From assembly GCA_002366565.1 (NCBI GenBank), contig DFBJ01000012.1:494950-558949 (forward strand): a stretch of 64,000 nucleotides of DNA, written 5' to 3'. Both the position numbers and the translations under genes were made by a program. The notes under the pieces were generated by a model, which was not told the DNA's origin, made no database searches, and saw only the letters and a list, made by a program, of their open reading frames with translations. This DNA comes from Bacteriovoracaceae bacterium UBA3083. Lineage in GTDB: Bacteria > Bdellovibrionota > Bacteriovoracia > Bacteriovoracales > Bacteriovoracaceae. Each line of letters begins with the position of its first letter. The stretch's first letter is position 1. Shown here one piece after another: positions 1 through 64,000 of this stretch.

Positions 1-9
1 ATCAAAAGA

Positions 10-933
10 ATGAATACAAGAAAAGTTGTAATTATTGGATCGGGCCCTGCTGGATACACTGCTGCACTTTATGCCTCTAGAGCAAACTTAAACCCTCTAG
101 TAATTGAGGGGCACGAGCCAGGTGGTCAATTAACAACGACAACTGACGTTGATAACTTCCCAGGTTTTCCAGAAGGAATCATGGGTCCAGAATTAATGGC
201 CAACATGAAAAAGCAAACATTGAGATTTGGAACTGAATATCTTCAAACTCATGTAACTGCTGTTGACTTAAGTAAGAGACCATTCAAAATTACTTGTGAA
301 AATGGTGATGAGATGATGGCCGAATCAGTTATTATTTCAACTGGTGCTAGTGCTAAGTATTTAGGTCTTCCTAATGAAAAAGAATTAATCGGTAAAGGTG
401 TTAGTGCTTGTGCTACTTGTGATGGTTTCTTCTATAGAGATCAAATTGTACACATTGTTGGTGGTGGAGATACTGCCATGGAAGAAGCGACATTCTTAAC
501 TAAGTTTGCAAAGAAAGTTTACGTTGTTCATAGAAGAGACTCTTTAAGAGCATCTAAGCCTATGCAAGAACGTGCTTTTAATAATGAAAAAATTGAATTT
601 GTATGGAATAGTGCAGTTTCAGAAATTATCGCTGACGAGACAGGTGTTACTTCTATAAAGGTAACAAATACTGAAACAGGTGAAGTTACTGAACGTCCAA
701 CAAATGGTCTATTTATGGGAATTGGGCACACGCCAAATACTGGTTTCCTAAACGGACAAATTGATACAGATGAGCACGGTTTCATTATCACTAAAGGTGA
801 GCATCCTGATACAAATATTCCGGGTGTTTTTGCTTGTGGTGATGTTCAAGATAGTTACTACCGCCAAGCAATTAGTGCTGCGGGAAGTGGTTGTCAGGCA
901 GCAATTAGAGCTGAAAGATTTTTAGAAGAATAG
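10..933 (+). CDS. trxB: thioredoxin-disulfide reductase
   Basis: 307 aa. It has an N-terminal FAD-binding GSGPAG motif and the redox-active CATC motif (…SACATCDGFF…). Length and motif layout are typical of low-Mr TrxR. Confidence 0.9.
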   Translation: MNTRKVVIIGSGPAGYTAALYASRANLNPLVIEGHEPGGQLTTTTDVDNFPGFPEGIMGPELMANMKKQTLRFGTEYLQTHVTAVDLSKRPFKITCENGDEMMAESVIISTGASAKYLGLPNEKELIGKGVSACATCDGFFYRDQIVHIVGGGDTAMEEATFLTKFAKKVYVVHRRDSLRASKPMQERAFNNEKIEFVWNSAVSEIIADETGVTSIKVTNTETGEVTERPTNGLFMGIGHTPNTGFLNGQIDTDEHGFIITKGEHPDTNIPGVFACGDVQDSYYRQAISAAGSGCQAAIRAERFLEE

Positions 934-942
934 ATAATATAT

Positions 943-966
943 AAAGAGCTGGTTTAACCAGCTCTT
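943..966. terminator. rho-independent terminator (bidirectional hairpin) after trxB
   Basis: The hairpin is agagctgg-tttaa-ccagctct followed by tttattattt. It lies between the convergent trxB and the 970..2712 gene. Confidence 0.5.
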
Positions 967-969
967 TTA

Positions 970-2712
970 TTATTTACTTGCCCTTTGTCCAAATCTCTTA
1001 TTAATTCTAAGCACATTATATCTATTACTAATAACTTGAAAAATTGAGACTTCAGGTTTTTCTACAATTTGATTATCATCATAAATATACTCTTCACCTT
1101 CAGCTAAACCACTCTGAACATCAAGCTCATCACCAAGTGAACTATCATTATCACCTTCTAATTCAAGCCCCAAAGTTCCGAGAGAACTTTTCATATTAGA
1201 TAGATTTTTCAAACTACTCATTGATGATGAGAGTTTTTTCTTATCTTCTTTAAGCTCATTTGGAACATCTCCCTTATCAATAAGAGACGATATTCTGTCC
1301 ACATCAGGAAGGGCCATACTTTCTCCAAAAGATGAAGATAGGCTAGCATTTTCATTACCATAATTCTTTTTCAAAAAGGCCTTCATTTGTTTATTCTCAT
1401 CAAACATCTCGGCCTGAGCATCGCTTAATCTTCCTTTATCTTTTAATTGTTGAAGAACTCTCTGCTTAAAAGCACCTGCTCGATTTAAGTCCTTATCAAT
1501 GGCTAAACTAACACCACTATCAGAAAGGTTTAAATCTCCACTTAATCTCGCATCAGCTCTTTCTAATGCTCCAGTTAACCCAGATTTTCCAACGGCACTC
1601 GAGACAGTAGGACTTCCAAAAGAAACATTAAATGTTGGACAAGTTTTCCCAGAGTCATTACAACATTCTGTTGTAGGAACAGCTTCACACATATCAACTT
1701 CTGCAGCAGTTAAGTTCTTATTTGAAAAGCTATTGGCCTCACCATTAGCTTTAACATTTATAGGAGCTCCAGTACTGCCGTTAATAGCAAGTTGTGTAGA
1801 CAATGTCGTACTATCAATATGCTTCTTATTAAAAAAGTCCATATACTTATTAAGTATATTTTCTAGCTTTTCAGCTTCACTTTCATATTTATCTCTTGCA
1901 CTTGAAGCTGCATTTTTCATTTTTGTTCCAAGCACAAGTGATACAGTTGCACTTGCAGCAACCCAGCCTGCACACTTAACCTTATCCATTTGAACATTAG
2001 GTGGAATTGCATAAACTACGGCTTCAATAGCGGCAATTCCTAGAGATAATGAATACATAGTAACTTCTTGCTTATAACCATCTTCTCTAATTTTTGCAGA
2101 CTGTGCTCCTGCTAATAAAATTTGCCTATAGGCCTGCATTAACTTTATTTGCATTTCATAAGACGTACCCTTTGTACGCTCATTCTCCTCAATTAATGCA
2201 TCAAGGTTTTGTTTTGAAATTTTTAAAGTTTCCTTAACTTGTTTTTCCATATTTCTGTCATTCATAAATGACATTACACCTGTAGCAATTGACATCATTC
2301 CAGAAATACACATATTACTAAAAACATCTTTGGCGCTCTTAGCTGCACTATAAGCTTCATACAACTTATATGCTGCAATACCTGCACTAACAACAGATTT
2401 TGCAGTACCAACTTTTTGAATAGCTTTTTCTTTTTTGGATAGTTCAATATCTGTTGAATCAACTTGAGACTTAGGGTCCTGATCAAAACTTTGAACCATT
2501 TCATTACAAGAGTCTTTTCCGGCACCATCTGCTTTAGAGTCACACATCTTCTGCTTTTCATTAACTCTATTATCGTCTGCAGCATTTAGACATTGCTCTA
2601 CGGTTTCGTTCCAAATTAGTCCATCAGTACATTCTTCAGCAAGTCCAGAAGAGCTAGTACCAAAGAGGAGAACTAGTAAGAACGGGTAAATGAATCGTTT
2701 ACTAATTTTCAT
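970..2712 (-). CDS. secreted hypothetical protein (signal peptide, Cys-rich N-terminal region, coiled-coil/low complexity)
   Basis: 580-aa ORF. It has an N-terminal hydrophobic signal-like segment (MKISKRFIYPFLLVLLFGTSSSGLA) and several Cys in the first 100 aa. I recognise no conserved catalytic motifs. Confidence 0.5.
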   Translation of the reverse strand: MKISKRFIYPFLLVLLFGTSSSGLAEECTDGLIWNETVEQCLNAADDNRVNEKQKMCDSKADGAGKDSCNEMVQSFDQDPKSQVDSTDIELSKKEKAIQKVGTAKSVVSAGIAAYKLYEAYSAAKSAKDVFSNMCISGMMSIATGVMSFMNDRNMEKQVKETLKISKQNLDALIEENERTKGTSYEMQIKLMQAYRQILLAGAQSAKIREDGYKQEVTMYSLSLGIAAIEAVVYAIPPNVQMDKVKCAGWVAASATVSLVLGTKMKNAASSARDKYESEAEKLENILNKYMDFFNKKHIDSTTLSTQLAINGSTGAPINVKANGEANSFSNKNLTAAEVDMCEAVPTTECCNDSGKTCPTFNVSFGSPTVSSAVGKSGLTGALERADARLSGDLNLSDSGVSLAIDKDLNRAGAFKQRVLQQLKDKGRLSDAQAEMFDENKQMKAFLKKNYGNENASLSSSFGESMALPDVDRISSLIDKGDVPNELKEDKKKLSSSMSSLKNLSNMKSSLGTLGLELEGDNDSSLGDELDVQSGLAEGEEYIYDDNQIVEKPEVSIFQVISNRYNVLRINKRFGQRASK

Positions 2713-2879
2713 AACTTACTCACATTCAAAGTGGTATTACATCTACTATTTTCGCTCAAAAGAGAGATATTAAAGAGTAATAATTGATTCTTTTGCTAAT
2801 TACATGTCTTTTCGGTAGGTTAAATAATTTCCGTAGCCAAAATCTCATATTTATAGCGTCAACAAGTATGGGCACTTAC

Positions 2880-4745
2880 TTAAGAAGCTATCTTTCTAAG
2901 AATAAGAGATTCGTCTAAGTCAGCATAAGATTTATCGTACTCCTCTCTCGTTATCCCTTGAGCTTTACAGTAAGAGGCAATAACACCCTCTTTTATCGCT
3001 ACAATATCTAAATCCTGAGTCGCATCTTTGAGAATATTGTGAAAGATTCCGCTTTGTCTTGGATACTCTCCAATTATTGGAAATTCTTTTTGAGGTAGAT
3101 CATCCAAAAATCTTAAATATGGATAATAGTTAATGAGCCTCTCTGTTGTAACTTTGAGCTCCTCAATATTTCCAGGCCAACTATAACTTTCAAATGTATG
3201 CATTACAAATTCAGAAACCCTCTTAGATGGTAGTCCATACTGTGAACAAAGAAGGTCTAGAAAATGATTAACTAAACATGGTATGTCCTCTCTTCTATCT
3301 TTGAGATCAGGTACATGAAAATAGTTCTCAGAAAGAAAGCTATACAAACGTGTATCAAATTTTTCTTTTTCACATAAGTTCATCAGAGAGTTTGTTGATG
3401 TTGTAATAAGTCTAATATCTTCTCTATTTTTAAGTATGCTAAATAGTAAACTTTGACTCTCTATACTCAATTCTGATGGCTCATGGATAATTAGTGAGCC
3501 TCCAGAATAAAGTTCTATTTTTCCAACGTGATCAGAATCCCCTATCAACTGAACTTCTAAGTCCTTCTCATCAATAATAGACTCACAAAAAAGTGCTCCA
3601 ACAGGCATCTTACTTCTCGCACTACTGTGGTGTATCTTCTTACCAATATGTATCTTACCGACTCCGTGACTTCCTTCAATTAGGACATTTTCAACATGAG
3701 CACCCTGGCCATGAATAAATTCATTAACATTATCCATACCTTTACTACGTCCAATAATTACAGAATTATCAACATAACCTATATTATCTTCGAGGTGAGA
3801 AACAAACTCAGTTTTATCGAGATCACCAAAACAGAGTGTAAATATATTACTAAAAAGCTCTATGACAGAAAGATCTCTTTCACTATAGTTCTTAGATTTA
3901 TCAAAATTAATAAATTCAAAGAAGCCACATGCTTTGCCTTGCGAGTCTAAAACAGGAAAGTATAGAGCACTAGAGTAATCCTCCCCGCTTTTATTTAGTG
4001 GCATAGATGGAAAATTATCTAAATTTAAATCTCCAGACGATCTAATAATCTTGAAGGACTTCTTAGTTAAAACATCATTAGCGAGTTCTTGATTTTCAAG
4101 AGATGAATATTTATGAAACTCTTCATTATCAATATCATAACTATATAAATGGTCTCTTTTCTTATTTAGTAAAAATATTCTTCCAACTTCTGATTTAGAA
4201 AACCTACAACTCTCTTTAAAAATCATTTTAAGAAAATCGCTAATTCCTTTAAACTGCTTCATATCTAAAAATAGAGACAGAGACAAAGATAGTTTTTGTC
4301 CATCAGTAAATGTATTTATACGACTTTCATTAATAAGAAGAGTTATTAAGTGTTTTTTTAATCTACGGGTGCTAAAGCTAGATATAAATGAAGAAATGAA
4401 TTCCTTCCCATTATCTTGATCTTCAGTAAAGAATTCAATCCCATAGAGATAACTCTCAATTTCACCGAAAACATTATACTTAGGAATAAACCTTGCGACC
4501 TTTGAAGAGACATGAAAATGGTGGCCTTTGAATTTAAACTCTAACTCTAATATACCATCCTTCTCGAATGTCATACCAGACTCGAATGCTACACCAGAGA
4601 GGCTCACATTTGTTAATTTCCAAGAACTACTATCGTAATGAACAGGGTTCCCATTGTACTTAATTATATCCATAGTAATCTTGTCACTTTCAGTGACAGG
4701 AATTCGAAATGATCGATAAGACTTAAGTTTTACAATGTTATTCAT
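2880..4745 (-). CDS. PilZ-like N-terminal domain protein with GAF-like middle and degenerate sigma54-activator-type AAA+ domain (putative c-di-GMP effector)
   Basis: 621 aa. The N-terminus has YRSFR followed by NVSLSGVAF, matching the PilZ RxxxR…(D/N)xSxxG pattern. The C-terminal half aligns to the NtrC-family sigma54-interaction domain: GSHGVGKI resembles the Walker A GESGTGKE, and RREDIPCLVNHFL…WPGNIEEL resembles RxEDI…WPGNVREL. The GAFTGA loop is absent. It is a paralog of the divergent neighbour at 4835..6541. Confidence 0.6.
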   Translation of the reverse strand: MNNIVKLKSYRSFRIPVTESDKITMDIIKYNGNPVHYDSSSWKLTNVSLSGVAFESGMTFEKDGILELEFKFKGHHFHVSSKVARFIPKYNVFGEIESYLYGIEFFTEDQDNGKEFISSFISSFSTRRLKKHLITLLINESRINTFTDGQKLSLSLSLFLDMKQFKGISDFLKMIFKESCRFSKSEVGRIFLLNKKRDHLYSYDIDNEEFHKYSSLENQELANDVLTKKSFKIIRSSGDLNLDNFPSMPLNKSGEDYSSALYFPVLDSQGKACGFFEFINFDKSKNYSERDLSVIELFSNIFTLCFGDLDKTEFVSHLEDNIGYVDNSVIIGRSKGMDNVNEFIHGQGAHVENVLIEGSHGVGKIHIGKKIHHSSARSKMPVGALFCESIIDEKDLEVQLIGDSDHVGKIELYSGGSLIIHEPSELSIESQSLLFSILKNREDIRLITTSTNSLMNLCEKEKFDTRLYSFLSENYFHVPDLKDRREDIPCLVNHFLDLLCSQYGLPSKRVSEFVMHTFESYSWPGNIEELKVTTERLINYYPYLRFLDDLPQKEFPIIGEYPRQSGIFHNILKDATQDLDIVAIKEGVIASYCKAQGITREEYDKSYADLDESLILRKIAS

Positions 4746-4771
4746 AAGTTATACACCCTAAAGTAGACCTT

Positions 4772-4831
4772 TTATTTATCGGAAAAATTCTCTTTTTACT
4801 TAAACTATTAGAGATAAAAAACCGATAAATA
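4772..4831. promoter_or_regulatory. 10-bp perfect inverted repeat (tatttatcgg … ccgataaata) in divergent promoter region
   Basis: The arms are at 4772-4781/4782 and 4822-4831, separated by about 39 bp. They sit between the start codons of the two PilZ/sigma54-like paralogs, making this a candidate shared operator. Confidence 0.4.
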
Positions 4832-4834
4832 GCC

Positions 4835-6541
4835 ATGGGAAATGGTATAAATAACTTTAAATTCTATAGGTCCTTCAGAGTACGTTCAGAAATGAACGAT
4901 AAAATCTTTTTAAAGATTTCACTTATTGGAGAGAATAATATTCCAAGAACATTGAGTACTGACACTCGTTTAGTAGACTTCAATCTCTTTAGTCTTTCAT
5001 TTAAATCAAGTGTTCAAATTCCAATTGGTTCAAAAATTAAAATAGAAATATTCACCAAAAAGATTTTTAATAAATGGGACCTTGAAGTTGAAGGTATCGT
5101 AATAAGAAGTTTTCAAGAAAACACAGAAAAAAGAACCTATAATTATGGTGTAGAACTTATTGATCAATCTGAAGAGTCTGAACTTAAGTATTTTATAACA
5201 GACTATATCTCGGGTTTCTCTGGAAAGAAGCTCAAAGATTTTCTAGTTAAGTCTTCACTTTCAGTGAGAGAAATAAATGTTGATGATGGAGTGGAACTCT
5301 TTGGCCTTCTAACAGTTCTCTATCGAGAGTTTAGCACAGCTAATATAAATGATATTCTAGATCAGTGCGCACAGATTCTTCACTGTGAAGAAGTCAGAGT
5401 GTGGAAAATAAATGTTGAAAAAGACAAATTAGAAAATATCTACCATGACTCTAATTGTACTCATATAAAAGACAATTCTTTTAATAAGGGAGAACTAGGA
5501 AAGTGCTTTACTACATCTAGGTGTATTAATACTTTTTTGAAAGAGCCCAAAGAAAGAGAAGAAGATAAATTCACACTTGAAAATACACTATGCCTACCTC
5601 TTTTAAATAAAGAAAGAAAATGCATAGGAGTACTGCAATTCAACAATAAAAAAGGCGGTCAATTCTCAATTGCTGATGAGAATATGGGAAACTTCCTCTC
5701 TCTTGTTGTTGCTAAGAAGTTTTTTAACTTTGTAGTTAAAAGTAAATCAACCTCCATTGCACATTTAAACCCAGAGTTAAAAGATGTCTTTATCTACTTC
5801 GGCTCTACACAAAAGTCTTCGGCCATTAGATCTACTTTAAAAAAGCTTAAGTATGGAAAAACAAATGTAAATATTGTTGGAGAGAAAGGTCTAGGAAAAG
5901 ACTTCTTTGCAAAGTACTTATCTAATAATTCTGAAAAAGATATATTTAACTGTGAAGATCCAAAACAACTGAATAAAATAATCAACGAAACGCCACAATT
6001 CTCAAGCAGTCAAACATTGATCTTAAAAAACATAGATAAGCTCTCAGTCGACGATCAAAAGTCACTTTATAACTGGATACAATTCCAGGACTGTAAATTT
6101 ATCACTACAAGCTGTAGAGATTTAATTTATGAAGTTCAGATCGGTAAATTTAATAAATTACTTTTTAAGAAGTTAACACAATCTAGGTTTCATCTAACTC
6201 CTCTCAGAAATAGAAGAGAAGATATATTAACGATTGCAAAATATTTTATAAAAATAGAATGTAGAAAAAGAAATCTACCATTAAGAGAGCTTAGCCCTGA
6301 AAGTATGCAATTTGTAATGACTCATAACTGGCCAGGAAACATAACAGAGCTAGAGAAACTTATTAAGAAAAGCTTTATGACATCAAATAACAATACAGAG
6401 AACATTGAGTTAGAAGTAAAAGATATTCGAGGCTTTAAAAGTATAGAAGAAAAGTTAATCTTCTCATCAGACAATAGTATTCATCCAGATAAAATAATGG
6501 AAATGATAAATAACTCAATAAAGACAGGAAAAGCATCCTGA
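4835..6541 (+). CDS. PilZ-like/degenerate sigma54-activator-type AAA+ domain protein (paralog of 2880..4745)
   Basis: 568 aa. The N-terminus has the same FKFYRSFRVRSEM motif. The C-terminal region has VNIVGEKGLGKDF (Walker-A-like) and RREDILTIAKYFI…WPGNITELEKLI (sigma54-activator signature). GAFTGA is absent. Confidence 0.6.
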   Translation: MGNGINNFKFYRSFRVRSEMNDKIFLKISLIGENNIPRTLSTDTRLVDFNLFSLSFKSSVQIPIGSKIKIEIFTKKIFNKWDLEVEGIVIRSFQENTEKRTYNYGVELIDQSEESELKYFITDYISGFSGKKLKDFLVKSSLSVREINVDDGVELFGLLTVLYREFSTANINDILDQCAQILHCEEVRVWKINVEKDKLENIYHDSNCTHIKDNSFNKGELGKCFTTSRCINTFLKEPKEREEDKFTLENTLCLPLLNKERKCIGVLQFNNKKGGQFSIADENMGNFLSLVVAKKFFNFVVKSKSTSIAHLNPELKDVFIYFGSTQKSSAIRSTLKKLKYGKTNVNIVGEKGLGKDFFAKYLSNNSEKDIFNCEDPKQLNKIINETPQFSSSQTLILKNIDKLSVDDQKSLYNWIQFQDCKFITTSCRDLIYEVQIGKFNKLLFKKLTQSRFHLTPLRNRREDILTIAKYFIKIECRKRNLPLRELSPESMQFVMTHNWPGNITELEKLIKKSFMTSNNNTENIELEVKDIRGFKSIEEKLIFSSDNSIHPDKIMEMINNSIKTGKAS

Positions 6542-6585
6542 AACGAGTACTACTATTTATAATTCTCATTCAGGCCAAAGCAGTC

Positions 6586-7113
6586 ATGGCCTCGATTACA
6601 CTTACGAGTGTTGAAGGATCGTCCTTTAAATACTCTCCTATAAGTAATAAATTTTCTAAGATAAAAGTACAAACTCCCCTTTATGAAAATGAAGTGATAA
6701 CAACCAGTAAAAAAGGGCTCACAGTCATCGACTTCAATGATGAAGTGATTGGCACAGTAGTGCTTGCTCCAAATACACAAGTGATATTAAGAAAGTCTAA
6801 TAGCGATGGTGTCAGACTGCTAAGTTTGATACGTGGACATATTAGACTTTATAGAGATAAAGAGTATGAGCAAAAAAAGGTTGGAGTACTCATTAATATA
6901 AGAGATAACCCTACCGCTTACCATGGTACTCATTATGAAATTCAATACTCTGAATCGACTAAATTAGTTACTAGTTTTAACAGTGATTTAAAAAAATATA
7001 AGCTAAATAAGAGCACTGTAACTTCAAAAGTTAATAAACCTGATACAGAGAAGACCGAGCAGCTCGATCAAGAGTTAGATGAAGATCTAAAATTCTTACT
7101 CGAAAATACCTAA
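6586..7113 (+). CDS. hypothetical protein
   Basis: 175-aa ORF, 44 bp downstream of and co-directional with the 4835..6541 gene. No recognisable motifs. Confidence 0.4.
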   Translation: MASITLTSVEGSSFKYSPISNKFSKIKVQTPLYENEVITTSKKGLTVIDFNDEVIGTVVLAPNTQVILRKSNSDGVRLLSLIRGHIRLYRDKEYEQKKVGVLINIRDNPTAYHGTHYEIQYSESTKLVTSFNSDLKKYKLNKSTVTSKVNKPDTEKTEQLDQELDEDLKFLLENT

Positions 7114-7261
7114 AAGAATATAAACCAAGTAGTAGAAATCACTTAAAATGGCCATTTATATGGTCCTATATTGCATTTTTTTTTGACAGAGTTCCTCGAT
7201 GTTTGAAAAAATTTATACATAGAATCACGGATCGATTCTGAAAGATACCAAGGAAGGTAAA

Positions 7262-8095
7262 ATGTCATTATTCAGCTATAACACTTTAAGTGTTGAACTA
7301 AGCAAAGAAACGCGAAGTATAAGTATAAAGCTAAATAGACCTGAGGTTCAAAATGCCATCAATACTGAGATGATTTTTGAACTCGAAACACTATTCACGT
7401 GGATATCAACTCACTTAGAAATTAAATCGATCTATCTTACTGGAGCAGGAGAATATTTCTGTAAAGGACTAGATGATAAAGAATTATCAACATGGACTGA
7501 AGAGAAGAGACAGAAGAATTTTGAAAAGCTTCAAAAGCTTATTTATAGTATGTTCTTCTTACCTCAAACTATCATTGCTGACCTAAAAAAAGGGTGTGCC
7601 GGACTAGGACTTGAATTGGCAATGGGAGCAGACGTAAGAGTTGCTCACTCAGATACAAAAGTTGAATTCAACCATCTTTCAAAAGGAATCGTTCCAAGCT
7701 GTGGAGGGATTAGCTTCACAAGTGCTGTTACAAATAACTCAACAGCAAGACAATGGTTACTACTTTCAAAAACTTTAAATGCAAAAGACTTAGTTACTCA
7801 TCATATTACAGTAGAGTCTTACGAAGACTTCTCCCCTGTCCAAAACTATCTAAAAACAATAAACTCACAGCCAGACATTGCGAGAATACAAGCAAAGAGA
7901 AGTCTACTTGAGCCAATTTTAAAGAACCTAGATCAAGGTCTAGAGTGGGAAAAGAAATTTAGTATCGCAGGAATGTGCACTAAGGACTGGAAAGAAATTG
8001 CCATACATGGAGATAGTGCTGAGACAGTTAGTGCTAAAGAGCTCTCATCAAGACTTAAGCGAGAGAGAGCAGAACAAATGAGTAGTGGTCAATAA
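7262..8095 (+). CDS. enoyl-CoA hydratase/isomerase (crotonase) family protein
   Basis: 277 aa. Its N-terminal pattern (…LNRPEVQNAIN…, GAGEYFCKGLD, GCAGLGLELAMGADVRVA) is typical of the crotonase fold. Confidence 0.7.
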   Translation: MSLFSYNTLSVELSKETRSISIKLNRPEVQNAINTEMIFELETLFTWISTHLEIKSIYLTGAGEYFCKGLDDKELSTWTEEKRQKNFEKLQKLIYSMFFLPQTIIADLKKGCAGLGLELAMGADVRVAHSDTKVEFNHLSKGIVPSCGGISFTSAVTNNSTARQWLLLSKTLNAKDLVTHHITVESYEDFSPVQNYLKTINSQPDIARIQAKRSLLEPILKNLDQGLEWEKKFSIAGMCTKDWKEIAIHGDSAETVSAKELSSRLKRERAEQMSSGQ

Positions 8096-8096
8096 T

Positions 8097-8999
8097 TTAA
8101 AATCTATAAAGGGGGCGAATCTCATGAGTCTTAAGCTCTTCCATCGCCTCTTTAAGATTCATTGTCATACCTAGGAGAAAGCCTCCTCCACCAGCACCAC
8201 ATAATTTTAAATAGAAATTATCATGCTCTAAACCAGTTTTCCATAACTCACTATAGAGGTTAGGAATCATCGGTCCAAAGTGTTTAAATTGAAAATCAGA
8301 CAGCTCTCTAAAGTTTTTAAAGAGGTTTTCTTTGTCATTGCTTAAAAATGATTCAATACAGCTATTTGTAATTGGAGCAAGAACGTTGTCACATAGGTTT
8401 TCAAAAGACTCTGTTTTGCACTTCTCTAAAAATAAATTCACTAGAGGTTCAGTTCTTCTAGGTCTACCAGTATTTAATAAAAAGATAGCACCTTCTCCAC
8501 TGCTCTTAGGTATATCTACCTTTTGATACTCACGAGATGCTGTCGTTAAAATAGGGCTATTAAAGTAACTAATAAGAGGATCAAAACCACTACTAGAGCC
8601 ATGAAAGTGTGATTCAAATTGAGCAAACACATTCTTTAAGTATCCAAGATTGGCACACTCTTGCTCACTGCAGGTAGAATAGTTCGCAAATATAGAAGCA
8701 ACAACGGCCCCAGAGCTACCTACTCCATAACCTTGTGGAATAGATGAATCAAAGAAGATTCCCTGCCCGATATCAAACTCAAAACTAGAAAGATCCATAG
8801 GGCATAGAAGCTCGCCTCTAGATTCTAGGTTTTTTAAATACTGACAAAAAGCACGAAGCTCACCATCTACCCTATCTTTCTTCTCTCGTGGAAAAGTTAG
8901 CTTTCCTTCAAAGAGCTGATACGGAACGGCCAATGCCATTGAATTTCTAATAATAGAATACTCTCCAAATAGGAGCACCTTGGAATAGAATGAGTCCAT
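8097..8999 (-). CDS. GHMP-family kinase, candidate mevalonate kinase
   Basis: 300 aa. It has a GHMP ATP-binding Gly/Ser-rich loop (GYGVGSSGAVVASIF) and an N-terminal LLFGEYSII motif. It is the last gene of the mevalonate operon. Assignment as MK versus PMK is by length and position only. Confidence 0.55.
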   Translation of the reverse strand: MDSFYSKVLLFGEYSIIRNSMALAVPYQLFEGKLTFPREKKDRVDGELRAFCQYLKNLESRGELLCPMDLSSFEFDIGQGIFFDSSIPQGYGVGSSGAVVASIFANYSTCSEQECANLGYLKNVFAQFESHFHGSSSGFDPLISYFNSPILTTASREYQKVDIPKSSGEGAIFLLNTGRPRRTEPLVNLFLEKCKTESFENLCDNVLAPITNSCIESFLSNDKENLFKNFRELSDFQFKHFGPMIPNLYSELWKTGLEHDNFYLKLCGAGGGGFLLGMTMNLKEAMEELKTHEIRPLYRF

Positions 9000-10088
9000 C
9001 TATAAAAACCTTTCGGGACCAGAACCTACTTTGTCATGAATTATTAATCCACCTTGAGCAAGAGGAGTTAATTCATTTATCATAAACTCATTAATTTCAT
9101 TTTTTATACTTTCTGGATAAAGAATATGTACATTTGGACCTGCATCCAACGTAAAGCAAATAGGTAAACCTGTTTCACTTCTAAATGCTCTTATCTTTTC
9201 TATAACTGCTAAAGTATTTGGTCTCATCAGTGTATAACTAGGAGATGAATTCATCATCAACCCATGAAGCTCGAGAGCTTCAGTTTCAACGATTTCACAA
9301 AATTGATCAACATCTCCAGATTTCATAACCTCAACGAGTAAGGCAAGTTGATCATTAGCATGCTTAAATCTTACGTCTCTAAAAGGGTGCGCCTCCATTA
9401 AAGCATGTCCGGCCCTAGAGCTAACCGCTTTTTCACCAGCATCAACAATTACAATAGAGTCTTGATACGTTTTAAATACGTCAGCAATACCTTCAACTGT
9501 TGCGGCCTTCTCATCAGTAGACTTAATATCTTCAAGATCCGATTTTCCCCAACTCACGATTCCAGGAAATACAGAACGTGAAGCACTACCTGAAGCTAGC
9601 CTTGCAATATATGTGGCCTTATCTAATATTTCTTCTTCACTTTGATTTAAGTCAAATGCCTGATCTTCGATTGTACATAATCCAAGAGCTAGAGCAGACA
9701 TACTTGAGGCACTAGAAGCGATTCCAGCAGAATGAGGAAATGAGTTCGTTGACTCAATCTCTAGACTTAAATATTTTAAGAATGGAAAGAGTTCAAAGTT
9801 ATCTTCTAAAAATTTTCTAATTTTATTTTCGAAGGCTTCATTTTTCTTATTTTCAAAATAGAAGTCTAAAACAATTTCATCTTTACCACCGTCTTTAATA
9901 GACCATGAAAAATCCATAGTTGTTTTTGATTCATTTAGAGTAAAACTAATAGATGGATTACAAGGTAATTGCTTACCATGTTTACCCCAATACTTAATTA
10001 GAGCAATATTTGATGGAGAGGTCCAAGAGACTCTTCCCGTGTCTTCTATTAATTCTTTCTTCGTATACTTTTTAATGTAGGAATTCAT
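9000..10088 (-). CDS. mvaD: diphosphomevalonate decarboxylase
   Basis: 362 aa. The N-terminal …SPSNIALIKYWGK… and GIASSASSMSALA are GHMP-fold MVD signatures. It lies within the mevalonate operon. Confidence 0.8.
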   Translation of the reverse strand: MNSYIKKYTKKELIEDTGRVSWTSPSNIALIKYWGKHGKQLPCNPSISFTLNESKTTMDFSWSIKDGGKDEIVLDFYFENKKNEAFENKIRKFLEDNFELFPFLKYLSLEIESTNSFPHSAGIASSASSMSALALGLCTIEDQAFDLNQSEEEILDKATYIARLASGSASRSVFPGIVSWGKSDLEDIKSTDEKAATVEGIADVFKTYQDSIVIVDAGEKAVSSRAGHALMEAHPFRDVRFKHANDQLALLVEVMKSGDVDQFCEIVETEALELHGLMMNSSPSYTLMRPNTLAVIEKIRAFRSETGLPICFTLDAGPNVHILYPESIKNEINEFMINELTPLAQGGLIIHDKVGSGPERFL

Positions 10089-11106
10089 TCTTTTGATCTT
10101 GTTTACTAGTATTTAATATCATTTCATCATAAGGGATAAAAACTTCAAGTCCTTTATCTAAAAAGTACTTACGTGTCTCTTCCTTAGGTCTATCACTTGT
10201 CACAAGAACGAAATCTCCCCCCCAAGCTCCAAGAGATTTAACTTCTCCCCAGTAATTAGAGAAAAGTTCATCTTTCACAGGTTTAAGATCGAGAGTTTTT
10301 GAAATAATCTTTTCATGAGCCCCAATTAAGAATTCAAACTCTTTTAAACTCTTTGATTTAGAGATCTCATTTGTAATATCAGAGATACTTAGAATTATAC
10401 CTGGGTCAATTGGTCTTAAGCTATTGTAATACTCAATCGCCTTTCTAGAGTCCTGTTTTTGACCTCTATAAACAAAGTAAAGATTTTCACTATACTTTGG
10501 TTCAAACACAGTAGGAGACCACTTAGGTCCATTTGTATTTCGAGAGTAGAAAATAGGACCATCAGATTGAGCGCAAGCAACATCGTAACCAGATCCACCA
10601 TAAGTCTCAAACTGAAGTTCAAATGGGCTCACATACGCCCATTGTGCCATATTATGAACAAGAGTAGAGCTAGAACCTAGCCCCCACTCCAGTGGAAACC
10701 CTAAGTGAGTTTCAACGTGCACATCAATATCATCTCTTAAGAAGTGAGGGTTTTGCTTTCTTGCTTGTCTTAATATCTTTTGAAGAACGAGCTCTTTAGG
10801 AGTTGGATTAACACTAGTTATTTCAAATCTCCAAAACTCAAATACAGTCTCAAACCATAAATTCCCTGCTACATCAAAACTCTTCCAATATAGTTTTGGA
10901 GAAAAAGATGGAGAATATTTAACATTAAGTGATTGTCCGACCGTTGTAGGAAGCGCTAATGACTGAGCACCATCTAAAACGAAATACTCTCCAGTTAAGA
11001 GAAGCTTTCCATGACCGTAGAATGTGTGGTCATTTGTCTTATCATTAATATTTCTATTAGATTTTATTTCCCTGATTAATTCAGGTTCTTTATTTTCTAA
11101 AATCAC
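10072..11106 (-). CDS. GHMP-family kinase, candidate phosphomevalonate kinase
   Basis: 344 aa. It has HGKLLLTGEYFVLDGAQSLALP and a GLGSSSTLV GHMP loop. It overlaps mvaD by 17 nt, and its start overlaps the HMGR stop. Confidence 0.55.
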   Translation of the reverse strand: MILENKEPELIREIKSNRNINDKTNDHTFYGHGKLLLTGEYFVLDGAQSLALPTTVGQSLNVKYSPSFSPKLYWKSFDVAGNLWFETVFEFWRFEITSVNPTPKELVLQKILRQARKQNPHFLRDDIDVHVETHLGFPLEWGLGSSSTLVHNMAQWAYVSPFELQFETYGGSGYDVACAQSDGPIFYSRNTNGPKWSPTVFEPKYSENLYFVYRGQKQDSRKAIEYYNSLRPIDPGIILSISDITNEISKSKSLKEFEFLIGAHEKIISKTLDLKPVKDELFSNYWGEVKSLGAWGGDFVLVTSDRPKEETRKYFLDKGLEVFIPYDEMILNTSKQDQKNEFLH

Positions 11107-12425
11107 TGATAGTTCCTTAGACCTGCGATAAAGTCTCTAACACTATTAAAAGAGATCACTTGAGTTTCAAATTCGATTCTTGCTTTTTCTCTCTCTTCAT
11201 CATTTGCTTCTAAATGATTAAGAATATTCATAAGGTGCATTTTCATATGCCCCTTTTGGATCCCTGTCGTTACAAGTGATCTTACCGCTCCAAAGTTTTG
11301 AGCAAGCCCGATCGCTGCAGTGATCATCATTAACTCCTTAGCATTTGGAGCACCAAGCATATCTAATGAAATTTTAGACATTGGGTGAAGAGAAGTCAGT
11401 CCACCTACTGTACCAAGGGCAAGAGGGATCTCAATTTCAAATTTAAATTTGTCACCTTCTATAGAACAACTACTTAAGCTTGAGTACTGACCATTTCTTG
11501 CAGCATAGGCATGTCCACAGGCCTCAATAGCTCTAAAGTCATTACCTGTCGCCAAAACAACAGCATCAATACCATTGAAGATACCTTTATTATGAGTAAC
11601 AGCTCTATTAACATCTTTCTGAGCTATTCTTACAGCTCTTGAAAACTTATGTGCAAACTCTTGCGCACTCATTCCAAGACCACTTTCTTCAAGGTCTTTT
11701 ATATCACACTCAACCCATGCTTTTACTAAGCACTTAGGCGTGTAATTAGATAGAATACACATAACAATTTGAACATCTCTATGTGCTTCTTCAAATTTAT
11801 CATTAAGAAGAATTTGTTCTTCCCATTTTTTTCCTAGGGCCTCTAATACACTATTAATAAAGTTAGCACCCATTGCATCACAAGTTTCAAACTCACCGTG
11901 TAGCTGGTAATAACCTTCTTCCATATCAGAGCAATCTTTTAGCTCTAAAGAAAGTAGCCCTCCGCCTCTCTTATTCATATTTACGACAAGAGGCTCAATA
12001 CTTTGGATTAGCTCTTCCTTAGATTCTTCAAATAAATTAAAGAGGTCTTCAGACCTTCCATTCCAAATAAAGTGAACCTGTCCTACTTTAGTCGTAGAGA
12101 TAACTTCAGCCTTAAAACCACCACGCTCTAACCAAAACTTTGCAGCTTTAGCACTAGCAGCAACTACAGAAGACTCTTCTATAACCATTGGTATGCAGTG
12201 TATTTTATTATTTAATAGAAAATTAGGAACTACTCCGTATGGAGCATAAAAATTTGTAATTGTATTTTCTGAAAAGTCGTCAAAAACTTTCTGCTCAACT
12301 TCACTGTCGTGCCAAAAACTCTTAATCTTATCTTTAGAAAACCTGCTACCATTTAAAAAGTTATCAACTAGATAGTTGATTTTTTCTAACTTAGTAAGTT
12401 TTGAAAAACCGCTGATTATATTCAA
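11103..12425 (-). CDS. mvaA: hydroxymethylglutaryl-CoA reductase (class II, degradative/bacterial type)
   Basis: 440 aa. Length is typical of class II HMGR, with the DAMGANFIN motif and a C-terminal GT…GL…G region. Confidence 0.85.
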   Translation of the reverse strand: MNIISGFSKLTKLEKINYLVDNFLNGSRFSKDKIKSFWHDSEVEQKVFDDFSENTITNFYAPYGVVPNFLLNNKIHCIPMVIEESSVVAASAKAAKFWLERGGFKAEVISTTKVGQVHFIWNGRSEDLFNLFEESKEELIQSIEPLVVNMNKRGGGLLSLELKDCSDMEEGYYQLHGEFETCDAMGANFINSVLEALGKKWEEQILLNDKFEEAHRDVQIVMCILSNYTPKCLVKAWVECDIKDLEESGLGMSAQEFAHKFSRAVRIAQKDVNRAVTHNKGIFNGIDAVVLATGNDFRAIEACGHAYAARNGQYSSLSSCSIEGDKFKFEIEIPLALGTVGGLTSLHPMSKISLDMLGAPNAKELMMITAAIGLAQNFGAVRSLVTTGIQKGHMKMHLMNILNHLEANDEEREKARIEFETQVISFNSVRDFIAGLRNYQ

Positions 12426-12437
12426 GTCTTAGACCCC

Positions 12438-13454
12438 TTATCTCAGTTTTAAAAATGCCTTTGCCATTTTTAACGTTTCAATTTGACCAGATACAAATGC
12501 TCTAAGTTCTTCAAGATCAGTTGCATGATCTAGATAGCCCTTAGCTCTTCCAACAACATTATTCAGAGCACACTTTTCACTTAGCCAATGGCCATAAAGC
12601 GTGTCTGAAATTCCACCTGAAATAATAATATCTCTGCAAAGGCAGTTGTCGCCTAATTCACTCTGTAATAGGTTTATCTGATCTACCATTTCTAGTGCAG
12701 TATGTCCAACAAACATTAGATCATGTAACTTTGAGCTATATTTAGAATTCTCTCGTAATTTCTCTAACTTAGAGAAGTTAGTCCCACCAAAAGATGCTAG
12801 CTCTAGGCCTTTTAATGGTAGTTCTAAGAGCTTTTTAATAGATCTTGGACCCATGCCCTGACCTACTTCTTTCACGACAACAGGAATCTGCGCTACAACT
12901 ACCGTTTCAATAGTTTCTAGAGCTGGTTTTTTATAAGTATCACCTTCAGGTTGAAACCATTCCTGGAGTGGGTTCACATGTATAATTAATCCGTCAGCAT
13001 CGAGTTTAGTAATTAGTTCTCTAACTCTATTCAACTCATTTGCTTCAATTAGCTCCTCTAGTTGAGCGATACCTAAGTTGGCCCAAAATGGTAAATCTTT
13101 ACCCAGAATTGGTCTTAGATTAAAGTCCTCAAAGTCACGATCACTTTCTAACAGTGGGCGACATGATCCTAGCGCCATACCAAGTCCAAATTCTGCTGCA
13201 ACCTTGGCAAGATTTTGATTAATGATACGAGCTTCACCTGTACCACCTGTCATACTAGAGATCCACAGAGGAGCTGATACGCGTTTTCCGAGAAATTCCT
13301 TAGATAAGTCTATACTCTCAGGGTGAGCTGAAAATATAGGCTCATAATCAAAGAGTTGATTTAAGTTATCTTTTTCGATCTGAGCATCATTGGCCAATTG
13401 AATATGTGCATATTTTCTATCTGATAAATTTCCCATAGAAGCTAGGTAGCACAA
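12438..13454 (-). CDS. fni: isopentenyl-diphosphate delta-isomerase, type 2 (FMN-dependent)
   Basis: 338 aa. It has the IDI-2 signature …SAPLWISSMTGGTG… and a TIM-barrel FMN-binding region (GLELASFGGTNF, IISGGI). Confidence 0.85.
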   Translation of the reverse strand: MCYLASMGNLSDRKYAHIQLANDAQIEKDNLNQLFDYEPIFSAHPESIDLSKEFLGKRVSAPLWISSMTGGTGEARIINQNLAKVAAEFGLGMALGSCRPLLESDRDFEDFNLRPILGKDLPFWANLGIAQLEELIEANELNRVRELITKLDADGLIIHVNPLQEWFQPEGDTYKKPALETIETVVVAQIPVVVKEVGQGMGPRSIKKLLELPLKGLELASFGGTNFSKLEKLRENSKYSSKLHDLMFVGHTALEMVDQINLLQSELGDNCLCRDIIISGGISDTLYGHWLSEKCALNNVVGRAKGYLDHATDLEELRAFVSGQIETLKMAKAFLKLR

Positions 13455-13495
13455 AGCAGATAGCTAGTCTATAAAGGGAGTCGAGATTTGCTCAG

Positions 13496-14188
13496 TTAAG
13501 CACCTAGAATTAGAATAAATTCACGCTTAAAGTCTTTAACTTTCTTGAGAATATTCTCTAATTTTCCAAAGTGTAGCTCTTCGCTTGGACAGTTAAGGTC
13601 CATCGCTAAGAAAGCAGTTCTACCAGTTTTTAAAGAAATAACTTCCTCAAGTAACTTCTTCATTCTGTAGGGAGTGTCCATAAGAATGATTGTTTCTCTT
13701 CGATTAAGTAAACTTTTGAGCTCATCTGTTCTTTCTGGAGACTTTATTGGAAGAAAACCACCAAAAGTAAACTTGGAGTGATCAATTCCACTAAGGGCCA
13801 AGGCCAACGAAATAGAGTTTGAAAATGGGGTTGCAGTAACTTTAATTGAGTTTTTATGACACGCCCTTACGAGCTCTACTCCAGGGTCACAAAAAGCGGG
13901 AAGACCACCGTCACTCATGATGAAAGCATTCTTACCAGATTTAAGCGCCTCCATAATAGAAGGAAGATTTTTAGAACGAGAGTGCTCATTGAAGAGTACA
14001 AAGTCTTCTACTAAATCTCTAGTTAGTCCAAACTTTAGCCATCTCTTTCTTCCAGGCTTAAGGTCTTCAATAATAAATATATTTTGAGAAGGGTTTTCAG
14101 TAGCCTTTTTAAGCAAATCAAAAGCAACTTGTTCAAGAGGACTTTCCTCATCTATTGGTGTAGGTATTAAAGTTAATACGCCCTTCAC
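13496..14188 (-). CDS. SAM-dependent methyltransferase of tetrapyrrole-methylase fold (RsmI-like rRNA 2'-O-methyltransferase candidate)
   Basis: 230 aa. The N-terminal LTLIPTPIDEES…FIIED pattern resembles RsmI (LYxVxTPIGN…EDTR). Confidence 0.5.
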   Translation of the reverse strand: MKGVLTLIPTPIDEESPLEQVAFDLLKKATENPSQNIFIIEDLKPGRKRWLKFGLTRDLVEDFVLFNEHSRSKNLPSIMEALKSGKNAFIMSDGGLPAFCDPGVELVRACHKNSIKVTATPFSNSISLALALSGIDHSKFTFGGFLPIKSPERTDELKSLLNRRETIILMDTPYRMKKLLEEVISLKTGRTAFLAMDLNCPSEELHFGKLENILKKVKDFKREFILILGA

Positions 14189-14272
14189 TATTTTCTCCTA
14201 AGAATAATACTAATTTGTACTTACATAATTTCTAAGCTAGATTTGTAAGATTGATCCAACTATAATATCACA

Positions 14273-15400
14273 ATGTCAGAAGATAAAAATATGAATTTTA
14301 GCCTAACAATTCTCCCAGGAATAGAAGATATAGCCCAGAGAGAATTTGAAAAAAAATGGAAACAATTAAATACCTCAGAGCTTCCTACCATCCAACAAAA
14401 GAAGGGTAAGCTATTAGTCAAAGCAGAAGTATCAGACTTTTGTACACTCATTCCCTATTTGAGAATTCCCACTGATGCATACGTTATTCTAGAAGAATTT
14501 ACAGGAAAAGATCGTCCTAAGATTTATAATAAGATTTCAAAGATCCCTTGGCACAACTACTTGCGTGGAGACTTCCCACTAGTCCTTGTTACAACTAAAG
14601 AATCTAAGATTATAAATTCAACATTAGTAAAAGAATCTGTTGAAAGTGGAATAAAGCTAGCTTTAAAAAAGGCCCCTATAAAGAAAGTACCAAAGGGTAA
14701 AGAGTCGATAAGTAATAAGATCCACATAGACCTATATCAAGATAGACTTAGAGTCTCACTTAGTCTTTGTGGTACAAGAATGGATAAGCGTGGAATAAAG
14801 CTCTATACGGACGTTGCACCTCTCAGAGAGAGTATTGCAGCCGCTATGATATTTAGGTTAAGTGAGCTATGCACTGATCAGAGCTTAATTGACCCAATGT
14901 CTGGAACAGGGACATTTAGCCTTGAAGCTATACTTTTCAACCAGTACAACTCTTACAGAGATTTTGATTACCAATTGGCTCCATTCTTTATTAGTTTACC
15001 TCTGAGAAAAAGACAAAAGATAGAACAAAACCTATTTAAAACCGTATCCACTTATGATATTTCCCCTAAGTCGGTTGAGTCAATCAAGCATAACTTTAAG
15101 CCATTTCAAGGTAGTTTTGAGGAAATAAAAGTACAAGATTTTTTTAAGTTAGATCAGATAAGCGAAACAGTTGCAGCTATAAATCCACCGTATGGAAAAA
15201 GAATTAAGTTAGAGCAAGATCTAGATATATTTGTTGATAAACTTATTACTCATGCAAAAGAAAATATAAAACTAAAAAAACTAGCACTTATCTTCCCAAC
15301 ATGGGCCTTTCACAAACTTAAGAACCTAAAGTTAGAAGAAAAGAGATTCATTACAAATGGTGGAATTGACGTCGCATTTATTATCATAGATTTATCATAA
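14273..15400 (+). CDS. class I SAM-dependent RNA methyltransferase with THUMP-like N-terminus (RlmL/UPF0020 family)
   Basis: 375 aa. It has an NPPYG catalytic motif (…AINPPYGKRI…) and a DPMSGTGTF SAM-binding motif. Confidence 0.6.
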   Translation: MSEDKNMNFSLTILPGIEDIAQREFEKKWKQLNTSELPTIQQKKGKLLVKAEVSDFCTLIPYLRIPTDAYVILEEFTGKDRPKIYNKISKIPWHNYLRGDFPLVLVTTKESKIINSTLVKESVESGIKLALKKAPIKKVPKGKESISNKIHIDLYQDRLRVSLSLCGTRMDKRGIKLYTDVAPLRESIAAAMIFRLSELCTDQSLIDPMSGTGTFSLEAILFNQYNSYRDFDYQLAPFFISLPLRKRQKIEQNLFKTVSTYDISPKSVESIKHNFKPFQGSFEEIKVQDFFKLDQISETVAAINPPYGKRIKLEQDLDIFVDKLITHAKENIKLKKLALIFPTWAFHKLKNLKLEEKRFITNGGIDVAFIIIDLS

Positions 15401-18340
15401 AGGTACGGGCGAGTGCCCTACCTTTAAAAGATCAATTAAGTTCTGATGTCTCATTTTCTTATTCTTTCTCTTTATATCTTCATTTTTATTCTTCAGTTTC
15501 TTCTCTTCTTTTAATTTATTCTTAACTATAATTTTCTCACCTTCTAAAGTTAAGATAACTATTTCATCTTCTCCTTCTACAAAAAGAGATTCAAGAACCT
15601 CTTCTTGATTTGCTATATCTTCAGAAGAAAGATTGAAATCAACTTTAACAAGTCTAGTATCTAAGTCCTTAATGTCCCCTTGAAACGTTACTATCTCTAG
15701 TTTTTTAGATAGATTGTTACCTAAAGCACTATCTAGTGAAACTATACTACTTTTATCAAAGTTACTATTTCCACCGGTTTCACTTCTTGATTCTGACACA
15801 CCCTTAGCTGTTTCATTGCCAGCTATAGAGGTAGGACTTGAAGATGTACTAGGTGCAAAGTTACTTGAACTTGACGCTGTAGAGACACCACTTCCACTAG
15901 AGTGCCCTGAACTTCTACTTACTGAACTAGGAGATCGAGAACTCTTTGATGATACATAATTAGCTAGCGGAGAGCTTGAAGTCTTGGCTTGAGCTACAGC
16001 ACTATCAGTCACATTTTCCTTTGTTTTAGATACTTTTAAATCATTAAGCTCTTTTGTTATTTTTAGTTTTTCTGATCTTATTTTCTCGATATTTATTTTC
16101 TCTTTTAACTCAGCAATTTTATTGTCTATAGAACTTGATTCTTCAGGAGTACTAGCCTCCTCATTCTGACTCATTAGTTCTTCTAATTCTCTAATCTTAT
16201 TTTCAAGTTCATTACTTTCTGATTGCTTCACAGTCTTCTTTGTTTCAACAGCCTTCTTCACCTGAGAAGGAATATCTTTCTTTCCAACAACCATATTATT
16301 AGTGAATCTATTTGAGACTGATACATTACTTGGAGCACTATAGTCATTTGAAGGTGCGACCTCAGCTGTAACCTGAACAGGATCTTTATTAGAAATTACA
16401 CTCTCGGTATTACTTAGTGCAGGAGTAGCAGTAGGCTCGATATGTGACTCATTAATTGAAGTCGCTATAGATAAGACTTCATTCGAAAATCTTTCGGCTC
16501 TAGACTTCTTTGATGTCCCTCTTTCTTCTTTTCGTTGCTCATTTTCAAGTACTAAATCATAACCACTTTTCAAACCAAGCTCATCATCAATCTGCTTTTG
16601 AGTCTTTGCAACGATTGCTAAAGCACTTGAAGAACCAACTGCCTTTTCAAGTTTAGCAATAACCCCTTTCTGAGAGATCTCTAATTGTCTAACCAGCTCG
16701 GCTGAGCCTCTATATTTTTGATCTGCGGTGGTAAACTTTTCTTTAACTGCCCCACTTTCTGACTTTATATGTTTTAGTTCTTGTTCATCTCTAGCAATAA
16801 CATTTTTAATATCATCGTAAGTAAGGTTTATTTCACTTCCATATTTACGTGAGTGCTCTATCATCACGGCAAGATTTGGAGCATATGTAAGGGATAGCTC
16901 GTAAAGCTCATCATCACCAATATCAATACTCTCTGCCCCCTCACCTTCTACAGCATATTTTCCAGCTACAATGTCTTTCAAAAGCTTAATCTTTTCTTTT
17001 TTGTCTTCTTCTAATTTAATGTGTTCCTTAAAGTCATTATTACTCTTAATGAATAGATTATAGTCTCTCTCTTTATCTTTCTTTGCCATTTCTAATTTTG
17101 TAGAAATAACGAGTACATCTCTTTTTAAATCTTTAACAACATTATTCTCAGCTGTTTTGCCGCTATCAAGCTCTCTATTTTTACAATAAAGAATATCCAT
17201 ATTGAAAATAAATTCCTGTCCTCTTCGTCTCTCTTCGATACTCTCACTATTTCCCAATTTAGTAGCAATATCTTTTTCTATAATTTTAAATGTTGCTTTC
17301 TCATCATCAGAAACAGGATTAAAGGCAGCGGCTTTAATACTTCTAACACTTTTTTCAACATCAGACTTTCGTATCAATTTATCTATAGCAGACCTAACTC
17401 TCCCACAAGCAGAAACAACTGCAGAATCAACCATCATAGTATCGTAACCATCAGAACCATAGAACTTTTGCTTTTGATAGATATTCGCTACTCCACCAAT
17501 TTGAACTTTTGGACTACTACTAGCGAATGGTAGTTTTTTTTCCGTATAGTTTGATTGCATACTCTGTGTAATCAAATGAGAAAGATTTTCATCTTTTTTC
17601 AATAATCTAATAACTGGTGTTTCTTCAATGCGGTCCCAATCGATATTGGAAATATCATATGTATCTTTTTGTAATAAATTTACTTTCATTGACGGCTTGT
17701 ACCCTACTTTTGATGCTAAATCTTTAACATATGAAGCATCAGAGAGAACACTTTCTAGACTCATCTTATTAGTATTATTCTTGATGTCAGAATAAATCTT
17801 GTCATAAATACTTAGTGCTAACTTATCTTTAGTCGTTAACAATTCACCTCTTCTTTGCTTTCTTTGAAACGAACCAAAAAGGCTATCATTTGGATTGTCT
17901 GTAATTAAACACTTTGGAACGATATTTTCAGACGAAAGAATATCCACTAAATCTTTATACTCGTCTAAATCTTCAATAGATCCTGCGATTGATTCCAAAA
18001 CTTTTCTTTCAGACACTTTATCAATCATAAGATCAATCTTTACAGACTCTTTCTCTGAAATAGAAAGTCCCTTATTAGAAATTGCGCTTACACATTTACA
18101 AAACTTCTCAGGGTCCGTAAGTTTGTTACAGTTCATTTGATTCATGAATTCAGCAATTCTCTCTAATCCAACATCTGCAGTTGGTCTAGTTTGACAGTTA
18201 ATTGCAGCTTGAGAAAATACTTCACTATTTAAAGAAAAGTCATAAGAAACTGTGCTCATGCCTGGCAGTGCAAAAATATTTAAATTTACAAATAAAAACA
18301 AGAATAATTTAGCAGCACATTTATTCACGATTTCTCCCAA
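15395..18340 (-). CDS. large secreted protein with coiled-coil segments and Ser-rich low-complexity linker
   Basis: 981-aa ORF with a hydrophobic N-terminal segment (LFLFLFVNLNIFALPG). Long K/E-rich heptad-like stretches are followed by an S/T-rich tract (…SSKSSRSPSSVSRSSGHSSGSGVSTASSSS…). Confidence 0.5.
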   Translation of the reverse strand: MGEIVNKCAAKLFLFLFVNLNIFALPGMSTVSYDFSLNSEVFSQAAINCQTRPTADVGLERIAEFMNQMNCNKLTDPEKFCKCVSAISNKGLSISEKESVKIDLMIDKVSERKVLESIAGSIEDLDEYKDLVDILSSENIVPKCLITDNPNDSLFGSFQRKQRRGELLTTKDKLALSIYDKIYSDIKNNTNKMSLESVLSDASYVKDLASKVGYKPSMKVNLLQKDTYDISNIDWDRIEETPVIRLLKKDENLSHLITQSMQSNYTEKKLPFASSSPKVQIGGVANIYQKQKFYGSDGYDTMMVDSAVVSACGRVRSAIDKLIRKSDVEKSVRSIKAAAFNPVSDDEKATFKIIEKDIATKLGNSESIEERRRGQEFIFNMDILYCKNRELDSGKTAENNVVKDLKRDVLVISTKLEMAKKDKERDYNLFIKSNNDFKEHIKLEEDKKEKIKLLKDIVAGKYAVEGEGAESIDIGDDELYELSLTYAPNLAVMIEHSRKYGSEINLTYDDIKNVIARDEQELKHIKSESGAVKEKFTTADQKYRGSAELVRQLEISQKGVIAKLEKAVGSSSALAIVAKTQKQIDDELGLKSGYDLVLENEQRKEERGTSKKSRAERFSNEVLSIATSINESHIEPTATPALSNTESVISNKDPVQVTAEVAPSNDYSAPSNVSVSNRFTNNMVVGKKDIPSQVKKAVETKKTVKQSESNELENKIRELEELMSQNEEASTPEESSSIDNKIAELKEKINIEKIRSEKLKITKELNDLKVSKTKENVTDSAVAQAKTSSSPLANYVSSKSSRSPSSVSRSSGHSSGSGVSTASSSSNFAPSTSSSPTSIAGNETAKGVSESRSETGGNSNFDKSSIVSLDSALGNNLSKKLEIVTFQGDIKDLDTRLVKVDFNLSSEDIANQEEVLESLFVEGEDEIVILTLEGEKIIVKNKLKEEKKLKNKNEDIKRKNKKMRHQNLIDLLKVGHSPVPL

Positions 18341-18558
18341 AACATTACAATACTTATTTCGTCAGTTTCTTTAAATCACTTAACCATTTTAAGAGATAAA
18401 TGCGCTTAAATTGTAGTAAAGAAAAGTTAACGGAGGTAAAGATAAATATTTGCTATTTAAGTGTTAATGGGCTTTCAGGAGCTTATAAGAATAATAAGCT
18501 CCAATCATAAACAAAAGACATCTAATAAAATTTTAATATTTTTATTTTTTTGTGCAAC

Positions 18559-19770
18559 TTATTCTTGGCGATAAACTCGAGTCTTAACACTTACGCCAGA
18601 AACGTGATTAATAAAGGCAATACTATTTATAGAGGCGCGTTCAATACTTTCACCATTTGAATTCTTAAGTTCAGTTACAACCAAACTTTTCTCCTTACCA
18701 TCTGGAGTTTTCAAAATTAGGTTTTCCCCTACTTCAAGTGCTATCTCTTTAGACTTAACCATAACACCTAGATGTTTCTTCTTTTTTACATCTAAAATAT
18801 CACCAATATAATTAACATCATTTCTCTGCGTTCTTTGATTTTTTAATTTCTTAAAGAGCACATCAGATTTATTAACATGGAAGAATCCACGGATGATTGG
18901 ATTTGGATAATCATCTTTTAATGGATGTAATGAAGTTCCTAGTGGTGAACGAAGTGCATTTACGGCCTTAACTAAAAAACTAGAATCCTTAATATGTCTA
19001 AAATCTACTCTTGCAACAGACAACTTCATTTCTTGTAACTCAACACAATGATCAAGAAGAAATTGGTCTTTAGTATTAAACATAAAAGTACCATGCAGGT
19101 TCTCTAGAAGTGGAAATCCCTTATGTGGACTCTCCTCACTAGAGCCTTCAAGCTCATATGAGCTCTCCATTGCGGCCTTTGTCTTATCATCATCGTGATC
19201 AAGAATATAAGGAGAGATTAGATTTCTTGGAGTATAAAAAAGAAGAATTCTTCCTGCGACTAATATTTCAACAGGAATTTCGAGGGCCTCTATATACTCA
19301 GAAAGCTTCTGCTTAGGCAGCTCAATAGAAAGGATCATTCTCTCTAACTTAGGGCCTGCGATCTCTTTCCATTTCTTTAAACCAATTAAGTTATGGTTTC
19401 CAGTCTCTGTTAGTAACTGGATAGGCATATCTGGAAGATTACTCTTTATCCAATAAAGAGCTCCAGGGTCTTGGACTCTAATTGCATCAATACAGTCCCA
19501 ATTTATATTTTTTATTTCTGTTTTTCTTTCTTGGAAAACTTTCTCAGTCATAAGAATGTCCCAATCAAAAACAATTCTTAAACCTAGCTTTTTCACTTCT
19601 TGGCAAAATTCAGAATATCGTTTAGGCGAAATCTTCCCAAATCTCGAAAATAACATATTTCCAAGAATCACTTCATTGACACCAGCTTCTTTAGCTAGAA
19701 TAGCTTCATCTAAATGATCTACATATGTACAAACAATCATTGCATTACCTTCGCTCGAATAATATTCCAC
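18559..19770 (-). CDS. peptidase U32 family protein (YhbV/UbiV-like partner)
   Basis: 403 aa with a U32-like TIM-barrel N-terminus. It is immediately downstream of, and overlaps by 34 nt, a second U32 gene, as in ubiU-ubiV and yhbU-yhbV pairs. Confidence 0.65.
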   Translation of the reverse strand: MEYYSSEGNAMIVCTYVDHLDEAILAKEAGVNEVILGNMLFSRFGKISPKRYSEFCQEVKKLGLRIVFDWDILMTEKVFQERKTEIKNINWDCIDAIRVQDPGALYWIKSNLPDMPIQLLTETGNHNLIGLKKWKEIAGPKLERMILSIELPKQKLSEYIEALEIPVEILVAGRILLFYTPRNLISPYILDHDDDKTKAAMESSYELEGSSEESPHKGFPLLENLHGTFMFNTKDQFLLDHCVELQEMKLSVARVDFRHIKDSSFLVKAVNALRSPLGTSLHPLKDDYPNPIIRGFFHVNKSDVLFKKLKNQRTQRNDVNYIGDILDVKKKKHLGVMVKSKEIALEVGENLILKTPDGKEKSLVVTELKNSNGESIERASINSIAFINHVSGVSVKTRVYRQE

Positions 19771-20945
19771 TGCTCAGCACCTTTAACGTAAGGAGTTTTT
19801 AGCAATATGCCTGGACGACTTTTTTCACACTTGCTTCCATCAGTCTCAGTTAAAAAGTCTGCTTTAAATTCAATGCAAGGGTCATTGAACGGAACGAGTT
19901 CAAGTGTACTACCTGGATAAAAAGCAGATCTAACCTCTACTAGTAAATGGCTACCTTCAACTACTTCAAGAACAATTCCAGCAACAACATAATCAGGTGT
20001 CTCATGTTCTCTTTCAGTATAGATAGAGTCAGCTCCTGCCGGCTCTTTTAATGAACCTAAAGTATAATCTCTGTGGGTAATCTTTCGAAGCTCTTCTTCC
20101 CACTCTAAAATATTTTTAGAAATGATATCTCCACTTTTTTGGTATTGAGCTAAAGCGTCTGAATATACTTTGCTGATAGTTCCAGCGTAATGATGACTTT
20201 TCATACGGCCTTCAACTTTTACAGAATCGATACCTGCTTCTATAAACTCAGGCAGTGCTCTAATTCCTTCTAAATCTTTAGAAGACATAAAGTAGGCCTT
20301 TACTTCTTCATTGCTCGCATTCTCGATATTATTAAAATCTAGAGAATATTCAAAACGACAGCTATGTGCGCATCCACCACGGTTACTATCTCTTCCTTGT
20401 GTATAATTTGAAATAACACAATTTCCAGAGTAGGCCATACACATAGAACCATGTATAAACATTTCAATTTCAAGTCCAGATGCCTCTCTAATCTCTTTAG
20501 CGTCTGCAAGTGAAATCTCTCTTCCAAGAACAATACGCTTTACACCCATCTCTTTCCATAAAAGAGCTGCCTCTGTGTTTAAGCAACTTGCTTGAGTTGA
20601 TAAGTGGATTTCAATATCTGAATATTGTTTAATAGTTTCAATAACACCTAAGTCAGAAACAATTACTGCATCAATTTTTAATTCATCTAAAAGTTCTAAG
20701 AAAATAGGTAGCTCAGTTAAGTCTGAGTCATGCAGGAAACTATTTAGGACAACATAAACCTTCGCACCACGTTCATGGGCAAATATAGCTCCCTCTTCAA
20801 GCTCAGCACTCGTAAAGTTATCCGCAGCTGTTCTAAGACCAAACTTCTGGCCACCTAGATAAACAGCATTTGCACCATATAGAATGGCCACTTTCAATTT
20901 CTCTAAGCTCCCCGCAGGTGCTAATAATTCTGGAACGCTATGCAT
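19737..20945 (-). CDS. peptidase U32 family protein (YhbU/UbiU-like) with conserved Cys cluster
   Basis: 402 aa. It has an N-terminal ELLAPAG motif and the U32 signature …HGSMCMAYSGNCVISNYTQGRDSNRGGCAHSCR… (four-Cys cluster). Confidence 0.75.
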   Translation of the reverse strand: MHSVPELLAPAGSLEKLKVAILYGANAVYLGGQKFGLRTAADNFTSAELEEGAIFAHERGAKVYVVLNSFLHDSDLTELPIFLELLDELKIDAVIVSDLGVIETIKQYSDIEIHLSTQASCLNTEAALLWKEMGVKRIVLGREISLADAKEIREASGLEIEMFIHGSMCMAYSGNCVISNYTQGRDSNRGGCAHSCRFEYSLDFNNIENASNEEVKAYFMSSKDLEGIRALPEFIEAGIDSVKVEGRMKSHHYAGTISKVYSDALAQYQKSGDIISKNILEWEEELRKITHRDYTLGSLKEPAGADSIYTEREHETPDYVVAGIVLEVVEGSHLLVEVRSAFYPGSTLELVPFNDPCIEFKADFLTETDGSKCEKSRPGILLKTPYVKGAEQWNIIRAKVMQ

Positions 20946-21059
20946 AAACTCGCCTATTACAATTTTCCTAACATATCAAAGCTTTTATGTAGCAGAATTT
21001 TTATATACAATAAAGAAAACAGAGAAATTTTTACTTATATAACTGTTTAAAAGTACATA

Positions 21060-22193
21060 ATGATTAAAAAACTACTTATTTTACTTACCTTTGTTGCAAT
21101 TGGTGTTTCATCACTCTTATTTATTCGCTTCAAGAATAAACCTACGTCCATCTACCCTTTTCCCTATTTTGTAGATGCTACTCAATATAAGTCTCCGGAG
21201 CTAAAAGAGATTAGCTCTAGCGATATACTAATTGTCGGGGATCGCTTGGGAGTGAACTTAGACAAATATATTCCCGAAATGAATGAAGAGCTTTCTAAAA
21301 ACCTTAGAAATCAATTAAAGATTTATAATTGGTCTACTAAGGGAGAAGGACTTCATAGAACATTGAAAAAATTAAAGATGCTAAAGAAACTTCCACCAAT
21401 AGTTATTTATGCTGGAGGAAGTGAAGAGTTTTACGAAGAAAGACTACTTACTGCTGATAAAGAAATACACGACTATAATATGAAGGTCTTTAGAGATGAC
21501 CGCTACTCTAGTCTACTTATGACATTCCCAGATATTAGTAAAATTCTCTACAAAAAGCCTATAAAGTATTTTTATCTAAATCAAATGATCGTTCCATTTC
21601 CAAAAGCCTCATCTGCAGCAGTATCACAAACTAGAGCAGAGCTTATCTATAACTACTTTTCTATTCAACTAGACACTCTTGCAACTCTCTCAAGAGAGAA
21701 AGGTTCAACATTCATCTATATTACAGCACCAGTAAATTTAGAGATTCCTCCTAGAATTGTTTGTGATAACGCTGTTTCCAACACAATTATTACAGAGCAG
21801 TCTGATATTAAGAAATTAATAGAATCAGGACAATCTAAAGAAGCTACTGCAAGGCTTAAGAAGCTTCTCTCGCAATCTATTGGAAATGCTCAAACATATT
21901 ATCTTCTTGGTAAGGCACAGTTAAATCAGGGTCTTTTAAAAGACGCTAAAGAGAATTTAAGTATGGCCGCTACATATGATTGTGGAAATTGGAGAAGTAA
22001 CTCAATCTTTAATAAGCTAATTATTAAAAATGCAAAAAAGAATGGAATAAAGTCTATCGATTTCTCTGAGATTGTAACGAGAGGATTAGGAAGAAATATC
22101 ACTTTCGAAGACGAATATTATCCACAAAGTATTTACTACAATAAATTACAAAAAGAGCTTATGCTAACTATTAAAAGTATATTTAAAATCTGA
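21060..22193 (+). CDS. membrane-anchored hypothetical protein with C-terminal TPR-like repeat
   Basis: 377 aa with an N-terminal TM/signal segment and a TPR-like stretch (AQTYYLLGKAQLNQGLLKDAKENL). A possible SGNH-like ILIVGD motif is weak. Confidence 0.4.
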   Translation: MIKKLLILLTFVAIGVSSLLFIRFKNKPTSIYPFPYFVDATQYKSPELKEISSSDILIVGDRLGVNLDKYIPEMNEELSKNLRNQLKIYNWSTKGEGLHRTLKKLKMLKKLPPIVIYAGGSEEFYEERLLTADKEIHDYNMKVFRDDRYSSLLMTFPDISKILYKKPIKYFYLNQMIVPFPKASSAAVSQTRAELIYNYFSIQLDTLATLSREKGSTFIYITAPVNLEIPPRIVCDNAVSNTIITEQSDIKKLIESGQSKEATARLKKLLSQSIGNAQTYYLLGKAQLNQGLLKDAKENLSMAATYDCGNWRSNSIFNKLIIKNAKKNGIKSIDFSEIVTRGLGRNITFEDEYYPQSIYYNKLQKELMLTIKSIFKI

Positions 22194-22200
22194 GGCATAC

Positions 22201-22659
22201 ATGAGTGAAATATCTGGACCACTAACATTAAATTTAAAGAAAGGTGACATTGTTTGTGCTGAAGGACAGATTGATCATGACCTTTTCATTATACACTCAG
22301 GAAAAATCCTTATCTTTGTTAATAGTGGAACTAAAGTTACACCACTTGCTCATTTAGAAGATGGGGAATACTTAGGGGAATTAAGTTTTTTTGATAAAAC
22401 AAATAGAAGTGCCAGTGCCATCTGCTTAGAAGATACAACTCTAATAAAAGTCCCTGTTGAAGAAGTAGATAAGCAATTCCCTCCGTGGCTTGTAACTATT
22501 GCTAAAAATATTACGACTAAGCTTAGAGCTGCTGATGGTATTCTCGCCGAAAAGGGTATAAGAAAAAAGAATGTAAAAACAATGTCTTCCCTATCTATTG
22601 AAGAACAGCGTGAATATTATCAAGCTCTTGTTAAATTCCGAGAAGAAAATAGTCTCTAG
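22201..22659 (+). CDS. cyclic nucleotide-binding domain protein
   Basis: 152 aa. It contains a cNMP-binding cassette signature (…GEYLGELSFFDKTNRSASAICLEDTTLIKV…). Confidence 0.65.
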   Translation: MSEISGPLTLNLKKGDIVCAEGQIDHDLFIIHSGKILIFVNSGTKVTPLAHLEDGEYLGELSFFDKTNRSASAICLEDTTLIKVPVEEVDKQFPPWLVTIAKNITTKLRAADGILAEKGIRKKNVKTMSSLSIEEQREYYQALVKFREENSL

Positions 22660-22753
22660 CCCTTGTACGCAAGCCATTGAAACTATGGTCATTACTTAAT
22701 AAAACTCAAGTGAATCAACAAATATACCGTATAATCGAGTAAGGAGCTCAACT

Positions 22754-22912
22754 ATGAAAAGAAGTATATTTCTATTCCTATTTTTAACATTAACTGTAGT
22801 TACTTCCTGTACTACAAATTCAAGATATCCGAATTCTGAGTTAGAAGAAAAGAGAATGGATAAACAAATTGAAAGGTTGAACCATCACTTGCATAGATCA
22901 GGTGCTATTTAA
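22754..22912 (+). CDS. small lipoprotein (52 aa), not in the supplied ORF track
   Basis: An aaggag RBS lies 7 nt upstream of the ATG. The product has a signal peptide plus lipobox (LTVVTSC), is preceded by a TATAAT-like -10 element at about 22724, and is followed by a GC hairpin terminator. Confidence 0.45.
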   Translation: MKRSIFLFLFLTLTVVTSCTTNSRYPNSELEEKRMDKQIERLNHHLHRSGAI

Positions 22913-22915
22913 AAA

Positions 22916-22938
22916 GAGGGCCGAGTAGGCCCCCTTTT
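22916..22938. terminator. bidirectional rho-independent terminator (small lipoprotein / mdh)
   Basis: The hairpin is gggcc-gagta-ggccc. It is flanked by an A-run upstream and CCTTTT downstream on the plus strand, and by a T-run on the minus strand. Confidence 0.55.
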
Positions 22939-22952
22939 GAGTATTAATTTAA

Positions 22953-23939
22953 TTAAATAAGACCCATCTCTTTAACAGAAGCTTTTTCGTTTCTTAGCTC
23001 TTCTAAAGTAGTCTTGAATTTCTCTTGTCCAAAAGTATTGTGCTCAACACCTTCAACAACTTTTAATTGTCCATTCTCAACTCTACATGGGTAAGAGAAA
23101 ATTAACCCTTCATCAACACCGTACTCACCTTTAGAAGCAAGACACATTGAGAAAGTTTCTCCAGCAGGAGTGTCGTGTGTAAGGCTATGAACACCTTGAA
23201 CACAAGCATTAGCAGCAGAAGCAGCAGAGCTAGCTCCTCTAGCTTTAATAATTGCAGCACCTCTTTTTTGAACTACAGAGATAAACTCTCCTGTTAGCCA
23301 ATCAGTATCTGTAATTACTTCAGCAGCACTCTTTCCATTAATTTTAGCATTGTAAAAATCTGGATATTGAGTTGCTGAGTGATTTCCCCAGATAGTCATA
23401 TTAGTTACTGAAGTTACATCAACACCAGCTTTCATTGCTAATTGACTCTTAGCTCTGTTTTCATCAAGAGCAGTCATTGCAAAGAATCTATCTCTTGGAA
23501 GACCTGAGTTTTCCATAGCGATAAGACAGTTTGTATTACATGGGTTACCAACTACAAATAATTTACAGTCGTCTGCACCATGAGCGGCCATAGCTTTTCC
23601 AAGTGGACCAAAGATTCCACCATTAACCTTAAGAAGGTCAGCTCTTTCCATTCCATCTTTTCTTGGAACTGCACCAATTGCTAGGATCCAGTTAACACCT
23701 TCAAATGCTTCTTCCATTTTATCAGTACATTTAATATTCTTTAATAGTGGAAAAGCACAATCATCTAATTCCATCTTAACACCTTCAAGGGCACCAAGAG
23801 CTTGAGGAAGTTCTAATAAGCTTAATTCAACTTCAGTGTCCATTCCAAACATTTGTCCAGAAGCAATTCTGAAAAGTATTGCATAACCAATTTGACCAGC
23901 AGGACCTGTTACTGCGACTCTAACGCGTTTCGTTGTCAT
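22953..23939 (-). CDS. mdh: malate dehydrogenase (LDH-like type 2 MDH)
   Basis: 328 aa. The N-terminal [21 protein letters not shown] is the NAD-binding signature of type-2 MDH. Length fits. Confidence 0.85.
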
Positions 23940-24126
23940 ATATTTCTCCTTATTATTATAGGTAAGTACTCATATTTTTAATCGTTTTTGAACGTTTTTC
24001 AAAGTTTTATTGTGTTAACATTGCGACAAATTATACAAAATTGACTAACAACACTGCACTCTATAAAATTAAACTTTTAAAGATCCAATAATATATGATC
24101 TACCTTTAAGAATCTATGAGGAATCA

Positions 24127-24681
24127 ATGTCCGAAAATCAGGCAAAACCAAGACCTAACCGCAATAAGAGATATCGCGGAAAACCAAAGAAGAAAAACCC
24201 TAATGCTCAAGCATCAGCTGGTTCAAAACCAAATAATAACAAAAAAAAGAGATACAATAATAGAAAAGGTCCGAAGTTATCTTTAGAAGACCAAGTAACT
24301 CTAAAGTATAACAACCTTCTCGAGCAGCATTTACTAGCACGTAGAAAGTATTTTGCACTCTTCCATAGAGCTGATCCTAAGCAAAAGGCCAAGCTTGAAA
24401 GAATTTACTATAATACAATTACAAAACTAAGAGAGTTTGAGAGAGGCTTAACAGGCGATAAGCAAGAGATCTTTCAAAAACATTTCAATTCTCTAAAAGA
24501 AGATCATAAGTATTCTTTCAATCATGAAATTGATCCACTAGCTGAGCATGTCTCTCACCAGGGAGAATTTGCAGATCCACACTTTCTTGAAATTCAAAAA
24601 GAAGCGAGAAGTGAATATGCTGATGACTCAGAAGAGAGTGTTGGCTCAATTGATGACTACAAGCAATACAAAGGTCTTTAA
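24127..24681 (+). CDS. hypothetical protein with highly basic disordered N-terminus
   Basis: 184 aa. The first about 50 residues are K/R/N/P-rich (…KPRPNRNKRYRGKPKKKNPNAQ…KKKRYNNRKGPK…), followed by an acidic/helical C-terminus. Confidence 0.4.
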   Translation: MSENQAKPRPNRNKRYRGKPKKKNPNAQASAGSKPNNNKKKRYNNRKGPKLSLEDQVTLKYNNLLEQHLLARRKYFALFHRADPKQKAKLERIYYNTITKLREFERGLTGDKQEIFQKHFNSLKEDHKYSFNHEIDPLAEHVSHQGEFADPHFLEIQKEARSEYADDSEESVGSIDDYKQYKGL

Positions 24682-24838
24682 AAGATTTAAATGATATTTT
24701 GTCACCGATAAAATCAGTGGCAAAATATCTCTAGTTCCACTTTGCCCCTCACCCATTTTCCTAATTCCAACAAGAAGACGCATCGCAAATCCTTAAATTC
24801 TTTGGCATAATTCTTGCTCATTTCAATCTACTATTTAA

Positions 24839-26092
24839 ATGAAATGGGAGAATATTTTGAAACACATCTTATGTTTGCTAGGACTAGCCCTGGTATTTGT
24901 AAATCACACACACGCTCAAGACAATGTACAAATCGATTATAACCTTCAAGGTTCTGAGCAAGTAACTCTTCAGGATACTCGAGAAGTGACTCTTTATAGA
25001 ACTGAGTATGTAAACAGTACTTGCTCAAGGCAAGAACCATATACTGATACAGAGTGTGGCAATGAAACACGCTACAGAAATGAGTGTACATGGGTTCCTG
25101 GAAGGAATGTATGTAGGACAGAGAATGACTATCAATGCCGTAATGTTAGAAGAACAAGAAGGGAATGTACTGCGGGAAGAACGCGTAGAGAATGCGTTAA
25201 TGAACCTGCAAGAAGAGTATGTAGAACAAGAAATGGTGTCGAAAGATGTACTAACGTCCCAGGAAGACAAAGATGTAGAGACGTAAGTGGTCCACAGACA
25301 TGTAGAAACGTTCCTTATACTGAGAGAGAATGTAATAATGTTCCACGTCGTGTATGTGACTACATCCCAGGTGGTAATGAATGTAGAAATGTACCTTACC
25401 AAGAATATGTTTGTAGAGATGTTACAAGATATAGAACTGTAGACTATGCCTGTAAAAAGCCTGTTCAAGTTCCATATCAAGTTGAAAAAAGTTTTACTTA
25501 TGAAGTGAACTTCAACTTCAAAGATGTAGATCAACTTGGTAGAGCGACAATCAAAGCAGTAATAGATAAAGAAGGTCTACTTAAATTACATTACACAAAC
25601 TTAAATACATCAGAGACTTATATTAACCTTCTAAGTGATAACCAAGAAGCTCTTATAAATAGTGATTCTGAGTATAAAGGTTTAAGAAATATAGAAATTA
25701 ACTTTGGAAATCTTGAAAAATTAACAGCTCCAATGAAGACAAATATGAAGTCGTTATGGATGAATAAATCTGGTGATTTTAAATTAACGCTCACTCAGCC
25801 TGACTTACTAGAAAATGCCAAGATCAAAGTAAGAGTTTTTAAAAGATCTAATAACAATTTACACTTTTCAAAAGAGCTTGAGTTATCTGACTTTAGAGTT
25901 TCAAATAAAGATATAAAAGCTGACTTTTCTACTTTTGGATTTGACACACTGAAAGGTTTATTTGGAAAAGGAGTAAAACTAAAAGTAGAAGTATCAGTAA
26001 TGGCAGAAGAGCCAGAAAACCTACTTGTTCCAATAGAAAATGAACTTAAAAAGAGTAAGAGTTTTAATATAAAGGTTTATAAAAATAAATAA
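24839..26092 (+). CDS. secreted protein with about 14 tandem Cys-spaced short repeats (C-R/T-N/D-V-P…)
   Basis: 417 aa with a signal peptide (LCLLGLALVFVNHTHA). Residues about 70-200 consist of 9-11-aa units each containing one Cys (CRNVPYTERE / CNNVPRRV / CRNVPYQEYV / CRDVSGPQT …). The C-terminal about 200 aa is non-repetitive. Confidence 0.5.
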   Translation: MKWENILKHILCLLGLALVFVNHTHAQDNVQIDYNLQGSEQVTLQDTREVTLYRTEYVNSTCSRQEPYTDTECGNETRYRNECTWVPGRNVCRTENDYQCRNVRRTRRECTAGRTRRECVNEPARRVCRTRNGVERCTNVPGRQRCRDVSGPQTCRNVPYTERECNNVPRRVCDYIPGGNECRNVPYQEYVCRDVTRYRTVDYACKKPVQVPYQVEKSFTYEVNFNFKDVDQLGRATIKAVIDKEGLLKLHYTNLNTSETYINLLSDNQEALINSDSEYKGLRNIEINFGNLEKLTAPMKTNMKSLWMNKSGDFKLTLTQPDLLENAKIKVRVFKRSNNNLHFSKELELSDFRVSNKDIKADFSTFGFDTLKGLFGKGVKLKVEVSVMAEEPENLLVPIENELKKSKSFNIKVYKNK

Positions 26093-26104
26093 GCACTAAA
26101 TAAA

Positions 26105-26128
26105 AAGGCCGCAAAAAATTGCGGCCTT
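26105..26128. terminator. bidirectional rho-independent terminator
   Basis: The hairpin is aaggccgc-aaaaaatt-gcggcctt followed by tatatat. It lies between convergent genes (24839..26092 + and 26156..26479 -). Confidence 0.55.
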
Positions 26129-26155
26129 TATATATAAATAGATTTTTTCTTTAAA

Positions 26156-26479
26156 TTAAATCTGAGCAGAAACAGCAGCAACTTTCTTAACTGTATTAGG
26201 CATCATTTCAGAAGCGCCTTCAAGCTTAAGGTAGTTATCAAGTGTTTGATCATGATCTTTTAAAATTGCATCTTTTAGTTCATCAGCATTGATGTCTAAA
26301 ACTTCAGAAACTTTCTTAAGCATTTTTAAAGGAATATTACAAAGAGCTCTCTCAACGTTTGAGATGAACTGACCATTCTTGTACCCAAGTAGGTGTGATA
26401 GCTCAGATTGAGAGTATCCTTTTGGGTGGTTAATTCTTTTAGTTCTAATTAATTTAGCAATATTTGCAAAGCAGCGCAT
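26156..26479 (-). CDS. XRE-family helix-turn-helix transcriptional regulator
   Basis: 107 aa. It has an HTH_3-like segment (…KGYSQSELSHLLGYKNGQFISNVERA…). A 315-bp AT-rich untranslated region lies upstream. Confidence 0.6.
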   Translation of the reverse strand: MRCFANIAKLIRTKRINHPKGYSQSELSHLLGYKNGQFISNVERALCNIPLKMLKKVSEVLDINADELKDAILKDHDQTLDNYLKLEGASEMMPNTVKKVAAVSAQI

Positions 26480-26795
26480 GATGTTCTCCTGTGTTTAAAT
26501 CATCACATTTGTTTATAAATAAAATACCAAACAATTATGGTAAATTCCAAATAACTTTTGGTTATATTTATCAAGATTCCTTAACTTTCATCTATTTTCA
26601 ATCACTTAAATCTAAATAAACTATATAATTTTTATTATCTAACCTTTAATTTTCTTTAGAAATAGGAAACAAATACCACTTAGTTTAAGTTTTCTTAATT
26701 TTTATGAAGATAAATTATTATGTAGTTAAACGACTTAACTAAAGAGAACCTCAAAGAACATGAGATTCTCCAATATGTATTATTTAATGAGCTGA

Positions 26796-28172
26796 CTAAA
26801 TCCTAGAAAAGACACATTCTCCACGATAGAACGTCTGCTCAACCATTTTGTCATACTTCTTTCTAGACTTTTTATTTACAGAAACTATTCTTTCTAGAAT
26901 TTTTTCGGAAGATCCAGTTAAGTCTTTCGGGCTATTTACAACAATAAAATTAGCAAACTTACCTGCTTCAAAGTTACCTGAGCTTTTTTCCATTTTTAAT
27001 GCTCTTGCTCCAGCTACAGTTGCTCTGTATAGCGCTTTCACATATGTTGCACCTTTTACGCCTGCTTCCTTATTTTGAGAGACAAATGATTGCATTACAT
27101 CAAACATTGAAACAAATGGACCACCACCAATATCACTAGCTAGAGACCAATCTACTCCCTGCTTCTCTGCAAATTTAAAATTAAATAAACCAGACCCAAG
27201 CCCTAGCTTCTTAACTGGAGCGTTTGATGTAGGACAGTGTGCGATAGAAGTCTTTGTCTTACTAAGAGTCTTTAACTCATCTTTAGATAAATAAATTCCA
27301 TGTCCCATAATTGTTTTAGAACCGAGGACTTTAGCTTTTTTATAAATATCAGTATATGTCTTAACGTTTTCGTAACCTTTAATATTCTTGTAAATACTCA
27401 TTACATAGTCGATTTCATTTTCAGTTTCACTCAAGTGAGTTTGAATAAATGACTTATTCGCTCTGGCCATCTTGCTGGCCTCTTGCATAACGTCTGGGTG
27501 AGTCGTTGGAGCAAACCTAGGTGTTACTGCATATTCATTTCCAAACTTCTTAGTTTGTTTATCCACAAGCTTTAGGGCCTGTTTCTTAGTTTGTGTTAAG
27601 TAATCTGGAGACTCCATTGTCATAAGAACATTTCCTACAACAAAATCACCTACAAAGTACTTAAGAGCGTGGTCAACTGTATGTGCGTGAATTGAAGCGT
27701 AACAAGCTCCACCTAAAGTACCAACTGATGTTAATTCTTTAGCAAACTTCTCGGCCTTCATTTTAGAGTATTTCTTATCTTTAAACTTTGCTTCATATGG
27801 CCAAGTGTAGTTGATAAGCCACTGAAGTAAGTTTTTCTTAGGCATTAGCCTTACATCGTCTTGTACCCAGTGAAAGTGTGTATCAAAGAATGAAGGCATA
27901 ATAGTCTTCCCCATAGTATCCATCACTTCAATAGACTTTTTAGTAGCATACTTAGGAAGGATAGCTTTCTCTTTTCCGTATTCAACGACTTTATATCCTG
28001 AATTTGATCTTTTTAGGACAAGTGCTCCATTTTTAACGAATTCACATGACTTATCTGTTTTAGGGTTTAAAATGTGACATAATAGTATTTTAAATAGTGG
28101 TTGCAATGATAACTCCAAAGAATTTGAGGATAAAAAGTATGAAAACCTATCAAATACTTCTAATCTTAACAA
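26796..28172 (-). CDS. amidohydrolase-superfamily metal-dependent hydrolase (guanine/cytosine deaminase-like); start uncertain
   Basis: The ORF is 458 aa. An HxH metal-binding motif (FFDTHFHWVQ) lies about 95 aa from the listed start, and the C-terminal region is typical of amidohydrolases. The listed start is a TTG that overlaps the divergent NfeD N-terminus, so the true start is probably internal or non-ATG. Confidence 0.55.
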   Translation of the reverse strand: MLRLEVFDRFSYFLSSNSLELSLQPLFKILLCHILNPKTDKSCEFVKNGALVLKRSNSGYKVVEYGKEKAILPKYATKKSIEVMDTMGKTIMPSFFDTHFHWVQDDVRLMPKKNLLQWLINYTWPYEAKFKDKKYSKMKAEKFAKELTSVGTLGGACYASIHAHTVDHALKYFVGDFVVGNVLMTMESPDYLTQTKKQALKLVDKQTKKFGNEYAVTPRFAPTTHPDVMQEASKMARANKSFIQTHLSETENEIDYVMSIYKNIKGYENVKTYTDIYKKAKVLGSKTIMGHGIYLSKDELKTLSKTKTSIAHCPTSNAPVKKLGLGSGLFNFKFAEKQGVDWSLASDIGGGPFVSMFDVMQSFVSQNKEAGVKGATYVKALYRATVAGARALKMEKSSGNFEAGKFANFIVVNSPKDLTGSSEKILERIVSVNKKSRKKYDKMVEQTFYRGECVFSRI

Positions 28173-29437
28173 TATCTCTATTTAGTTTTTTTAAAGAAAC
28201 TAAGGCACAAGATATTCATCTAAATAAAGTTCTAGAATTAAACATAGACTCTCCTATTACTCCTGCAACTTTTAACTATATTTCTCAAGGCTTTAAAAGA
28301 GCAGATAAACAAAATAGTGATGCTATTTTAGTAAAACTGAACACTCCTGGTGGACTTGTGTCTACAACGAAAGAGATACTTTCACTTATAGGGGAAAGCT
28401 CAATACCTATCATTGTATGGGTCACGCCAGAAGGTTCAAGTGCTACAAGTGCGGGTGCTATTATAGCCAGTGCAGCACATATACTTTTGATGTCAGAAGG
28501 AACAAATATTGGAGCAGCAACTCCTATTCAGATGACTGGGGATATTGAAAAGACCGATGTGAGATCAAAGTCTGTCAATGACCTGAAGGCCCTTGTTCAA
28601 AGCTTAGCTCAAACGAGAGGGAGAAATGCAACTCTCTTTGGAGATATGATTGAGAAGGCCTCTAGCTTTGAAGCAAACTTAGCGAAAAAAGAAAACTTAA
28701 TTGACGATATTTTAAATAAGAAAGAAGACCTATCTTCATTAATAAATGAGAGAGTAATTCATATTCAAGGTGAAGATCGTAAAATTATTTCAGAAAGTAT
28801 TAACTACTCTGTTTATGAAATGGACTTAGGACAACAATTACTGAATATATTTGCTAATCCAAATACTGCATATGTTTTATTCCTTATTGGTGCCGCACTT
28901 ATTTATCTAGAGTTCCAGGCTCCTGGTGGCCTAATTGCTGGTTCAGTGGGTACTCTTGCCTTGTTACTTGCAGCAATTGGCTTTCAAGTACTTCCACTAA
29001 ACTTTGGAGCAATGGCACTTATCATATTGGGTTTTGTATTATTTATAATAGAAATCTATGTAACAAGTTACGGTATATTATCTTTAGCTGGTCTAGGCAG
29101 TTTTGTCTCTGGCTCGCTATTCTTATTAAGAACAGAAGATAGTTATATCATGATTAGCCAAACACTTATTTATTCTGCAGCCTTAGCAATTGCATTCTTT
29201 TTAATGCTTATAGGTTATGTCATTGTAAAAGACCATAAGAATATCGGCAAAATGAAATTCAACTCACAGGTTGGTGAGTCCGCTACGATAATAGCATTAA
29301 TGGGAAATGAATCTGGAATAAATAAATATCAAGTTAAACTACATGGAGAAGTTTGGAATTTAGAAAGCTCCAAAGATTATAAAATGGGTGAGGCCGTCGT
29401 TATCTTAGAACAAACTGAGCTATGTCTAAAAGGCTAG
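28139..29437 (+). CDS. NfeD-family membrane-bound serine protease (ClpP-class)
   Basis: A signal/TM start at MKTYQILLILT… is preferred over the upstream ATG at 28097. The ClpP-like region is …LNTPGGLVSTTKEI…SSATSAGAIIASAAHILLMSEGTNIGAATPI…. Multiple TM helices and a C-terminal OB-like domain follow. Confidence 0.7.
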   Translation: MKTYQILLILTISLFSFFKETKAQDIHLNKVLELNIDSPITPATFNYISQGFKRADKQNSDAILVKLNTPGGLVSTTKEILSLIGESSIPIIVWVTPEGSSATSAGAIIASAAHILLMSEGTNIGAATPIQMTGDIEKTDVRSKSVNDLKALVQSLAQTRGRNATLFGDMIEKASSFEANLAKKENLIDDILNKKEDLSSLINERVIHIQGEDRKIISESINYSVYEMDLGQQLLNIFANPNTAYVLFLIGAALIYLEFQAPGGLIAGSVGTLALLLAAIGFQVLPLNFGAMALIILGFVLFIIEIYVTSYGILSLAGLGSFVSGSLFLLRTEDSYIMISQTLIYSAALAIAFFLMLIGYVIVKDHKNIGKMKFNSQVGESATIIALMGNESGINKYQVKLHGEVWNLESSKDYKMGEAVVILEQTELCLKG

Positions 29438-30643
29438 TTCGTAACGTAACCACGCCTCTTTCTCTCCATATCTCTCGCCTACAATTTGGAAGCTTACCAT
29501 TTGAGACTCACCGAATTTCTGAGTTCGGCTGAGTTCAGCCGAGGTTCCACTAATATCATTTTTTAGAACTAAACTTGTACTGGCTCCCTTCTCTCCGTCT
29601 AAAGAGAAGTAGACCTTTTGTTCTTTATTGCTAGTAATAGAATACTTAGTCTTTAGTTTTAAGCCACTATCTAAAATATCAATACTCATAGGTATCTGGA
29701 GTTCAGCGTGATCTTTTTCTAAATCAATCTTCGCAAAATCATCACCTTCTCTAGATGCTATACTCATTGAAACTTGTTGCTTCTTTGTACTAATTTCTGA
29801 TTCAGTTTTGACAGCAAAGATTTCGGCAACACTAGTGAAAGATTTCCCTTTAACTAGTGTTAACTTCTTTGGGATATTATTTTTATGCTCTATAGATATA
29901 CCAACACCATAGTCTACTTTATCACTAGAGCTATCAACGACTTCTTCGTCCTCGTCAGAGCTACTCGCCCAGAGTTCCCAACTATCTTCCTTATCACTCT
30001 TTTTCTTTTTTTCTTTATTGGAATTATCAATCAACTTTTTCTTAAGCCTGTAGTAAGTTACCTTTGCTTTCTCTGAGTCATGGACATCTATACGAATAAT
30101 AATATTTTTATCCTCACCTTCTCCTCTATAAAAATATGTTCTCTTTTTTTTATCTCTTATTTGGATGGCGTTAATTTTCTCTATAGGTATTTGATCACTA
30201 ATTAAAATTGTTGATTTTTCAAGATCAATATCTTCAACATTTTCATTATTTATTGAATCATCAAAACGCTCACAGGTAGATTCACCAGTTAAGTAGTTTT
30301 CACTAAATGTATAGTGGTATAAAGCATCAAACCCAGAGACCTGTTCCAACGTGCGATTTTCAGGATTTTTAGCATCTTCAATTTCTGCTGTCTTAAGAAT
30401 GATTTCATTTACATCTTCAATGAGTGGCGTAAGAGAGTCGCAATAAATACAAAGCTTTTCATCAGTCCTCTGCAGCTCAGGGAGTGGAACTACTTCAAAA
30501 CCTCCGGCCTTCTTAATTTCTTTATATGTTTCATACGCTTCCATTATTTCATTCTTCAAATCAGTATCAATATCAATATCTAAAGTTTGGCCAAAACTAT
30601 TTGAAGCTATTAAAAATATAAGAAAACAAAGCTTATTCAACAT
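29426..30643 (-). CDS. secreted hypothetical protein
   Basis: 405 aa with a signal peptide (LIFLIASNSFGQ) and an acidic/K-rich middle. No recognisable domain. Confidence 0.45.
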   Translation of the reverse strand: MLNKLCFLIFLIASNSFGQTLDIDIDTDLKNEIMEAYETYKEIKKAGGFEVVPLPELQRTDEKLCIYCDSLTPLIEDVNEIILKTAEIEDAKNPENRTLEQVSGFDALYHYTFSENYLTGESTCERFDDSINNENVEDIDLEKSTILISDQIPIEKINAIQIRDKKKRTYFYRGEGEDKNIIIRIDVHDSEKAKVTYYRLKKKLIDNSNKEKKKKSDKEDSWELWASSSDEDEEVVDSSSDKVDYGVGISIEHKNNIPKKLTLVKGKSFTSVAEIFAVKTESEISTKKQQVSMSIASREGDDFAKIDLEKDHAELQIPMSIDILDSGLKLKTKYSITSNKEQKVYFSLDGEKGASTSLVLKNDISGTSAELSRTQKFGESQMVSFQIVGERYGEKEAWLRYELAF

Positions 30644-30733
30644 AGGTGACTTATCGGATAAACTTAAAATAACTATGAATGTTTTCTTGCATATTCCACA
30701 GATATCATTTAATAATATTAAAAAGAGGAACTT

Positions 30734-30883
30734 ATGACATTACCAAGAAAGAAATTATCCAACGTTTTCACTCTACTTTTTGCTTTAAATAATCATGGAA
30801 TTGTAAAATTTGATGACGTTCATTGGCTTAGATCAGAATTCGCACAATGGGCAGACTCTCTATTAAAGAAAGTAAACCTATAA
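30734..30883 (+). CDS. small hypothetical ORF (49 aa), not in supplied track
   Basis: An aaaagaggaa RBS lies just upstream of the ATG. It is followed by an 8-bp stem-loop (gcgacctc-tttc-gaggtcgc) and sits in a gap between convergent genes. Speculative. Confidence 0.3.
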   Translation: MTLPRKKLSNVFTLLFALNNHGIVKFDDVHWLRSEFAQWADSLLKKVNL

Positions 30884-30915
30884 TCAGCGACCTCTTTCGA
30901 GGTCGCAATCATTAC

Positions 30916-31308
30916 TTAATTCATATTTTGTTTTTCAAGAATTTTTCTTTCAGTTTCAAGATCACGGTTTTCAGCTTTCTCTTCTGAAAACTTTTCTCCA
31001 TATCTTGCTTTTAATTTCTCAATATTTCGTTCCATAACATCGCTCATCTCAACACCTAGCTCATCAGAAACAATTGCTAAGTACCAAAATAAGTCCCCCA
31101 TCTCTTCTGCAAGATTTACTCTATCAAGTTCTTTTCCATAAAAGATATGCTTCTTTAAGGCATCAAGAAACTCTCCAGCTTCTGTAGATAAACCAATACC
31201 TGCATGAAGAAGTCTCTTAACTCCATCATTTTCTAATCTAGTATTCATAGATTTAAAATCAGTTGATTCAGTCTTAATTGCTAATTTTACATAATCTTGT
31301 GTGTTCAT
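30916..31308 (-). CDS. MazG-like nucleotide pyrophosphohydrolase (small all-alpha NTP-PPase)
   Basis: 130 aa. It has the EExGDxxWY MazG signature (LAEEMGDLFWYLAIV) and an upstream E…E helix (GLSTEAGEF). Confidence 0.7.
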   Translation of the reverse strand: MNTQDYVKLAIKTESTDFKSMNTRLENDGVKRLLHAGIGLSTEAGEFLDALKKHIFYGKELDRVNLAEEMGDLFWYLAIVSDELGVEMSDVMERNIEKLKARYGEKFSEEKAENRDLETERKILEKQNMN

Positions 31309-31615
31309 ATATCCCCCATTTGAAACTAACTTCTCAATTAGCTCCTAAACAGTCAATACCCCGAAGGGTCCGGACACTTAGGATAATTATAGGAGGGAAT
31401 ATTTAGGTAGGATTTCTGGAGGATGTCTTGAATTTTTAACTCAGTGGTCTCTAAGTGTCCTTCTCAATTATCATCACATTATGCCAATCAAAAAATGTCA
31501 CAATTATGTAAACTTTAAGTCAAATCGAACAATATTTAAGTCGCAATGCAATGAGCACCTGATATTCTTGATGTCTGAATATATTGAGATAGAATACCTA
31601 CTAAATTAATATTTT

Positions 31616-32374
31616 TTGGAGAAAAAAATGAACATTATGCCATTCGTCCCGTTTATTGTTATCTTACTAATTCTCTTATTTAACACTATTAAAGTATTAA
31701 ATGAATATGAGAGAGCTGTAGTTTTCAGACTAGGTAGATTCTCAGGAGTTCGAGGCCCAGGGCTAATAATCCTGATCCCTGGAATTGAAAAGATGAGTAG
31801 AGTTGATCTAAGAACAGTAACAATGGATATTCCATCTCAAGATATTATCTCGAAAGATAACGTTACACTTAAAGTAAATGGTGTCGTTTACTTCAGAGTT
31901 AACAATCCAGAAAAAGCAATTATTGCAGTTGAAGACAGCTTACAAGCAACAGCACAAATAGCTCAAACAACTCTTAGATCAGTAATTGGTCAATTTGAAC
32001 TAGATGAAATCCTTTCACAAAGAGAAGAGATTAATCAAAAGTTACAAACAATTCTTGATGATCAAACTGAACCTTGGGGAATTAAAGTCTCAGCTGTAGA
32101 AGTTAAAGCAATTGACCTACCTATAGAAATGCAAAGGGCCATGGCGAAGCAAGCTGAAGCAGAAAGAGATAAGAGAGCAAAAGTTATCTCTGCAGATGGT
32201 GAACTACAAGCATCTAAAAAATTAGCTGAAGCTGCTGAGATACTAGGAAGTCAAAAAGACGCAATCACACTAAGATACTTAGATACAATGAAAGAAATAT
32301 CAACAGGAGATGGAAAGACTACGACATTCTTCCCTCTACCAGTAGACTTCTTAAATATGCTTACTAAGAAATGA
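31616..32374 (+). CDS. SPFH/band-7 (stomatin/prohibitin-family) membrane protein
   Basis: 252 aa. An N-terminal TM is followed by the classic stomatin motif …[12 protein letters not shown]…[12 protein letters not shown]…VDLRT… and a coiled-coil A/E/K-rich C-terminus. Confidence 0.8.
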
Positions 32375-32901
32375 TTTACAAACTCACTCCATTTACAAAA
32401 ATGAACACCTCGCTAGATCTTCTAGCGAGTGCTCTTCTAGAGAAGAATAGCCTTTATTTAAACTACAAACTAACTGGAGATCTAAGTAAAATAAAGATCC
32501 CCAAACAACTTGAACATAAAAGAGAAATAGGACTCTGGGAGTCTACTTGCTTTGAATTTTTCTTTTTAAATGAGGAAGATCATTCATATTATGAATTTAA
32601 CTTTTCTCCTTCTGGAAAATGGAATTGCTTCTTTTTTAATAAGCAAGGTGATCAGCTCAAAGAAACAGAATGTAATGTTTTAAACTTTAATTGTAATAGA
32701 GAAGACAACTTCTTTGAACTGCAAATAGAGATAGATATGAACTCTCTTAAGGAGTCATTTAGAAATTTAGATGAATTTAAAATGAATCTAACTACAGTTA
32801 TTGAGGCTGATGATCTTTCTTACTGGGCCTTAGATCATGGAAAGGAAAAACCTAATTTTCACGACTTTAAATACTTTCGTAAAAATAAAAAAGTCAGGTA
32901 A
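32371..32901 (+). CDS. hypothetical protein (translationally coupled to SPFH gene)
   Basis: 176 aa. Its ATG overlaps the SPFH stop codon (ATGA). No recognisable domain. Confidence 0.45.
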
Positions 32902-32945
32902 CAAGCCGAAACTTGTTACCTGACACCCACACACTACACATCTTA

Positions 32946-33362
32946 CTACTGGCACAACCCAGTAGCAGAAGAAATATCTATTTTCATTAATTCTTTAAAA
33001 CTTGGATTTGAACTAGTCTCAATTAAAACTTCAACTGTTTCAAAAGCATCTTCATCACTAACAGCATCAAAATTTCTAAATTCAAAAGAGATATAAATCT
33101 TCGTATCAAAAGAAGTCTTTGAATTTTCTGGTACATGAACCACATCTGTAAAAGAATCAGTCATCAGTATATCTAGACGTTGGTCTAAAGAATCATCTCC
33201 ACCACCAAAACATCTGTTTAAAAGAGTCTTACTAATAAGTCTTTCCATTCTATTATCAAACTTCCCTGCCAAGTCATCATTTAAATAACGATAAACAACT
33301 TGTGTATCCGCCATTACAGAAACAATTGTAAGCAAGCAAATAATTGATAAAAACTTTTTCAT
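32946..33362 (-). CDS. small secreted hypothetical protein
   Basis: 138 aa with a signal peptide (LLTIVSVMA). Acidic. Confidence 0.45.
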   Translation of the reverse strand: MKKFLSIICLLTIVSVMADTQVVYRYLNDDLAGKFDNRMERLISKTLLNRCFGGGDDSLDQRLDILMTDSFTDVVHVPENSKTSFDTKIYISFEFRNFDAVSDEDAFETVEVLIETSSNPSFKELMKIDISSATGLCQ

Positions 33363-33539
33363 AAAACTTTCTCCAAATTCTTTAATTTGTTGTAGGACTT
33401 TCTAGAATGTTTATTTTCCTTTTACAATTGCTTGAAACTAAACGTGTTAAGTTTTCCTGCGCAAACTTTGTGAAACATTCGCAAAAAGTGCGAATTTTAT
33501 TTAAGAATTTGAAATAAAGCACGATAAGCTTATAGAATT

Positions 33540-34373
33540 ATGGAAAAAGAAAAGAGATTGAATATATTCGAATACGCCGATTATCGTGAGTTTCTTAGAG
33601 ACTTTAACGAGATGAAGAAGCGTGTAAATCCTTCATGGTCTTTTGGCCTGTGGGCATCCAAACTTGGACTTAATAGTATCTCTTCAATAACAATGATTAT
33701 TAATGGGCAAAGACATGCTGGTAAGAAGATTCAAGCCTCACTAATTAAGTATTTTAATTTTAATTCAAAAGAAACTTACTATTTTGAGGAATTAGTTAAA
33801 ATTGCCAAAAGTAGCAAGAACGACCCTAGCCTAACAATTCTAATGTTAGAACAGAACGATGACCTAAAATCTCTTAGAGAAGAAAATACTGAACAAGTAG
33901 ACCTCTTCTTTAACTGGAAGGCACATTGTGTGAAAGAACTCACTCAATTAAAGGACTTTGTCCCAGATGGTGAATGGATAGAAAAAAGAACTAATTCACT
34001 TATCAAAAAAGAAGAGGCCAATAAGCTTTTGACGGCATTATTAAAAAGTAACTTCATAGAGACAAGTAACCTTAATGGAAAAGAGTCACTAGTTGCTGTT
34101 AGTGCTATTCACCCAACTAAAGAAGTGACGATGGAAGCTGCTAAGGCCTATCACAAAGGGTTAATGGATAACTCCTATGAAGCAATTAATACTAATAAAG
34201 AAAAAAGATCTTTAAACGCTACAACACTCTCAGTATTAAAAGATGATATTCCAAAAGCAAAAGAGCTTATAAGAGAGTTTCAAATTCATTTTTCTGAGGA
34301 AATTGAACAAAACCCTGCTGATGAAGTCTATCAATTAAATATTCAATTCTTCCCTTTAACTAATAAAGATTAA
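33540..34373 (+). CDS. hypothetical protein (possibly the Fibrobacter/Bdellovibrio 'TIGR02147'-type paralogous family; tentative)
   Basis: 277 aa. The N-terminal IFEYADYREFLRDF… resembles, from memory only, a conserved hypothetical family seen in Bdellovibrio-like organisms. This cannot be verified here. Confidence 0.35.
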   Translation: MEKEKRLNIFEYADYREFLRDFNEMKKRVNPSWSFGLWASKLGLNSISSITMIINGQRHAGKKIQASLIKYFNFNSKETYYFEELVKIAKSSKNDPSLTILMLEQNDDLKSLREENTEQVDLFFNWKAHCVKELTQLKDFVPDGEWIEKRTNSLIKKEEANKLLTALLKSNFIETSNLNGKESLVAVSAIHPTKEVTMEAAKAYHKGLMDNSYEAINTNKEKRSLNATTLSVLKDDIPKAKELIREFQIHFSEEIEQNPADEVYQLNIQFFPLTNKD

Positions 34374-34537
34374 TCTAGTCACTACCACTAAAAAGTATTT
34401 ACCAAATATAATATTAGAAACTTAACGCACATCTCATACCTAAGAATAACTATTCTGTAAGTTTTTCGTGACGAATTCCGACTTCTCTGGTCAAATATTT
34501 TCACACACACAACAACACATTTTCTCGGAGACTCACT

Positions 34538-35440
34538 ATGGACTTGATGCCAATCAATGACATCATCGTTAACAATAAATATCTAAGAACTAATACAAAT
34601 GTAGACAATTTAATAGAGAGTATTGAAAACATAGGCTTAATAAGCCCTCTTATAATCAATCTAGAAAACAAGTTAATTGCTGGTGGTCGTCGCTACTCTG
34701 CTCTAAAAAAACTAGGAAAAGAAGAAGTTCCAGTTATCAAAGTTGACGAGGGTGAACTTAAAGAAGAACTTATTTCTATCGATGAAAACCTTGTTAGAAA
34801 AAACCTTACAGATTTAGAATTTGAAAATTGTCTCAATAGAGGTAAAGAGATTTACGAAAAACTTAATCCTAATTTAAAAGAAGAAATTACGATCAAGGAT
34901 CTAGCAAGACCTTCTAAGAAGAAAGCTTCTGAAGAGGACTTAAATGATGAATTAAGTGCTGCTGTAGAGCAAGCTGAGATAAGAACATTCGTAAAAGATA
35001 CGGCCGATAAAACGGGTCTAAGTGAGCGAGCAATCAAGGCCGCAATTTTAAGAGATAGAGACTCTTCAAATAGTGTTAAGAATGCAAGACTAAATGGTGA
35101 ACTTGGGGCAACTCAAGCTAACGAGCTCATCAAGTTACCTCAAGAGGTACAAGAAGAGATTCTTCCTTTCATAAGAGAGAAAGCAGCTAATGTTGTAAAA
35201 GATCTCGTAAAAGAAGTTCAAAACGTTGGTGCAAAAGAAGCGATTGAAAAAGTACTTGCTAAAGATCCACTTATTACAGATTTTAAAGCAATTAAAAATA
35301 CAACGAAGAGACTTAACAGAACACTTATTAAAGTTATTACAGAGAATAGATCTGTAGAGGGAAAAGAAAGAGAAGATGCTATGAAAGAGCTAATTTCTCT
35401 AAAATCTTCTATCGATGAGCTAATCGAATTCTACCAATAA
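34538..35440 (+). CDS. ParB/Srx-like N-terminal domain protein (orphan ParB-like)
   Basis: 300 aa. The N-terminal domain has an Arg-rich GGRRY motif (…KLIAGGRRYSALKKLG…), analogous to the GERRxRA CTP-binding box of ParB. The C-terminus is helical. No parA is adjacent. Confidence 0.55.
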   Translation: MDLMPINDIIVNNKYLRTNTNVDNLIESIENIGLISPLIINLENKLIAGGRRYSALKKLGKEEVPVIKVDEGELKEELISIDENLVRKNLTDLEFENCLNRGKEIYEKLNPNLKEEITIKDLARPSKKKASEEDLNDELSAAVEQAEIRTFVKDTADKTGLSERAIKAAILRDRDSSNSVKNARLNGELGATQANELIKLPQEVQEEILPFIREKAANVVKDLVKEVQNVGAKEAIEKVLAKDPLITDFKAIKNTTKRLNRTLIKVITENRSVEGKEREDAMKELISLKSSIDELIEFYQ

Positions 35441-35557
35441 TAAATATATGCCCTAAGTAGCTGATACTTAGGGCAATTTGACGCATACTTTCTAGTCACA
35501 CTCCGGCCATTTTTATACACTACACCTCAAAATAAGTTAATCAATACAAGGATATAT

Positions 35558-37597
35558 ATGAAGTTACAAAGCTACGCCCATGGACAATGGATTGAAGGAA
35601 AAACTGAAGGTGCTAAACTACTAGACGCCTCTAACGGTAATCTAATAGGGACGGCCTGTTCTAAAGGTTTAGACTTTGGAGAGATGTTAGATTTTGGTAG
35701 AAGAATTGGTAATAAGAATCTTCGTTCTATGACATTTCATGAAAGAGCAAGAGCATTAAAAGCACTTGCACTACACCTGCTTGAGCATAAAGATAAATTC
35801 TACCAAGTTTCATTTCAAACTGGAGCGACAAAAGTAGATAGCTGGATTGATATTGAAGGTGGTATTGGAAACTTATTTGTATACTCTTCAAAGGGACGTA
35901 GAGAACTACCAAATGAGAAATTTCTTGTAGACGGCGCTCCTGAACATTTAAGTAAAGGTGGAACATTTCTAGGTCACCATATTTGGACTCCTAAGAGAGG
36001 TTGTGCTGTTCATATTAATGCATTCAACTTCCCTGTTTGGGGAATGCTAGAGAAAATAGCAGTAAATATTCTTGCGGGAATGCCTGCTATTGTTAAGCCA
36101 GCAACTGCAACAAGTTATTTAACAGAAGTTGTATTTAGAGAAATTATTGCATCAAACATTCTTCCAGAAGGCTCACTTCAGCTAATATCAGGTAGTGCCT
36201 CAGGGATTCTAGATCATGCAACATCACAAGATGTTATTACGTTTACGGGATCTGCATCTACAGGAAAAATGCTTAAATCTCACAAGAATATCCTTGAAAA
36301 TAATATCCCATTCAATATGGAAGCTGATTCATTAAACGCATCAATCCTAGGTCCTGATGCAAAAGTAGGAACAGAAGAGTTTGATTTATTCGTAAAAGAA
36401 GTTTCTAGAGAAATGACAGTAAAGGCCGGGCAAAAGTGTACGGCAATTAGAAGAATTATCATTCCTAGAGATAGTGTTGAAGAAGTACAAAAAGCATTAA
36501 TTGCAAGACTTGAGAAAGTTACAATTGGAGACCCAAGAGAGAAAGATGTTCGAATGGGACCTCTTGCAAGTATATCTCAAAAAGAAGAAGTTCTAGCTAA
36601 GATAGCTGAGCTTAGAAAAGATAGTGAATTATTATATGGTGGGGGTCTTCCTCAGAGTACTATCGGTGGAGACTTAGAGAAGGGTGCTTTTGTGTCTCCT
36701 ACTCTCCTATTATGCAAAACTCCAATGACAACAAGTTCAGTTCACAATATAGAGGCCTTTGGTCCAGTGAGTACAATCCTACCTTATGATTCGACAGAAG
36801 AAGCAATTGAATTAAGTCATAAAGGTGAAGGTTCCCTAGTAAGTTCAATCGTTACAAACGATAATGAATTTGCAACTGAAGTTGTACTTGAGACGGCCTC
36901 TAGTCATGGTAGAGTTCTCGTTCTAAATAGACATTGTGCTAAAGAGTCTACTGGACATGGATCTCCTATGCCTCAGTTAGTTCACGGAGGACCAGGTAGA
37001 GCTGGTGGTGGTGAAGAAATGGGCGGAATTAGAGGTGTTAATCACTATATGCAAAGAACTGCAATTCAAGGTCATCCAACAACTCTTACGGCCATTACAA
37101 ATGTATTTCAACCAGGGAGTGAATTAAAAGAATCTGCAATTCATCCTTTTAGAAAACATTTTGAAGAAGTTCAAATTGGAGATACTCTAACAACTCATAA
37201 GAGAACAGTTACTGAAACAGATATAGTAAACTTCGCAAATGTTAGTTGGGATCACTTCTACGCTCACACAGATGATACTTCATTAGAGGGAACAATTTTT
37301 GAAAGAAGATGTGCCCACGGTTATTTCGTAATATCTGCGGCGGCGGGACTATTTGTTGATCCAGGTAAGGGTCCAGTTCTTGCAAACTATGGTTTAGATG
37401 AACTTAGATTTACTAAGCCAGTATATGTCGGATCAACAATTCAAGTACAATTAACTTGTAAAGAAAAAATAGATCAAGAAGCTAGAGAGGGAGAAGACCC
37501 TCGTGGTGTAGTAAAATGGCAAGTAAATGTAATAGATGAAACGGGTGAAACGGTTGCTTTAGCGACTATTCTCACTCTAGTGGCAAAGTTAAAATAA
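35558..37597 (+). CDS. paaZ: bifunctional aldehyde dehydrogenase / MaoC-like enoyl-CoA hydratase, PaaZ-type (oxepin-CoA hydrolase / 3-oxo-5,6-dehydrosuberyl-CoA semialdehyde dehydrogenase)
   Basis: 679 aa, matching E. coli PaaZ (681 aa). Long conserved blocks appear to match E. coli PaaZ as I recall it: AVHINAFNFPVWGMLEKIA, KAGQKCTAIRRIIIP (catalytic Cys), ESTGHGSPMPQLVHGGPGRAGGGEEMGG, and a C-terminal MaoC hot-dog (…HGYFVISAAAGLFVD…). Confidence 0.8.
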   Translation: MKLQSYAHGQWIEGKTEGAKLLDASNGNLIGTACSKGLDFGEMLDFGRRIGNKNLRSMTFHERARALKALALHLLEHKDKFYQVSFQTGATKVDSWIDIEGGIGNLFVYSSKGRRELPNEKFLVDGAPEHLSKGGTFLGHHIWTPKRGCAVHINAFNFPVWGMLEKIAVNILAGMPAIVKPATATSYLTEVVFREIIASNILPEGSLQLISGSASGILDHATSQDVITFTGSASTGKMLKSHKNILENNIPFNMEADSLNASILGPDAKVGTEEFDLFVKEVSREMTVKAGQKCTAIRRIIIPRDSVEEVQKALIARLEKVTIGDPREKDVRMGPLASISQKEEVLAKIAELRKDSELLYGGGLPQSTIGGDLEKGAFVSPTLLLCKTPMTTSSVHNIEAFGPVSTILPYDSTEEAIELSHKGEGSLVSSIVTNDNEFATEVVLETASSHGRVLVLNRHCAKESTGHGSPMPQLVHGGPGRAGGGEEMGGIRGVNHYMQRTAIQGHPTTLTAITNVFQPGSELKESAIHPFRKHFEEVQIGDTLTTHKRTVTETDIVNFANVSWDHFYAHTDDTSLEGTIFERRCAHGYFVISAAAGLFVDPGKGPVLANYGLDELRFTKPVYVGSTIQVQLTCKEKIDQEAREGEDPRGVVKWQVNVIDETGETVALATILTLVAKLK

Positions 37598-37608
37598 TTA
37601 AGAAAAGT

Positions 37609-37627
37609 ACCCCTCATTTTGAGGGGT
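37609..37627. terminator. bidirectional rho-independent terminator between paaZ and convergent OMP gene
   Basis: The hairpin is cccctca-ttt-tgagggg, followed by tatatatttt. Confidence 0.55.
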
Positions 37628-37634
37628 ATATATT

Positions 37635-38846
37635 TTAGAAAGTAAGTTCTAAACCAAAGTCAATTCTATCTTCCTTAAACTGATATCCGTCAGTACTATA
37701 CTCAAATTCTTTTTTTCCAAGCTTTAATTTTAACTGACTACTTTCATGTAAGAAACTTAGTGGTCTATTCTTTGAGTATGTTGCGCCAAAGAACTCTTCT
37801 GTAATTGAAGTATTAGAACCCATAGTCCAACTCTCATACTCATAAGTCACCTCATAAGTCTCTTCAAACGATAAGTTAAAATCAAATTTAGTCCCAAGAG
37901 AAAAACCTCTCTCTTTCTTATCAATTGAATTAAAATTCAATTGCTCATAAGCAATACCAACACCAGCATTTACATCAAACTGTATTTGCTCATTAATGTT
38001 ATAAATTAATCCATAACTAGCTTGCCATGAACTTACCTTACTTCTAACTATATCTAAAATTTTGTTATGATCATAACTTAAGTATTCCTGTGATGTTTTA
38101 ATTTGCCATCTAAGATCTTGCTCACCACCTAGGTAGAGATAGATATTATCGACGATTAAATTTAACTCCTTTTTAAGAAGATCAAACTCAATGATTGGCA
38201 CACTTTCGATATCACTTCTTTTATCAACTAGAGGAATCACTACATTTGTATTAAACCACTTATAAACCTTTTCACTTTCAAGCCCATAACCTTTAGCTAT
38301 CTGCTCTTCATTAAGGCTATATTTAAAAGCTACAACATTATATTCTTTATCTTCTATTTTAATTTGCCCAGGGCTAACGGTAAAATCACTCATCATCGTG
38401 TACCCATCACCTGATGACTCTAAATCTGCCCAACCTTCAACAAAACTATTACTATGTCCTTCGAATAGATAAGAGAGACCAACGGTAGGTAGATACATAG
38501 GTCCAATAGTTGCACTAGCAACAGAGTGACCACCCTCGTGATCGTGAGCATAACCTCCGACTTGAAATAATCCTAAAGAATATGCTCCACTATGAAATGG
38601 TGGGGCATTCTCTATTCCCATCTGAATCACTTCAGTTTCTTCATTATTATGTAATTGAAGCTGAGCTCCATCCCTATCAAAAATCATGTACCAGAGAATA
38701 TGAGTTGCTCCTATGACAGTCTGGACGGCTCCGACTGTTGCATTATCAAATAAGTGAACAACTTTCTTAGCTGTATTACTTTTTTGATCAGCGAAAGAAT
38801 TTAAAGGCAGCAGTGTAATTAATAATGATAACATTAAGTATTTCAT
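37635..38846 (-). CDS. putative outer-membrane beta-barrel protein (hypothetical)
   Basis: 403 aa with a signal peptide (MKYLMLSLLITLLPLNSFA). It has an alternating amphipathic beta-strand character and a C-terminal aromatic residue (…GLELTF), typical of OMPs. Confidence 0.45.
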   Translation of the reverse strand: MKYLMLSLLITLLPLNSFADQKSNTAKKVVHLFDNATVGAVQTVIGATHILWYMIFDRDGAQLQLHNNEETEVIQMGIENAPPFHSGAYSLGLFQVGGYAHDHEGGHSVASATIGPMYLPTVGLSYLFEGHSNSFVEGWADLESSGDGYTMMSDFTVSPGQIKIEDKEYNVVAFKYSLNEEQIAKGYGLESEKVYKWFNTNVVIPLVDKRSDIESVPIIEFDLLKKELNLIVDNIYLYLGGEQDLRWQIKTSQEYLSYDHNKILDIVRSKVSSWQASYGLIYNINEQIQFDVNAGVGIAYEQLNFNSIDKKERGFSLGTKFDFNLSFEETYEVTYEYESWTMGSNTSITEEFFGATYSKNRPLSFLHESSQLKLKLGKKEFEYSTDGYQFKEDRIDFGLELTF

Positions 38847-39157
38847 GATTCTCCCATTTGTTTGTACTACTAAACAAGCAAATTTGAGGCCATAAAATAT
38901 CTGTAATATTAAGCAGTTAAAAAATATAAGCTCGCGTAAAAATCATGCACCTGTATAAATAGTTAACAGAATGTACCTAAAATAGAATGATAGACAGAAT
39001 TCAAGGGCCAACCCATCTCCAAAAGTCTTCGTATAAAGATATTAACTCTTCCCTAATGGCAAATTAACGCACAACTAGAAATAAAAGATGTTTCATTAAT
39101 CCACTATTCATTGACGAAATGAGAAGCTGGCCCTAGTCTAATATTTTCAAAATTATA

Positions 39158-39179
39158 TATATTACATATTTGTAATATA
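39158..39179. promoter_or_regulatory. 9-bp perfect inverted repeat (tatattaca-tatt-tgtaatata), candidate MarR-type operator
   Basis: It ends 22 nt upstream of the regulator ATG (39202), overlapping the AT-rich -10 region of the lipid/ole operon promoter. Confidence 0.4.
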
Positions 39180-39201
39180 ACTTAATTTACAGGAACTTAT
39201 A

Positions 39202-39861
39202 ATGGATAATGGCCAAATTATAGAGCAAGCTTTGTTAGATGAGCTACCTGCCTTTGAGAACTTTCTTAACAGGATTGGTTTTAAAAGAATAGAAGGTTCA
39301 GTTTATGGACTTCTTGTTCTATCTCCTAACCCATTAACAAGTGTCGAAATTGAAAATACATTACAACTCTCTCAACCTGCAGTTTCAAATGCATTGAAAG
39401 TACTCACGCACTACGGAGCAGTAATATCTAGAGATACTAAAAGAGAAGGTCTAGATCGTCGTATAAAAGTTCACAGCGTAAAAGAAGACAGTCTCTCAAT
39501 TGTAGCTAGCGTTTTTAGAAAAAGAGAACAAGAAACAATTCAAGACTTTAAGCAAATGGCGATTAGACTTGAGAAGATATCAAGGGACCTATCATCGGAG
39601 AATGACCCTAGAAATAAGAGACTCAAATCAATTGTATCAACATGTGAAATTGCAGAGAGTGTCATAAGCTTTGTTGTTGAATTAACAAAGAGCAAGCTTC
39701 CAGAAGAATATCCACAAGTAATTAAACAACTCCCAAGGACATTACAACTGCTAACAAGTGGAGTTGTTCCTATGGCGAATTTAACAGATCAAGTCAAGAA
39801 AAGTTTAACAAGTAAATTAAAAGGTGGTCTTGAGAGACTATCAGGAGAAGTGACAAAATGA
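39202..39861 (+). CDS. winged-helix transcriptional regulator (MarR/GbsR-like)
   Basis: 219 aa. It has a wHTH segment (…LTSVEIENTLQLSQPAVSNALKVLTHYGAVISRDTKREGLDRRIKVH…). It is the first gene of the operon, and its stop overlaps the KAS start. Confidence 0.55.
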   Translation: MDNGQIIEQALLDELPAFENFLNRIGFKRIEGSVYGLLVLSPNPLTSVEIENTLQLSQPAVSNALKVLTHYGAVISRDTKREGLDRRIKVHSVKEDSLSIVASVFRKREQETIQDFKQMAIRLEKISRDLSSENDPRNKRLKSIVSTCEIAESVISFVVELTKSKLPEEYPQVIKQLPRTLQLLTSGVVPMANLTDQVKKSLTSKLKGGLERLSGEVTK

Positions 39862-41087
39862 AGCATAGAATTGTCATCACAGGTATCGGGCTAACAGCTC
39901 CAAATGGAAATAACCTAGAAGAGTTCAGAACTGCCCTCCTTGAAGGTAAGTCTGGTATTACTCATACAGAAGTAAGGCACATGGGAATCAAGGCCGCAGG
40001 ACTTTGTGATTTCGATGAGTCTAAGTACCAGTCACGTAAGACGAGAAAGAGAGGAACGAGAGTTGGAGCAATATCTATCTATTGTGCTAATGAGTCGATT
40101 GTTAATTCAAAACTAGACTGGGAAAATATAGATAAAGACAGAGTTGGTGTCTATCTTGGAATCACTGAACACGGAAACGTAGAAACAGAAAATGAAATCC
40201 ATGATCTATATCAAAATGATCTAAATACAGAGTTTTGGTCTCATCATCACAACCCTAGAACTGTTGCAAATAACCCTGCTGGTGAAGTAACTCTGAATCT
40301 AAGTATTACAGGCCCGCACTACACTATTGGTGCCGCTTGTGCTGCTGGTAATTTAGGAATTATTCAAGCTTGTCAGATGCTTCAACTCGAAGAAGTAGAT
40401 GTTGCTCTTGCGGGTGGAGTAAGTGAGTCACCTCAAACTTTTGGAATATTTGCCGCATTTGCAGCTCAAGGTGCTCTAGGTGAACACGAAGACCCTACCC
40501 TAGCAACACGTCCATTGGATATCGATAGAAACGGTATTGTAATCTCTGAAGGCGGAGCTATTTATACTCTTGAAAGATTAGATGACGCAATTAAGAGAGA
40601 CGCAGATATTATAGCTGAAGTTGTAGGCTTCCATTCTAATAGTGATGCGAGTGATTTTGTTCTTCCTAATACGGAAAGACAAATTCAGTGTATGAACAAA
40701 GCAATAGAAAAAGCAGGATTAAAAGTAGATGACATAGACATCGTAAGTCTTCATGCTACTGGAACAAAAATGGGAGATATCCAAGAGTGTGAAGCTGTTA
40801 GCCAAGTTTTTGGTTATAGCGAGAATACACATATCAACTGTGCAAAAGGATTTATTGGCCATGCTATGGGTGCAGCAGGTGCTCTTGAGCTTGCAGGGAA
40901 CATTCCGAGCTTCAAAGATGGTTATATACACCCATGTAAAAAGATCGAAAATATTGACCCAAAGTGTGACCTAAAGAATTTAGTTAATGGAGAAAAAGTA
41001 GAGAAAGAAGTCAACTACATCCTTAACAACTCTTTTGGAATGCTTGGGATAAACTCATCATTAATAGTTAAAAAATATACCCATTAG
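39858..41087 (+). CDS. beta-ketoacyl-ACP synthase, elongating type (FabF/FabB-like KAS I/II)
   Basis: 409 aa. It has an active-site Cys in GPHYTIGAACAAGN and the two His of the C-H-H triad (LHATGTKMGD, GHAMGAAGALE), with an N-terminal RIVITGIG. Confidence 0.85.
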   Translation: MKHRIVITGIGLTAPNGNNLEEFRTALLEGKSGITHTEVRHMGIKAAGLCDFDESKYQSRKTRKRGTRVGAISIYCANESIVNSKLDWENIDKDRVGVYLGITEHGNVETENEIHDLYQNDLNTEFWSHHHNPRTVANNPAGEVTLNLSITGPHYTIGAACAAGNLGIIQACQMLQLEEVDVALAGGVSESPQTFGIFAAFAAQGALGEHEDPTLATRPLDIDRNGIVISEGGAIYTLERLDDAIKRDADIIAEVVGFHSNSDASDFVLPNTERQIQCMNKAIEKAGLKVDDIDIVSLHATGTKMGDIQECEAVSQVFGYSENTHINCAKGFIGHAMGAAGALELAGNIPSFKDGYIHPCKKIENIDPKCDLKNLVNGEKVEKEVNYILNNSFGMLGINSSLIVKKYTH

Positions 41088-41097
41088 GAGGATCACA

Positions 41098-41352
41098 ATG
41101 GAAAAAGAACTAGTAAGAGAACATGTACTAAATATTATTGCTGACGTTGCACTAGATGACGACGTTACAACAATTGACGATGCTGTAGCACTAAGAGACC
41201 AATTAGATCTAGACTCTATGGACTTCTTAGACATCGTAATGGAACTCAAGAAAAGACATAAGATTGAGGTTCCTCAAGAAGATTATCCACAATTAGCAAG
41301 CATGAATAGTTGTGTAGAATACCTAACACCAAAGTTTGCAGCACACGCATAA
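41098..41352 (+). CDS. acyl carrier protein (dedicated)
   Basis: 84 aa, acidic, with a phosphopantetheine-attachment motif LDLDSMDFLDIV. Confidence 0.8.
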   Translation: MEKELVREHVLNIIADVALDDDVTTIDDAVALRDQLDLDSMDFLDIVMELKKRHKIEVPQEDYPQLASMNSCVEYLTPKFAAHA

Positions 41353-41404
41353 TTGATTTAAAGGCCACTTTCATAGTGGCCTATTCTTTTAGGAAGATGT
41401 TTAG

Positions 41405-42784
41405 ATGGAAAAGTACGACGTTATAATAATTGGAGCAGGAATGAGTGGAATGGCAGCTGCCATACGACTTGCAATGTTCGATAAAAAAGTTCTACTCCTA
41501 GAAAAACATGTCATTACAGGTGGCCTAAATAGTTATTACAAAAGAGCAAAAAGAGACTTCGACGTCGGTCTACATGCTCTGACAAACTATATGGAAAAGG
41601 GAGAAAAAAGAAAGCCTCTCTCAAAGCTTTTAAAACAATTAAGAGTTCCATATGATGACTTAAAGCTTTCACCGCAAAGACATTCCAAAATACTTTTTCC
41701 AGAAAAGTCACTTACATTCACAAATGACTTGAATGACTTTGCTCAAGAGATAGCGGACAATTTTCCTGACCAAGTAGATGGATTTAATAAACTTGTATCT
41801 CACATCACAGATTTCAGTGAAACAGCATTAGATAATGAACATATTCTAGCAAAAGATGTTGTTAGAAAATATATAACCAATGAAGAATTACTAGAAATGA
41901 TATTTTGTCCCCTATTGATCTATGGATCAGCTTGGGAAAATGACATGGACTTCTCTCAATTTGTAATCATGTTCAAAAGTATTTACATCGAAGGTTTTTC
42001 AAGACCTGAAGGTGGAGTTAGGACGATTATAGATATCTTATTAAAGAAACTTGAAGCTTTAGGCCAAGAGATTCGCTTTAGAAGTGAAGTTCAAAGTATT
42101 GAAACAGCAAATGGGAAAGTTGCAGGTGTTAGATTAAAGAATGGGGACTTCTTACAAGCAGATAAAGTTATCTCAAGTATGGGTTATCCTGAAACACTTA
42201 GCGTAGTTAGCGGTATAGCCCCTAAACAAAAGCCAGCAGTTGGAAAAATGACTTTCTGTGAGAGTATTCTAGTCCTTGATAAGAAACCTAAAGACCTTGG
42301 ACTTGATAGCACGATTATTTTCTATAACGATAGACCAAAGTACTTATACCGAGAACCAAAAGAACTATACGACCCTAAGTCAGCAGTGATTTGTTTTCCA
42401 AATAACTTCACTCATGATGACTTTGATGAAGGTTGGGTTCGTATTACAAATATGGCAAACTTTGATCTTTGGAATAAATTAGAGAGACCAGAGTATAAAG
42501 AGAAGAAGGAAGAGGTTTTTAAAGATGCCTGTTCATTAACAAAGAAGTTAATACCTTCTTGGGACGAAGAAGTTGTCTTTAAAGATATCTTCTCACCTAC
42601 TACCATAAAGAAATACACAGGGCACTTTGGCGGTACAGTGTACGGATCAACAGATAAAAGTCGAGACGGTTCTACTGAAGTACCTGGACTTTACCTTTGT
42701 GGAACAGATCAAGGATTTCTTGGAATTGTTGGCTCTATGTTATCTGGGATATCAATGGCCAACCTATATGGATTAATGGATTAA
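41405..42784 (+). CDS. FAD-dependent oxidoreductase of the phytoene-desaturase (CrtI/CrtD/retinol-saturase-like) family
   Basis: 459 aa. It has an N-terminal Rossmann dinucleotide motif (YDVIIIGAGMSGMAAA…LLLEKHVITGGLNSYY) and a C-terminal GT…G motif. It is paralogous to 52465..53880. Confidence 0.7.
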   Translation: MEKYDVIIIGAGMSGMAAAIRLAMFDKKVLLLEKHVITGGLNSYYKRAKRDFDVGLHALTNYMEKGEKRKPLSKLLKQLRVPYDDLKLSPQRHSKILFPEKSLTFTNDLNDFAQEIADNFPDQVDGFNKLVSHITDFSETALDNEHILAKDVVRKYITNEELLEMIFCPLLIYGSAWENDMDFSQFVIMFKSIYIEGFSRPEGGVRTIIDILLKKLEALGQEIRFRSEVQSIETANGKVAGVRLKNGDFLQADKVISSMGYPETLSVVSGIAPKQKPAVGKMTFCESILVLDKKPKDLGLDSTIIFYNDRPKYLYREPKELYDPKSAVICFPNNFTHDDFDEGWVRITNMANFDLWNKLERPEYKEKKEEVFKDACSLTKKLIPSWDEEVVFKDIFSPTTIKKYTGHFGGTVYGSTDKSRDGSTEVPGLYLCGTDQGFLGIVGSMLSGISMANLYGLMD

Positions 42785-42788
42785 AAAT

Positions 42789-43820
42789 ATGAAATATGAA
42801 AATGTAGCAATACACAGTTTTGATTACCTAGAGCCTGATGAGTTTCTAACATCAGACGACATTGAATCAAAGCTCTCACCTGTATACAAAAGACTCAATC
42901 TTCCATCAGGAAGACTAGAACTTATGACAGGAATTAAATCAAGAGGAATTTGGCCAAATGGAACGAGACCAAGTGACTTGTCTACACAGTCAGCTCAAAA
43001 ACTCCTCTCTAAGTCCAATGTAGATAAATCAGAGATAGGCCTACTAATTCATGCAAGTGTTTGTAGAGATTTTTTAGAACCATCAACTGCATCAGTTGTT
43101 CACCACAATTTAGAATTAAATGAAGACGCCATGATTTATGATCTATCTAACGCATGCTTGGGTGTTGTAAACGCAATGTCTATGGCCGCGAATATGATTG
43201 AACTAGGTCAGATAAAGTATGCTTTAATAGTTTCTGGTGAGAATGGAGGACCTCTCTTAACTCAAACCATTGATCATTTGAACACAGATTCAACTCTAAC
43301 GAGAAAATCAATTAAAAAGTACATTGCAAACTTAACAATTGGTTCAGCTTCAGTAGCATACTTACTTTGCCATAAAGACTTAGCCCCTGATGCCCCAAGA
43401 ATAATAGGAGGCGCTGTCTGTACTGATTCAAGTGCAAATATTCTATGTCAAGGAGATGGAGACACGACTTCTTTAATGATGGAAACAGACTCGGAAGAGT
43501 TATTAAAGCACGGACTAGAACTAGCGAAGAAGAATTGGAATAAAACAAAAGAAGCACTTGGCTGGAATAACTCTGATGTTGATTGGGTCATTGGACATCA
43601 GGTAGGAACAGCTCATGAGACACTCACAATGAAGGCGATGGAATTAAGTCAGCACAAAACTTATACAACATATGAAACATTAGGAAATACTGGTTCTGCA
43701 GCATTACCTATTACACTAGCAAAATTAAAAGAAACAAATAAAATTCAAAAGGGTGAGAAAATTGCTCTATTAGGCATTGGAAGTGGTTTAACTTCTATTA
43801 TGTTAGGAGTTGAATGGTGA
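42789..43820 (+). CDS. oleA: OleA, FabH-like thiolase catalysing head-to-head (non-decarboxylative Claisen) condensation of acyl thioesters
   Basis: 343 aa. Blocks match the Xanthomonas-type OleA as I recall it: LEPSTASVV, DLSNACLGVVNAM (active Cys), YALIVSGENG, APRIIGGAVCTDS, DWVIGHQVGTAHE, and the C-terminal GEKIALLGIGSGLTSIMLGVEW. Gene order is oleA-B-C-D. Confidence 0.8.
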   Translation: MKYENVAIHSFDYLEPDEFLTSDDIESKLSPVYKRLNLPSGRLELMTGIKSRGIWPNGTRPSDLSTQSAQKLLSKSNVDKSEIGLLIHASVCRDFLEPSTASVVHHNLELNEDAMIYDLSNACLGVVNAMSMAANMIELGQIKYALIVSGENGGPLLTQTIDHLNTDSTLTRKSIKKYIANLTIGSASVAYLLCHKDLAPDAPRIIGGAVCTDSSANILCQGDGDTTSLMMETDSEELLKHGLELAKKNWNKTKEALGWNNSDVDWVIGHQVGTAHETLTMKAMELSQHKTYTTYETLGNTGSAALPITLAKLKETNKIQKGEKIALLGIGSGLTSIMLGVEW

Positions 43821-44692
43821 AAGCAATAACAATACCAAGTAATTTAAAATCAGAGTATCCATTTACTCCAAAAACACTCACTCTAAAGTCAGGTCACAAA
43901 TTATCATATATTGATGAAGGGACAGGACCCGTTGTAATTATGGCCCATGGAAACCCTACTTGGTCATTTTATTATAGAAATGTAATCAAGAAGCTAAAAA
44001 ATAACTTCCGAGTAATTGTTCCAGATCATATCGGTTGTGGCCTATCAGATAAACCACAAGATTATGATTACACACTTAAGAATCATATCGATAATCTTGA
44101 AGAGTTAACTCAATCATTAAATATTAAAGACTTTAATATTATTGTTCACGACTGGGGTGGAGCAATTGGTATGGGTCTAGCGACAAGATACCCTGAAAAC
44201 TTAAAAAAAGCAGTCATATTAAATACTGCTGCTTTTACTTCAGATCTAATTCCAAAAACAATTAATATTTGTAAAAATCCTATCTTTGGTGAATGGCTTG
44301 TCAGAAAGTTTAATGCTTTTGCATGGCCTGCAACATTTATGGCAACCAATGTGGGATTAAGTAAAGAAGCAAAGCAAGGCTACCTACTTCCATATAATAA
44401 CTATAAGAATAGAATTGCCACAGCAAGATTTGTAAAAGATATTCCCATGACAAGTACACATCCAACTTGGAATACTCTTAAAGATATTGAAAATAAACTT
44501 CAATCTCTAGATTGTCCAAAGCTTATCCTCTGGGGGGAGAAAGACTTTTGTTTCAATATGAACTTCTATAACCGATGGGTTGAAATTTTCCCAAAGGCTT
44601 CTAAGAAAGTATTTAAGAATGCTGGACACTATGTTCTTGAAGATGCCAGAGATGAAATCAACGAAGATATTTTAAACTTCCTAAGTGAGTAA
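43814..44692 (+). CDS. oleB: OleB, alpha/beta-hydrolase (haloalkane-dehalogenase-like) beta-lactone decarboxylase
   Basis: 292 aa. It has the HGNPTWSFYY motif (haloalkane dehalogenase/epoxide-hydrolase HGxP), a nucleophile elbow VHDWGGAIGM, and a C-terminal GHY. It overlaps oleA by 7 nt. Confidence 0.75.
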   Translation: MVKAITIPSNLKSEYPFTPKTLTLKSGHKLSYIDEGTGPVVIMAHGNPTWSFYYRNVIKKLKNNFRVIVPDHIGCGLSDKPQDYDYTLKNHIDNLEELTQSLNIKDFNIIVHDWGGAIGMGLATRYPENLKKAVILNTAAFTSDLIPKTINICKNPIFGEWLVRKFNAFAWPATFMATNVGLSKEAKQGYLLPYNNYKNRIATARFVKDIPMTSTHPTWNTLKDIENKLQSLDCPKLILWGEKDFCFNMNFYNRWVEIFPKASKKVFKNAGHYVLEDARDEINEDILNFLSE

Positions 44693-44694
44693 CT

Positions 44695-46326
44695 ATGAAT
44701 ATTGCAGACCTATTAGTTAAAAGAGCAAATGAACAACCAGATAAACTGGCAATAAAAGCTCCGATTAGTAGAAATGCGGATGGAAGTTATAATTATGAAA
44801 GTAAAACTTTCAAAGAACTTCTAGCAACTACAAGATCTATCGCTAACGGTCTTAAGTCTAAAGGATTAGTTAGTGGAGATAAAGCAGTTGTCTTTGTAAA
44901 GCCAGGACTAGATTTTCCTGCTATCACCTTCGCACTCTTTTCGTTAGGGATTGTCCCTGTATTCATTGACCCAGGAATGGGTAAAGAGAACCTATTAAGA
45001 TCAATCAAGCAAGTTCAACCTCAGGCCTTAATCGCAGTACCGATTGTGCATTTTCTCAGGTTATTTAAAAGGGATACTTTTAAGTCTGTTAAGTGCTTTA
45101 TTACAACAGGATCTTTAACATGGCCTGGAATGTTTTCACTCAAGTCATTAAAAAAACTTCCGCCTGCAGAAATACAAACTAAAGTAAATGAAAATGAATT
45201 AGCAGCAATACTCTTTACTTCAGGAGGAACTGGAATACCTAAGGGTGTTGAATATACTCATAAGATATTTTCAAAACAAACAGAACTACTTCAAAACATA
45301 TTTTCATTAACTAGTGAAGACATAGATATTCCAGGATTCCCTCTCTTTGCTCTTTTTACAATTGCTATGGGAATGACTAGTTGTATTCCAGACATGGATC
45401 CATCTAGACCAGCTGATGCTGACCCGGCCAAACTTGTCCAAAACATACTTGATAATCAAGCTACTTTTGTTGCAGGTTCTCCAGCGATTTGGGAAAAGGT
45501 AGCTTCATATTGTAACGATAAAAAAATAACATTACCAAGTGTTAAGTATCTTGTGATGTTTGGTGCACCAGTAAGAAAAGAAGTTCACCAAAATTTTTCA
45601 AAAGTACTAACTAATGGAACAACCTATACTCCATACGGAGCAACAGAATCACTACCTGTAGCAAATATTTCAGGAAAGTACTTACTTGAAAAAACAGTTG
45701 ATCTATCTTCTAAGGGACGTGGGACATGTGTAGGGAAACCTATATCATCAATGGAAGTAAAAATAATTTCAATTACTGATGAAATACTCTCTACAGTAGA
45801 AGAAATGAAAGAGCTTAGAAATGGTCAGATTGGAGAAATTATTGTTCAAGGAGACACTGTTACTAAAAGTTATTTTGGTATGCCTGAAAAAACCGCTGAA
45901 GCTAAAATATTTGATGGAGATAAATTCTGGCACAGGATTGGAGATATAGGCTACCTAGATGATCAAGGGTATCTATGGTTCTGCGGAAGAAAGACTCATA
46001 GAGTGGAAACTGAAAATGAACTAATGAGTTCAATACAATGCGAATCAATATTTAATGAGCACCAGCTTATTGAAAAGACTGCCCTAGTTGGTGTCTATAG
46101 AGGCAAGAAATATCAAACTCCTGAATTAGTAGTTCAACTAAAAGATCCATCTAAGAAAAGTGCACAATTGAAAGAAGAACTAATAAGCATGGCAAGTACT
46201 CACCCTCATACAAAGAATATAAAGAAAATCTGGTACCACGATAAGTTCCCTGTAGATGTACGTCACAATATTAAAATTGATCGTCTAAAACTTCGGGATC
46301 TTGCTGAGAACGGAGATCTAACATGA
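44695..46326 (+). CDS. oleC: OleC, AMP-dependent synthetase/ligase (beta-lactone synthetase)
   Basis: 543 aa. It has the adenylation core motif FTSGGTGIPKGVEYTH and further ANL-superfamily motifs (YGATE, GDIGYLDDQGYLWFCGRKT). It starts 2 nt after oleB. Confidence 0.8.
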   Translation: MNIADLLVKRANEQPDKLAIKAPISRNADGSYNYESKTFKELLATTRSIANGLKSKGLVSGDKAVVFVKPGLDFPAITFALFSLGIVPVFIDPGMGKENLLRSIKQVQPQALIAVPIVHFLRLFKRDTFKSVKCFITTGSLTWPGMFSLKSLKKLPPAEIQTKVNENELAAILFTSGGTGIPKGVEYTHKIFSKQTELLQNIFSLTSEDIDIPGFPLFALFTIAMGMTSCIPDMDPSRPADADPAKLVQNILDNQATFVAGSPAIWEKVASYCNDKKITLPSVKYLVMFGAPVRKEVHQNFSKVLTNGTTYTPYGATESLPVANISGKYLLEKTVDLSSKGRGTCVGKPISSMEVKIISITDEILSTVEEMKELRNGQIGEIIVQGDTVTKSYFGMPEKTAEAKIFDGDKFWHRIGDIGYLDDQGYLWFCGRKTHRVETENELMSSIQCESIFNEHQLIEKTALVGVYRGKKYQTPELVVQLKDPSKKSAQLKEELISMASTHPHTKNIKKIWYHDKFPVDVRHNIKIDRLKLRDLAENGDLT

Positions 46327-47300
46327 AAATATTAGTTACAGGTGCTGGTGGATTTCTTGGTTACTATATTGCTAGAGATTTAAAGGCTCTAGGCCATGAA
46401 GTATATAATTTTTCTAGATCTCATCATAAAGACCTAGATGAACTGGCCATTACAACTAGACTTGGAAACTTAAACGACCCAGACTCAATCGACAAAGCAC
46501 TCGATAAAATAGAAGCCGTTTTTCATGTTGCTGGCAAAGTAGCGATGTGGGGAAAATGGGAAGACTTCTATCAAACCAATACTATTGGAACAAAAAATCT
46601 AGTAGATGCGTGCCTAAAAAAAGGTATACAAAAATTCATTTACACATCAACACCTAGTGTTGTCTTTGGAAGTGGAGATATAGAAAATGGTGATGAAACA
46701 CTAGAGTACCCAAATGAATTTCTTAGCCTCTATGCTAAATCGAAAATGTTAGCAGAGAAATATGTACTTCAGAAAAACTCTAAAGAGTTTCTAACATGTG
46801 CAATAAGACCACATCTTATTTTTGGTCCTAGAGATAAGAATATTATTCCAAGACTACTTGAGGCAGCTAAAAAAGAGAAATTAAAGAAAATAGGAAGCGG
46901 TAATAATCTAGTTGATATTATTTATGTAGAAAATGCGGCCAAAGCACATATTCAGGCATTTCAAAGTATTACACCAGACTCTCCTATTTCGGGATCACCT
47001 TACTTCATAGGACAAGAAGCTCCTGTTAATCTATGGGACTTTATCAACAAAATTCTTAAGGCCCATGGTCAAAAAACTGTATCAAAAAGTATTTCTGTTA
47101 AATCTGCTTATTCAATAGGAGCTGTAATAGAATTTATATTAAAGTTTCTTAGAGTCTGGAACGTTCATCCACCCATGACAAGATTTGTCGCTCTTCAATT
47201 AGGGAAGAGTCATTACTTTTCTCATAAGAAAGCAAAAAATGACTTTGACTATAGTCCAGACATAACTATAGATGAGGCAATTTCAAGAATCACTCCATAG
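46323..47300 (+). CDS. oleD: OleD, NAD(P)-dependent 3beta-hydroxysteroid-dehydrogenase/epimerase-family reductase (2-alkyl-3-ketoacid reductase)
   Basis: 325 aa. It has an N-terminal Rossmann motif (MKILVTGAGGFLGYYIARDL) and an SDR-extended YxxxK (YAKSK). It overlaps the oleC stop (ATGA). Confidence 0.75.
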   Translation: MKILVTGAGGFLGYYIARDLKALGHEVYNFSRSHHKDLDELAITTRLGNLNDPDSIDKALDKIEAVFHVAGKVAMWGKWEDFYQTNTIGTKNLVDACLKKGIQKFIYTSTPSVVFGSGDIENGDETLEYPNEFLSLYAKSKMLAEKYVLQKNSKEFLTCAIRPHLIFGPRDKNIIPRLLEAAKKEKLKKIGSGNNLVDIIYVENAAKAHIQAFQSITPDSPISGSPYFIGQEAPVNLWDFINKILKAHGQKTVSKSISVKSAYSIGAVIEFILKFLRVWNVHPPMTRFVALQLGKSHYFSHKKAKNDFDYSPDITIDEAISRITP

Positions 47301-49407
47301 AGGCGGGACTTCTTAGATTGTTGTCTCGTCTGAAATTATCAACAATACCTAGCCCATCAAAACGACCTTCATTAAAGTATGTGATAAATGGTGAACCTTC
47401 ATTCGTATAAGCTTCGAAGTTTCCATAATAATAAACATTGTCATAACCAAAGAAAGAAAGAATTTGTGTCTTATTCTTATGTTCTAAATAAATAGTTTGA
47501 ATAATATCTTTCAGTCTCCATAGAGGAACAGCGGCCATATCTTGTGCAACTGATTTCTTAGAATATTCCTCCATACACTTTCTTCTCTTACGGCTTCGTT
47601 TAAAAAAGCTATATTTCTTAGTTTTATTTTTGCAGTAAGTATAGAGGCTTGCAGTAAAGTCATTAAATGCCCACTCAGCGTAGAACTTATTTGAAGAAAC
47701 TTTCATTTCTCTAAGACAACTATTAAAAAGATTTCTAAACCACTTAAAAAAACCACTCTTCTTAGCTCCACACATACTCTCATAACGAGATTTCATCTCT
47801 GACTGCGAGTACCCTAATAAATGATATAGGCCATCCCTATTAATTTTATAGTCACCATTAATCTTAACAGGTCCAATCAATTGGTCTTGTTCAAAAAGTT
47901 TTATCGCTAAGGGATCAACCCCTGAGTAATTATTAAGAACTTCAAGTGCTGCATTCTTATGAGACTTCTTTGTTACTGTATTTGTTTTGGCCGTATAAAA
48001 ATTATGAGAGAATCCGATAGAAACAGATTCTTCTTTTTTCATATCTATATCACCCTCATTAGCAATGAGGTTCTCATTAGCAGAATACTCAACAATCACT
48101 TTCTTAGAGTCACTACTATCTTTATTAATTATAGAATCTAACTTTAAAAGAGATTTAACTAAGACAGCAACAAGTCTTGAAAAGACATTTTGCTTATATT
48201 TTATTTTTTCAAAGTAATGCTTGAAAAATCTATGAACATTCCCATCTTTAACAATTTCTATTTGTTGAGTACTTGCCTCTTTTTGGCCTCCCCAAAATAA
48301 AAGGCCATACTTAGATTCTTTTTGCTCAGATTTTCTCTGTTCTAAAGAGACGATATTATCTCGAAGAGCATATACATCTGACTTTTGCCCATTAAGTATT
48401 CTTTCAACCTGTTGGGAGTAGTAAGTATCTTTCTTAAGTTTCTCAAAGTCTTCTTCATAAAAAGTTAAATACGTTTTTTCAGAATCCTCAAGAGTGTAAT
48501 TGAAATCATATTTAAGCAATGTCATTTGTAATAATTTTAAGAACTCTATCCCAACGCTTGCTGAAACGCCGACACTAGCAGACTTAACTTTTTCCATAGT
48601 TATACGAAGTCGTTCTTTCTCAGTAGATTTCTCTTCATCATGTATTGCTTGAATATCCACACGTGCTAAATTTTCATAACTAGCTAGAACGCCAGCACTT
48701 CCAAATATTGGCCCATAGATAGGTGCTCCAGCGATAGCACCTGCTTTTAGAGATATTGCATCTTCTTTTTGAAGAAATTCATACTCATTTAAATTTAAAT
48801 ATTCTTTATTAGAGAATTTAGTGAAGGCCAGAAATAACTTATCAAAGTTGAGAGTTAAACCTTCCATATAGCTATTAGCGAAGTGAACTGACCTAAAAGT
48901 TCTCCTAAATGAGATTCCTGCGAAAGCAGCATATTGCGCTTCAGAGAAATCAACTATGCCCTGATCCTTTAGGTTAGTTAATAAATTTGCGGCATTGATA
49001 TCAATAATAAATTCATCTGAAACAATCCACTTATCATCACTAAATAAATCTGGAGCAACAGTTCTTCCAGCAATTACTGTAAAATCAAGAAAGTCGTGAT
49101 TGTACTTAATCCCGATATTATTAAGGCCACCAAATACTGTAGTATTCTGACTACTGAGAACGTTAGCGGCCTGCCTCTGCCCTATAGAGTCATAGGTCGT
49201 AGAGAATTCATTAAGAATACTTCGATAAAGAGCATTATCACTTGAGAGCTCGTAACCAGAACTCTTCAAGCCGATAGAATAGTCTCCATATAGAGAATGG
49301 AGCTTTTCTTCATCTAAAATTTGAAAATGTTCGAATTTCTCACCAGCTAATACTTTAGTGGATAGATATAAGACCACACTTATAAGAACATAATGCACCA
49401 ATTTCAT
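47290..49407 (-). CDS. large secreted hypothetical protein (start placed at MKLVHYV… signal peptide)
   Basis: The ORF runs to 49476, but a signal peptide begins at the internal Met (MKLVHYVLISVVLYLSTKVLAG). No recognisable catalytic motifs. Its 3' end overlaps the oleD 3' end convergently by 11 nt. Confidence 0.45.
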   Translation of the reverse strand: MKLVHYVLISVVLYLSTKVLAGEKFEHFQILDEEKLHSLYGDYSIGLKSSGYELSSDNALYRSILNEFSTTYDSIGQRQAANVLSSQNTTVFGGLNNIGIKYNHDFLDFTVIAGRTVAPDLFSDDKWIVSDEFIIDINAANLLTNLKDQGIVDFSEAQYAAFAGISFRRTFRSVHFANSYMEGLTLNFDKLFLAFTKFSNKEYLNLNEYEFLQKEDAISLKAGAIAGAPIYGPIFGSAGVLASYENLARVDIQAIHDEEKSTEKERLRITMEKVKSASVGVSASVGIEFLKLLQMTLLKYDFNYTLEDSEKTYLTFYEEDFEKLKKDTYYSQQVERILNGQKSDVYALRDNIVSLEQRKSEQKESKYGLLFWGGQKEASTQQIEIVKDGNVHRFFKHYFEKIKYKQNVFSRLVAVLVKSLLKLDSIINKDSSDSKKVIVEYSANENLIANEGDIDMKKEESVSIGFSHNFYTAKTNTVTKKSHKNAALEVLNNYSGVDPLAIKLFEQDQLIGPVKINGDYKINRDGLYHLLGYSQSEMKSRYESMCGAKKSGFFKWFRNLFNSCLREMKVSSNKFYAEWAFNDFTASLYTYCKNKTKKYSFFKRSRKRRKCMEEYSKKSVAQDMAAVPLWRLKDIIQTIYLEHKNKTQILSFFGYDNVYYYGNFEAYTNEGSPFITYFNEGRFDGLGIVDNFRRDNNLRSPASME

Positions 49408-49720
49408 CTCACTACCTTTAACAGAAATCGTGGGACTGATGATTAGTGATCTTACGTGCAGTTTAACAATCAGCAATTCTTGAATTCTATCACAGACTTT
49501 TCGGTAAGCTCAATTGTTGACTTAATAGATAAGATACTCAAAATGAGAAAATCCTACGTTTTAAACTATTTACACAATTGTCTGCTAAAATAATGAATAA
49601 GAATTCAGAGACTTACGTGATAGAAATTATCTATCGAAACTTAAATAAAACCGATTTTATATATATTGCCAATTCGAGTAACCTATTCAAAGAAACAAAC
49701 GCAAACCTTAGGAGGCGAAA

Positions 49721-50452
49721 ATGAGTTTTGAAAACAAAGAAGGACAGAACGTTCCATCAGCATCATTCAAAGTTATAAATGAAAAAGGACTACAGAGTGT
49801 AGATTCAGATAGCTTATTCAAAAATAGAAAAGTTATTGTCTTCTCACTACCAGGTGCTTTTACACCAACTTGTTCATCAACACACTTACCAAGATATAAC
49901 CAACTAGCAAAAACTTTTGCTAAAGAAGGAGTTGATGAAATAGTTTGTCTTTCAGTTAACGATGCATTCGTTATGAAGTCTTGGGGAGAAAGCCAAGAAG
50001 CAGATAAAGTAACTCTACTTGCAGATGGTAATGGTGAGTTTACTGAAAAAATGGGATTACTAGTTGATAAGTCAGACTTAGGTTTTGGAAAAAGATCATG
50101 GCGTTATTCAATGTTAGTTAATAACGGTGTTATTGAAAAGATGTTCATTGAGCCAGATAAGCCAGGTGACCCATTTGAAGTAAGTGATGCAAATACGATG
50201 TTAGATTACATCAATAAAGATGCAAAACTACCACATGCGATTACAGTTATTACAAAACCAGGTTGTTCTTACTGCAAAAAAGCAAAAGAATTACTTGCGA
50301 GTAAAGAGTTAGATTTTGAAGAAATTATTCTTGGAAAGGACGCTACAAGTGTATCACTTGCTGCTCTTTCTGGATCAGGAAAAGTTCCTCAAGTATTCAT
50401 CGATGGTAATAGAATTGGTGGAAGTGAAGAGCTAGAAAAATACTTCGCTTAA
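49721..50452 (+). CDS. hybrid peroxiredoxin-glutaredoxin (Prx5-type peroxiredoxin fused to Grx)
   Basis: 243 aa. The N-terminal domain has the Prx5 motif PGAFTPTCS. The C-terminal domain has the glutaredoxin CxxC (KPGCSYCKKAKELL) and GG motif. A strong RBS (aggagg) is present. Confidence 0.8.
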   Translation: MSFENKEGQNVPSASFKVINEKGLQSVDSDSLFKNRKVIVFSLPGAFTPTCSSTHLPRYNQLAKTFAKEGVDEIVCLSVNDAFVMKSWGESQEADKVTLLADGNGEFTEKMGLLVDKSDLGFGKRSWRYSMLVNNGVIEKMFIEPDKPGDPFEVSDANTMLDYINKDAKLPHAITVITKPGCSYCKKAKELLASKELDFEEIILGKDATSVSLAALSGSGKVPQVFIDGNRIGGSEELEKYFA

Positions 50453-50462
50453 GATTTAGACC

Positions 50463-50492
50463 CTCGCCTTTACAGGCGAGGTTTTCTTTTAG
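50463..50492 (+). terminator. rho-independent terminator of Prx-Grx gene
   Basis: The hairpin is cctcgcc-tttacag-ggcgagg followed by ttttctttt. The U-tract overlaps the stop codon of the convergent fabI-like gene. Confidence 0.6.
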
Positions 50493-51283
50493 AGATTATC
50501 AGCAACAGTATTAACCACATCACTATCAAAATGATTGCAGCTCATGCCAGCATCTACCTTTATCCCAGTAGCATTTATTCCACTAGAAAGAGGGCTTAGT
50601 AAAAAAGCTATAGTATTTGCAACTTCTACTGTTTTTAAATTTTCTTTTCTTAAAGTTAATTTTTCTGCAAATAAGTAGTTATTTATATAACCTGGAATTC
50701 CAGCAGAAGCAGAAGTTTTAAGTGGCCCAGAACAAACCGCATTACATCTGACTCTTGATTTTAAACTAAGAGACTTTGCAAGGTATGCTACAGTTGCATC
50801 TAATGTTGCCTTTATAGGTCCCATATATCCATAGCTTGTTGCTCTAGTATCTGAAATAGATACTGTTACAATAGATGCATTTTCATCAAATGACGATGAA
50901 AGGGCATTTGATAGAGACACTAATGAGAATGAAGAGATATTTGTTGCTTGAAGGTAGTCAGCAAGTTTAGTTTCATGAAATGGTTTGATCCCTTCAGAAT
51001 AATTCGCAAAAGCAATTGAGTGAAGAAAGCCATTAATCTTTACACCTAGTTCACTAATACTTTTTCCAAAATCTTCAATGGCCTGAGAATCCTCAACATC
51101 AAGAATATATATTTGAGATTCGGGAAATAGTTTTTGAACTTTCTCTTTATGATCAGGAGATTGAACTGTGAAAATTAAATTAGATCCTGCATCACTAAGT
51201 ATTTTTGCACTGTGATAGGCAACACTCTTTCTATTTGCAACTCCTGAAATAACAAAAGTTTTATTTTTAAATCCAAAATCCAT
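50489..51283 (-). CDS. fabI: enoyl-[ACP] reductase, FabI-type (NADH)
   Basis: 264 aa. The N-terminal VISGVANRKSVAYHSAKIL resembles E. coli VTGVASKLSIAYGIAQAM. The catalytic Tyr/Lys segment YGYMGPIKATLDA resembles YNVMGLAKASLEA. Confidence 0.8.
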   Translation of the reverse strand: MDFGFKNKTFVISGVANRKSVAYHSAKILSDAGSNLIFTVQSPDHKEKVQKLFPESQIYILDVEDSQAIEDFGKSISELGVKINGFLHSIAFANYSEGIKPFHETKLADYLQATNISSFSLVSLSNALSSSFDENASIVTVSISDTRATSYGYMGPIKATLDATVAYLAKSLSLKSRVRCNAVCSGPLKTSASAGIPGYINNYLFAEKLTLRKENLKTVEVANTIAFLLSPLSSGINATGIKVDAGMSCNHFDSDVVNTVADNL

Positions 51284-51708
51284 TATTTTTCCTCAATTAA
51301 AGCGCAGCTAAACTCAATGGCCATAACAACTTTACCATTAACTGTAGAGCGAGCTTTCATATAGTACGCATTTGAAATTTGATCTATTAATGAAACATCC
51401 ATGATGAGTTCATCACCAGGTTTTACAAAATTTTTAAATTTTGCACTATTAACTTTAGTAACAACACCAAGCCCACTTCCTTCCATTGTCGCCATTAGTA
51501 GTGCTCCAGACTGAAAAGATGCTTCTTGCAGTAAAACACCTGGCATAATAGGATTTCCAGGAAAATGTCCTTTGAAGAAATCTTCATCACCAGTTAAAGT
51601 TAATGATGTCTTTATTGAACCTTCGCCTCTTTCAATAACTTTATCAACAAAGAGAAATGGAGGTTTTTGCGGTAAAAGCTCTAGTACTTCATTTGAAAAT
51701 TTACTCAT
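51283..51708 (-). CDS. 3-hydroxyacyl-ACP dehydratase, FabZ/FabA-like hot-dog
   Basis: 141 aa. It has the GHFPGNPIMPGVLLQEASFQ motif (catalytic His…Glu of FabZ). Its start overlaps the FabG stop. Confidence 0.75.
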   Translation of the reverse strand: MSKFSNEVLELLPQKPPFLFVDKVIERGEGSIKTSLTLTGDEDFFKGHFPGNPIMPGVLLQEASFQSGALLMATMEGSGLGVVTKVNSAKFKNFVKPGDELIMDVSLIDQISNAYYMKARSTVNGKVVMAIEFSCALIEEK

Positions 51709-52454
51709 TACAGTCCACCAGTTATTTCTAAAGAAGTCCCTGTAATATAACCTGCATGCTCACTACTAAGAAATAAAACAGCGTTGGCCACTTCTTCAAC
51801 TTTACCAAATCTTCTTAAAGGAACTTGTTTTTTATATTCCTTAACTTGATCCGCTGGTAGATCTGCAATCAACTCTGTCTCTATGAACCCAGGACAGATA
51901 TTATTTACTGTTATTCCTTTTTTACCAACTTCCTTTGAGAGTGATTTAGAGAGTGCTACTTGACCTGCTTTTGAAGCTGCGTAATTTGCTTGACCTGAAA
52001 GTCCAAGAGCTCCACCTACTGAACTCATATTTACAACTCTACCGTAACGATTCTTCATCATTAAAGGTATAGACATTTTAGTCATTAGGAATGTTCCTTT
52101 TAAGTTTACATCCATAACACTATTCCAATCTTCTGTTGGCATAAGAGCTAAGACATTATCCTTTCTAATTCCAGAGTTATTAACAAGGATATCAACTTTT
52201 TGATATTCTGATTCAACATAGCTGTAAAACTCTTGAACTTGCTCTTCTTTTGAAACATCAAACTTACGAAGGTCAATATTCTTTCCAAGTTCTCCAAGAG
52301 ACTCCTTAAAGTTATTTGCTGCTTCATCATTAGAAGTATATGTAGCAATTACAGTTGCACCATGCTCAAGAAAAGCTGTAGTCACACCTCTTCCAATACC
52401 TCTTGTTCCACCTGTTACGATTACGACTCTATTTTCAAAATTAAAATTCATCAT
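51708..52454 (-). CDS. 3-oxoacyl-ACP reductase (FabG-type SDR)
   Basis: 248 aa. It has TGGTRGIGRG, NNSG, and the catalytic S…YAASKAG motif (YxxxK). Confidence 0.8.
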   Translation of the reverse strand: MMNFNFENRVVIVTGGTRGIGRGVTTAFLEHGATVIATYTSNDEAANNFKESLGELGKNIDLRKFDVSKEEQVQEFYSYVESEYQKVDILVNNSGIRKDNVLALMPTEDWNSVMDVNLKGTFLMTKMSIPLMMKNRYGRVVNMSSVGGALGLSGQANYAASKAGQVALSKSLSKEVGKKGITVNNICPGFIETELIADLPADQVKEYKKQVPLRRFGKVEEVANAVLFLSSEHAGYITGTSLEITGGL

Positions 52455-52464
52455 TATTTATCAC

Positions 52465-53880
52465 CTATTTAGAAAGAAACGTTTCTACTTCATGGGACTG
52501 AATTATCCCGTAATTTGCAGCACCAAGCCACCCTGACATTATTATCCCTACTGAACCGGAGTGAAAAAGCCCTTCTACCTGCTTATGCATCTCCATACTT
52601 ATAGGGAGCCCTTCAAACTTTGTTCCAAAGCTTGCACCTTTATTGTGATGTGTATACTTCTCAACAGTGAGAGGAGTTGAGCAATCAATGTAGTCTATTT
52701 TATCTCGTACTCCTGGAATAATTTTCTCTAGAGTTACAAGAGCTCTCTCGATCGTAAATTGCTTTTTTTCTAGATACTCTTCCTTAGATAGGTTAACCCA
52801 ATCTTCATAACGAGCATTACTAGATGAGACAACAGCATACCTTCCATCTCTATCCTCTCTCATCTCAGGATAATAAACAGAGAAAGTCTGACTTCCTACC
52901 TTTGGCGAAAGAATCAAATCAGTATTAAAGTCTTTGTCATCAGAATAGAAAACAAGCTCACCAATGTCTGGTATAGACTCACCTTTCTTAATTCCCATAA
53001 AGACTTGGCAACTTGAAGTGTTTAATCTAACTTTCTTTGCTTTCTCTACATAAGTCGGATCAAAATTCTCTTCCCCAGCTAACTTAAAAACTGTACTTAA
53101 GAGATTAGAATTAGAAAGAACAGATTTTGCCTTTATTAACTTTCCACCAAGAGTAACGCCTTGAACTTTTTTATTCTCAACAACAATTTCATCAACTTTT
53201 GAATGAAGCTTTATATCGACTCCATTTTTAACAAGCTCATCTTTCATCATCGAAATAAGCTTATCAGTACCACCTTGGAATATATAAACACCTTTGCTCA
53301 TAAAATTTGAGAAAACGATCCCATAAGTAATCGCAGGATCTTCAAGGGTAGAACCATTTGCATAAACAATTGGCTCCATCAGAAATCTGTGTACATCATT
53401 TCGACCAGGAAAGAACTTTTCAAAGAGCTCTCTATTAGTCATACCACTATCGTCATAAAAATTCATGGCAGCGAGATAATCAAAGAACCCGACAACAACG
53501 TCTTTTTCTAGATTAAAAGTCTCTGTTAATGTTTTTATATAATGATCTTTAGTGAAATCTGTTTCAATATTAAACTGAGGATTAGAGAATTTAACACTTT
53601 TAACTTGAACTATTCGACTAGCAATTTCTTTTGACCAATACTTTCTACATGTCTTAATCATTCCGACAGGAAATCCATGAAGAGAAACATCAAAGATATG
53701 ATCTCCGGCCTGCCTCTTAAACCAAGTAGCAAAACCACCAAGCTTATTATGTGATTCAAGAAGTAGAACACTTCTTCCATTACGAGCTAATTTATTTGCG
53801 GCAGTCATCCCTGCAAGGCCTGAACCAACAATAATAACTTCGTAATCTTTTGTAATTTGATCTTTCTTTTTGAGTAGCAT
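52465..53880 (-). CDS. FAD-dependent oxidoreductase, phytoene-desaturase-like (paralog of 41405..42784)
   Basis: 471 aa. The N-terminal YEVIIVGSGLAGMTAANKL…LLLESHNKLGG aligns with the paralog, and a C-terminal FAD motif is present. Confidence 0.7.
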   Translation of the reverse strand: MLLKKKDQITKDYEVIIVGSGLAGMTAANKLARNGRSVLLLESHNKLGGFATWFKRQAGDHIFDVSLHGFPVGMIKTCRKYWSKEIASRIVQVKSVKFSNPQFNIETDFTKDHYIKTLTETFNLEKDVVVGFFDYLAAMNFYDDSGMTNRELFEKFFPGRNDVHRFLMEPIVYANGSTLEDPAITYGIVFSNFMSKGVYIFQGGTDKLISMMKDELVKNGVDIKLHSKVDEIVVENKKVQGVTLGGKLIKAKSVLSNSNLLSTVFKLAGEENFDPTYVEKAKKVRLNTSSCQVFMGIKKGESIPDIGELVFYSDDKDFNTDLILSPKVGSQTFSVYYPEMREDRDGRYAVVSSSNARYEDWVNLSKEEYLEKKQFTIERALVTLEKIIPGVRDKIDYIDCSTPLTVEKYTHHNKGASFGTKFEGLPISMEMHKQVEGLFHSGSVGIIMSGWLGAANYGIIQSHEVETFLSK

Positions 53881-53992
53881 TTGTGACCCTAAATATTAGT
53901 ATTATAAGGCCACTAGCTTACCAAGAATAGTACATAAAAACCATTCTACATGGTCATTTTCGGAGCATTTAACACTATGCTCCCTTCATTTT

Positions 53993-55159
53993 TTAAGGAG
54001 TCACTCTCAGCACAGCAGTACCAAGTACCTCATCCTTATATTTTGTATAAATCTTAGCCTGCAGTACAATTTCATCATCACTATTAAGAGTGATTCCACC
54101 ACCAAAGGCAGGTCCATTTGCAGAGTGAATAACCGCTGTAGATTGGTCTGTATTGATTAATTCACCCTCTGTTAAGACTTCTTTAAAAATAAAACCATCA
54201 TAAAAGAAGATTGCTCGTTTTTGACTAGCATTAATTGCTCTAAACGCAACATTCCCTTTCTCATTTACTGAAGGTGAAAAATACTCAAGATTTGATATTC
54301 CACCTTGTCCTTCTGTTGCAATAACTTGGTACTGATCACCTATCTGACGAACAAGTACTCGAACTCCACTTTTTAATGTTGCAATAAAAGCAATATACTT
54401 AGAGTTAAAGTGACTACCTATAGAATTGTTAAATTGAGAAAAAATAGAATCTTCACTTAAGTCATGATCAGAATTTAAACGAACAAAGCCACCATTTTTA
54501 TCATATAGACGAATTGAATCTGGCTGAGACTCAGAAAGTGAACTGCCTTCTCTAACTTTTAAAACAATATTATTTCCATCAAAGAAAGAGGCTCCAAATA
54601 GGTATGCAATCTCAGGGTCTTTATTTGTAGCAATTGTATTTAGCTCCTTGTTCTTCAAGGTTATTATTGCCTTTTCACCAGTCTTAAAGCTTACTCTAAA
54701 AAGAATTGTCCCAGAGTTATTAACTTCTGGATCACGAAGAGATGAGAACATTGATGTTTCTTCACTATTTAACACCTTCTCTAAAGTGTTCTTTTTATTT
54801 TTGTATAAATAAAGTGCTTCTACGCTCATTTCATCAAAGACAGAAAAAATGACATCTCCTTTTTCATTTATAAAAGGATCGCTTATATACTTACCTACTT
54901 CAGATAAGTAAATTGTAGTTCCATCTGGATAATGATCATTCTTTAGCCATAGTCCCATTTTAACTTCTTCTTCAACAACAGTTGAAAAGTTAAAAGCAAT
55001 AGAACCTCTACTATTATTTTTTATTGTTGAGTTGAGTACAAAACTTGCGTCAGGCATATTAAACGAACCATAGTTATGTGCACGTGCAACAAGGTCAACG
55101 TTTGAAGCAAGTAAACTTGCTGAAAAGAGTAATGGGATTAAGAATTTAATTAAAATCAT
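53993..55159 (-). CDS. secreted/periplasmic hypothetical protein (beta-rich, repeated strand motifs)
   Basis: 388 aa with a signal peptide (LIPLLFSASLLASN). It is translationally coupled to the upstream RND gene (ATGA overlap). Confidence 0.45.
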   Translation of the reverse strand: MILIKFLIPLLFSASLLASNVDLVARAHNYGSFNMPDASFVLNSTIKNNSRGSIAFNFSTVVEEEVKMGLWLKNDHYPDGTTIYLSEVGKYISDPFINEKGDVIFSVFDEMSVEALYLYKNKKNTLEKVLNSEETSMFSSLRDPEVNNSGTILFRVSFKTGEKAIITLKNKELNTIATNKDPEIAYLFGASFFDGNNIVLKVREGSSLSESQPDSIRLYDKNGGFVRLNSDHDLSEDSIFSQFNNSIGSHFNSKYIAFIATLKSGVRVLVRQIGDQYQVIATEGQGGISNLEYFSPSVNEKGNVAFRAINASQKRAIFFYDGFIFKEVLTEGELINTDQSTAVIHSANGPAFGGGITLNSDDEIVLQAKIYTKYKDEVLGTAVLRVTP

Positions 55160-58100
55160 TCATCCTCCAGATGGATGTGGGCCTTATTTAGAATAAAAAG
55201 CCTTATGCTAAAAAAATATGAATACATACATGGAATTAAAAATAGAGTGACAGCAGTTGCAAGTAGTAATCCCCAGCCAAGAGAGAGCATCATCTCAGCA
55301 AGCATTGAATCATAACCAGCAACCCCATAGGCAGTAGGAAGGACACCAGCGACAGTAGTCAGCGTAGTAACAACAATTGGCCTAAGTCGTGTAGATGAAA
55401 CCTTAGCAATTTTTCCCATTGCTTCTTCATCATCATAGTGAATATCTTCTTCAAGCTTAGAGATCATAATAATAGCATCATTTACAACGACACCAATCAT
55501 TCCAAGCGCTCCAACGGCAGCAAAGAATCCATATACAAACATTCCGTGTGCAAGTAATGCATAAACAACACCAGTAAGTCCAAAGGGAACAATTGCCATG
55601 ATTAAAAGTGGCGCTCCTAAAGAATTGAACATTATAACTAATATTATATAGATAACTCCGATTACCATAATTAGAGAGATAAGGAAGTCACCACCTGATT
55701 CACGTGTATCTTGAACTTCTCCAATGAATGTTATTACTGAACTTGGATAATCTTTAATTATCTTAGGAAAAACATTTGCTTCAAAATTCTCAGCAACCTC
55801 TACAGGAGTAATCGCAACACCATCTTTAATATTCCCATATACGATCGTAGTTCTCTTATAGTCTTTTCGTTCAATTTTTGCAGGTTTCATAAATTCTTCA
55901 ATAGTGACAACTTTATCTAAAGTAATGAAACCGCCTGAATTATTTTCTATTTTTAATTTTCGAAGATTTACTAAATCAAACTTATTTTTTGCATCAACAG
56001 TGAGTCTTACCTCGACATCTTCATCACCTTTACTAACAGTATAAAGAATAGCACCTTCAATAAAGGCGCGAAGAGAAGTTGTAATATGTTGAGGAGATAG
56101 ATTAAAGCGAACTAACTTTTCTTGATTGATTTTAAAATTATACTCTCTCTTTGTCAGAGGCTTTTCAATCTCAATATCTTTTAATGCTGAATCTTCAGTC
56201 ATATATTGCTTGATAAGCTTTGTAATCTCATCTCGTTTTTTATCATCATTTTCTTGAACTTGAATCTCTAAAGCAGAACCACTGCTTCGTCCCCACCTAG
56301 ACTTAAGAAAACTTACTCTAACAAGACCTTCTATTTTGCTAGATTCCTTCTTCCATTTCGAGATAAAGTCATTAAGCCCCATTTCCCTATCATCTTTATT
56401 AACTAGTTCAACATTTATACTGGCCTGATTCTCTAGAGCACTAGACCCTCTTCGACTTTCACCAATCTTTGACTGAACAGCTACAACACCATTTACAGTA
56501 TCTGCAAGAAGCATCTCCTCAAGAGGTTCAATCAGTTTCGACATTTCGAATCGATTAATCCCTTTAGGCCCTATAACTTTTAAATTAACTTCTTTACCTT
56601 CTTCCCTAGGGAACATCACAAATTTCATCTTCGATTTGAATAAGTAACCAGAAAGACAAGAAATCAAAACAGCTGCAACTAGAACTAAGAATCTAAATCT
56701 AAGTAGTTTCTCTAATAGAACTGAAAACTTTTCTTCATACTTAAAAAACCAATCGGAGCTGAATCCTTTAATTTTGAATTTAGAAAAATAGCTTTTTCTT
56801 TCAAGTAAATGAGATGGCAGAATTGTTGTCGACTCTATAAGAGATGCAACTAACATAATAATTACTACAAATGGAATATACTCAACAAACTTACCAAAGA
56901 AACCTTCAAAGAATAATAGAGGGACAAAGGCCACACAGGTAGTTAATATACTTCCAAATACAGGCTTGAGTATTTCATATGTTCCGCCTACAGCAGACTC
57001 AATAGGAGATTCTCCAAGGTATCTTTTTCTTGAAATATTTTCTGCTACAACAATTGCATCATCTACAACAATCCCCATAACAATAATTACTGCAGCAAGA
57101 GTCATATTATTTATCGTATAACCTACAAGGGTCATACTTATTACTGCAAAAGCAAGAGTGAACGGAATCCCCATACCAACCCATAGCCCTGATTTGAAGT
57201 CCAAAAATATAAAAAGAACTATAAATATAAGAACAAAACCAATTAGACCATTTGAAGCAACAATAGAAAGCCTATTCTTTACGTCGTAAGATTCATCATC
57301 CATGAGAATCACTCTTAATCCACTTTTTGAGTGTGTTCTCTTAAATTCCTCAACAAACTTAACAACACTCTCTTGAGCCGTCAGGATATCTGTAGAGTAT
57401 TTCTTTTTTACATTTATAACGATACCTTCATGACCTTGAAGTTTTCTAATAGTAGTAGACTTTGTAAACTTAGGCTCTACGTTTGCAACTTCACCAAGAC
57501 GAACTCCTTTACCGGCATAGTTTCCCTGTAGGTAAAGCTCATCAAGACTTTTTTTATCTTCGAGTTCGTGAATCGCTGTTACTTTTGATTGCTCTTTATC
57601 TTCTAATGTTCCAAGAGGAACCCTAATATGGTTATTTTTTATAGTGCTAACTAGCCTATCAATTGAGAGGTCATGTTGGTCAATCTTTATTGGGTCTAAG
57701 AGAATATGTAATTCAGGATCTTCATAGCCACTCTTATCAATGCCACTGACATCACTAAGAGTTTTTATTTGATTTTCGAAATTTAAAACCATACTCTGTA
57801 GCTTTTTTCTAGATTCGTAGTCAAGAGCACGAACACCTTCAAGGTAAAAGCCTACATCTATAATTGCTTTTTCAGTGGATTTAAACTGTCTAAAATTTGG
57901 AGTATCAACCTCCATAGGTAGATTTGCTCTCAGAGTAGCATCTTTAATGTCTTGTACTACTTCTCTATAATCAGCAGCATCTTCATCAATAACAACACTA
58001 AAAGAAGAAGACCCTGTAGAGGAAGTTGTTAATATCTCCTCTATGCCAGAAACTTCTTTTAACTCGTCTTCAATTGGTTTTGTAACGAATAGTTCAACAT

Positions 58101-58275
58101 CTTCAGCAGCTGCACCTGGATATGAGGCACTGATACGAATCCAGTTACTTTCAAATTCTGGCATCTCTTCTTTACCTATTTGGTTCCAAGCAAAGATGGC
58201 CATTAGAAATGTACCAATGAAGAGTATATTTGATACAAGGTGATTTTGAGTAAAGTAGTTTATTATAGATTTCAT
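55156..58275 (-). CDS. RND-superfamily efflux transporter permease (AcrB/HAE1-like, 12-TM)
   Basis: 1039 aa. The N-terminal TM1 is followed by the …ISASYPGA… motif as in AcrB. It has two large periplasmic loops and 6+6 TM segments. No adjacent MFP or OMF gene. Confidence 0.8.
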   Translation of the reverse strand: MKSIINYFTQNHLVSNILFIGTFLMAIFAWNQIGKEEMPEFESNWIRISASYPGAAAEDVELFVTKPIEDELKEVSGIEEILTTSSTGSSSFSVVIDEDAADYREVVQDIKDATLRANLPMEVDTPNFRQFKSTEKAIIDVGFYLEGVRALDYESRKKLQSMVLNFENQIKTLSDVSGIDKSGYEDPELHILLDPIKIDQHDLSIDRLVSTIKNNHIRVPLGTLEDKEQSKVTAIHELEDKKSLDELYLQGNYAGKGVRLGEVANVEPKFTKSTTIRKLQGHEGIVINVKKKYSTDILTAQESVVKFVEEFKRTHSKSGLRVILMDDESYDVKNRLSIVASNGLIGFVLIFIVLFIFLDFKSGLWVGMGIPFTLAFAVISMTLVGYTINNMTLAAVIIVMGIVVDDAIVVAENISRKRYLGESPIESAVGGTYEILKPVFGSILTTCVAFVPLLFFEGFFGKFVEYIPFVVIIMLVASLIESTTILPSHLLERKSYFSKFKIKGFSSDWFFKYEEKFSVLLEKLLRFRFLVLVAAVLISCLSGYLFKSKMKFVMFPREEGKEVNLKVIGPKGINRFEMSKLIEPLEEMLLADTVNGVVAVQSKIGESRRGSSALENQASINVELVNKDDREMGLNDFISKWKKESSKIEGLVRVSFLKSRWGRSSGSALEIQVQENDDKKRDEITKLIKQYMTEDSALKDIEIEKPLTKREYNFKINQEKLVRFNLSPQHITTSLRAFIEGAILYTVSKGDEDVEVRLTVDAKNKFDLVNLRKLKIENNSGGFITLDKVVTIEEFMKPAKIERKDYKRTTIVYGNIKDGVAITPVEVAENFEANVFPKIIKDYPSSVITFIGEVQDTRESGGDFLISLIMVIGVIYIILVIMFNSLGAPLLIMAIVPFGLTGVVYALLAHGMFVYGFFAAVGALGMIGVVVNDAIIMISKLEEDIHYDDEEAMGKIAKVSSTRLRPIVVTTLTTVAGVLPTAYGVAGYDSMLAEMMLSLGWGLLLATAVTLFLIPCMYSYFFSIRLFILNKAHIHLEDE

Positions 58276-59136
58276 CTACGCTTCTTTAATAATATGAATA
58301 TCGCGTTGTGGAAAAGGAATAGAAATATTCTCTTCTCTGAATCTCTTATCTATTGCTAATCTAACATTTGAAAGAGTCCCTCTATTGTCCCAGATATCAT
58401 TAATCCATACAGCTAGACTAAAGTCGAGAGAAGAGTCTCCAAAGTTTTCAAAGAAAACCTTAGGTGGAGGGTCTGCTAAAACCCCTGTTGAGTTGGAAGC
58501 TATTTCAAGAAGAATATCTTTAACTTTTTCAGTATCACTTCCGTAAGCAACACCAACATTTACTGTCATTCTCATATTTGAGCCAGTAAAACTTTGATTG
58601 ATAACTTGCTCAGAAATAAACTGACTATTTGGAACAATAATGGCCACATCGTCTCTTGTATGAATAAGAGTTGATCTTGCTCCTATTTCAACAACCTTTC
58701 CAGATGTGTCCTTAACAGAAACAAAGTCTCCTACCTTTATTGGTCTTTCTAAAAGAATAATAAGACCTGATATGAAGTTTTGAGTAATATTCTGAAGACC
58801 AAACCCAATCCCAACCATCAACACAGCTCCAAGAGCAGCTAATGATGAAAATGAAATACCAACAGTATCTAATGTGATCATAATACCTATGAAAAGTACT
58901 ATATAACGGCTAATCCTAACAATAGAGCCTCTTACTCCAGAGTCTATATGCTTATCGATAAGTAATTTATCAATAAAACGCTCAGTCATTTTTGCTAGAG
59001 TCGTTGTTAAGAAGAAAACACCGACAGCGAGAAAAATAGACATTAAAGAAATCTTATTACCACTAATTTCAAAGAGAGACATTGATAAGTATTCAAATGT
59101 TGTTTTTATCCAATCCATTCCTATTCCTTTAGACAA
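58276..59136 (-). CDS. small-conductance mechanosensitive channel (MscS family)
   Basis: 286 aa. It has 3 TMs followed by the MscS beta-domain signature (PIKVGDFVSV…G.VVEIGARSTLI…IIVPNSQFISEQVIN). Confidence 0.8.
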   Translation of the reverse strand: MSKGIGMDWIKTTFEYLSMSLFEISGNKISLMSIFLAVGVFFLTTTLAKMTERFIDKLLIDKHIDSGVRGSIVRISRYIVLFIGIMITLDTVGISFSSLAALGAVLMVGIGFGLQNITQNFISGLIILLERPIKVGDFVSVKDTSGKVVEIGARSTLIHTRDDVAIIVPNSQFISEQVINQSFTGSNMRMTVNVGVAYGSDTEKVKDILLEIASNSTGVLADPPPKVFFENFGDSSLDFSLAVWINDIWDNRGTLSNVRLAIDKRFREENISIPFPQRDIHIIKEA

Positions 59137-59789
59137 ATAACCCTCATTCTATCGGGGTCAGTTGGACGACTTTCACTTCTGTGTGAGTTAGGTATAAATT
59201 TTATAATTTCATCGACTCGTAAGTAAACAATTTTCAGGCCAGATTCGATAATTAATTCCTCTACAATTCTTGACGGAAGAATTGTCCTGAAAGCGTAATT
59301 ATCTTGGTAAAGAATATGTGTTTCGTCATCAAAGAACTGATTATCTTCAAAGCTCATCTCCTTTGACTCACACATGACTTCGAGGAGAAATGAACCACCA
59401 TGCTTTAATATATTGAATACATTCTTAAAAAATTCTTTAAAGGATTCTATCCCAATAGTGCAATGGAGTAAGTGAGAGTCTAAAATGAGATCCCAAGATT
59501 TAGAAGGCTTAAACTCTAAAAAATCACAATGGTAAATATGACAACCTGTGGCCTTACAAAGATGGTCTGCAGCACTCTTGCTTAACTCTAGTCCTTCCAC
59601 TTCCCAGTCGCTATCTTTAGAATTTACGTGAATGCCAAGACCACAGCCAATTTCTAAATAAGAAATCACCTGTAAGTCCCCTTGAAAGTTAGACTTGTAT
59701 AAATCTAAGAGACCTAATAATGATTCATTTGGTATAAACTTGTAACCTTCTGAAATTAGGCATTCATAGTGTTCATTATATTTATGCAT
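59121..59789 (-). CDS. class I SAM-dependent methyltransferase
   Basis: 222 aa. It has motif I LEIGCGLGIH and motif post-I LDSHLLH. It overlaps the MscS gene by 16 nt. Confidence 0.6.
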   Translation of the reverse strand: MHKYNEHYECLISEGYKFIPNESLLGLLDLYKSNFQGDLQVISYLEIGCGLGIHVNSKDSDWEVEGLELSKSAADHLCKATGCHIYHCDFLEFKPSKSWDLILDSHLLHCTIGIESFKEFFKNVFNILKHGGSFLLEVMCESKEMSFEDNQFFDDETHILYQDNYAFRTILPSRIVEELIIESGLKIVYLRVDEIIKFIPNSHRSESRPTDPDRMRVICLKE

Positions 59790-60015
59790 TAGAGAATTAT
59801 AACAGAAGGTATTCTATAATAATTACGCAATGCGTAACAATAACTTCAATTGTCTCCTTAAAAGTGGCATAGTCATTGCTATATACCCACACACACCCTC
59901 CAAAAAAGAAACGGACATCTTTATTAGGGACAGAATGAAACTAAACTGGTGTCTATTTGTTACTACAAGTCATTTTTTAGACTTATTGGCACCAAACTTC
60001 AGGAGAAAAAAAGTA

Positions 60016-63000
60016 ATGAAGAATCTAAGCACGCTAAAGAACTCAAAGCTAACTACATCAATTACACTTGCATTGCTTTTTGCTCTATCTCCACAAGTAT
60101 TGGCCGCAAACCCTAGTTGGGCCAAAGGTTATATAGGCAAAGTAAGTTTCAAAATAAACGATGATACCAATCTTCAACAAAGAATTAGAAAGGTCGAGGC
60201 GACAAAAACTGCATACAACCAGTCTAAACAACAACTAAATAAGCAACAAAAAGTTGTTGATCAATTACAAAAGAGTAAACAAGCTTTAACAAAAGAAATA
60301 AAAAAGCTGACTGATGAAATCTCAAGTAAAATAACACTTAAGTCTAAAACAGAAACAGACCTTAAGAAAAATAAATTGAATATCACAAAAGTAAATAAGA
60401 ACTTAGAAAGTACTACTACTCAACTAACAAAAAAACAAAATGAACTTACTAAATCAAAGAAAACGTTAGCCAGTAAAGAGAATAAGCTAAAAAAGCAAGA
60501 AGAGTCTTGCGCAGCTTCTCCTTCTGCAGCCTGTAAGAGCAAAGTAAAAGAATTACAACAAGATATAAAAGTCTATAAAACAATTATTGCTCAACAAAAG
60601 AAGCAAGCGACAACAATAGCAGCAAAAGTTAAAAGTATAAAAAATAACTTAAATGCATTAAAAACAAAGGTTTCAAATCAAACTAAGCAAATTGCCAAGC
60701 TTAACTCAGAAATAATAGCCAAAAATAAAAAGGTAACTAGCAATAAGAACCAGCTAAAGAAAAGTGCTCAACAAATAAAGACAGCAAAAAGCAAGTTGAA
60801 TGTTATTCAAAAAGAAACAAAAAACCTAGCTGCTGCACTAGAGTACGCAGAGATAGATAAAGATACATATAAAAAGAGAATTATCGCTAGAGTTCTAGAT
60901 GCAAATAAGAAAGGAGCTCATGAAGGTTCACTAGATGGAGAATCTGATGGAAGATTCCTATCAAACAGACTCGGAACTTACCACGGTTCAAGAGATGGTG
61001 AAAATGACGGACTCATAGACGGAACTAGAGATGGAAGAGAAAGGCAGAGAGCTATTGGCTATCAACAAGGTCAGCTCGACGGTTCTGTTAGAGCAGAACA
61101 AGAAGGAACAACAACAGGAACCCTTGAAGGTACATACGCAGGAAATATTGATGCGGCTAAAAAAGCAGCTACAACAGATGGTACAAATAGAGCAAATGCT
61201 TCTGATGCTATAAGTGTTGGTACTACTCAAGGGGCAGCAGCAGGAATGCAAAGAGCTGTTGATACAGGAAAGCAAGTAGGTACACAAGCTGGTGAGCAAG
61301 AGGCTGTTAATAAATTTGAATCAAGGGCCTTAGACCAAAAAACTGTTTCTGGTTCTTTTGCCGGTGCATTCGCAAGGGTCATTCCAACATTTCCAAGAAA
61401 TCACCAAGGAAGAAACTATAATCCATCAGGTAACTACACAATAAAGGTAGCCGAACTAGCATTTAAGGATGGCTATAAGACTAGATATAAAGGAAGAGTA
61501 CGTTCAACATATGAAACTGTTATTCCAAGAATCTACAATGATACTTATACTAACAACTATGAAGAGAATTACGAAGAGACATACTCTAGAGAATACCCAA
61601 ATGATAGACAGGCTGGATATAATCAGGGAGAGATTAATGCATTTAATAGAGATTATGGAATGCACTATGATAACGCTTACAATCGCTCAAGAACTGAGTT
61701 TAGCCTAAACCCGAACACATCTTCTACTGAATACCAATCAACTTATAGAAATGTAGAAGAGAGCGTATATCAGTCTCAGTATGAAAACTTAAGAATTTCT
61801 CAATACCAACAAGTTGAAGCCGATACATTCAACTCTAACATTGAAGAGCAAACAGAACTATTTAGATCTAAAAGACATGCATCAGTTACAAGTATATACA
61901 AGAGCAATCCTGTATTAAAATTTGTATCATCTTCAATTGTTGATGGAGGAATCAACGGAGTTGCTGCTAATGACGGTATTTTCCAGCCAGGAGAAACAAC
62001 TATACATAACTTAGTTATACAAAACTTTGGAGACAAAGAAGCTAAAAATGTTGTTGTAGTTATGGAGGATGGTTCGAAATCTGTAATTGACTCAATCCCT
62101 GCAAAATCAATAACTACAGTAAAGGGAGCAGCGAAATCAAAGGTACAAGCAACTCTAGGATCTACTGATATAAAGATATTAAATGTATACTCTCCACTAA
62201 CTGCAGAGGCGTCGATACAAGGTAGGCATTTTTCAAATAGATCACAAGGAAAAGTAAACTCAGGTGATAGAAAATCACAAAGAGTAAGCTACCCTCTTTC
62301 TCTTACAGGGTTATCAACTAATGGAACTTTAATCATTGGGAAAAATAACACTTTAAGCGTCAACCTAATCAACAACTCTAAAAGAAATTATACAGGAGAA
62401 CTTAAAGTTGAAGTTAAAGAGAATGCTAAATCAAAGATAATAACAAAAGAGTTTAGCCCTATCGCAAGTCTTAACTCATCTACAACTTTAAAAGATTCAG
62501 TAGTAAAGGTAGTTAATGAAGAAGACGTTTATACACCAATTACTTTTACTGCAACAGTAAGTAAGAATGGAGTAACTCTTGGAACACTGGATAATAAACT
62601 TGTGACAATGGCGAAGTCTCCATATGTAGAAAAGGCCGGTAAACCTGTTGTTGTAGTTAACTCTGAATATTCTTCGAGAGATCTAGTAGACTTACTTTCA
62701 ACAATGGGTGGATTAAATGGCGCTAGTGTATTAGACACATCTCTTGCATCTTTAAATAAAAATACTCTGACTAAAGGAGTTAATGGAAAAACATTACTAC
62801 TTCTAGAAAAAGGTACTTTAAAAGATGTAGATGGCCTACTTAAAAAGTCTACGGCAACTTCTGTTGTTCTTCTAGATGAATTACAAAATGGCTTAGGTAG
62901 CGTGAAATCTATCTCAACATTTAAAGATGCTGAAATGTTTGACTTCAATGTTTCTGGTGTAACTTCAAATACAAAGGTTATGTTTGCAAATCCAATGAGA

Positions 63001-63606
63001 TCTTCAGGACTAAAAACTGCAGTCCCAGTAATGGCATCAGACATCAAGTCATACAAGAAATACTTAGCACTTGCAGAGTTAATGAAACTATCTAATGACC
63101 AAATTCTAAAAAAGATCGAGTCATCAGTAACAAAAAGCTCATTCTTCTCACCTACCGTAGCAAACAAGCAACTTATGCAAGCTGGTATAATTAGAGGAAT
63201 TGATGAAACAATGAGAATTAACAAGCACTATGATCTAAGTGGAAGTGGACTTAGTAGAGACAAAGATATTGCGAATCTATTGAAAGATGACAAATCTCTT
63301 TTTCATAATAAACTTGGAGACTTAGTTGACGGAAAAGCTAAAGATAAAAATATTTCGCTATTTCTTTTTGCACACGATTTCTACTATACTATGAGAAATG
63401 CTCTTAAGTCTTACTCTCCAATTGAAGACAGAGTTAAATTTGCAATACAAAATAGAATGTTTGGTGCATTATTTATCTCTGCAGCATTAAAAGATGTTGA
63501 TAAGAGTTACAAAGCATTAAAGAAATACGATAAGAATCTTTATAAAAGAGTCTCAAATAGCAAAGGTATGCATGCTCCTTTTAAAATGGCACCAGAAAGA
63601 GATTAA
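60016..63606 (+). CDS. very large secreted protein with N-terminal coiled-coil region (hypothetical)
   Basis: The start is placed at MKNLSTL… with an aggag RBS 10 nt upstream and a signal peptide (LALLFALSPQVLAANP); the ORF extends upstream to 59830. Residues about 60-330 are K/Q/T-rich coiled coil, followed by a Gly/Asp-rich region (DG repeats) and a beta-rich C-terminal part. Confidence 0.5.
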   Translation: MKNLSTLKNSKLTTSITLALLFALSPQVLAANPSWAKGYIGKVSFKINDDTNLQQRIRKVEATKTAYNQSKQQLNKQQKVVDQLQKSKQALTKEIKKLTDEISSKITLKSKTETDLKKNKLNITKVNKNLESTTTQLTKKQNELTKSKKTLASKENKLKKQEESCAASPSAACKSKVKELQQDIKVYKTIIAQQKKQATTIAAKVKSIKNNLNALKTKVSNQTKQIAKLNSEIIAKNKKVTSNKNQLKKSAQQIKTAKSKLNVIQKETKNLAAALEYAEIDKDTYKKRIIARVLDANKKGAHEGSLDGESDGRFLSNRLGTYHGSRDGENDGLIDGTRDGRERQRAIGYQQGQLDGSVRAEQEGTTTGTLEGTYAGNIDAAKKAATTDGTNRANASDAISVGTTQGAAAGMQRAVDTGKQVGTQAGEQEAVNKFESRALDQKTVSGSFAGAFARVIPTFPRNHQGRNYNPSGNYTIKVAELAFKDGYKTRYKGRVRSTYETVIPRIYNDTYTNNYEENYEETYSREYPNDRQAGYNQGEINAFNRDYGMHYDNAYNRSRTEFSLNPNTSSTEYQSTYRNVEESVYQSQYENLRISQYQQVEADTFNSNIEEQTELFRSKRHASVTSIYKSNPVLKFVSSSIVDGGINGVAANDGIFQPGETTIHNLVIQNFGDKEAKNVVVVMEDGSKSVIDSIPAKSITTVKGAAKSKVQATLGSTDIKILNVYSPLTAEASIQGRHFSNRSQGKVNSGDRKSQRVSYPLSLTGLSTNGTLIIGKNNTLSVNLINNSKRNYTGELKVEVKENAKSKIITKEFSPIASLNSSTTLKDSVVKVVNEEDVYTPITFTATVSKNGVTLGTLDNKLVTMAKSPYVEKAGKPVVVVNSEYSSRDLVDLLSTMGGLNGASVLDTSLASLNKNTLTKGVNGKTLLLLEKGTLKDVDGLLKKSTATSVVLLDELQNGLGSVKSISTFKDAEMFDFNVSGVTSNTKVMFANPMRSSGLKTAVPVMASDIKSYKKYLALAELMKLSNDQILKKIESSVTKSSFFSPTVANKQLMQAGIIRGIDETMRINKHYDLSGSGLSRDKDIANLLKDDKSLFHNKLGDLVDGKAKDKNISLFLFAHDFYYTMRNALKSYSPIEDRVKFAIQNRMFGALFISAALKDVDKSYKALKKYDKNLYKRVSNSKGMHAPFKMAPERD

Positions 63607-63616
63607 AACTATATTC

Positions 63617-64000
63617 ATGGGGGGATTAATATCCCTCCTATTTTTTTCTCATCATGCTTTTGCTTCTCCTTTAAAAATTGCAATTCTAGATACCGGCTTC
63701 TGCTTAGACAAATTAAGTCCCTCAAAAAACATAACTATCCATAAGAGTATAGATTTAACAAAGAGTAATAACTTTAAATGTAGTACTTTAAAGAGAAGTG
63801 ATAGAAGGCTTCACGGGAATTGGGTTCTTACACAATTTCTAAAAGAGATAAAAAATAAAGCGCCAATAGAAATCACTCCATTTATTGTTTTTGATAAAAA
63901 TGCAAAGCAGGACTCTAAGTCATGGATTGAGGCATTTAAAAGACAAGAAGAATTCAACTTATTTATAATTGCTGCAGGGATTAGAGAAATAAAGAAGTTA
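63617..64000 (+). CDS. subtilisin-like serine peptidase (S8), 5' partial (runs off window)
   Basis: It has a signal peptide, then IAILDTGF (subtilase catalytic Asp motif) and …RLHGNWV… (His motif region). There is no stop codon before the window end. Confidence 0.45.
   Translation, partial: MGGLISLLFFSHHAFASPLKIAILDTGFCLDKLSPSKNITIHKSIDLTKSNNFKCSTLKRSDRRLHGNWVLTQFLKEIKNKAPIEITPFIVFDKNAKQDSKSWIEAFKRQEEFNLFIIAAGIREIKKL

Follow-up and report, generated by a model that had tools for sequence, protein, structure and literature searches.

Gene content of the two convergent operons

The window, a stretch of 64,000 nucleotides, belongs to a Halobacteriovorax genome and contains two operons that face each other. 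A MarR-KS-ACP-FAD1-OleA-OleB-OleC-OleD operon occupies the plus strand (39202-47300) and a FAD2-KR-DH-ER operon the minus strand (50489-53880). An earlier sequence-only reading had described the ole operon with its KS and ACP genes, which are present as described, and six minus-strand ORFs: the four genes of the second operon and, upstream of them, an RND permease and a secreted protein. The positions, strand and family assignments of these six agree with the ORF map and with Pfam, the exception being the 388-aa secreted protein, which is without any Pfam domain. Catalytic motifs are intact in the enzymes of the module.

The plus-strand operon begins with a MarR/TrmB-type regulator (39202..39861; weak Pfam TrmB/MarR_2 matches), whose gene overlaps the KS gene by 4 nt. 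Orthologues with 44-46% identity hold the equivalent position in L048, L053, L054 and L063, and none was seen in the loci from other phyla. The FabF-like KS (39858..41087, plus strand), probably dedicated to elongation, has Pfam ketoacyl-synt N and C domains and intact Cys-His-His motifs; it scores 291.6 bits against the FabF model TIGR03150 (cut-off 493.75) and is 58-61% identical to the cluster KS of other phyla. The likewise dedicated ACP (41098..41352, plus) contains a PP-binding domain with a DSM serine motif, stays under all NCBIfam ACP cut-offs (best 41.1 versus 66) and shares 71-73% identity with the cluster ACPs of other phyla. FAD1 (41405..42784, plus) is a CrtI/CrtISO-family flavoenzyme with Amino_oxidase and NAD_binding_8 domains; its top NCBIfam match is a carotenoid isomerase, at 123.7 bits versus a cut-off of 586.9.

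The four remaining plus-strand genes encode the Ole enzymes. OleA (42789..43820), the head-to-head Claisen condensing thiolase, scores 427.6 bits against NF006720 (cut-off 285) and contains the Cys, Glu, His and Asn motifs; activity has been reported for OleA of Halobacteriovorax marinus (PMC7064751). OleB (43814..44692), an alpha/beta-hydrolase of the beta-lactone decarboxylase type, carries an Abhydrolase_1 domain; its top matches are haloalkane-dehalogenase-like, and its place after OleA is conserved. OleC (44695..46326), an AMP-dependent enzyme of the olefin beta-lactone synthetase type, reaches 617 bits against NF006754 (cut-off 478), followed by both olefin beta-lactone synthetase models (500 and 481 bits). 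For OleD (46323..47300), of the 2-alkyl-3-oxoalkanoate reductase type, the two OleD equivalogs lead the NCBIfam matches (333 and 330 bits), each under the 580 cut-off.

On the minus strand, FAD2 (52465..53880), an amine-oxidase/CrtI-family flavoenzyme, is the most conserved gene of the system, with 63-93% identity across 80 species and 52-57% across phyla. In a library clustered at 50% identity, its full-length matches show a gap between E 1e-96 (38% identity) and about 1e-33 (26-29%), within which fragments alone score. It falls under every carotenoid-enzyme cut-off in NCBIfam. FAD1 and FAD2 had been called paralogs, and they do match each other (27% identity, E 8e-33). Since each is closer to its own cross-phylum orthologue (52-57% for FAD2; 37-49% for FAD1, compared with the partner of FAD2 in those phyla) than to the other, the two are, as judged by sequence, real but ancient paralogues.

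The KR (51708..52454, minus) is a FabG-like 3-oxoacyl-ACP reductase (Pfam adh_short, E 5e-58) with the Ser-Tyr-Lys residues present; it falls just under TIGR01830 (290.2 versus 297.75) and passes the FabG subfamily model NF009466 (249.9 versus 222). The DH (51283..51708, minus) is a FabZ/ApeI-like 3-hydroxyacyl-ACP dehydratase (Pfam FabA domain, E 2e-20) with the His and Glu motif and an ApeI-like Pfam match (PF22818), scoring 111.7 against PRK00006 (cut-off 113) and 106.7 against TIGR01750 (cut-off 155). The ER (50489..51283, minus), an enoyl reductase of the FabI family but of a non-housekeeping type (Pfam adh_short_C2, E 3e-47), keeps Y-x6-K in an alignment to S. aureus FabI and reaches 166.5 against the best FabI equivalog (cut-off 370). 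The four genes had been described as overlapping; the FabG-, FabZ- and FabI-like genes do so by 1 nt at each junction, whereas FAD2 and the FabG-like gene are 10 nt apart.

The possibility that the FabG-, FabZ- and FabI-like genes are the ordinary fatty-acid synthesis genes of the cell, merely lying beside an ole operon, is very improbable. The intact catalytic motifs are compatible with it, and the FabG- and FabZ-like scores just below the equivalog cut-offs count against a non-housekeeping reading. However, the FabI-like protein is far under all FabI models (cut-offs 299-477), and in four other phyla its orthologues, with 46-51% identity, are likewise part of this cluster. The canonical contexts (plsX-fabHDG-acpP-fabF and lpxD-fabZ-lpxA) are missing, and the string always starts with a CrtI-family gene. 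Going by their scores, far under the housekeeping cut-offs, the KS, the ACP and the FabI-like protein are not housekeeping copies. The phosphopantetheinyl transferase genes found within two Planctomycetota-type clusters point the same way.

Neighbouring genes and the question of export

Upstream of FAD2 lies an HAE1-type (AcrB-type) RND permease (55156..58275, minus; Pfam ACR_tran, E 1e-148), whose best solved relatives are CmeB, MdtB and MexK. Its stop overlaps the start of the 388-aa protein in ATGA. As had been noted, it has no obvious periplasmic or outer-membrane partner: no membrane-fusion or outer-membrane-factor domain was found among the annotated window ORFs, several of which lack any Pfam match. 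The 388-aa product (53993..55159, minus) is a predicted secreted repeat protein with a signal-like N-terminus and a weak NCBIfam match to the MXAN_5453/NxxGxxAF-repeat family, and its membership of the module is doubtful.

The sequence-only reading had counted this pair as module members that export the lipid product, a proposal which now appears scarcely credible. The pair does share its strand with FAD2, which follows after 112 nt, and its two genes are coupled; moreover, 29 of 75 loci have a weak homologue of the secreted protein (24-32% identity) on the upstream side of FAD2. None of these homologues has an RND partner, however, and the permease itself, of a generic type, occurs in none of the 75 loci of other species with a visible upstream side, so that it adjoins FAD2 in this species only; it was rejected as a member of the conserved system. 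In L004, the closest other species with upstream sequence, a methyltransferase-MscS pair leads directly into FAD2 and both genes are absent, as they are from every cross-phylum locus. A hairpin and a TATAAT box also lie between the permease and FAD2. The RND pump, the MscS channel and the methyltransferase on the upstream side are lineage-specific neighbours.

The two operons had also been described as split by two inserted genes. This fits the Prx-Grx gene, which is lineage-specific, but not the other (47290..49407, minus), which is kept between the FabI-like gene and OleD in 30 species. It encodes a predicted outer-membrane beta-barrel of 705 aa with a Cys-rich helical insert, and may be either a family-specific accessory member or a conserved neighbour.

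Conservation in the family and in other phyla

The family comparison covered 80 related species of Bacteriovoracaceae. Of the 62 loci with at least 3 kb of downstream sequence, 61 keep FAD2 and the FabG-, FabZ- and FabI-like genes as a group. The 10-kb flank contains ole genes at 40 of 51 loci; about 6 of the 51 have none at that distance, with no obvious cause. FAD1 adjoins OleA in all 15 related loci that reach that far, and the ACP (7/7) and KS (4/4) genes are equally constant. Five species have a single co-directional string of 12 genes, MarR-KS-ACP-FAD1-OleABCD-FAD2-KR-DH-ER, and in L048 OleD and the FabI-like gene are convergent and directly adjacent. The link between the FAD2-FabG-FabZ-FabI string and the MarR-KS-ACP-FAD1-OleABCD operon is strong, and the two act as a single biosynthetic locus. 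One locus is what the sequence-only reading had claimed, naming a lack of co-conservation with the ole operon as grounds against it; co-location is instead kept in about 80 species and recurs in other phyla.

Clusters of the form KS-ACP-FAD1-FAD2-(KR)-DH-ER are present in Thermodesulfobacteriota, Planctomycetota, Verrucomicrobiota and Wallbacteria, with 37-73% identity to the window proteins; KR is missing from the cluster in six of the nine cross-phylum loci. Ole genes adjoin the cluster in five of the nine. In L086 (Thermodesulfobacteriota) 11 genes are collinear, KS-ACP-FAD1-FAD2-KR-DH-ER-OleABCD; L089 and L091 have the order OleC-OleD-KS-ACP-FAD1-FAD2-DH-ER, and L083 and L087 the order FAD2-DH-ER-OleA-OleB. 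In the flanks of the other four (L084, L085, L088 and L090, the last broken by insertion sequences), which span only 7-10 kb, so that ole genes may sit just beyond, none was found.

The module can accordingly exist without adjacent ole genes and may make another product there. It could have an end product of its own, be it an unusual or polyunsaturated fatty acid of the membrane or a different acyl lipid, with Ole as a frequent neighbour that sometimes taps the same pool rather than an obligatory sink. The ole-less flanks of L084, L085 and L088 favour this, as do the phosphopantetheinyl transferases carried by two Planctomycetota-type clusters (L084 and L091) and the proposal of polyunsaturated fatty acids, not hydrocarbon alone, as product by Rattray et al. 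(PMC2649909). We nevertheless consider it unlikely: besides the short flanks, ole adjacency recurs in several independent arrangements (convergent, co-directional on either side, OleAB-only and OleCD-only), which would be difficult to account for if the two were not functionally tied.

Proposed pathway and comparison with known systems

The interpretation that we favour, and hold to be reasonably probable, is that the two operons are convergent halves of one conserved biosynthetic system, in which OleABCD receives special acyl chains, probably polyunsaturated ones, from a secondary lipid synthase of type II that includes two CrtI-family flavoenzymes, with no Pfa synthase involved. The dedicated KS and ACP would lengthen an acyl chain, with the dedicated DH and ER and, in this lineage, the KR running the cycle. 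The locus had been credited with every step of elongation, which is overstated: the KS, KR, DH, ER and ACP genes are present, whereas FabD (malonyl transferase) and a phosphopantetheinyl transferase are absent from the locus, and malonyl loading and carrier activation would be taken from primary metabolism. The chains would pass directly from ACP to OleA; against this stand the acyl-CoA substrates of the OleA enzymes characterised, together with the absence of a thioesterase and of a separate acyl-CoA ligase from the locus. OleA would join two of the resulting chains head to head, and OleD, OleC and OleB would take the condensate via a beta-lactone to a long-chain, probably polyunsaturated, membrane olefin. 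The presence of an ER shows that full reduction occurs in most cycles, with which a saturated or mono-unsaturated product would also be compatible.

Before condensation, FAD1 and FAD2 would add or move double bonds by a route that needs no oxygen-dependent desaturase. That a flavoenzyme of the CrtI/amine-oxidase fold can introduce double bonds into fatty acyl rather than isoprenoid chains is illustrated by UfaD, a fatty-acyl desaturase of the CrtI family that takes part in making furan fatty acids in Rhodobacter sphaeroides. Compared here by description, UfaD differs in that its substrates are methylated chains bound to phospholipid, and it is not known to cluster with KS, ACP, DH, ER or Ole genes. 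The flavoenzymes could instead act after condensation, desaturating, saturating or isomerising the finished olefin in the way that CrtI and CrtISO treat C40 hydrocarbons, with KS, ACP, KR, DH and ER setting chain length only. The top fold match of the FAD2 model is a carotenoid desaturase (4REP, TM 0.79), the best NCBIfam matches are a carotenoid isomerase and desaturases, and FAD1 lies immediately before OleA. We regard this as quite improbable, since FAD1 and FAD2 remain with KS-ACP-DH-ER where no ole gene is seen, which places their substrate on the fatty-acyl side. In addition, Kuenenia CrtI homologues made no lycopene (PMC4790861), a result that is silent on olefins and shows that CrtI similarity does not predict a hydrocarbon substrate. 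The fold match also favours the main reading, carotenoid desaturases being enzymes of long lipid chains.

The canonical oleABCD operon (Xanthomonas campestris, Micrococcus) consists of the same four types of enzyme, likewise in this order and with gene overlaps, but condenses acyl-CoAs of the ordinary housekeeping pool and lacks a dedicated KS, ACP, DH, ER and flavoenzymes. Aryl-polyene type II clusters share a discrete KS, ACP, KR and ApeI-like dehydratase (compare the PF22818 match of the DH); here, however, there are no chain-length factor, aryl starter enzymes, LolA-like or MMPL genes, or glycosyl- or acyltransferases, and, given the ER, a conjugated polyene is not expected.

Closer in content are the clusters of Desulfotalea psychrophila and Kuenenia stuttgartiensis, which combine FabF, ACP, FabZ and FabG with amine-oxidase/CrtI-family genes (Rattray et al., 2009; Javidpour et al., 2016). 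D. psychrophila makes C31:8 and C31:9 hydrocarbons, has no PKS-type PUFA synthase and carries FASII-type clusters with phytoene-dehydrogenase-like genes (DP1860, DP2405 and DP2406), for which a flavin-desaturase extension of FASII was proposed (Rattray et al., 2009; PMC2649909). Two of its CrtI-family genes have adjacent locus tags; the likeness of DP2405 and DP2406 to FAD1 and FAD2 is one of description. Unlike the locus here, the clusters of these two organisms also encode radical-SAM enzymes, a CoA-ligase, a membrane protein and several paralogues of FabF, and their FabI is reported from elsewhere in the genome, whereas the FabI-like gene here is in the module. No link to ole was drawn in the paper, and a 2026 review still treats the function of clusters of this type as hypothesised.

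The Pfa synthase with OleABCD of Shewanella and Photobacterium, whose product is a polyunsaturated C31:9 hydrocarbon, is similar in that a secondary lipid synthase that brings KS, ACP, DH and ER functions of its own makes a special chain that OleA condenses (PMC6463001, PMC3098273), and there too the synthase genes are often linked to ole genes. In E. coli, Pfa synthase together with OleA yields a 31:8 ketone (PMC6463001). Unlike the multidomain PfaA-D, the proteins here are small and discrete. They lack FabA-type DH domains and an acyltransferase and include two CrtI-family flavoenzymes, which are missing from Pfa systems. If the proposed pathway is correct, the module would do with discrete type II enzymes what the Pfa synthase does for Ole in Shewanella.

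Gene organization of the locus

The window has a G+C content of ~35%, encodes proteins 89-90% identical to those of Halobacteriovorax marinus and Halobacteriovorax sp., which places its source among the marine predators of the Bacteriovoracaceae, and contains no tRNA genes or Rfam families. The six open reading frames from which the sequence-only reading had assembled a lipid module with an exporter are all present on the minus strand at 50489-58275, and Pfam supports their assignments, the one protein without a domain being that of 388 aa. From the low-coordinate end, they encode a FabI-family reductase (ER; 50489-51283, adh_short_C2, E 3e-47), a FabZ-type dehydratase (DH; 51283-51708, FabA domain, E 2e-20), a FabG-type reductase (KR; 51708-52454, adh_short, E 5e-58), an amine-oxidase/CrtI-type flavoprotein (FAD2; 52465-53880, Amino_oxidase and NAD_binding_8), the 388-aa protein, which has a signal-like N-terminus and a weak repeat match (53993-55159), and an AcrB-type RND permease (55156-58275, ACR_tran, E 1e-148). 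The RND and 388-aa genes are joined by an ATGA overlap. The FabG/FabZ and FabZ/FabI junctions each overlap by one base, and FAD2 and the FabG-like gene are 10 nt apart. The 112-nt spacer between the 388-aa gene and FAD2 holds a 7-bp hairpin (53962-53983), directly past the 388-aa gene, followed by a TATAAT box upstream of FAD2. At the other end, a GC-rich, terminator-like hairpin of 8 bp (50462-50481) separates the FabI-like gene from a convergent Prx-Grx gene. Together, the two hairpins suggest that FAD2-FabI is a transcription unit of its own in this species.

The plus strand carries a packed operon for a MarR/TrmB-like regulator, a FabF-like ketosynthase (KS), an acyl carrier protein (ACP), a second CrtI-family flavoprotein (FAD1, 41405-42784) and OleA, OleB, OleC and OleD, the last four contiguous and overlapping (42789-47300), so that OleB, OleC and OleD lie side by side next to OleA. 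Upstream of this operon by 1.6 kb is a gene for a PaaZ-type bifunctional aldehyde dehydrogenase/hydratase (35558-37597, plus strand; TIGR02278, 951 bits), and an enoyl-CoA hydratase gene is found farther from the lipid locus (7262-8095, plus strand). A mevalonate-pathway operon occupies 8097-13454 on the minus strand, with genes for HMG-CoA reductase (11103-12425) and a diphosphomevalonate-decarboxylase-like protein (9000-10088) and three adjacent reading frames without a Pfam match (cut-off 1e-5). This operon was discounted as part of the system, being ~26 kb from the plus-strand operon and ~37 kb from the minus-strand genes, and not a neighbor in related loci. Also on the minus strand are two adjacent peptidase-U32-family genes (18559-20945), a pairing that recalls the oxygen-independent hydroxylase pairs of quinone synthesis.

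Linkage to oleABCD within the Bacteriovoracaceae

A profile of FAD2, run against GTDB with a single genome for each species, matched relatives in 543 species. From these, the 80 best loci, in which FAD2 is 63-93% identical to that of the window and which are nearly all labelled Bacteriovoracaceae, were taken with 10-kb flanks and compared with the window proteins. FAD2 and the FabG-, FabZ- and FabI-like genes co-occur in 61 of the 62 loci having enough downstream sequence, and ole genes lie within the flank in 40 of the 51 full-flank loci; in several of the other 11, insertions shift the expected position past the flank end. Where the sequence extends past OleA, FAD1 follows (15 of 15 loci), then ACP (7 of 7) and KS (4 of 4). 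The two halves are most commonly convergent, as in the window, while five species have a single co-directional string, MarR-KS-ACP-FAD1-OleA-B-C-D-FAD2-FabG-FabZ-FabI. Co-conservation with the ole operon, on which the sequence-only reading had staked its proposal, is thus borne out, and it is near certain that the ole operon and the string of flavoenzyme, FabG-, FabZ- and FabI-like genes form one linked system.

Of the two genes thought to have been inserted between the halves, Prx-Grx fits that description, as it occurs only in the closest relatives, whereas the gene for a 705-aa protein (counted from the likely ATG; 47290-49407, minus strand), a predicted outer-membrane beta-barrel, lies between the FabI-like and OleD genes in 30 species. 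In one locus (L048), the FabI-like and OleD genes have no gene between them.

The proposed exporter did not survive this comparison. An RND gene adjoins FAD2 in none of the 75 loci of other species that show the upstream side. In L004, from the closest other species for which the upstream side is available (84% FAD2 identity), a methyltransferase gene and MscS directly precede FAD2, without the RND and 388-aa genes. Weak homologues of the 388-aa protein (24-32% identity) do occur upstream of FAD2 in 29 of the 75 loci, never with an RND gene; they adjoin clade-specific generic genes (CinA, PF21688 flavoprotein), and their position therefore looks like inherited synteny. The permease itself is of the generic HAE1 type, with CmeB, MdtB and MexK as best solved relatives, and is flanked by MscS and the secreted repeat protein. 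Membrane-fusion (HlyD) and outer-membrane-factor (OEP) domains are absent from the annotated reading frames of the window, so that a tripartite pump of the AcrAB-TolC type is not evident among them. With no conservation, the RND permease and the secreted 388-aa protein were ruled out as exporter of the system. Membership was likewise denied to CinA, the PF21688 FAD-dependent protein and a 1,690-aa protein encoded further upstream in Bacteriovorax-type loci, which are generic and confined to one clade; their proximity, too, looks like inherited synteny. Divergent from the methyltransferase-MscS-RND operon, the window encodes a coiled-coil-rich, low-complexity protein of 1,258 aa (59830-63606, plus strand), with a 52%-identical homologue at the equivalent place in L004.

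Some loci carry additional genes or unexpected labels. In one labelled Bdellovibrio (L035, ~700-9900), the region upstream of FAD2 holds another, divergent set of ole-like genes, encoding an OleA-like protein, two alpha/beta-hydrolases, an SDR and an AMP-ligase, with an RND gene (21% identical) on the opposite strand. Within one subclade (L041, L042, L044, L047, L049, L052), another AMP-ligase gene recurs 4-9 kb upstream of FAD2 (21-23% protein identity to OleC), and in L041, L044, L047 and L049 there is also a further SDR gene, its product being 35-39% identical to the FabG-like protein. These recurrent genes possibly serve as extra acyl-activating or tailoring genes. Three contigs whose clusters are of the typical Bacteriovoracaceae type bear the labels Sulfitobacter sp. 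(L053), Flavobacteriaceae (L075) and Epsilonproteobacteria (L043), probably through binning or labelling errors and not through transfer.

Distribution in other phyla

In a protein library clustered at 50% identity, the full-length FAD2 matches listed fall from E 1e-96 (38% identity) to ~1e-33 (26-29%), the generic CrtI level, with only fragments between, a pattern that marks FAD2 as a member of a tight family. The matches to a query with a distant member included proteins named from Opitutaceae, Puniceicoccaceae, Planctomycetota, Thermodesulfobacteriota and Candidatus Wallbacteria, and nine loci from these matches (L083-L091) were examined. The cluster of a Thermodesulfobacteriota genome (L086) is collinear throughout, KS-ACP-FAD1-FAD2-KR-DH-ER-OleA-OleB-OleC-OleD, apart from two small, apparently unrelated genes, for a 23S-rRNA-intervening-sequence protein and a PDDEXK_3 nuclease (6842-7201 and 8687-9091), which separate FAD1 from FAD2 and FAD2 from KR. 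Two metagenome contigs (L089, L091) have OleC-OleD-KS-ACP-FAD1-FAD2-DH-ER, and a Puniceicoccaceae genome (L083) and L087 have FAD2-DH-ER-OleA-OleB. Three clusters show no ole genes in the flank: KS-ACP-FAD1-FAD2-DH-ER in Planctomycetota (L084), KS-ACP-FAD1-FAD2-KR-DH-ER in Wallbacteria (L085) and KS-ACP-FAD1-FAD2-KR-DH, without ER, on a genome contig (L088). The remaining cluster (L090) is interrupted by insertion sequences. ER is followed in L084 (12784-14304) and L091 (12695-14085) by two further genes, one for a phosphopantetheinyl transferase (ACPS) and one for a membrane protein of the TauE family. The former speaks for a dedicated carrier-protein system.

The core that recurs across the nine loci consists of KS, ACP, FAD1, FAD2, DH and ER; the ketoreductase is optional (absent in six of the nine clusters), and ole genes adjoin the cluster in five. 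Identities to the window proteins are high for such distances: 71-73% for ACP, 58-61% for KS, 52-57% for FAD2, 37-49% for FAD1, 52-58% for the FabG-like, 46-51% for the FabI-like and 37-44% for the FabZ-like protein, and 47-50% for OleA. FAD1 and FAD2 are themselves only 27% identical, so that their duplication is older than the spread of the system. The flavoenzyme-fab-ole system is older and wider than had been supposed from the window.

Enzyme types, proposed pathway and related systems

Against NCBI curated models with equivalog cut-offs, most of the module components fall below the housekeeping level. KS scores 291.6 with its best housekeeping model, FabF (cut-off 493.75), ACP 41.1 (66), and the FabI-like protein 166.5 with the best of 13 FabI models (370; range over the 13 models 299-477). 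The shortfall is small for the FabZ-like (111.7, cut-off 113) and FabG-like proteins (290.2, cut-off 297.75), the latter giving the sole housekeeping-type pass, with a FabG subfamily model (249.9 against 222). All catalytic motifs are intact, namely Cys-His-His (KS), the serine of DSM (ACP), His and Glu (DH), Ser-Tyr-Lys (KR), Tyr-x6-Lys (ER) and Cys/Glu/His/Asn (OleA); the module enzymes look active, though of a diverged type. As the sequence-only reading had observed, their context is not a housekeeping one: among the annotated reading frames of the window, neither a plsX-fabH-fabD-fabG-acpP-fabF nor an lpxD-fabZ-lpxA arrangement is found, and across species and phyla the neighbors of the fab-like genes always include a CrtI-family gene and usually ole. 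The same reading frames contain no plsX, fabH, fabD, lpx or phosphopantetheinyl-transferase gene, so that the locus is not a self-sufficient synthase.

OleA scores 427.6 bits with NF006720 (cut-off 285), as an OleA-type thiolase should, and has all of the motifs DLSNACLG, FLEPS, GHQVG and GNTGSA, which carry the active-site Cys and the Glu/His/Asn set; an OleA from H. marinus has been reported to show activity when assayed in vivo (PMC7064751). OleC is above the NF006754 cut-off, with olefin beta-lactone synthetase models as next-best matches. The top matches of OleD are OleD models, yet under the cut-off (333 against 580), and OleB is haloalkane-dehalogenase-like.

The flavoenzymes have the fold of carotenoid desaturases, with 4REP as best solved match (TM 0.79) and plant PDS and CrtI next. 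Only the fold, however, is shared with carotenoid enzymes proper (CrtI, CrtD, CrtISO): every carotenoid-enzyme cut-off is missed, and the scores are far too low for both FAD2 (carot_isom, 107.1 against 586.9; crtI_fam, 74.3 against 238.1) and FAD1 (123.7 against 586.9). No phytoene or squalene synthase is encoded nearby, and a carotenoid desaturase or isomerase assignment was rejected. FAD1 and FAD2 keep to KS-ACP-DH-ER even without visible ole genes. They therefore most likely act on the fatty acyl chain, during its growth or once it is finished, and not on the final hydrocarbon; we infer that they introduce or shift double bonds in that chain.

Beyond the gene inventory, every step of the following scheme is our inference. 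Elongation of an acyl chain would fall to the dedicated KS and ACP together with DH, ER and, in this locus, KR, the chain growing on the module's own carrier and primary metabolism supplying malonyl loading and carrier activation. FAD1 and FAD2 would add or relocate double bonds. The locus has neither a thioesterase nor a separate CoA ligase, which suggests direct hand-over from the carrier protein to OleA. OleA would condense two such chains, and OleD, OleC and OleB would then yield an olefin, as established for Ole pathways. The module is likely a precursor supplier for Ole, and the locus is best classed as an Ole pathway whose precursors come from a secondary lipid synthase of type II with flavin-dependent tailoring. 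A polyunsaturated product is plausible but unproven. More tentatively, and with the balance somewhat against it, the paired flavoenzymes and discrete KS, ACP, DH and ER may form an oxygen-free, Pfa-free route to polyunsaturated acyl chains that OleABCD convert to C31-type polyunsaturated hydrocarbons.

If so, the route would account for C31:8 and C31:9 hydrocarbons in Pfa-less bacteria such as Desulfotalea, and would provide a role for the "phytoene desaturase-like" genes of anammox ladderane clusters, which have been under suspicion for a long time. Desaturation or isomerization of acyl-ACPs by FAD1 and FAD2 would be new oxygen-free enzymology for unsaturated lipids and a new toolkit for hydrocarbon engineering; were the product an ordinary olefin, the locus would be a tidy yet modest example of a dedicated precursor module. 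The interest of the locus lies in its compactness, which could make two questions accessible to experiment, namely how long polyunsaturated hydrocarbons arise without a Pfa synthase, a puzzle ever since the Desulfotalea and planctomycete reports, and what CrtI-like genes do inside fatty-acid-type clusters. The core genes span ~12 kb, the cross-phylum synteny sets KS, ACP, FAD1, FAD2, DH and ER as the minimal core for reconstitution, and the host is a cultivable predator with a close relative whose OleA is already active when expressed in E. coli.

Among known systems, an aryl-polyene cluster shares only the ApeI-like DH signature with the module. An aryl-polyene or flexirubin cluster was ruled out, as ER is present and the hallmark genes are absent; no chain-length factor, aryl starter activation or LolA/MMPL export genes were found at the module. 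The nearest published observation, likened to the window locus by description only, is that of FASII-type clusters with phytoene-dehydrogenase-like genes in Kuenenia, Desulfotalea, Geobacter and Pelobacter, for which a new anaerobic desaturase extension of FASII was proposed (Rattray et al., 2009; PMC2649909). Desulfotalea makes C31:8 and C31:9 hydrocarbons without a PKS-type PUFA synthase (PMC2649909), and the Kuenenia homologues gave no lycopene in E. coli (PMC4790861). In a 2026 review, the desaturase step and the role of the CrtI-like genes in such clusters are still a mere proposal. A literature search of incomplete coverage returned no paper on this cluster with ole or in Bdellovibrionota, nor on its physical fusion with oleABCD or its minimal core. 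The nearest functional analogue is the Pfa synthase with OleABCD, which yields the C31:9 hydrocarbon in Shewanella (PMC3098273; PMC6463001). Pfa has multidomain proteins, whereas the window locus has discrete small proteins and two flavoenzymes: all module components are single-domain (84-471 aa), and multidomain PfaA-D with tandem ACPs and FabA-type DH are not among them. The hand-over from ACP to OleA proposed here parallels what has been reported for OleA and the Pfa synthase, which are coupled in vivo (PMC6463001).
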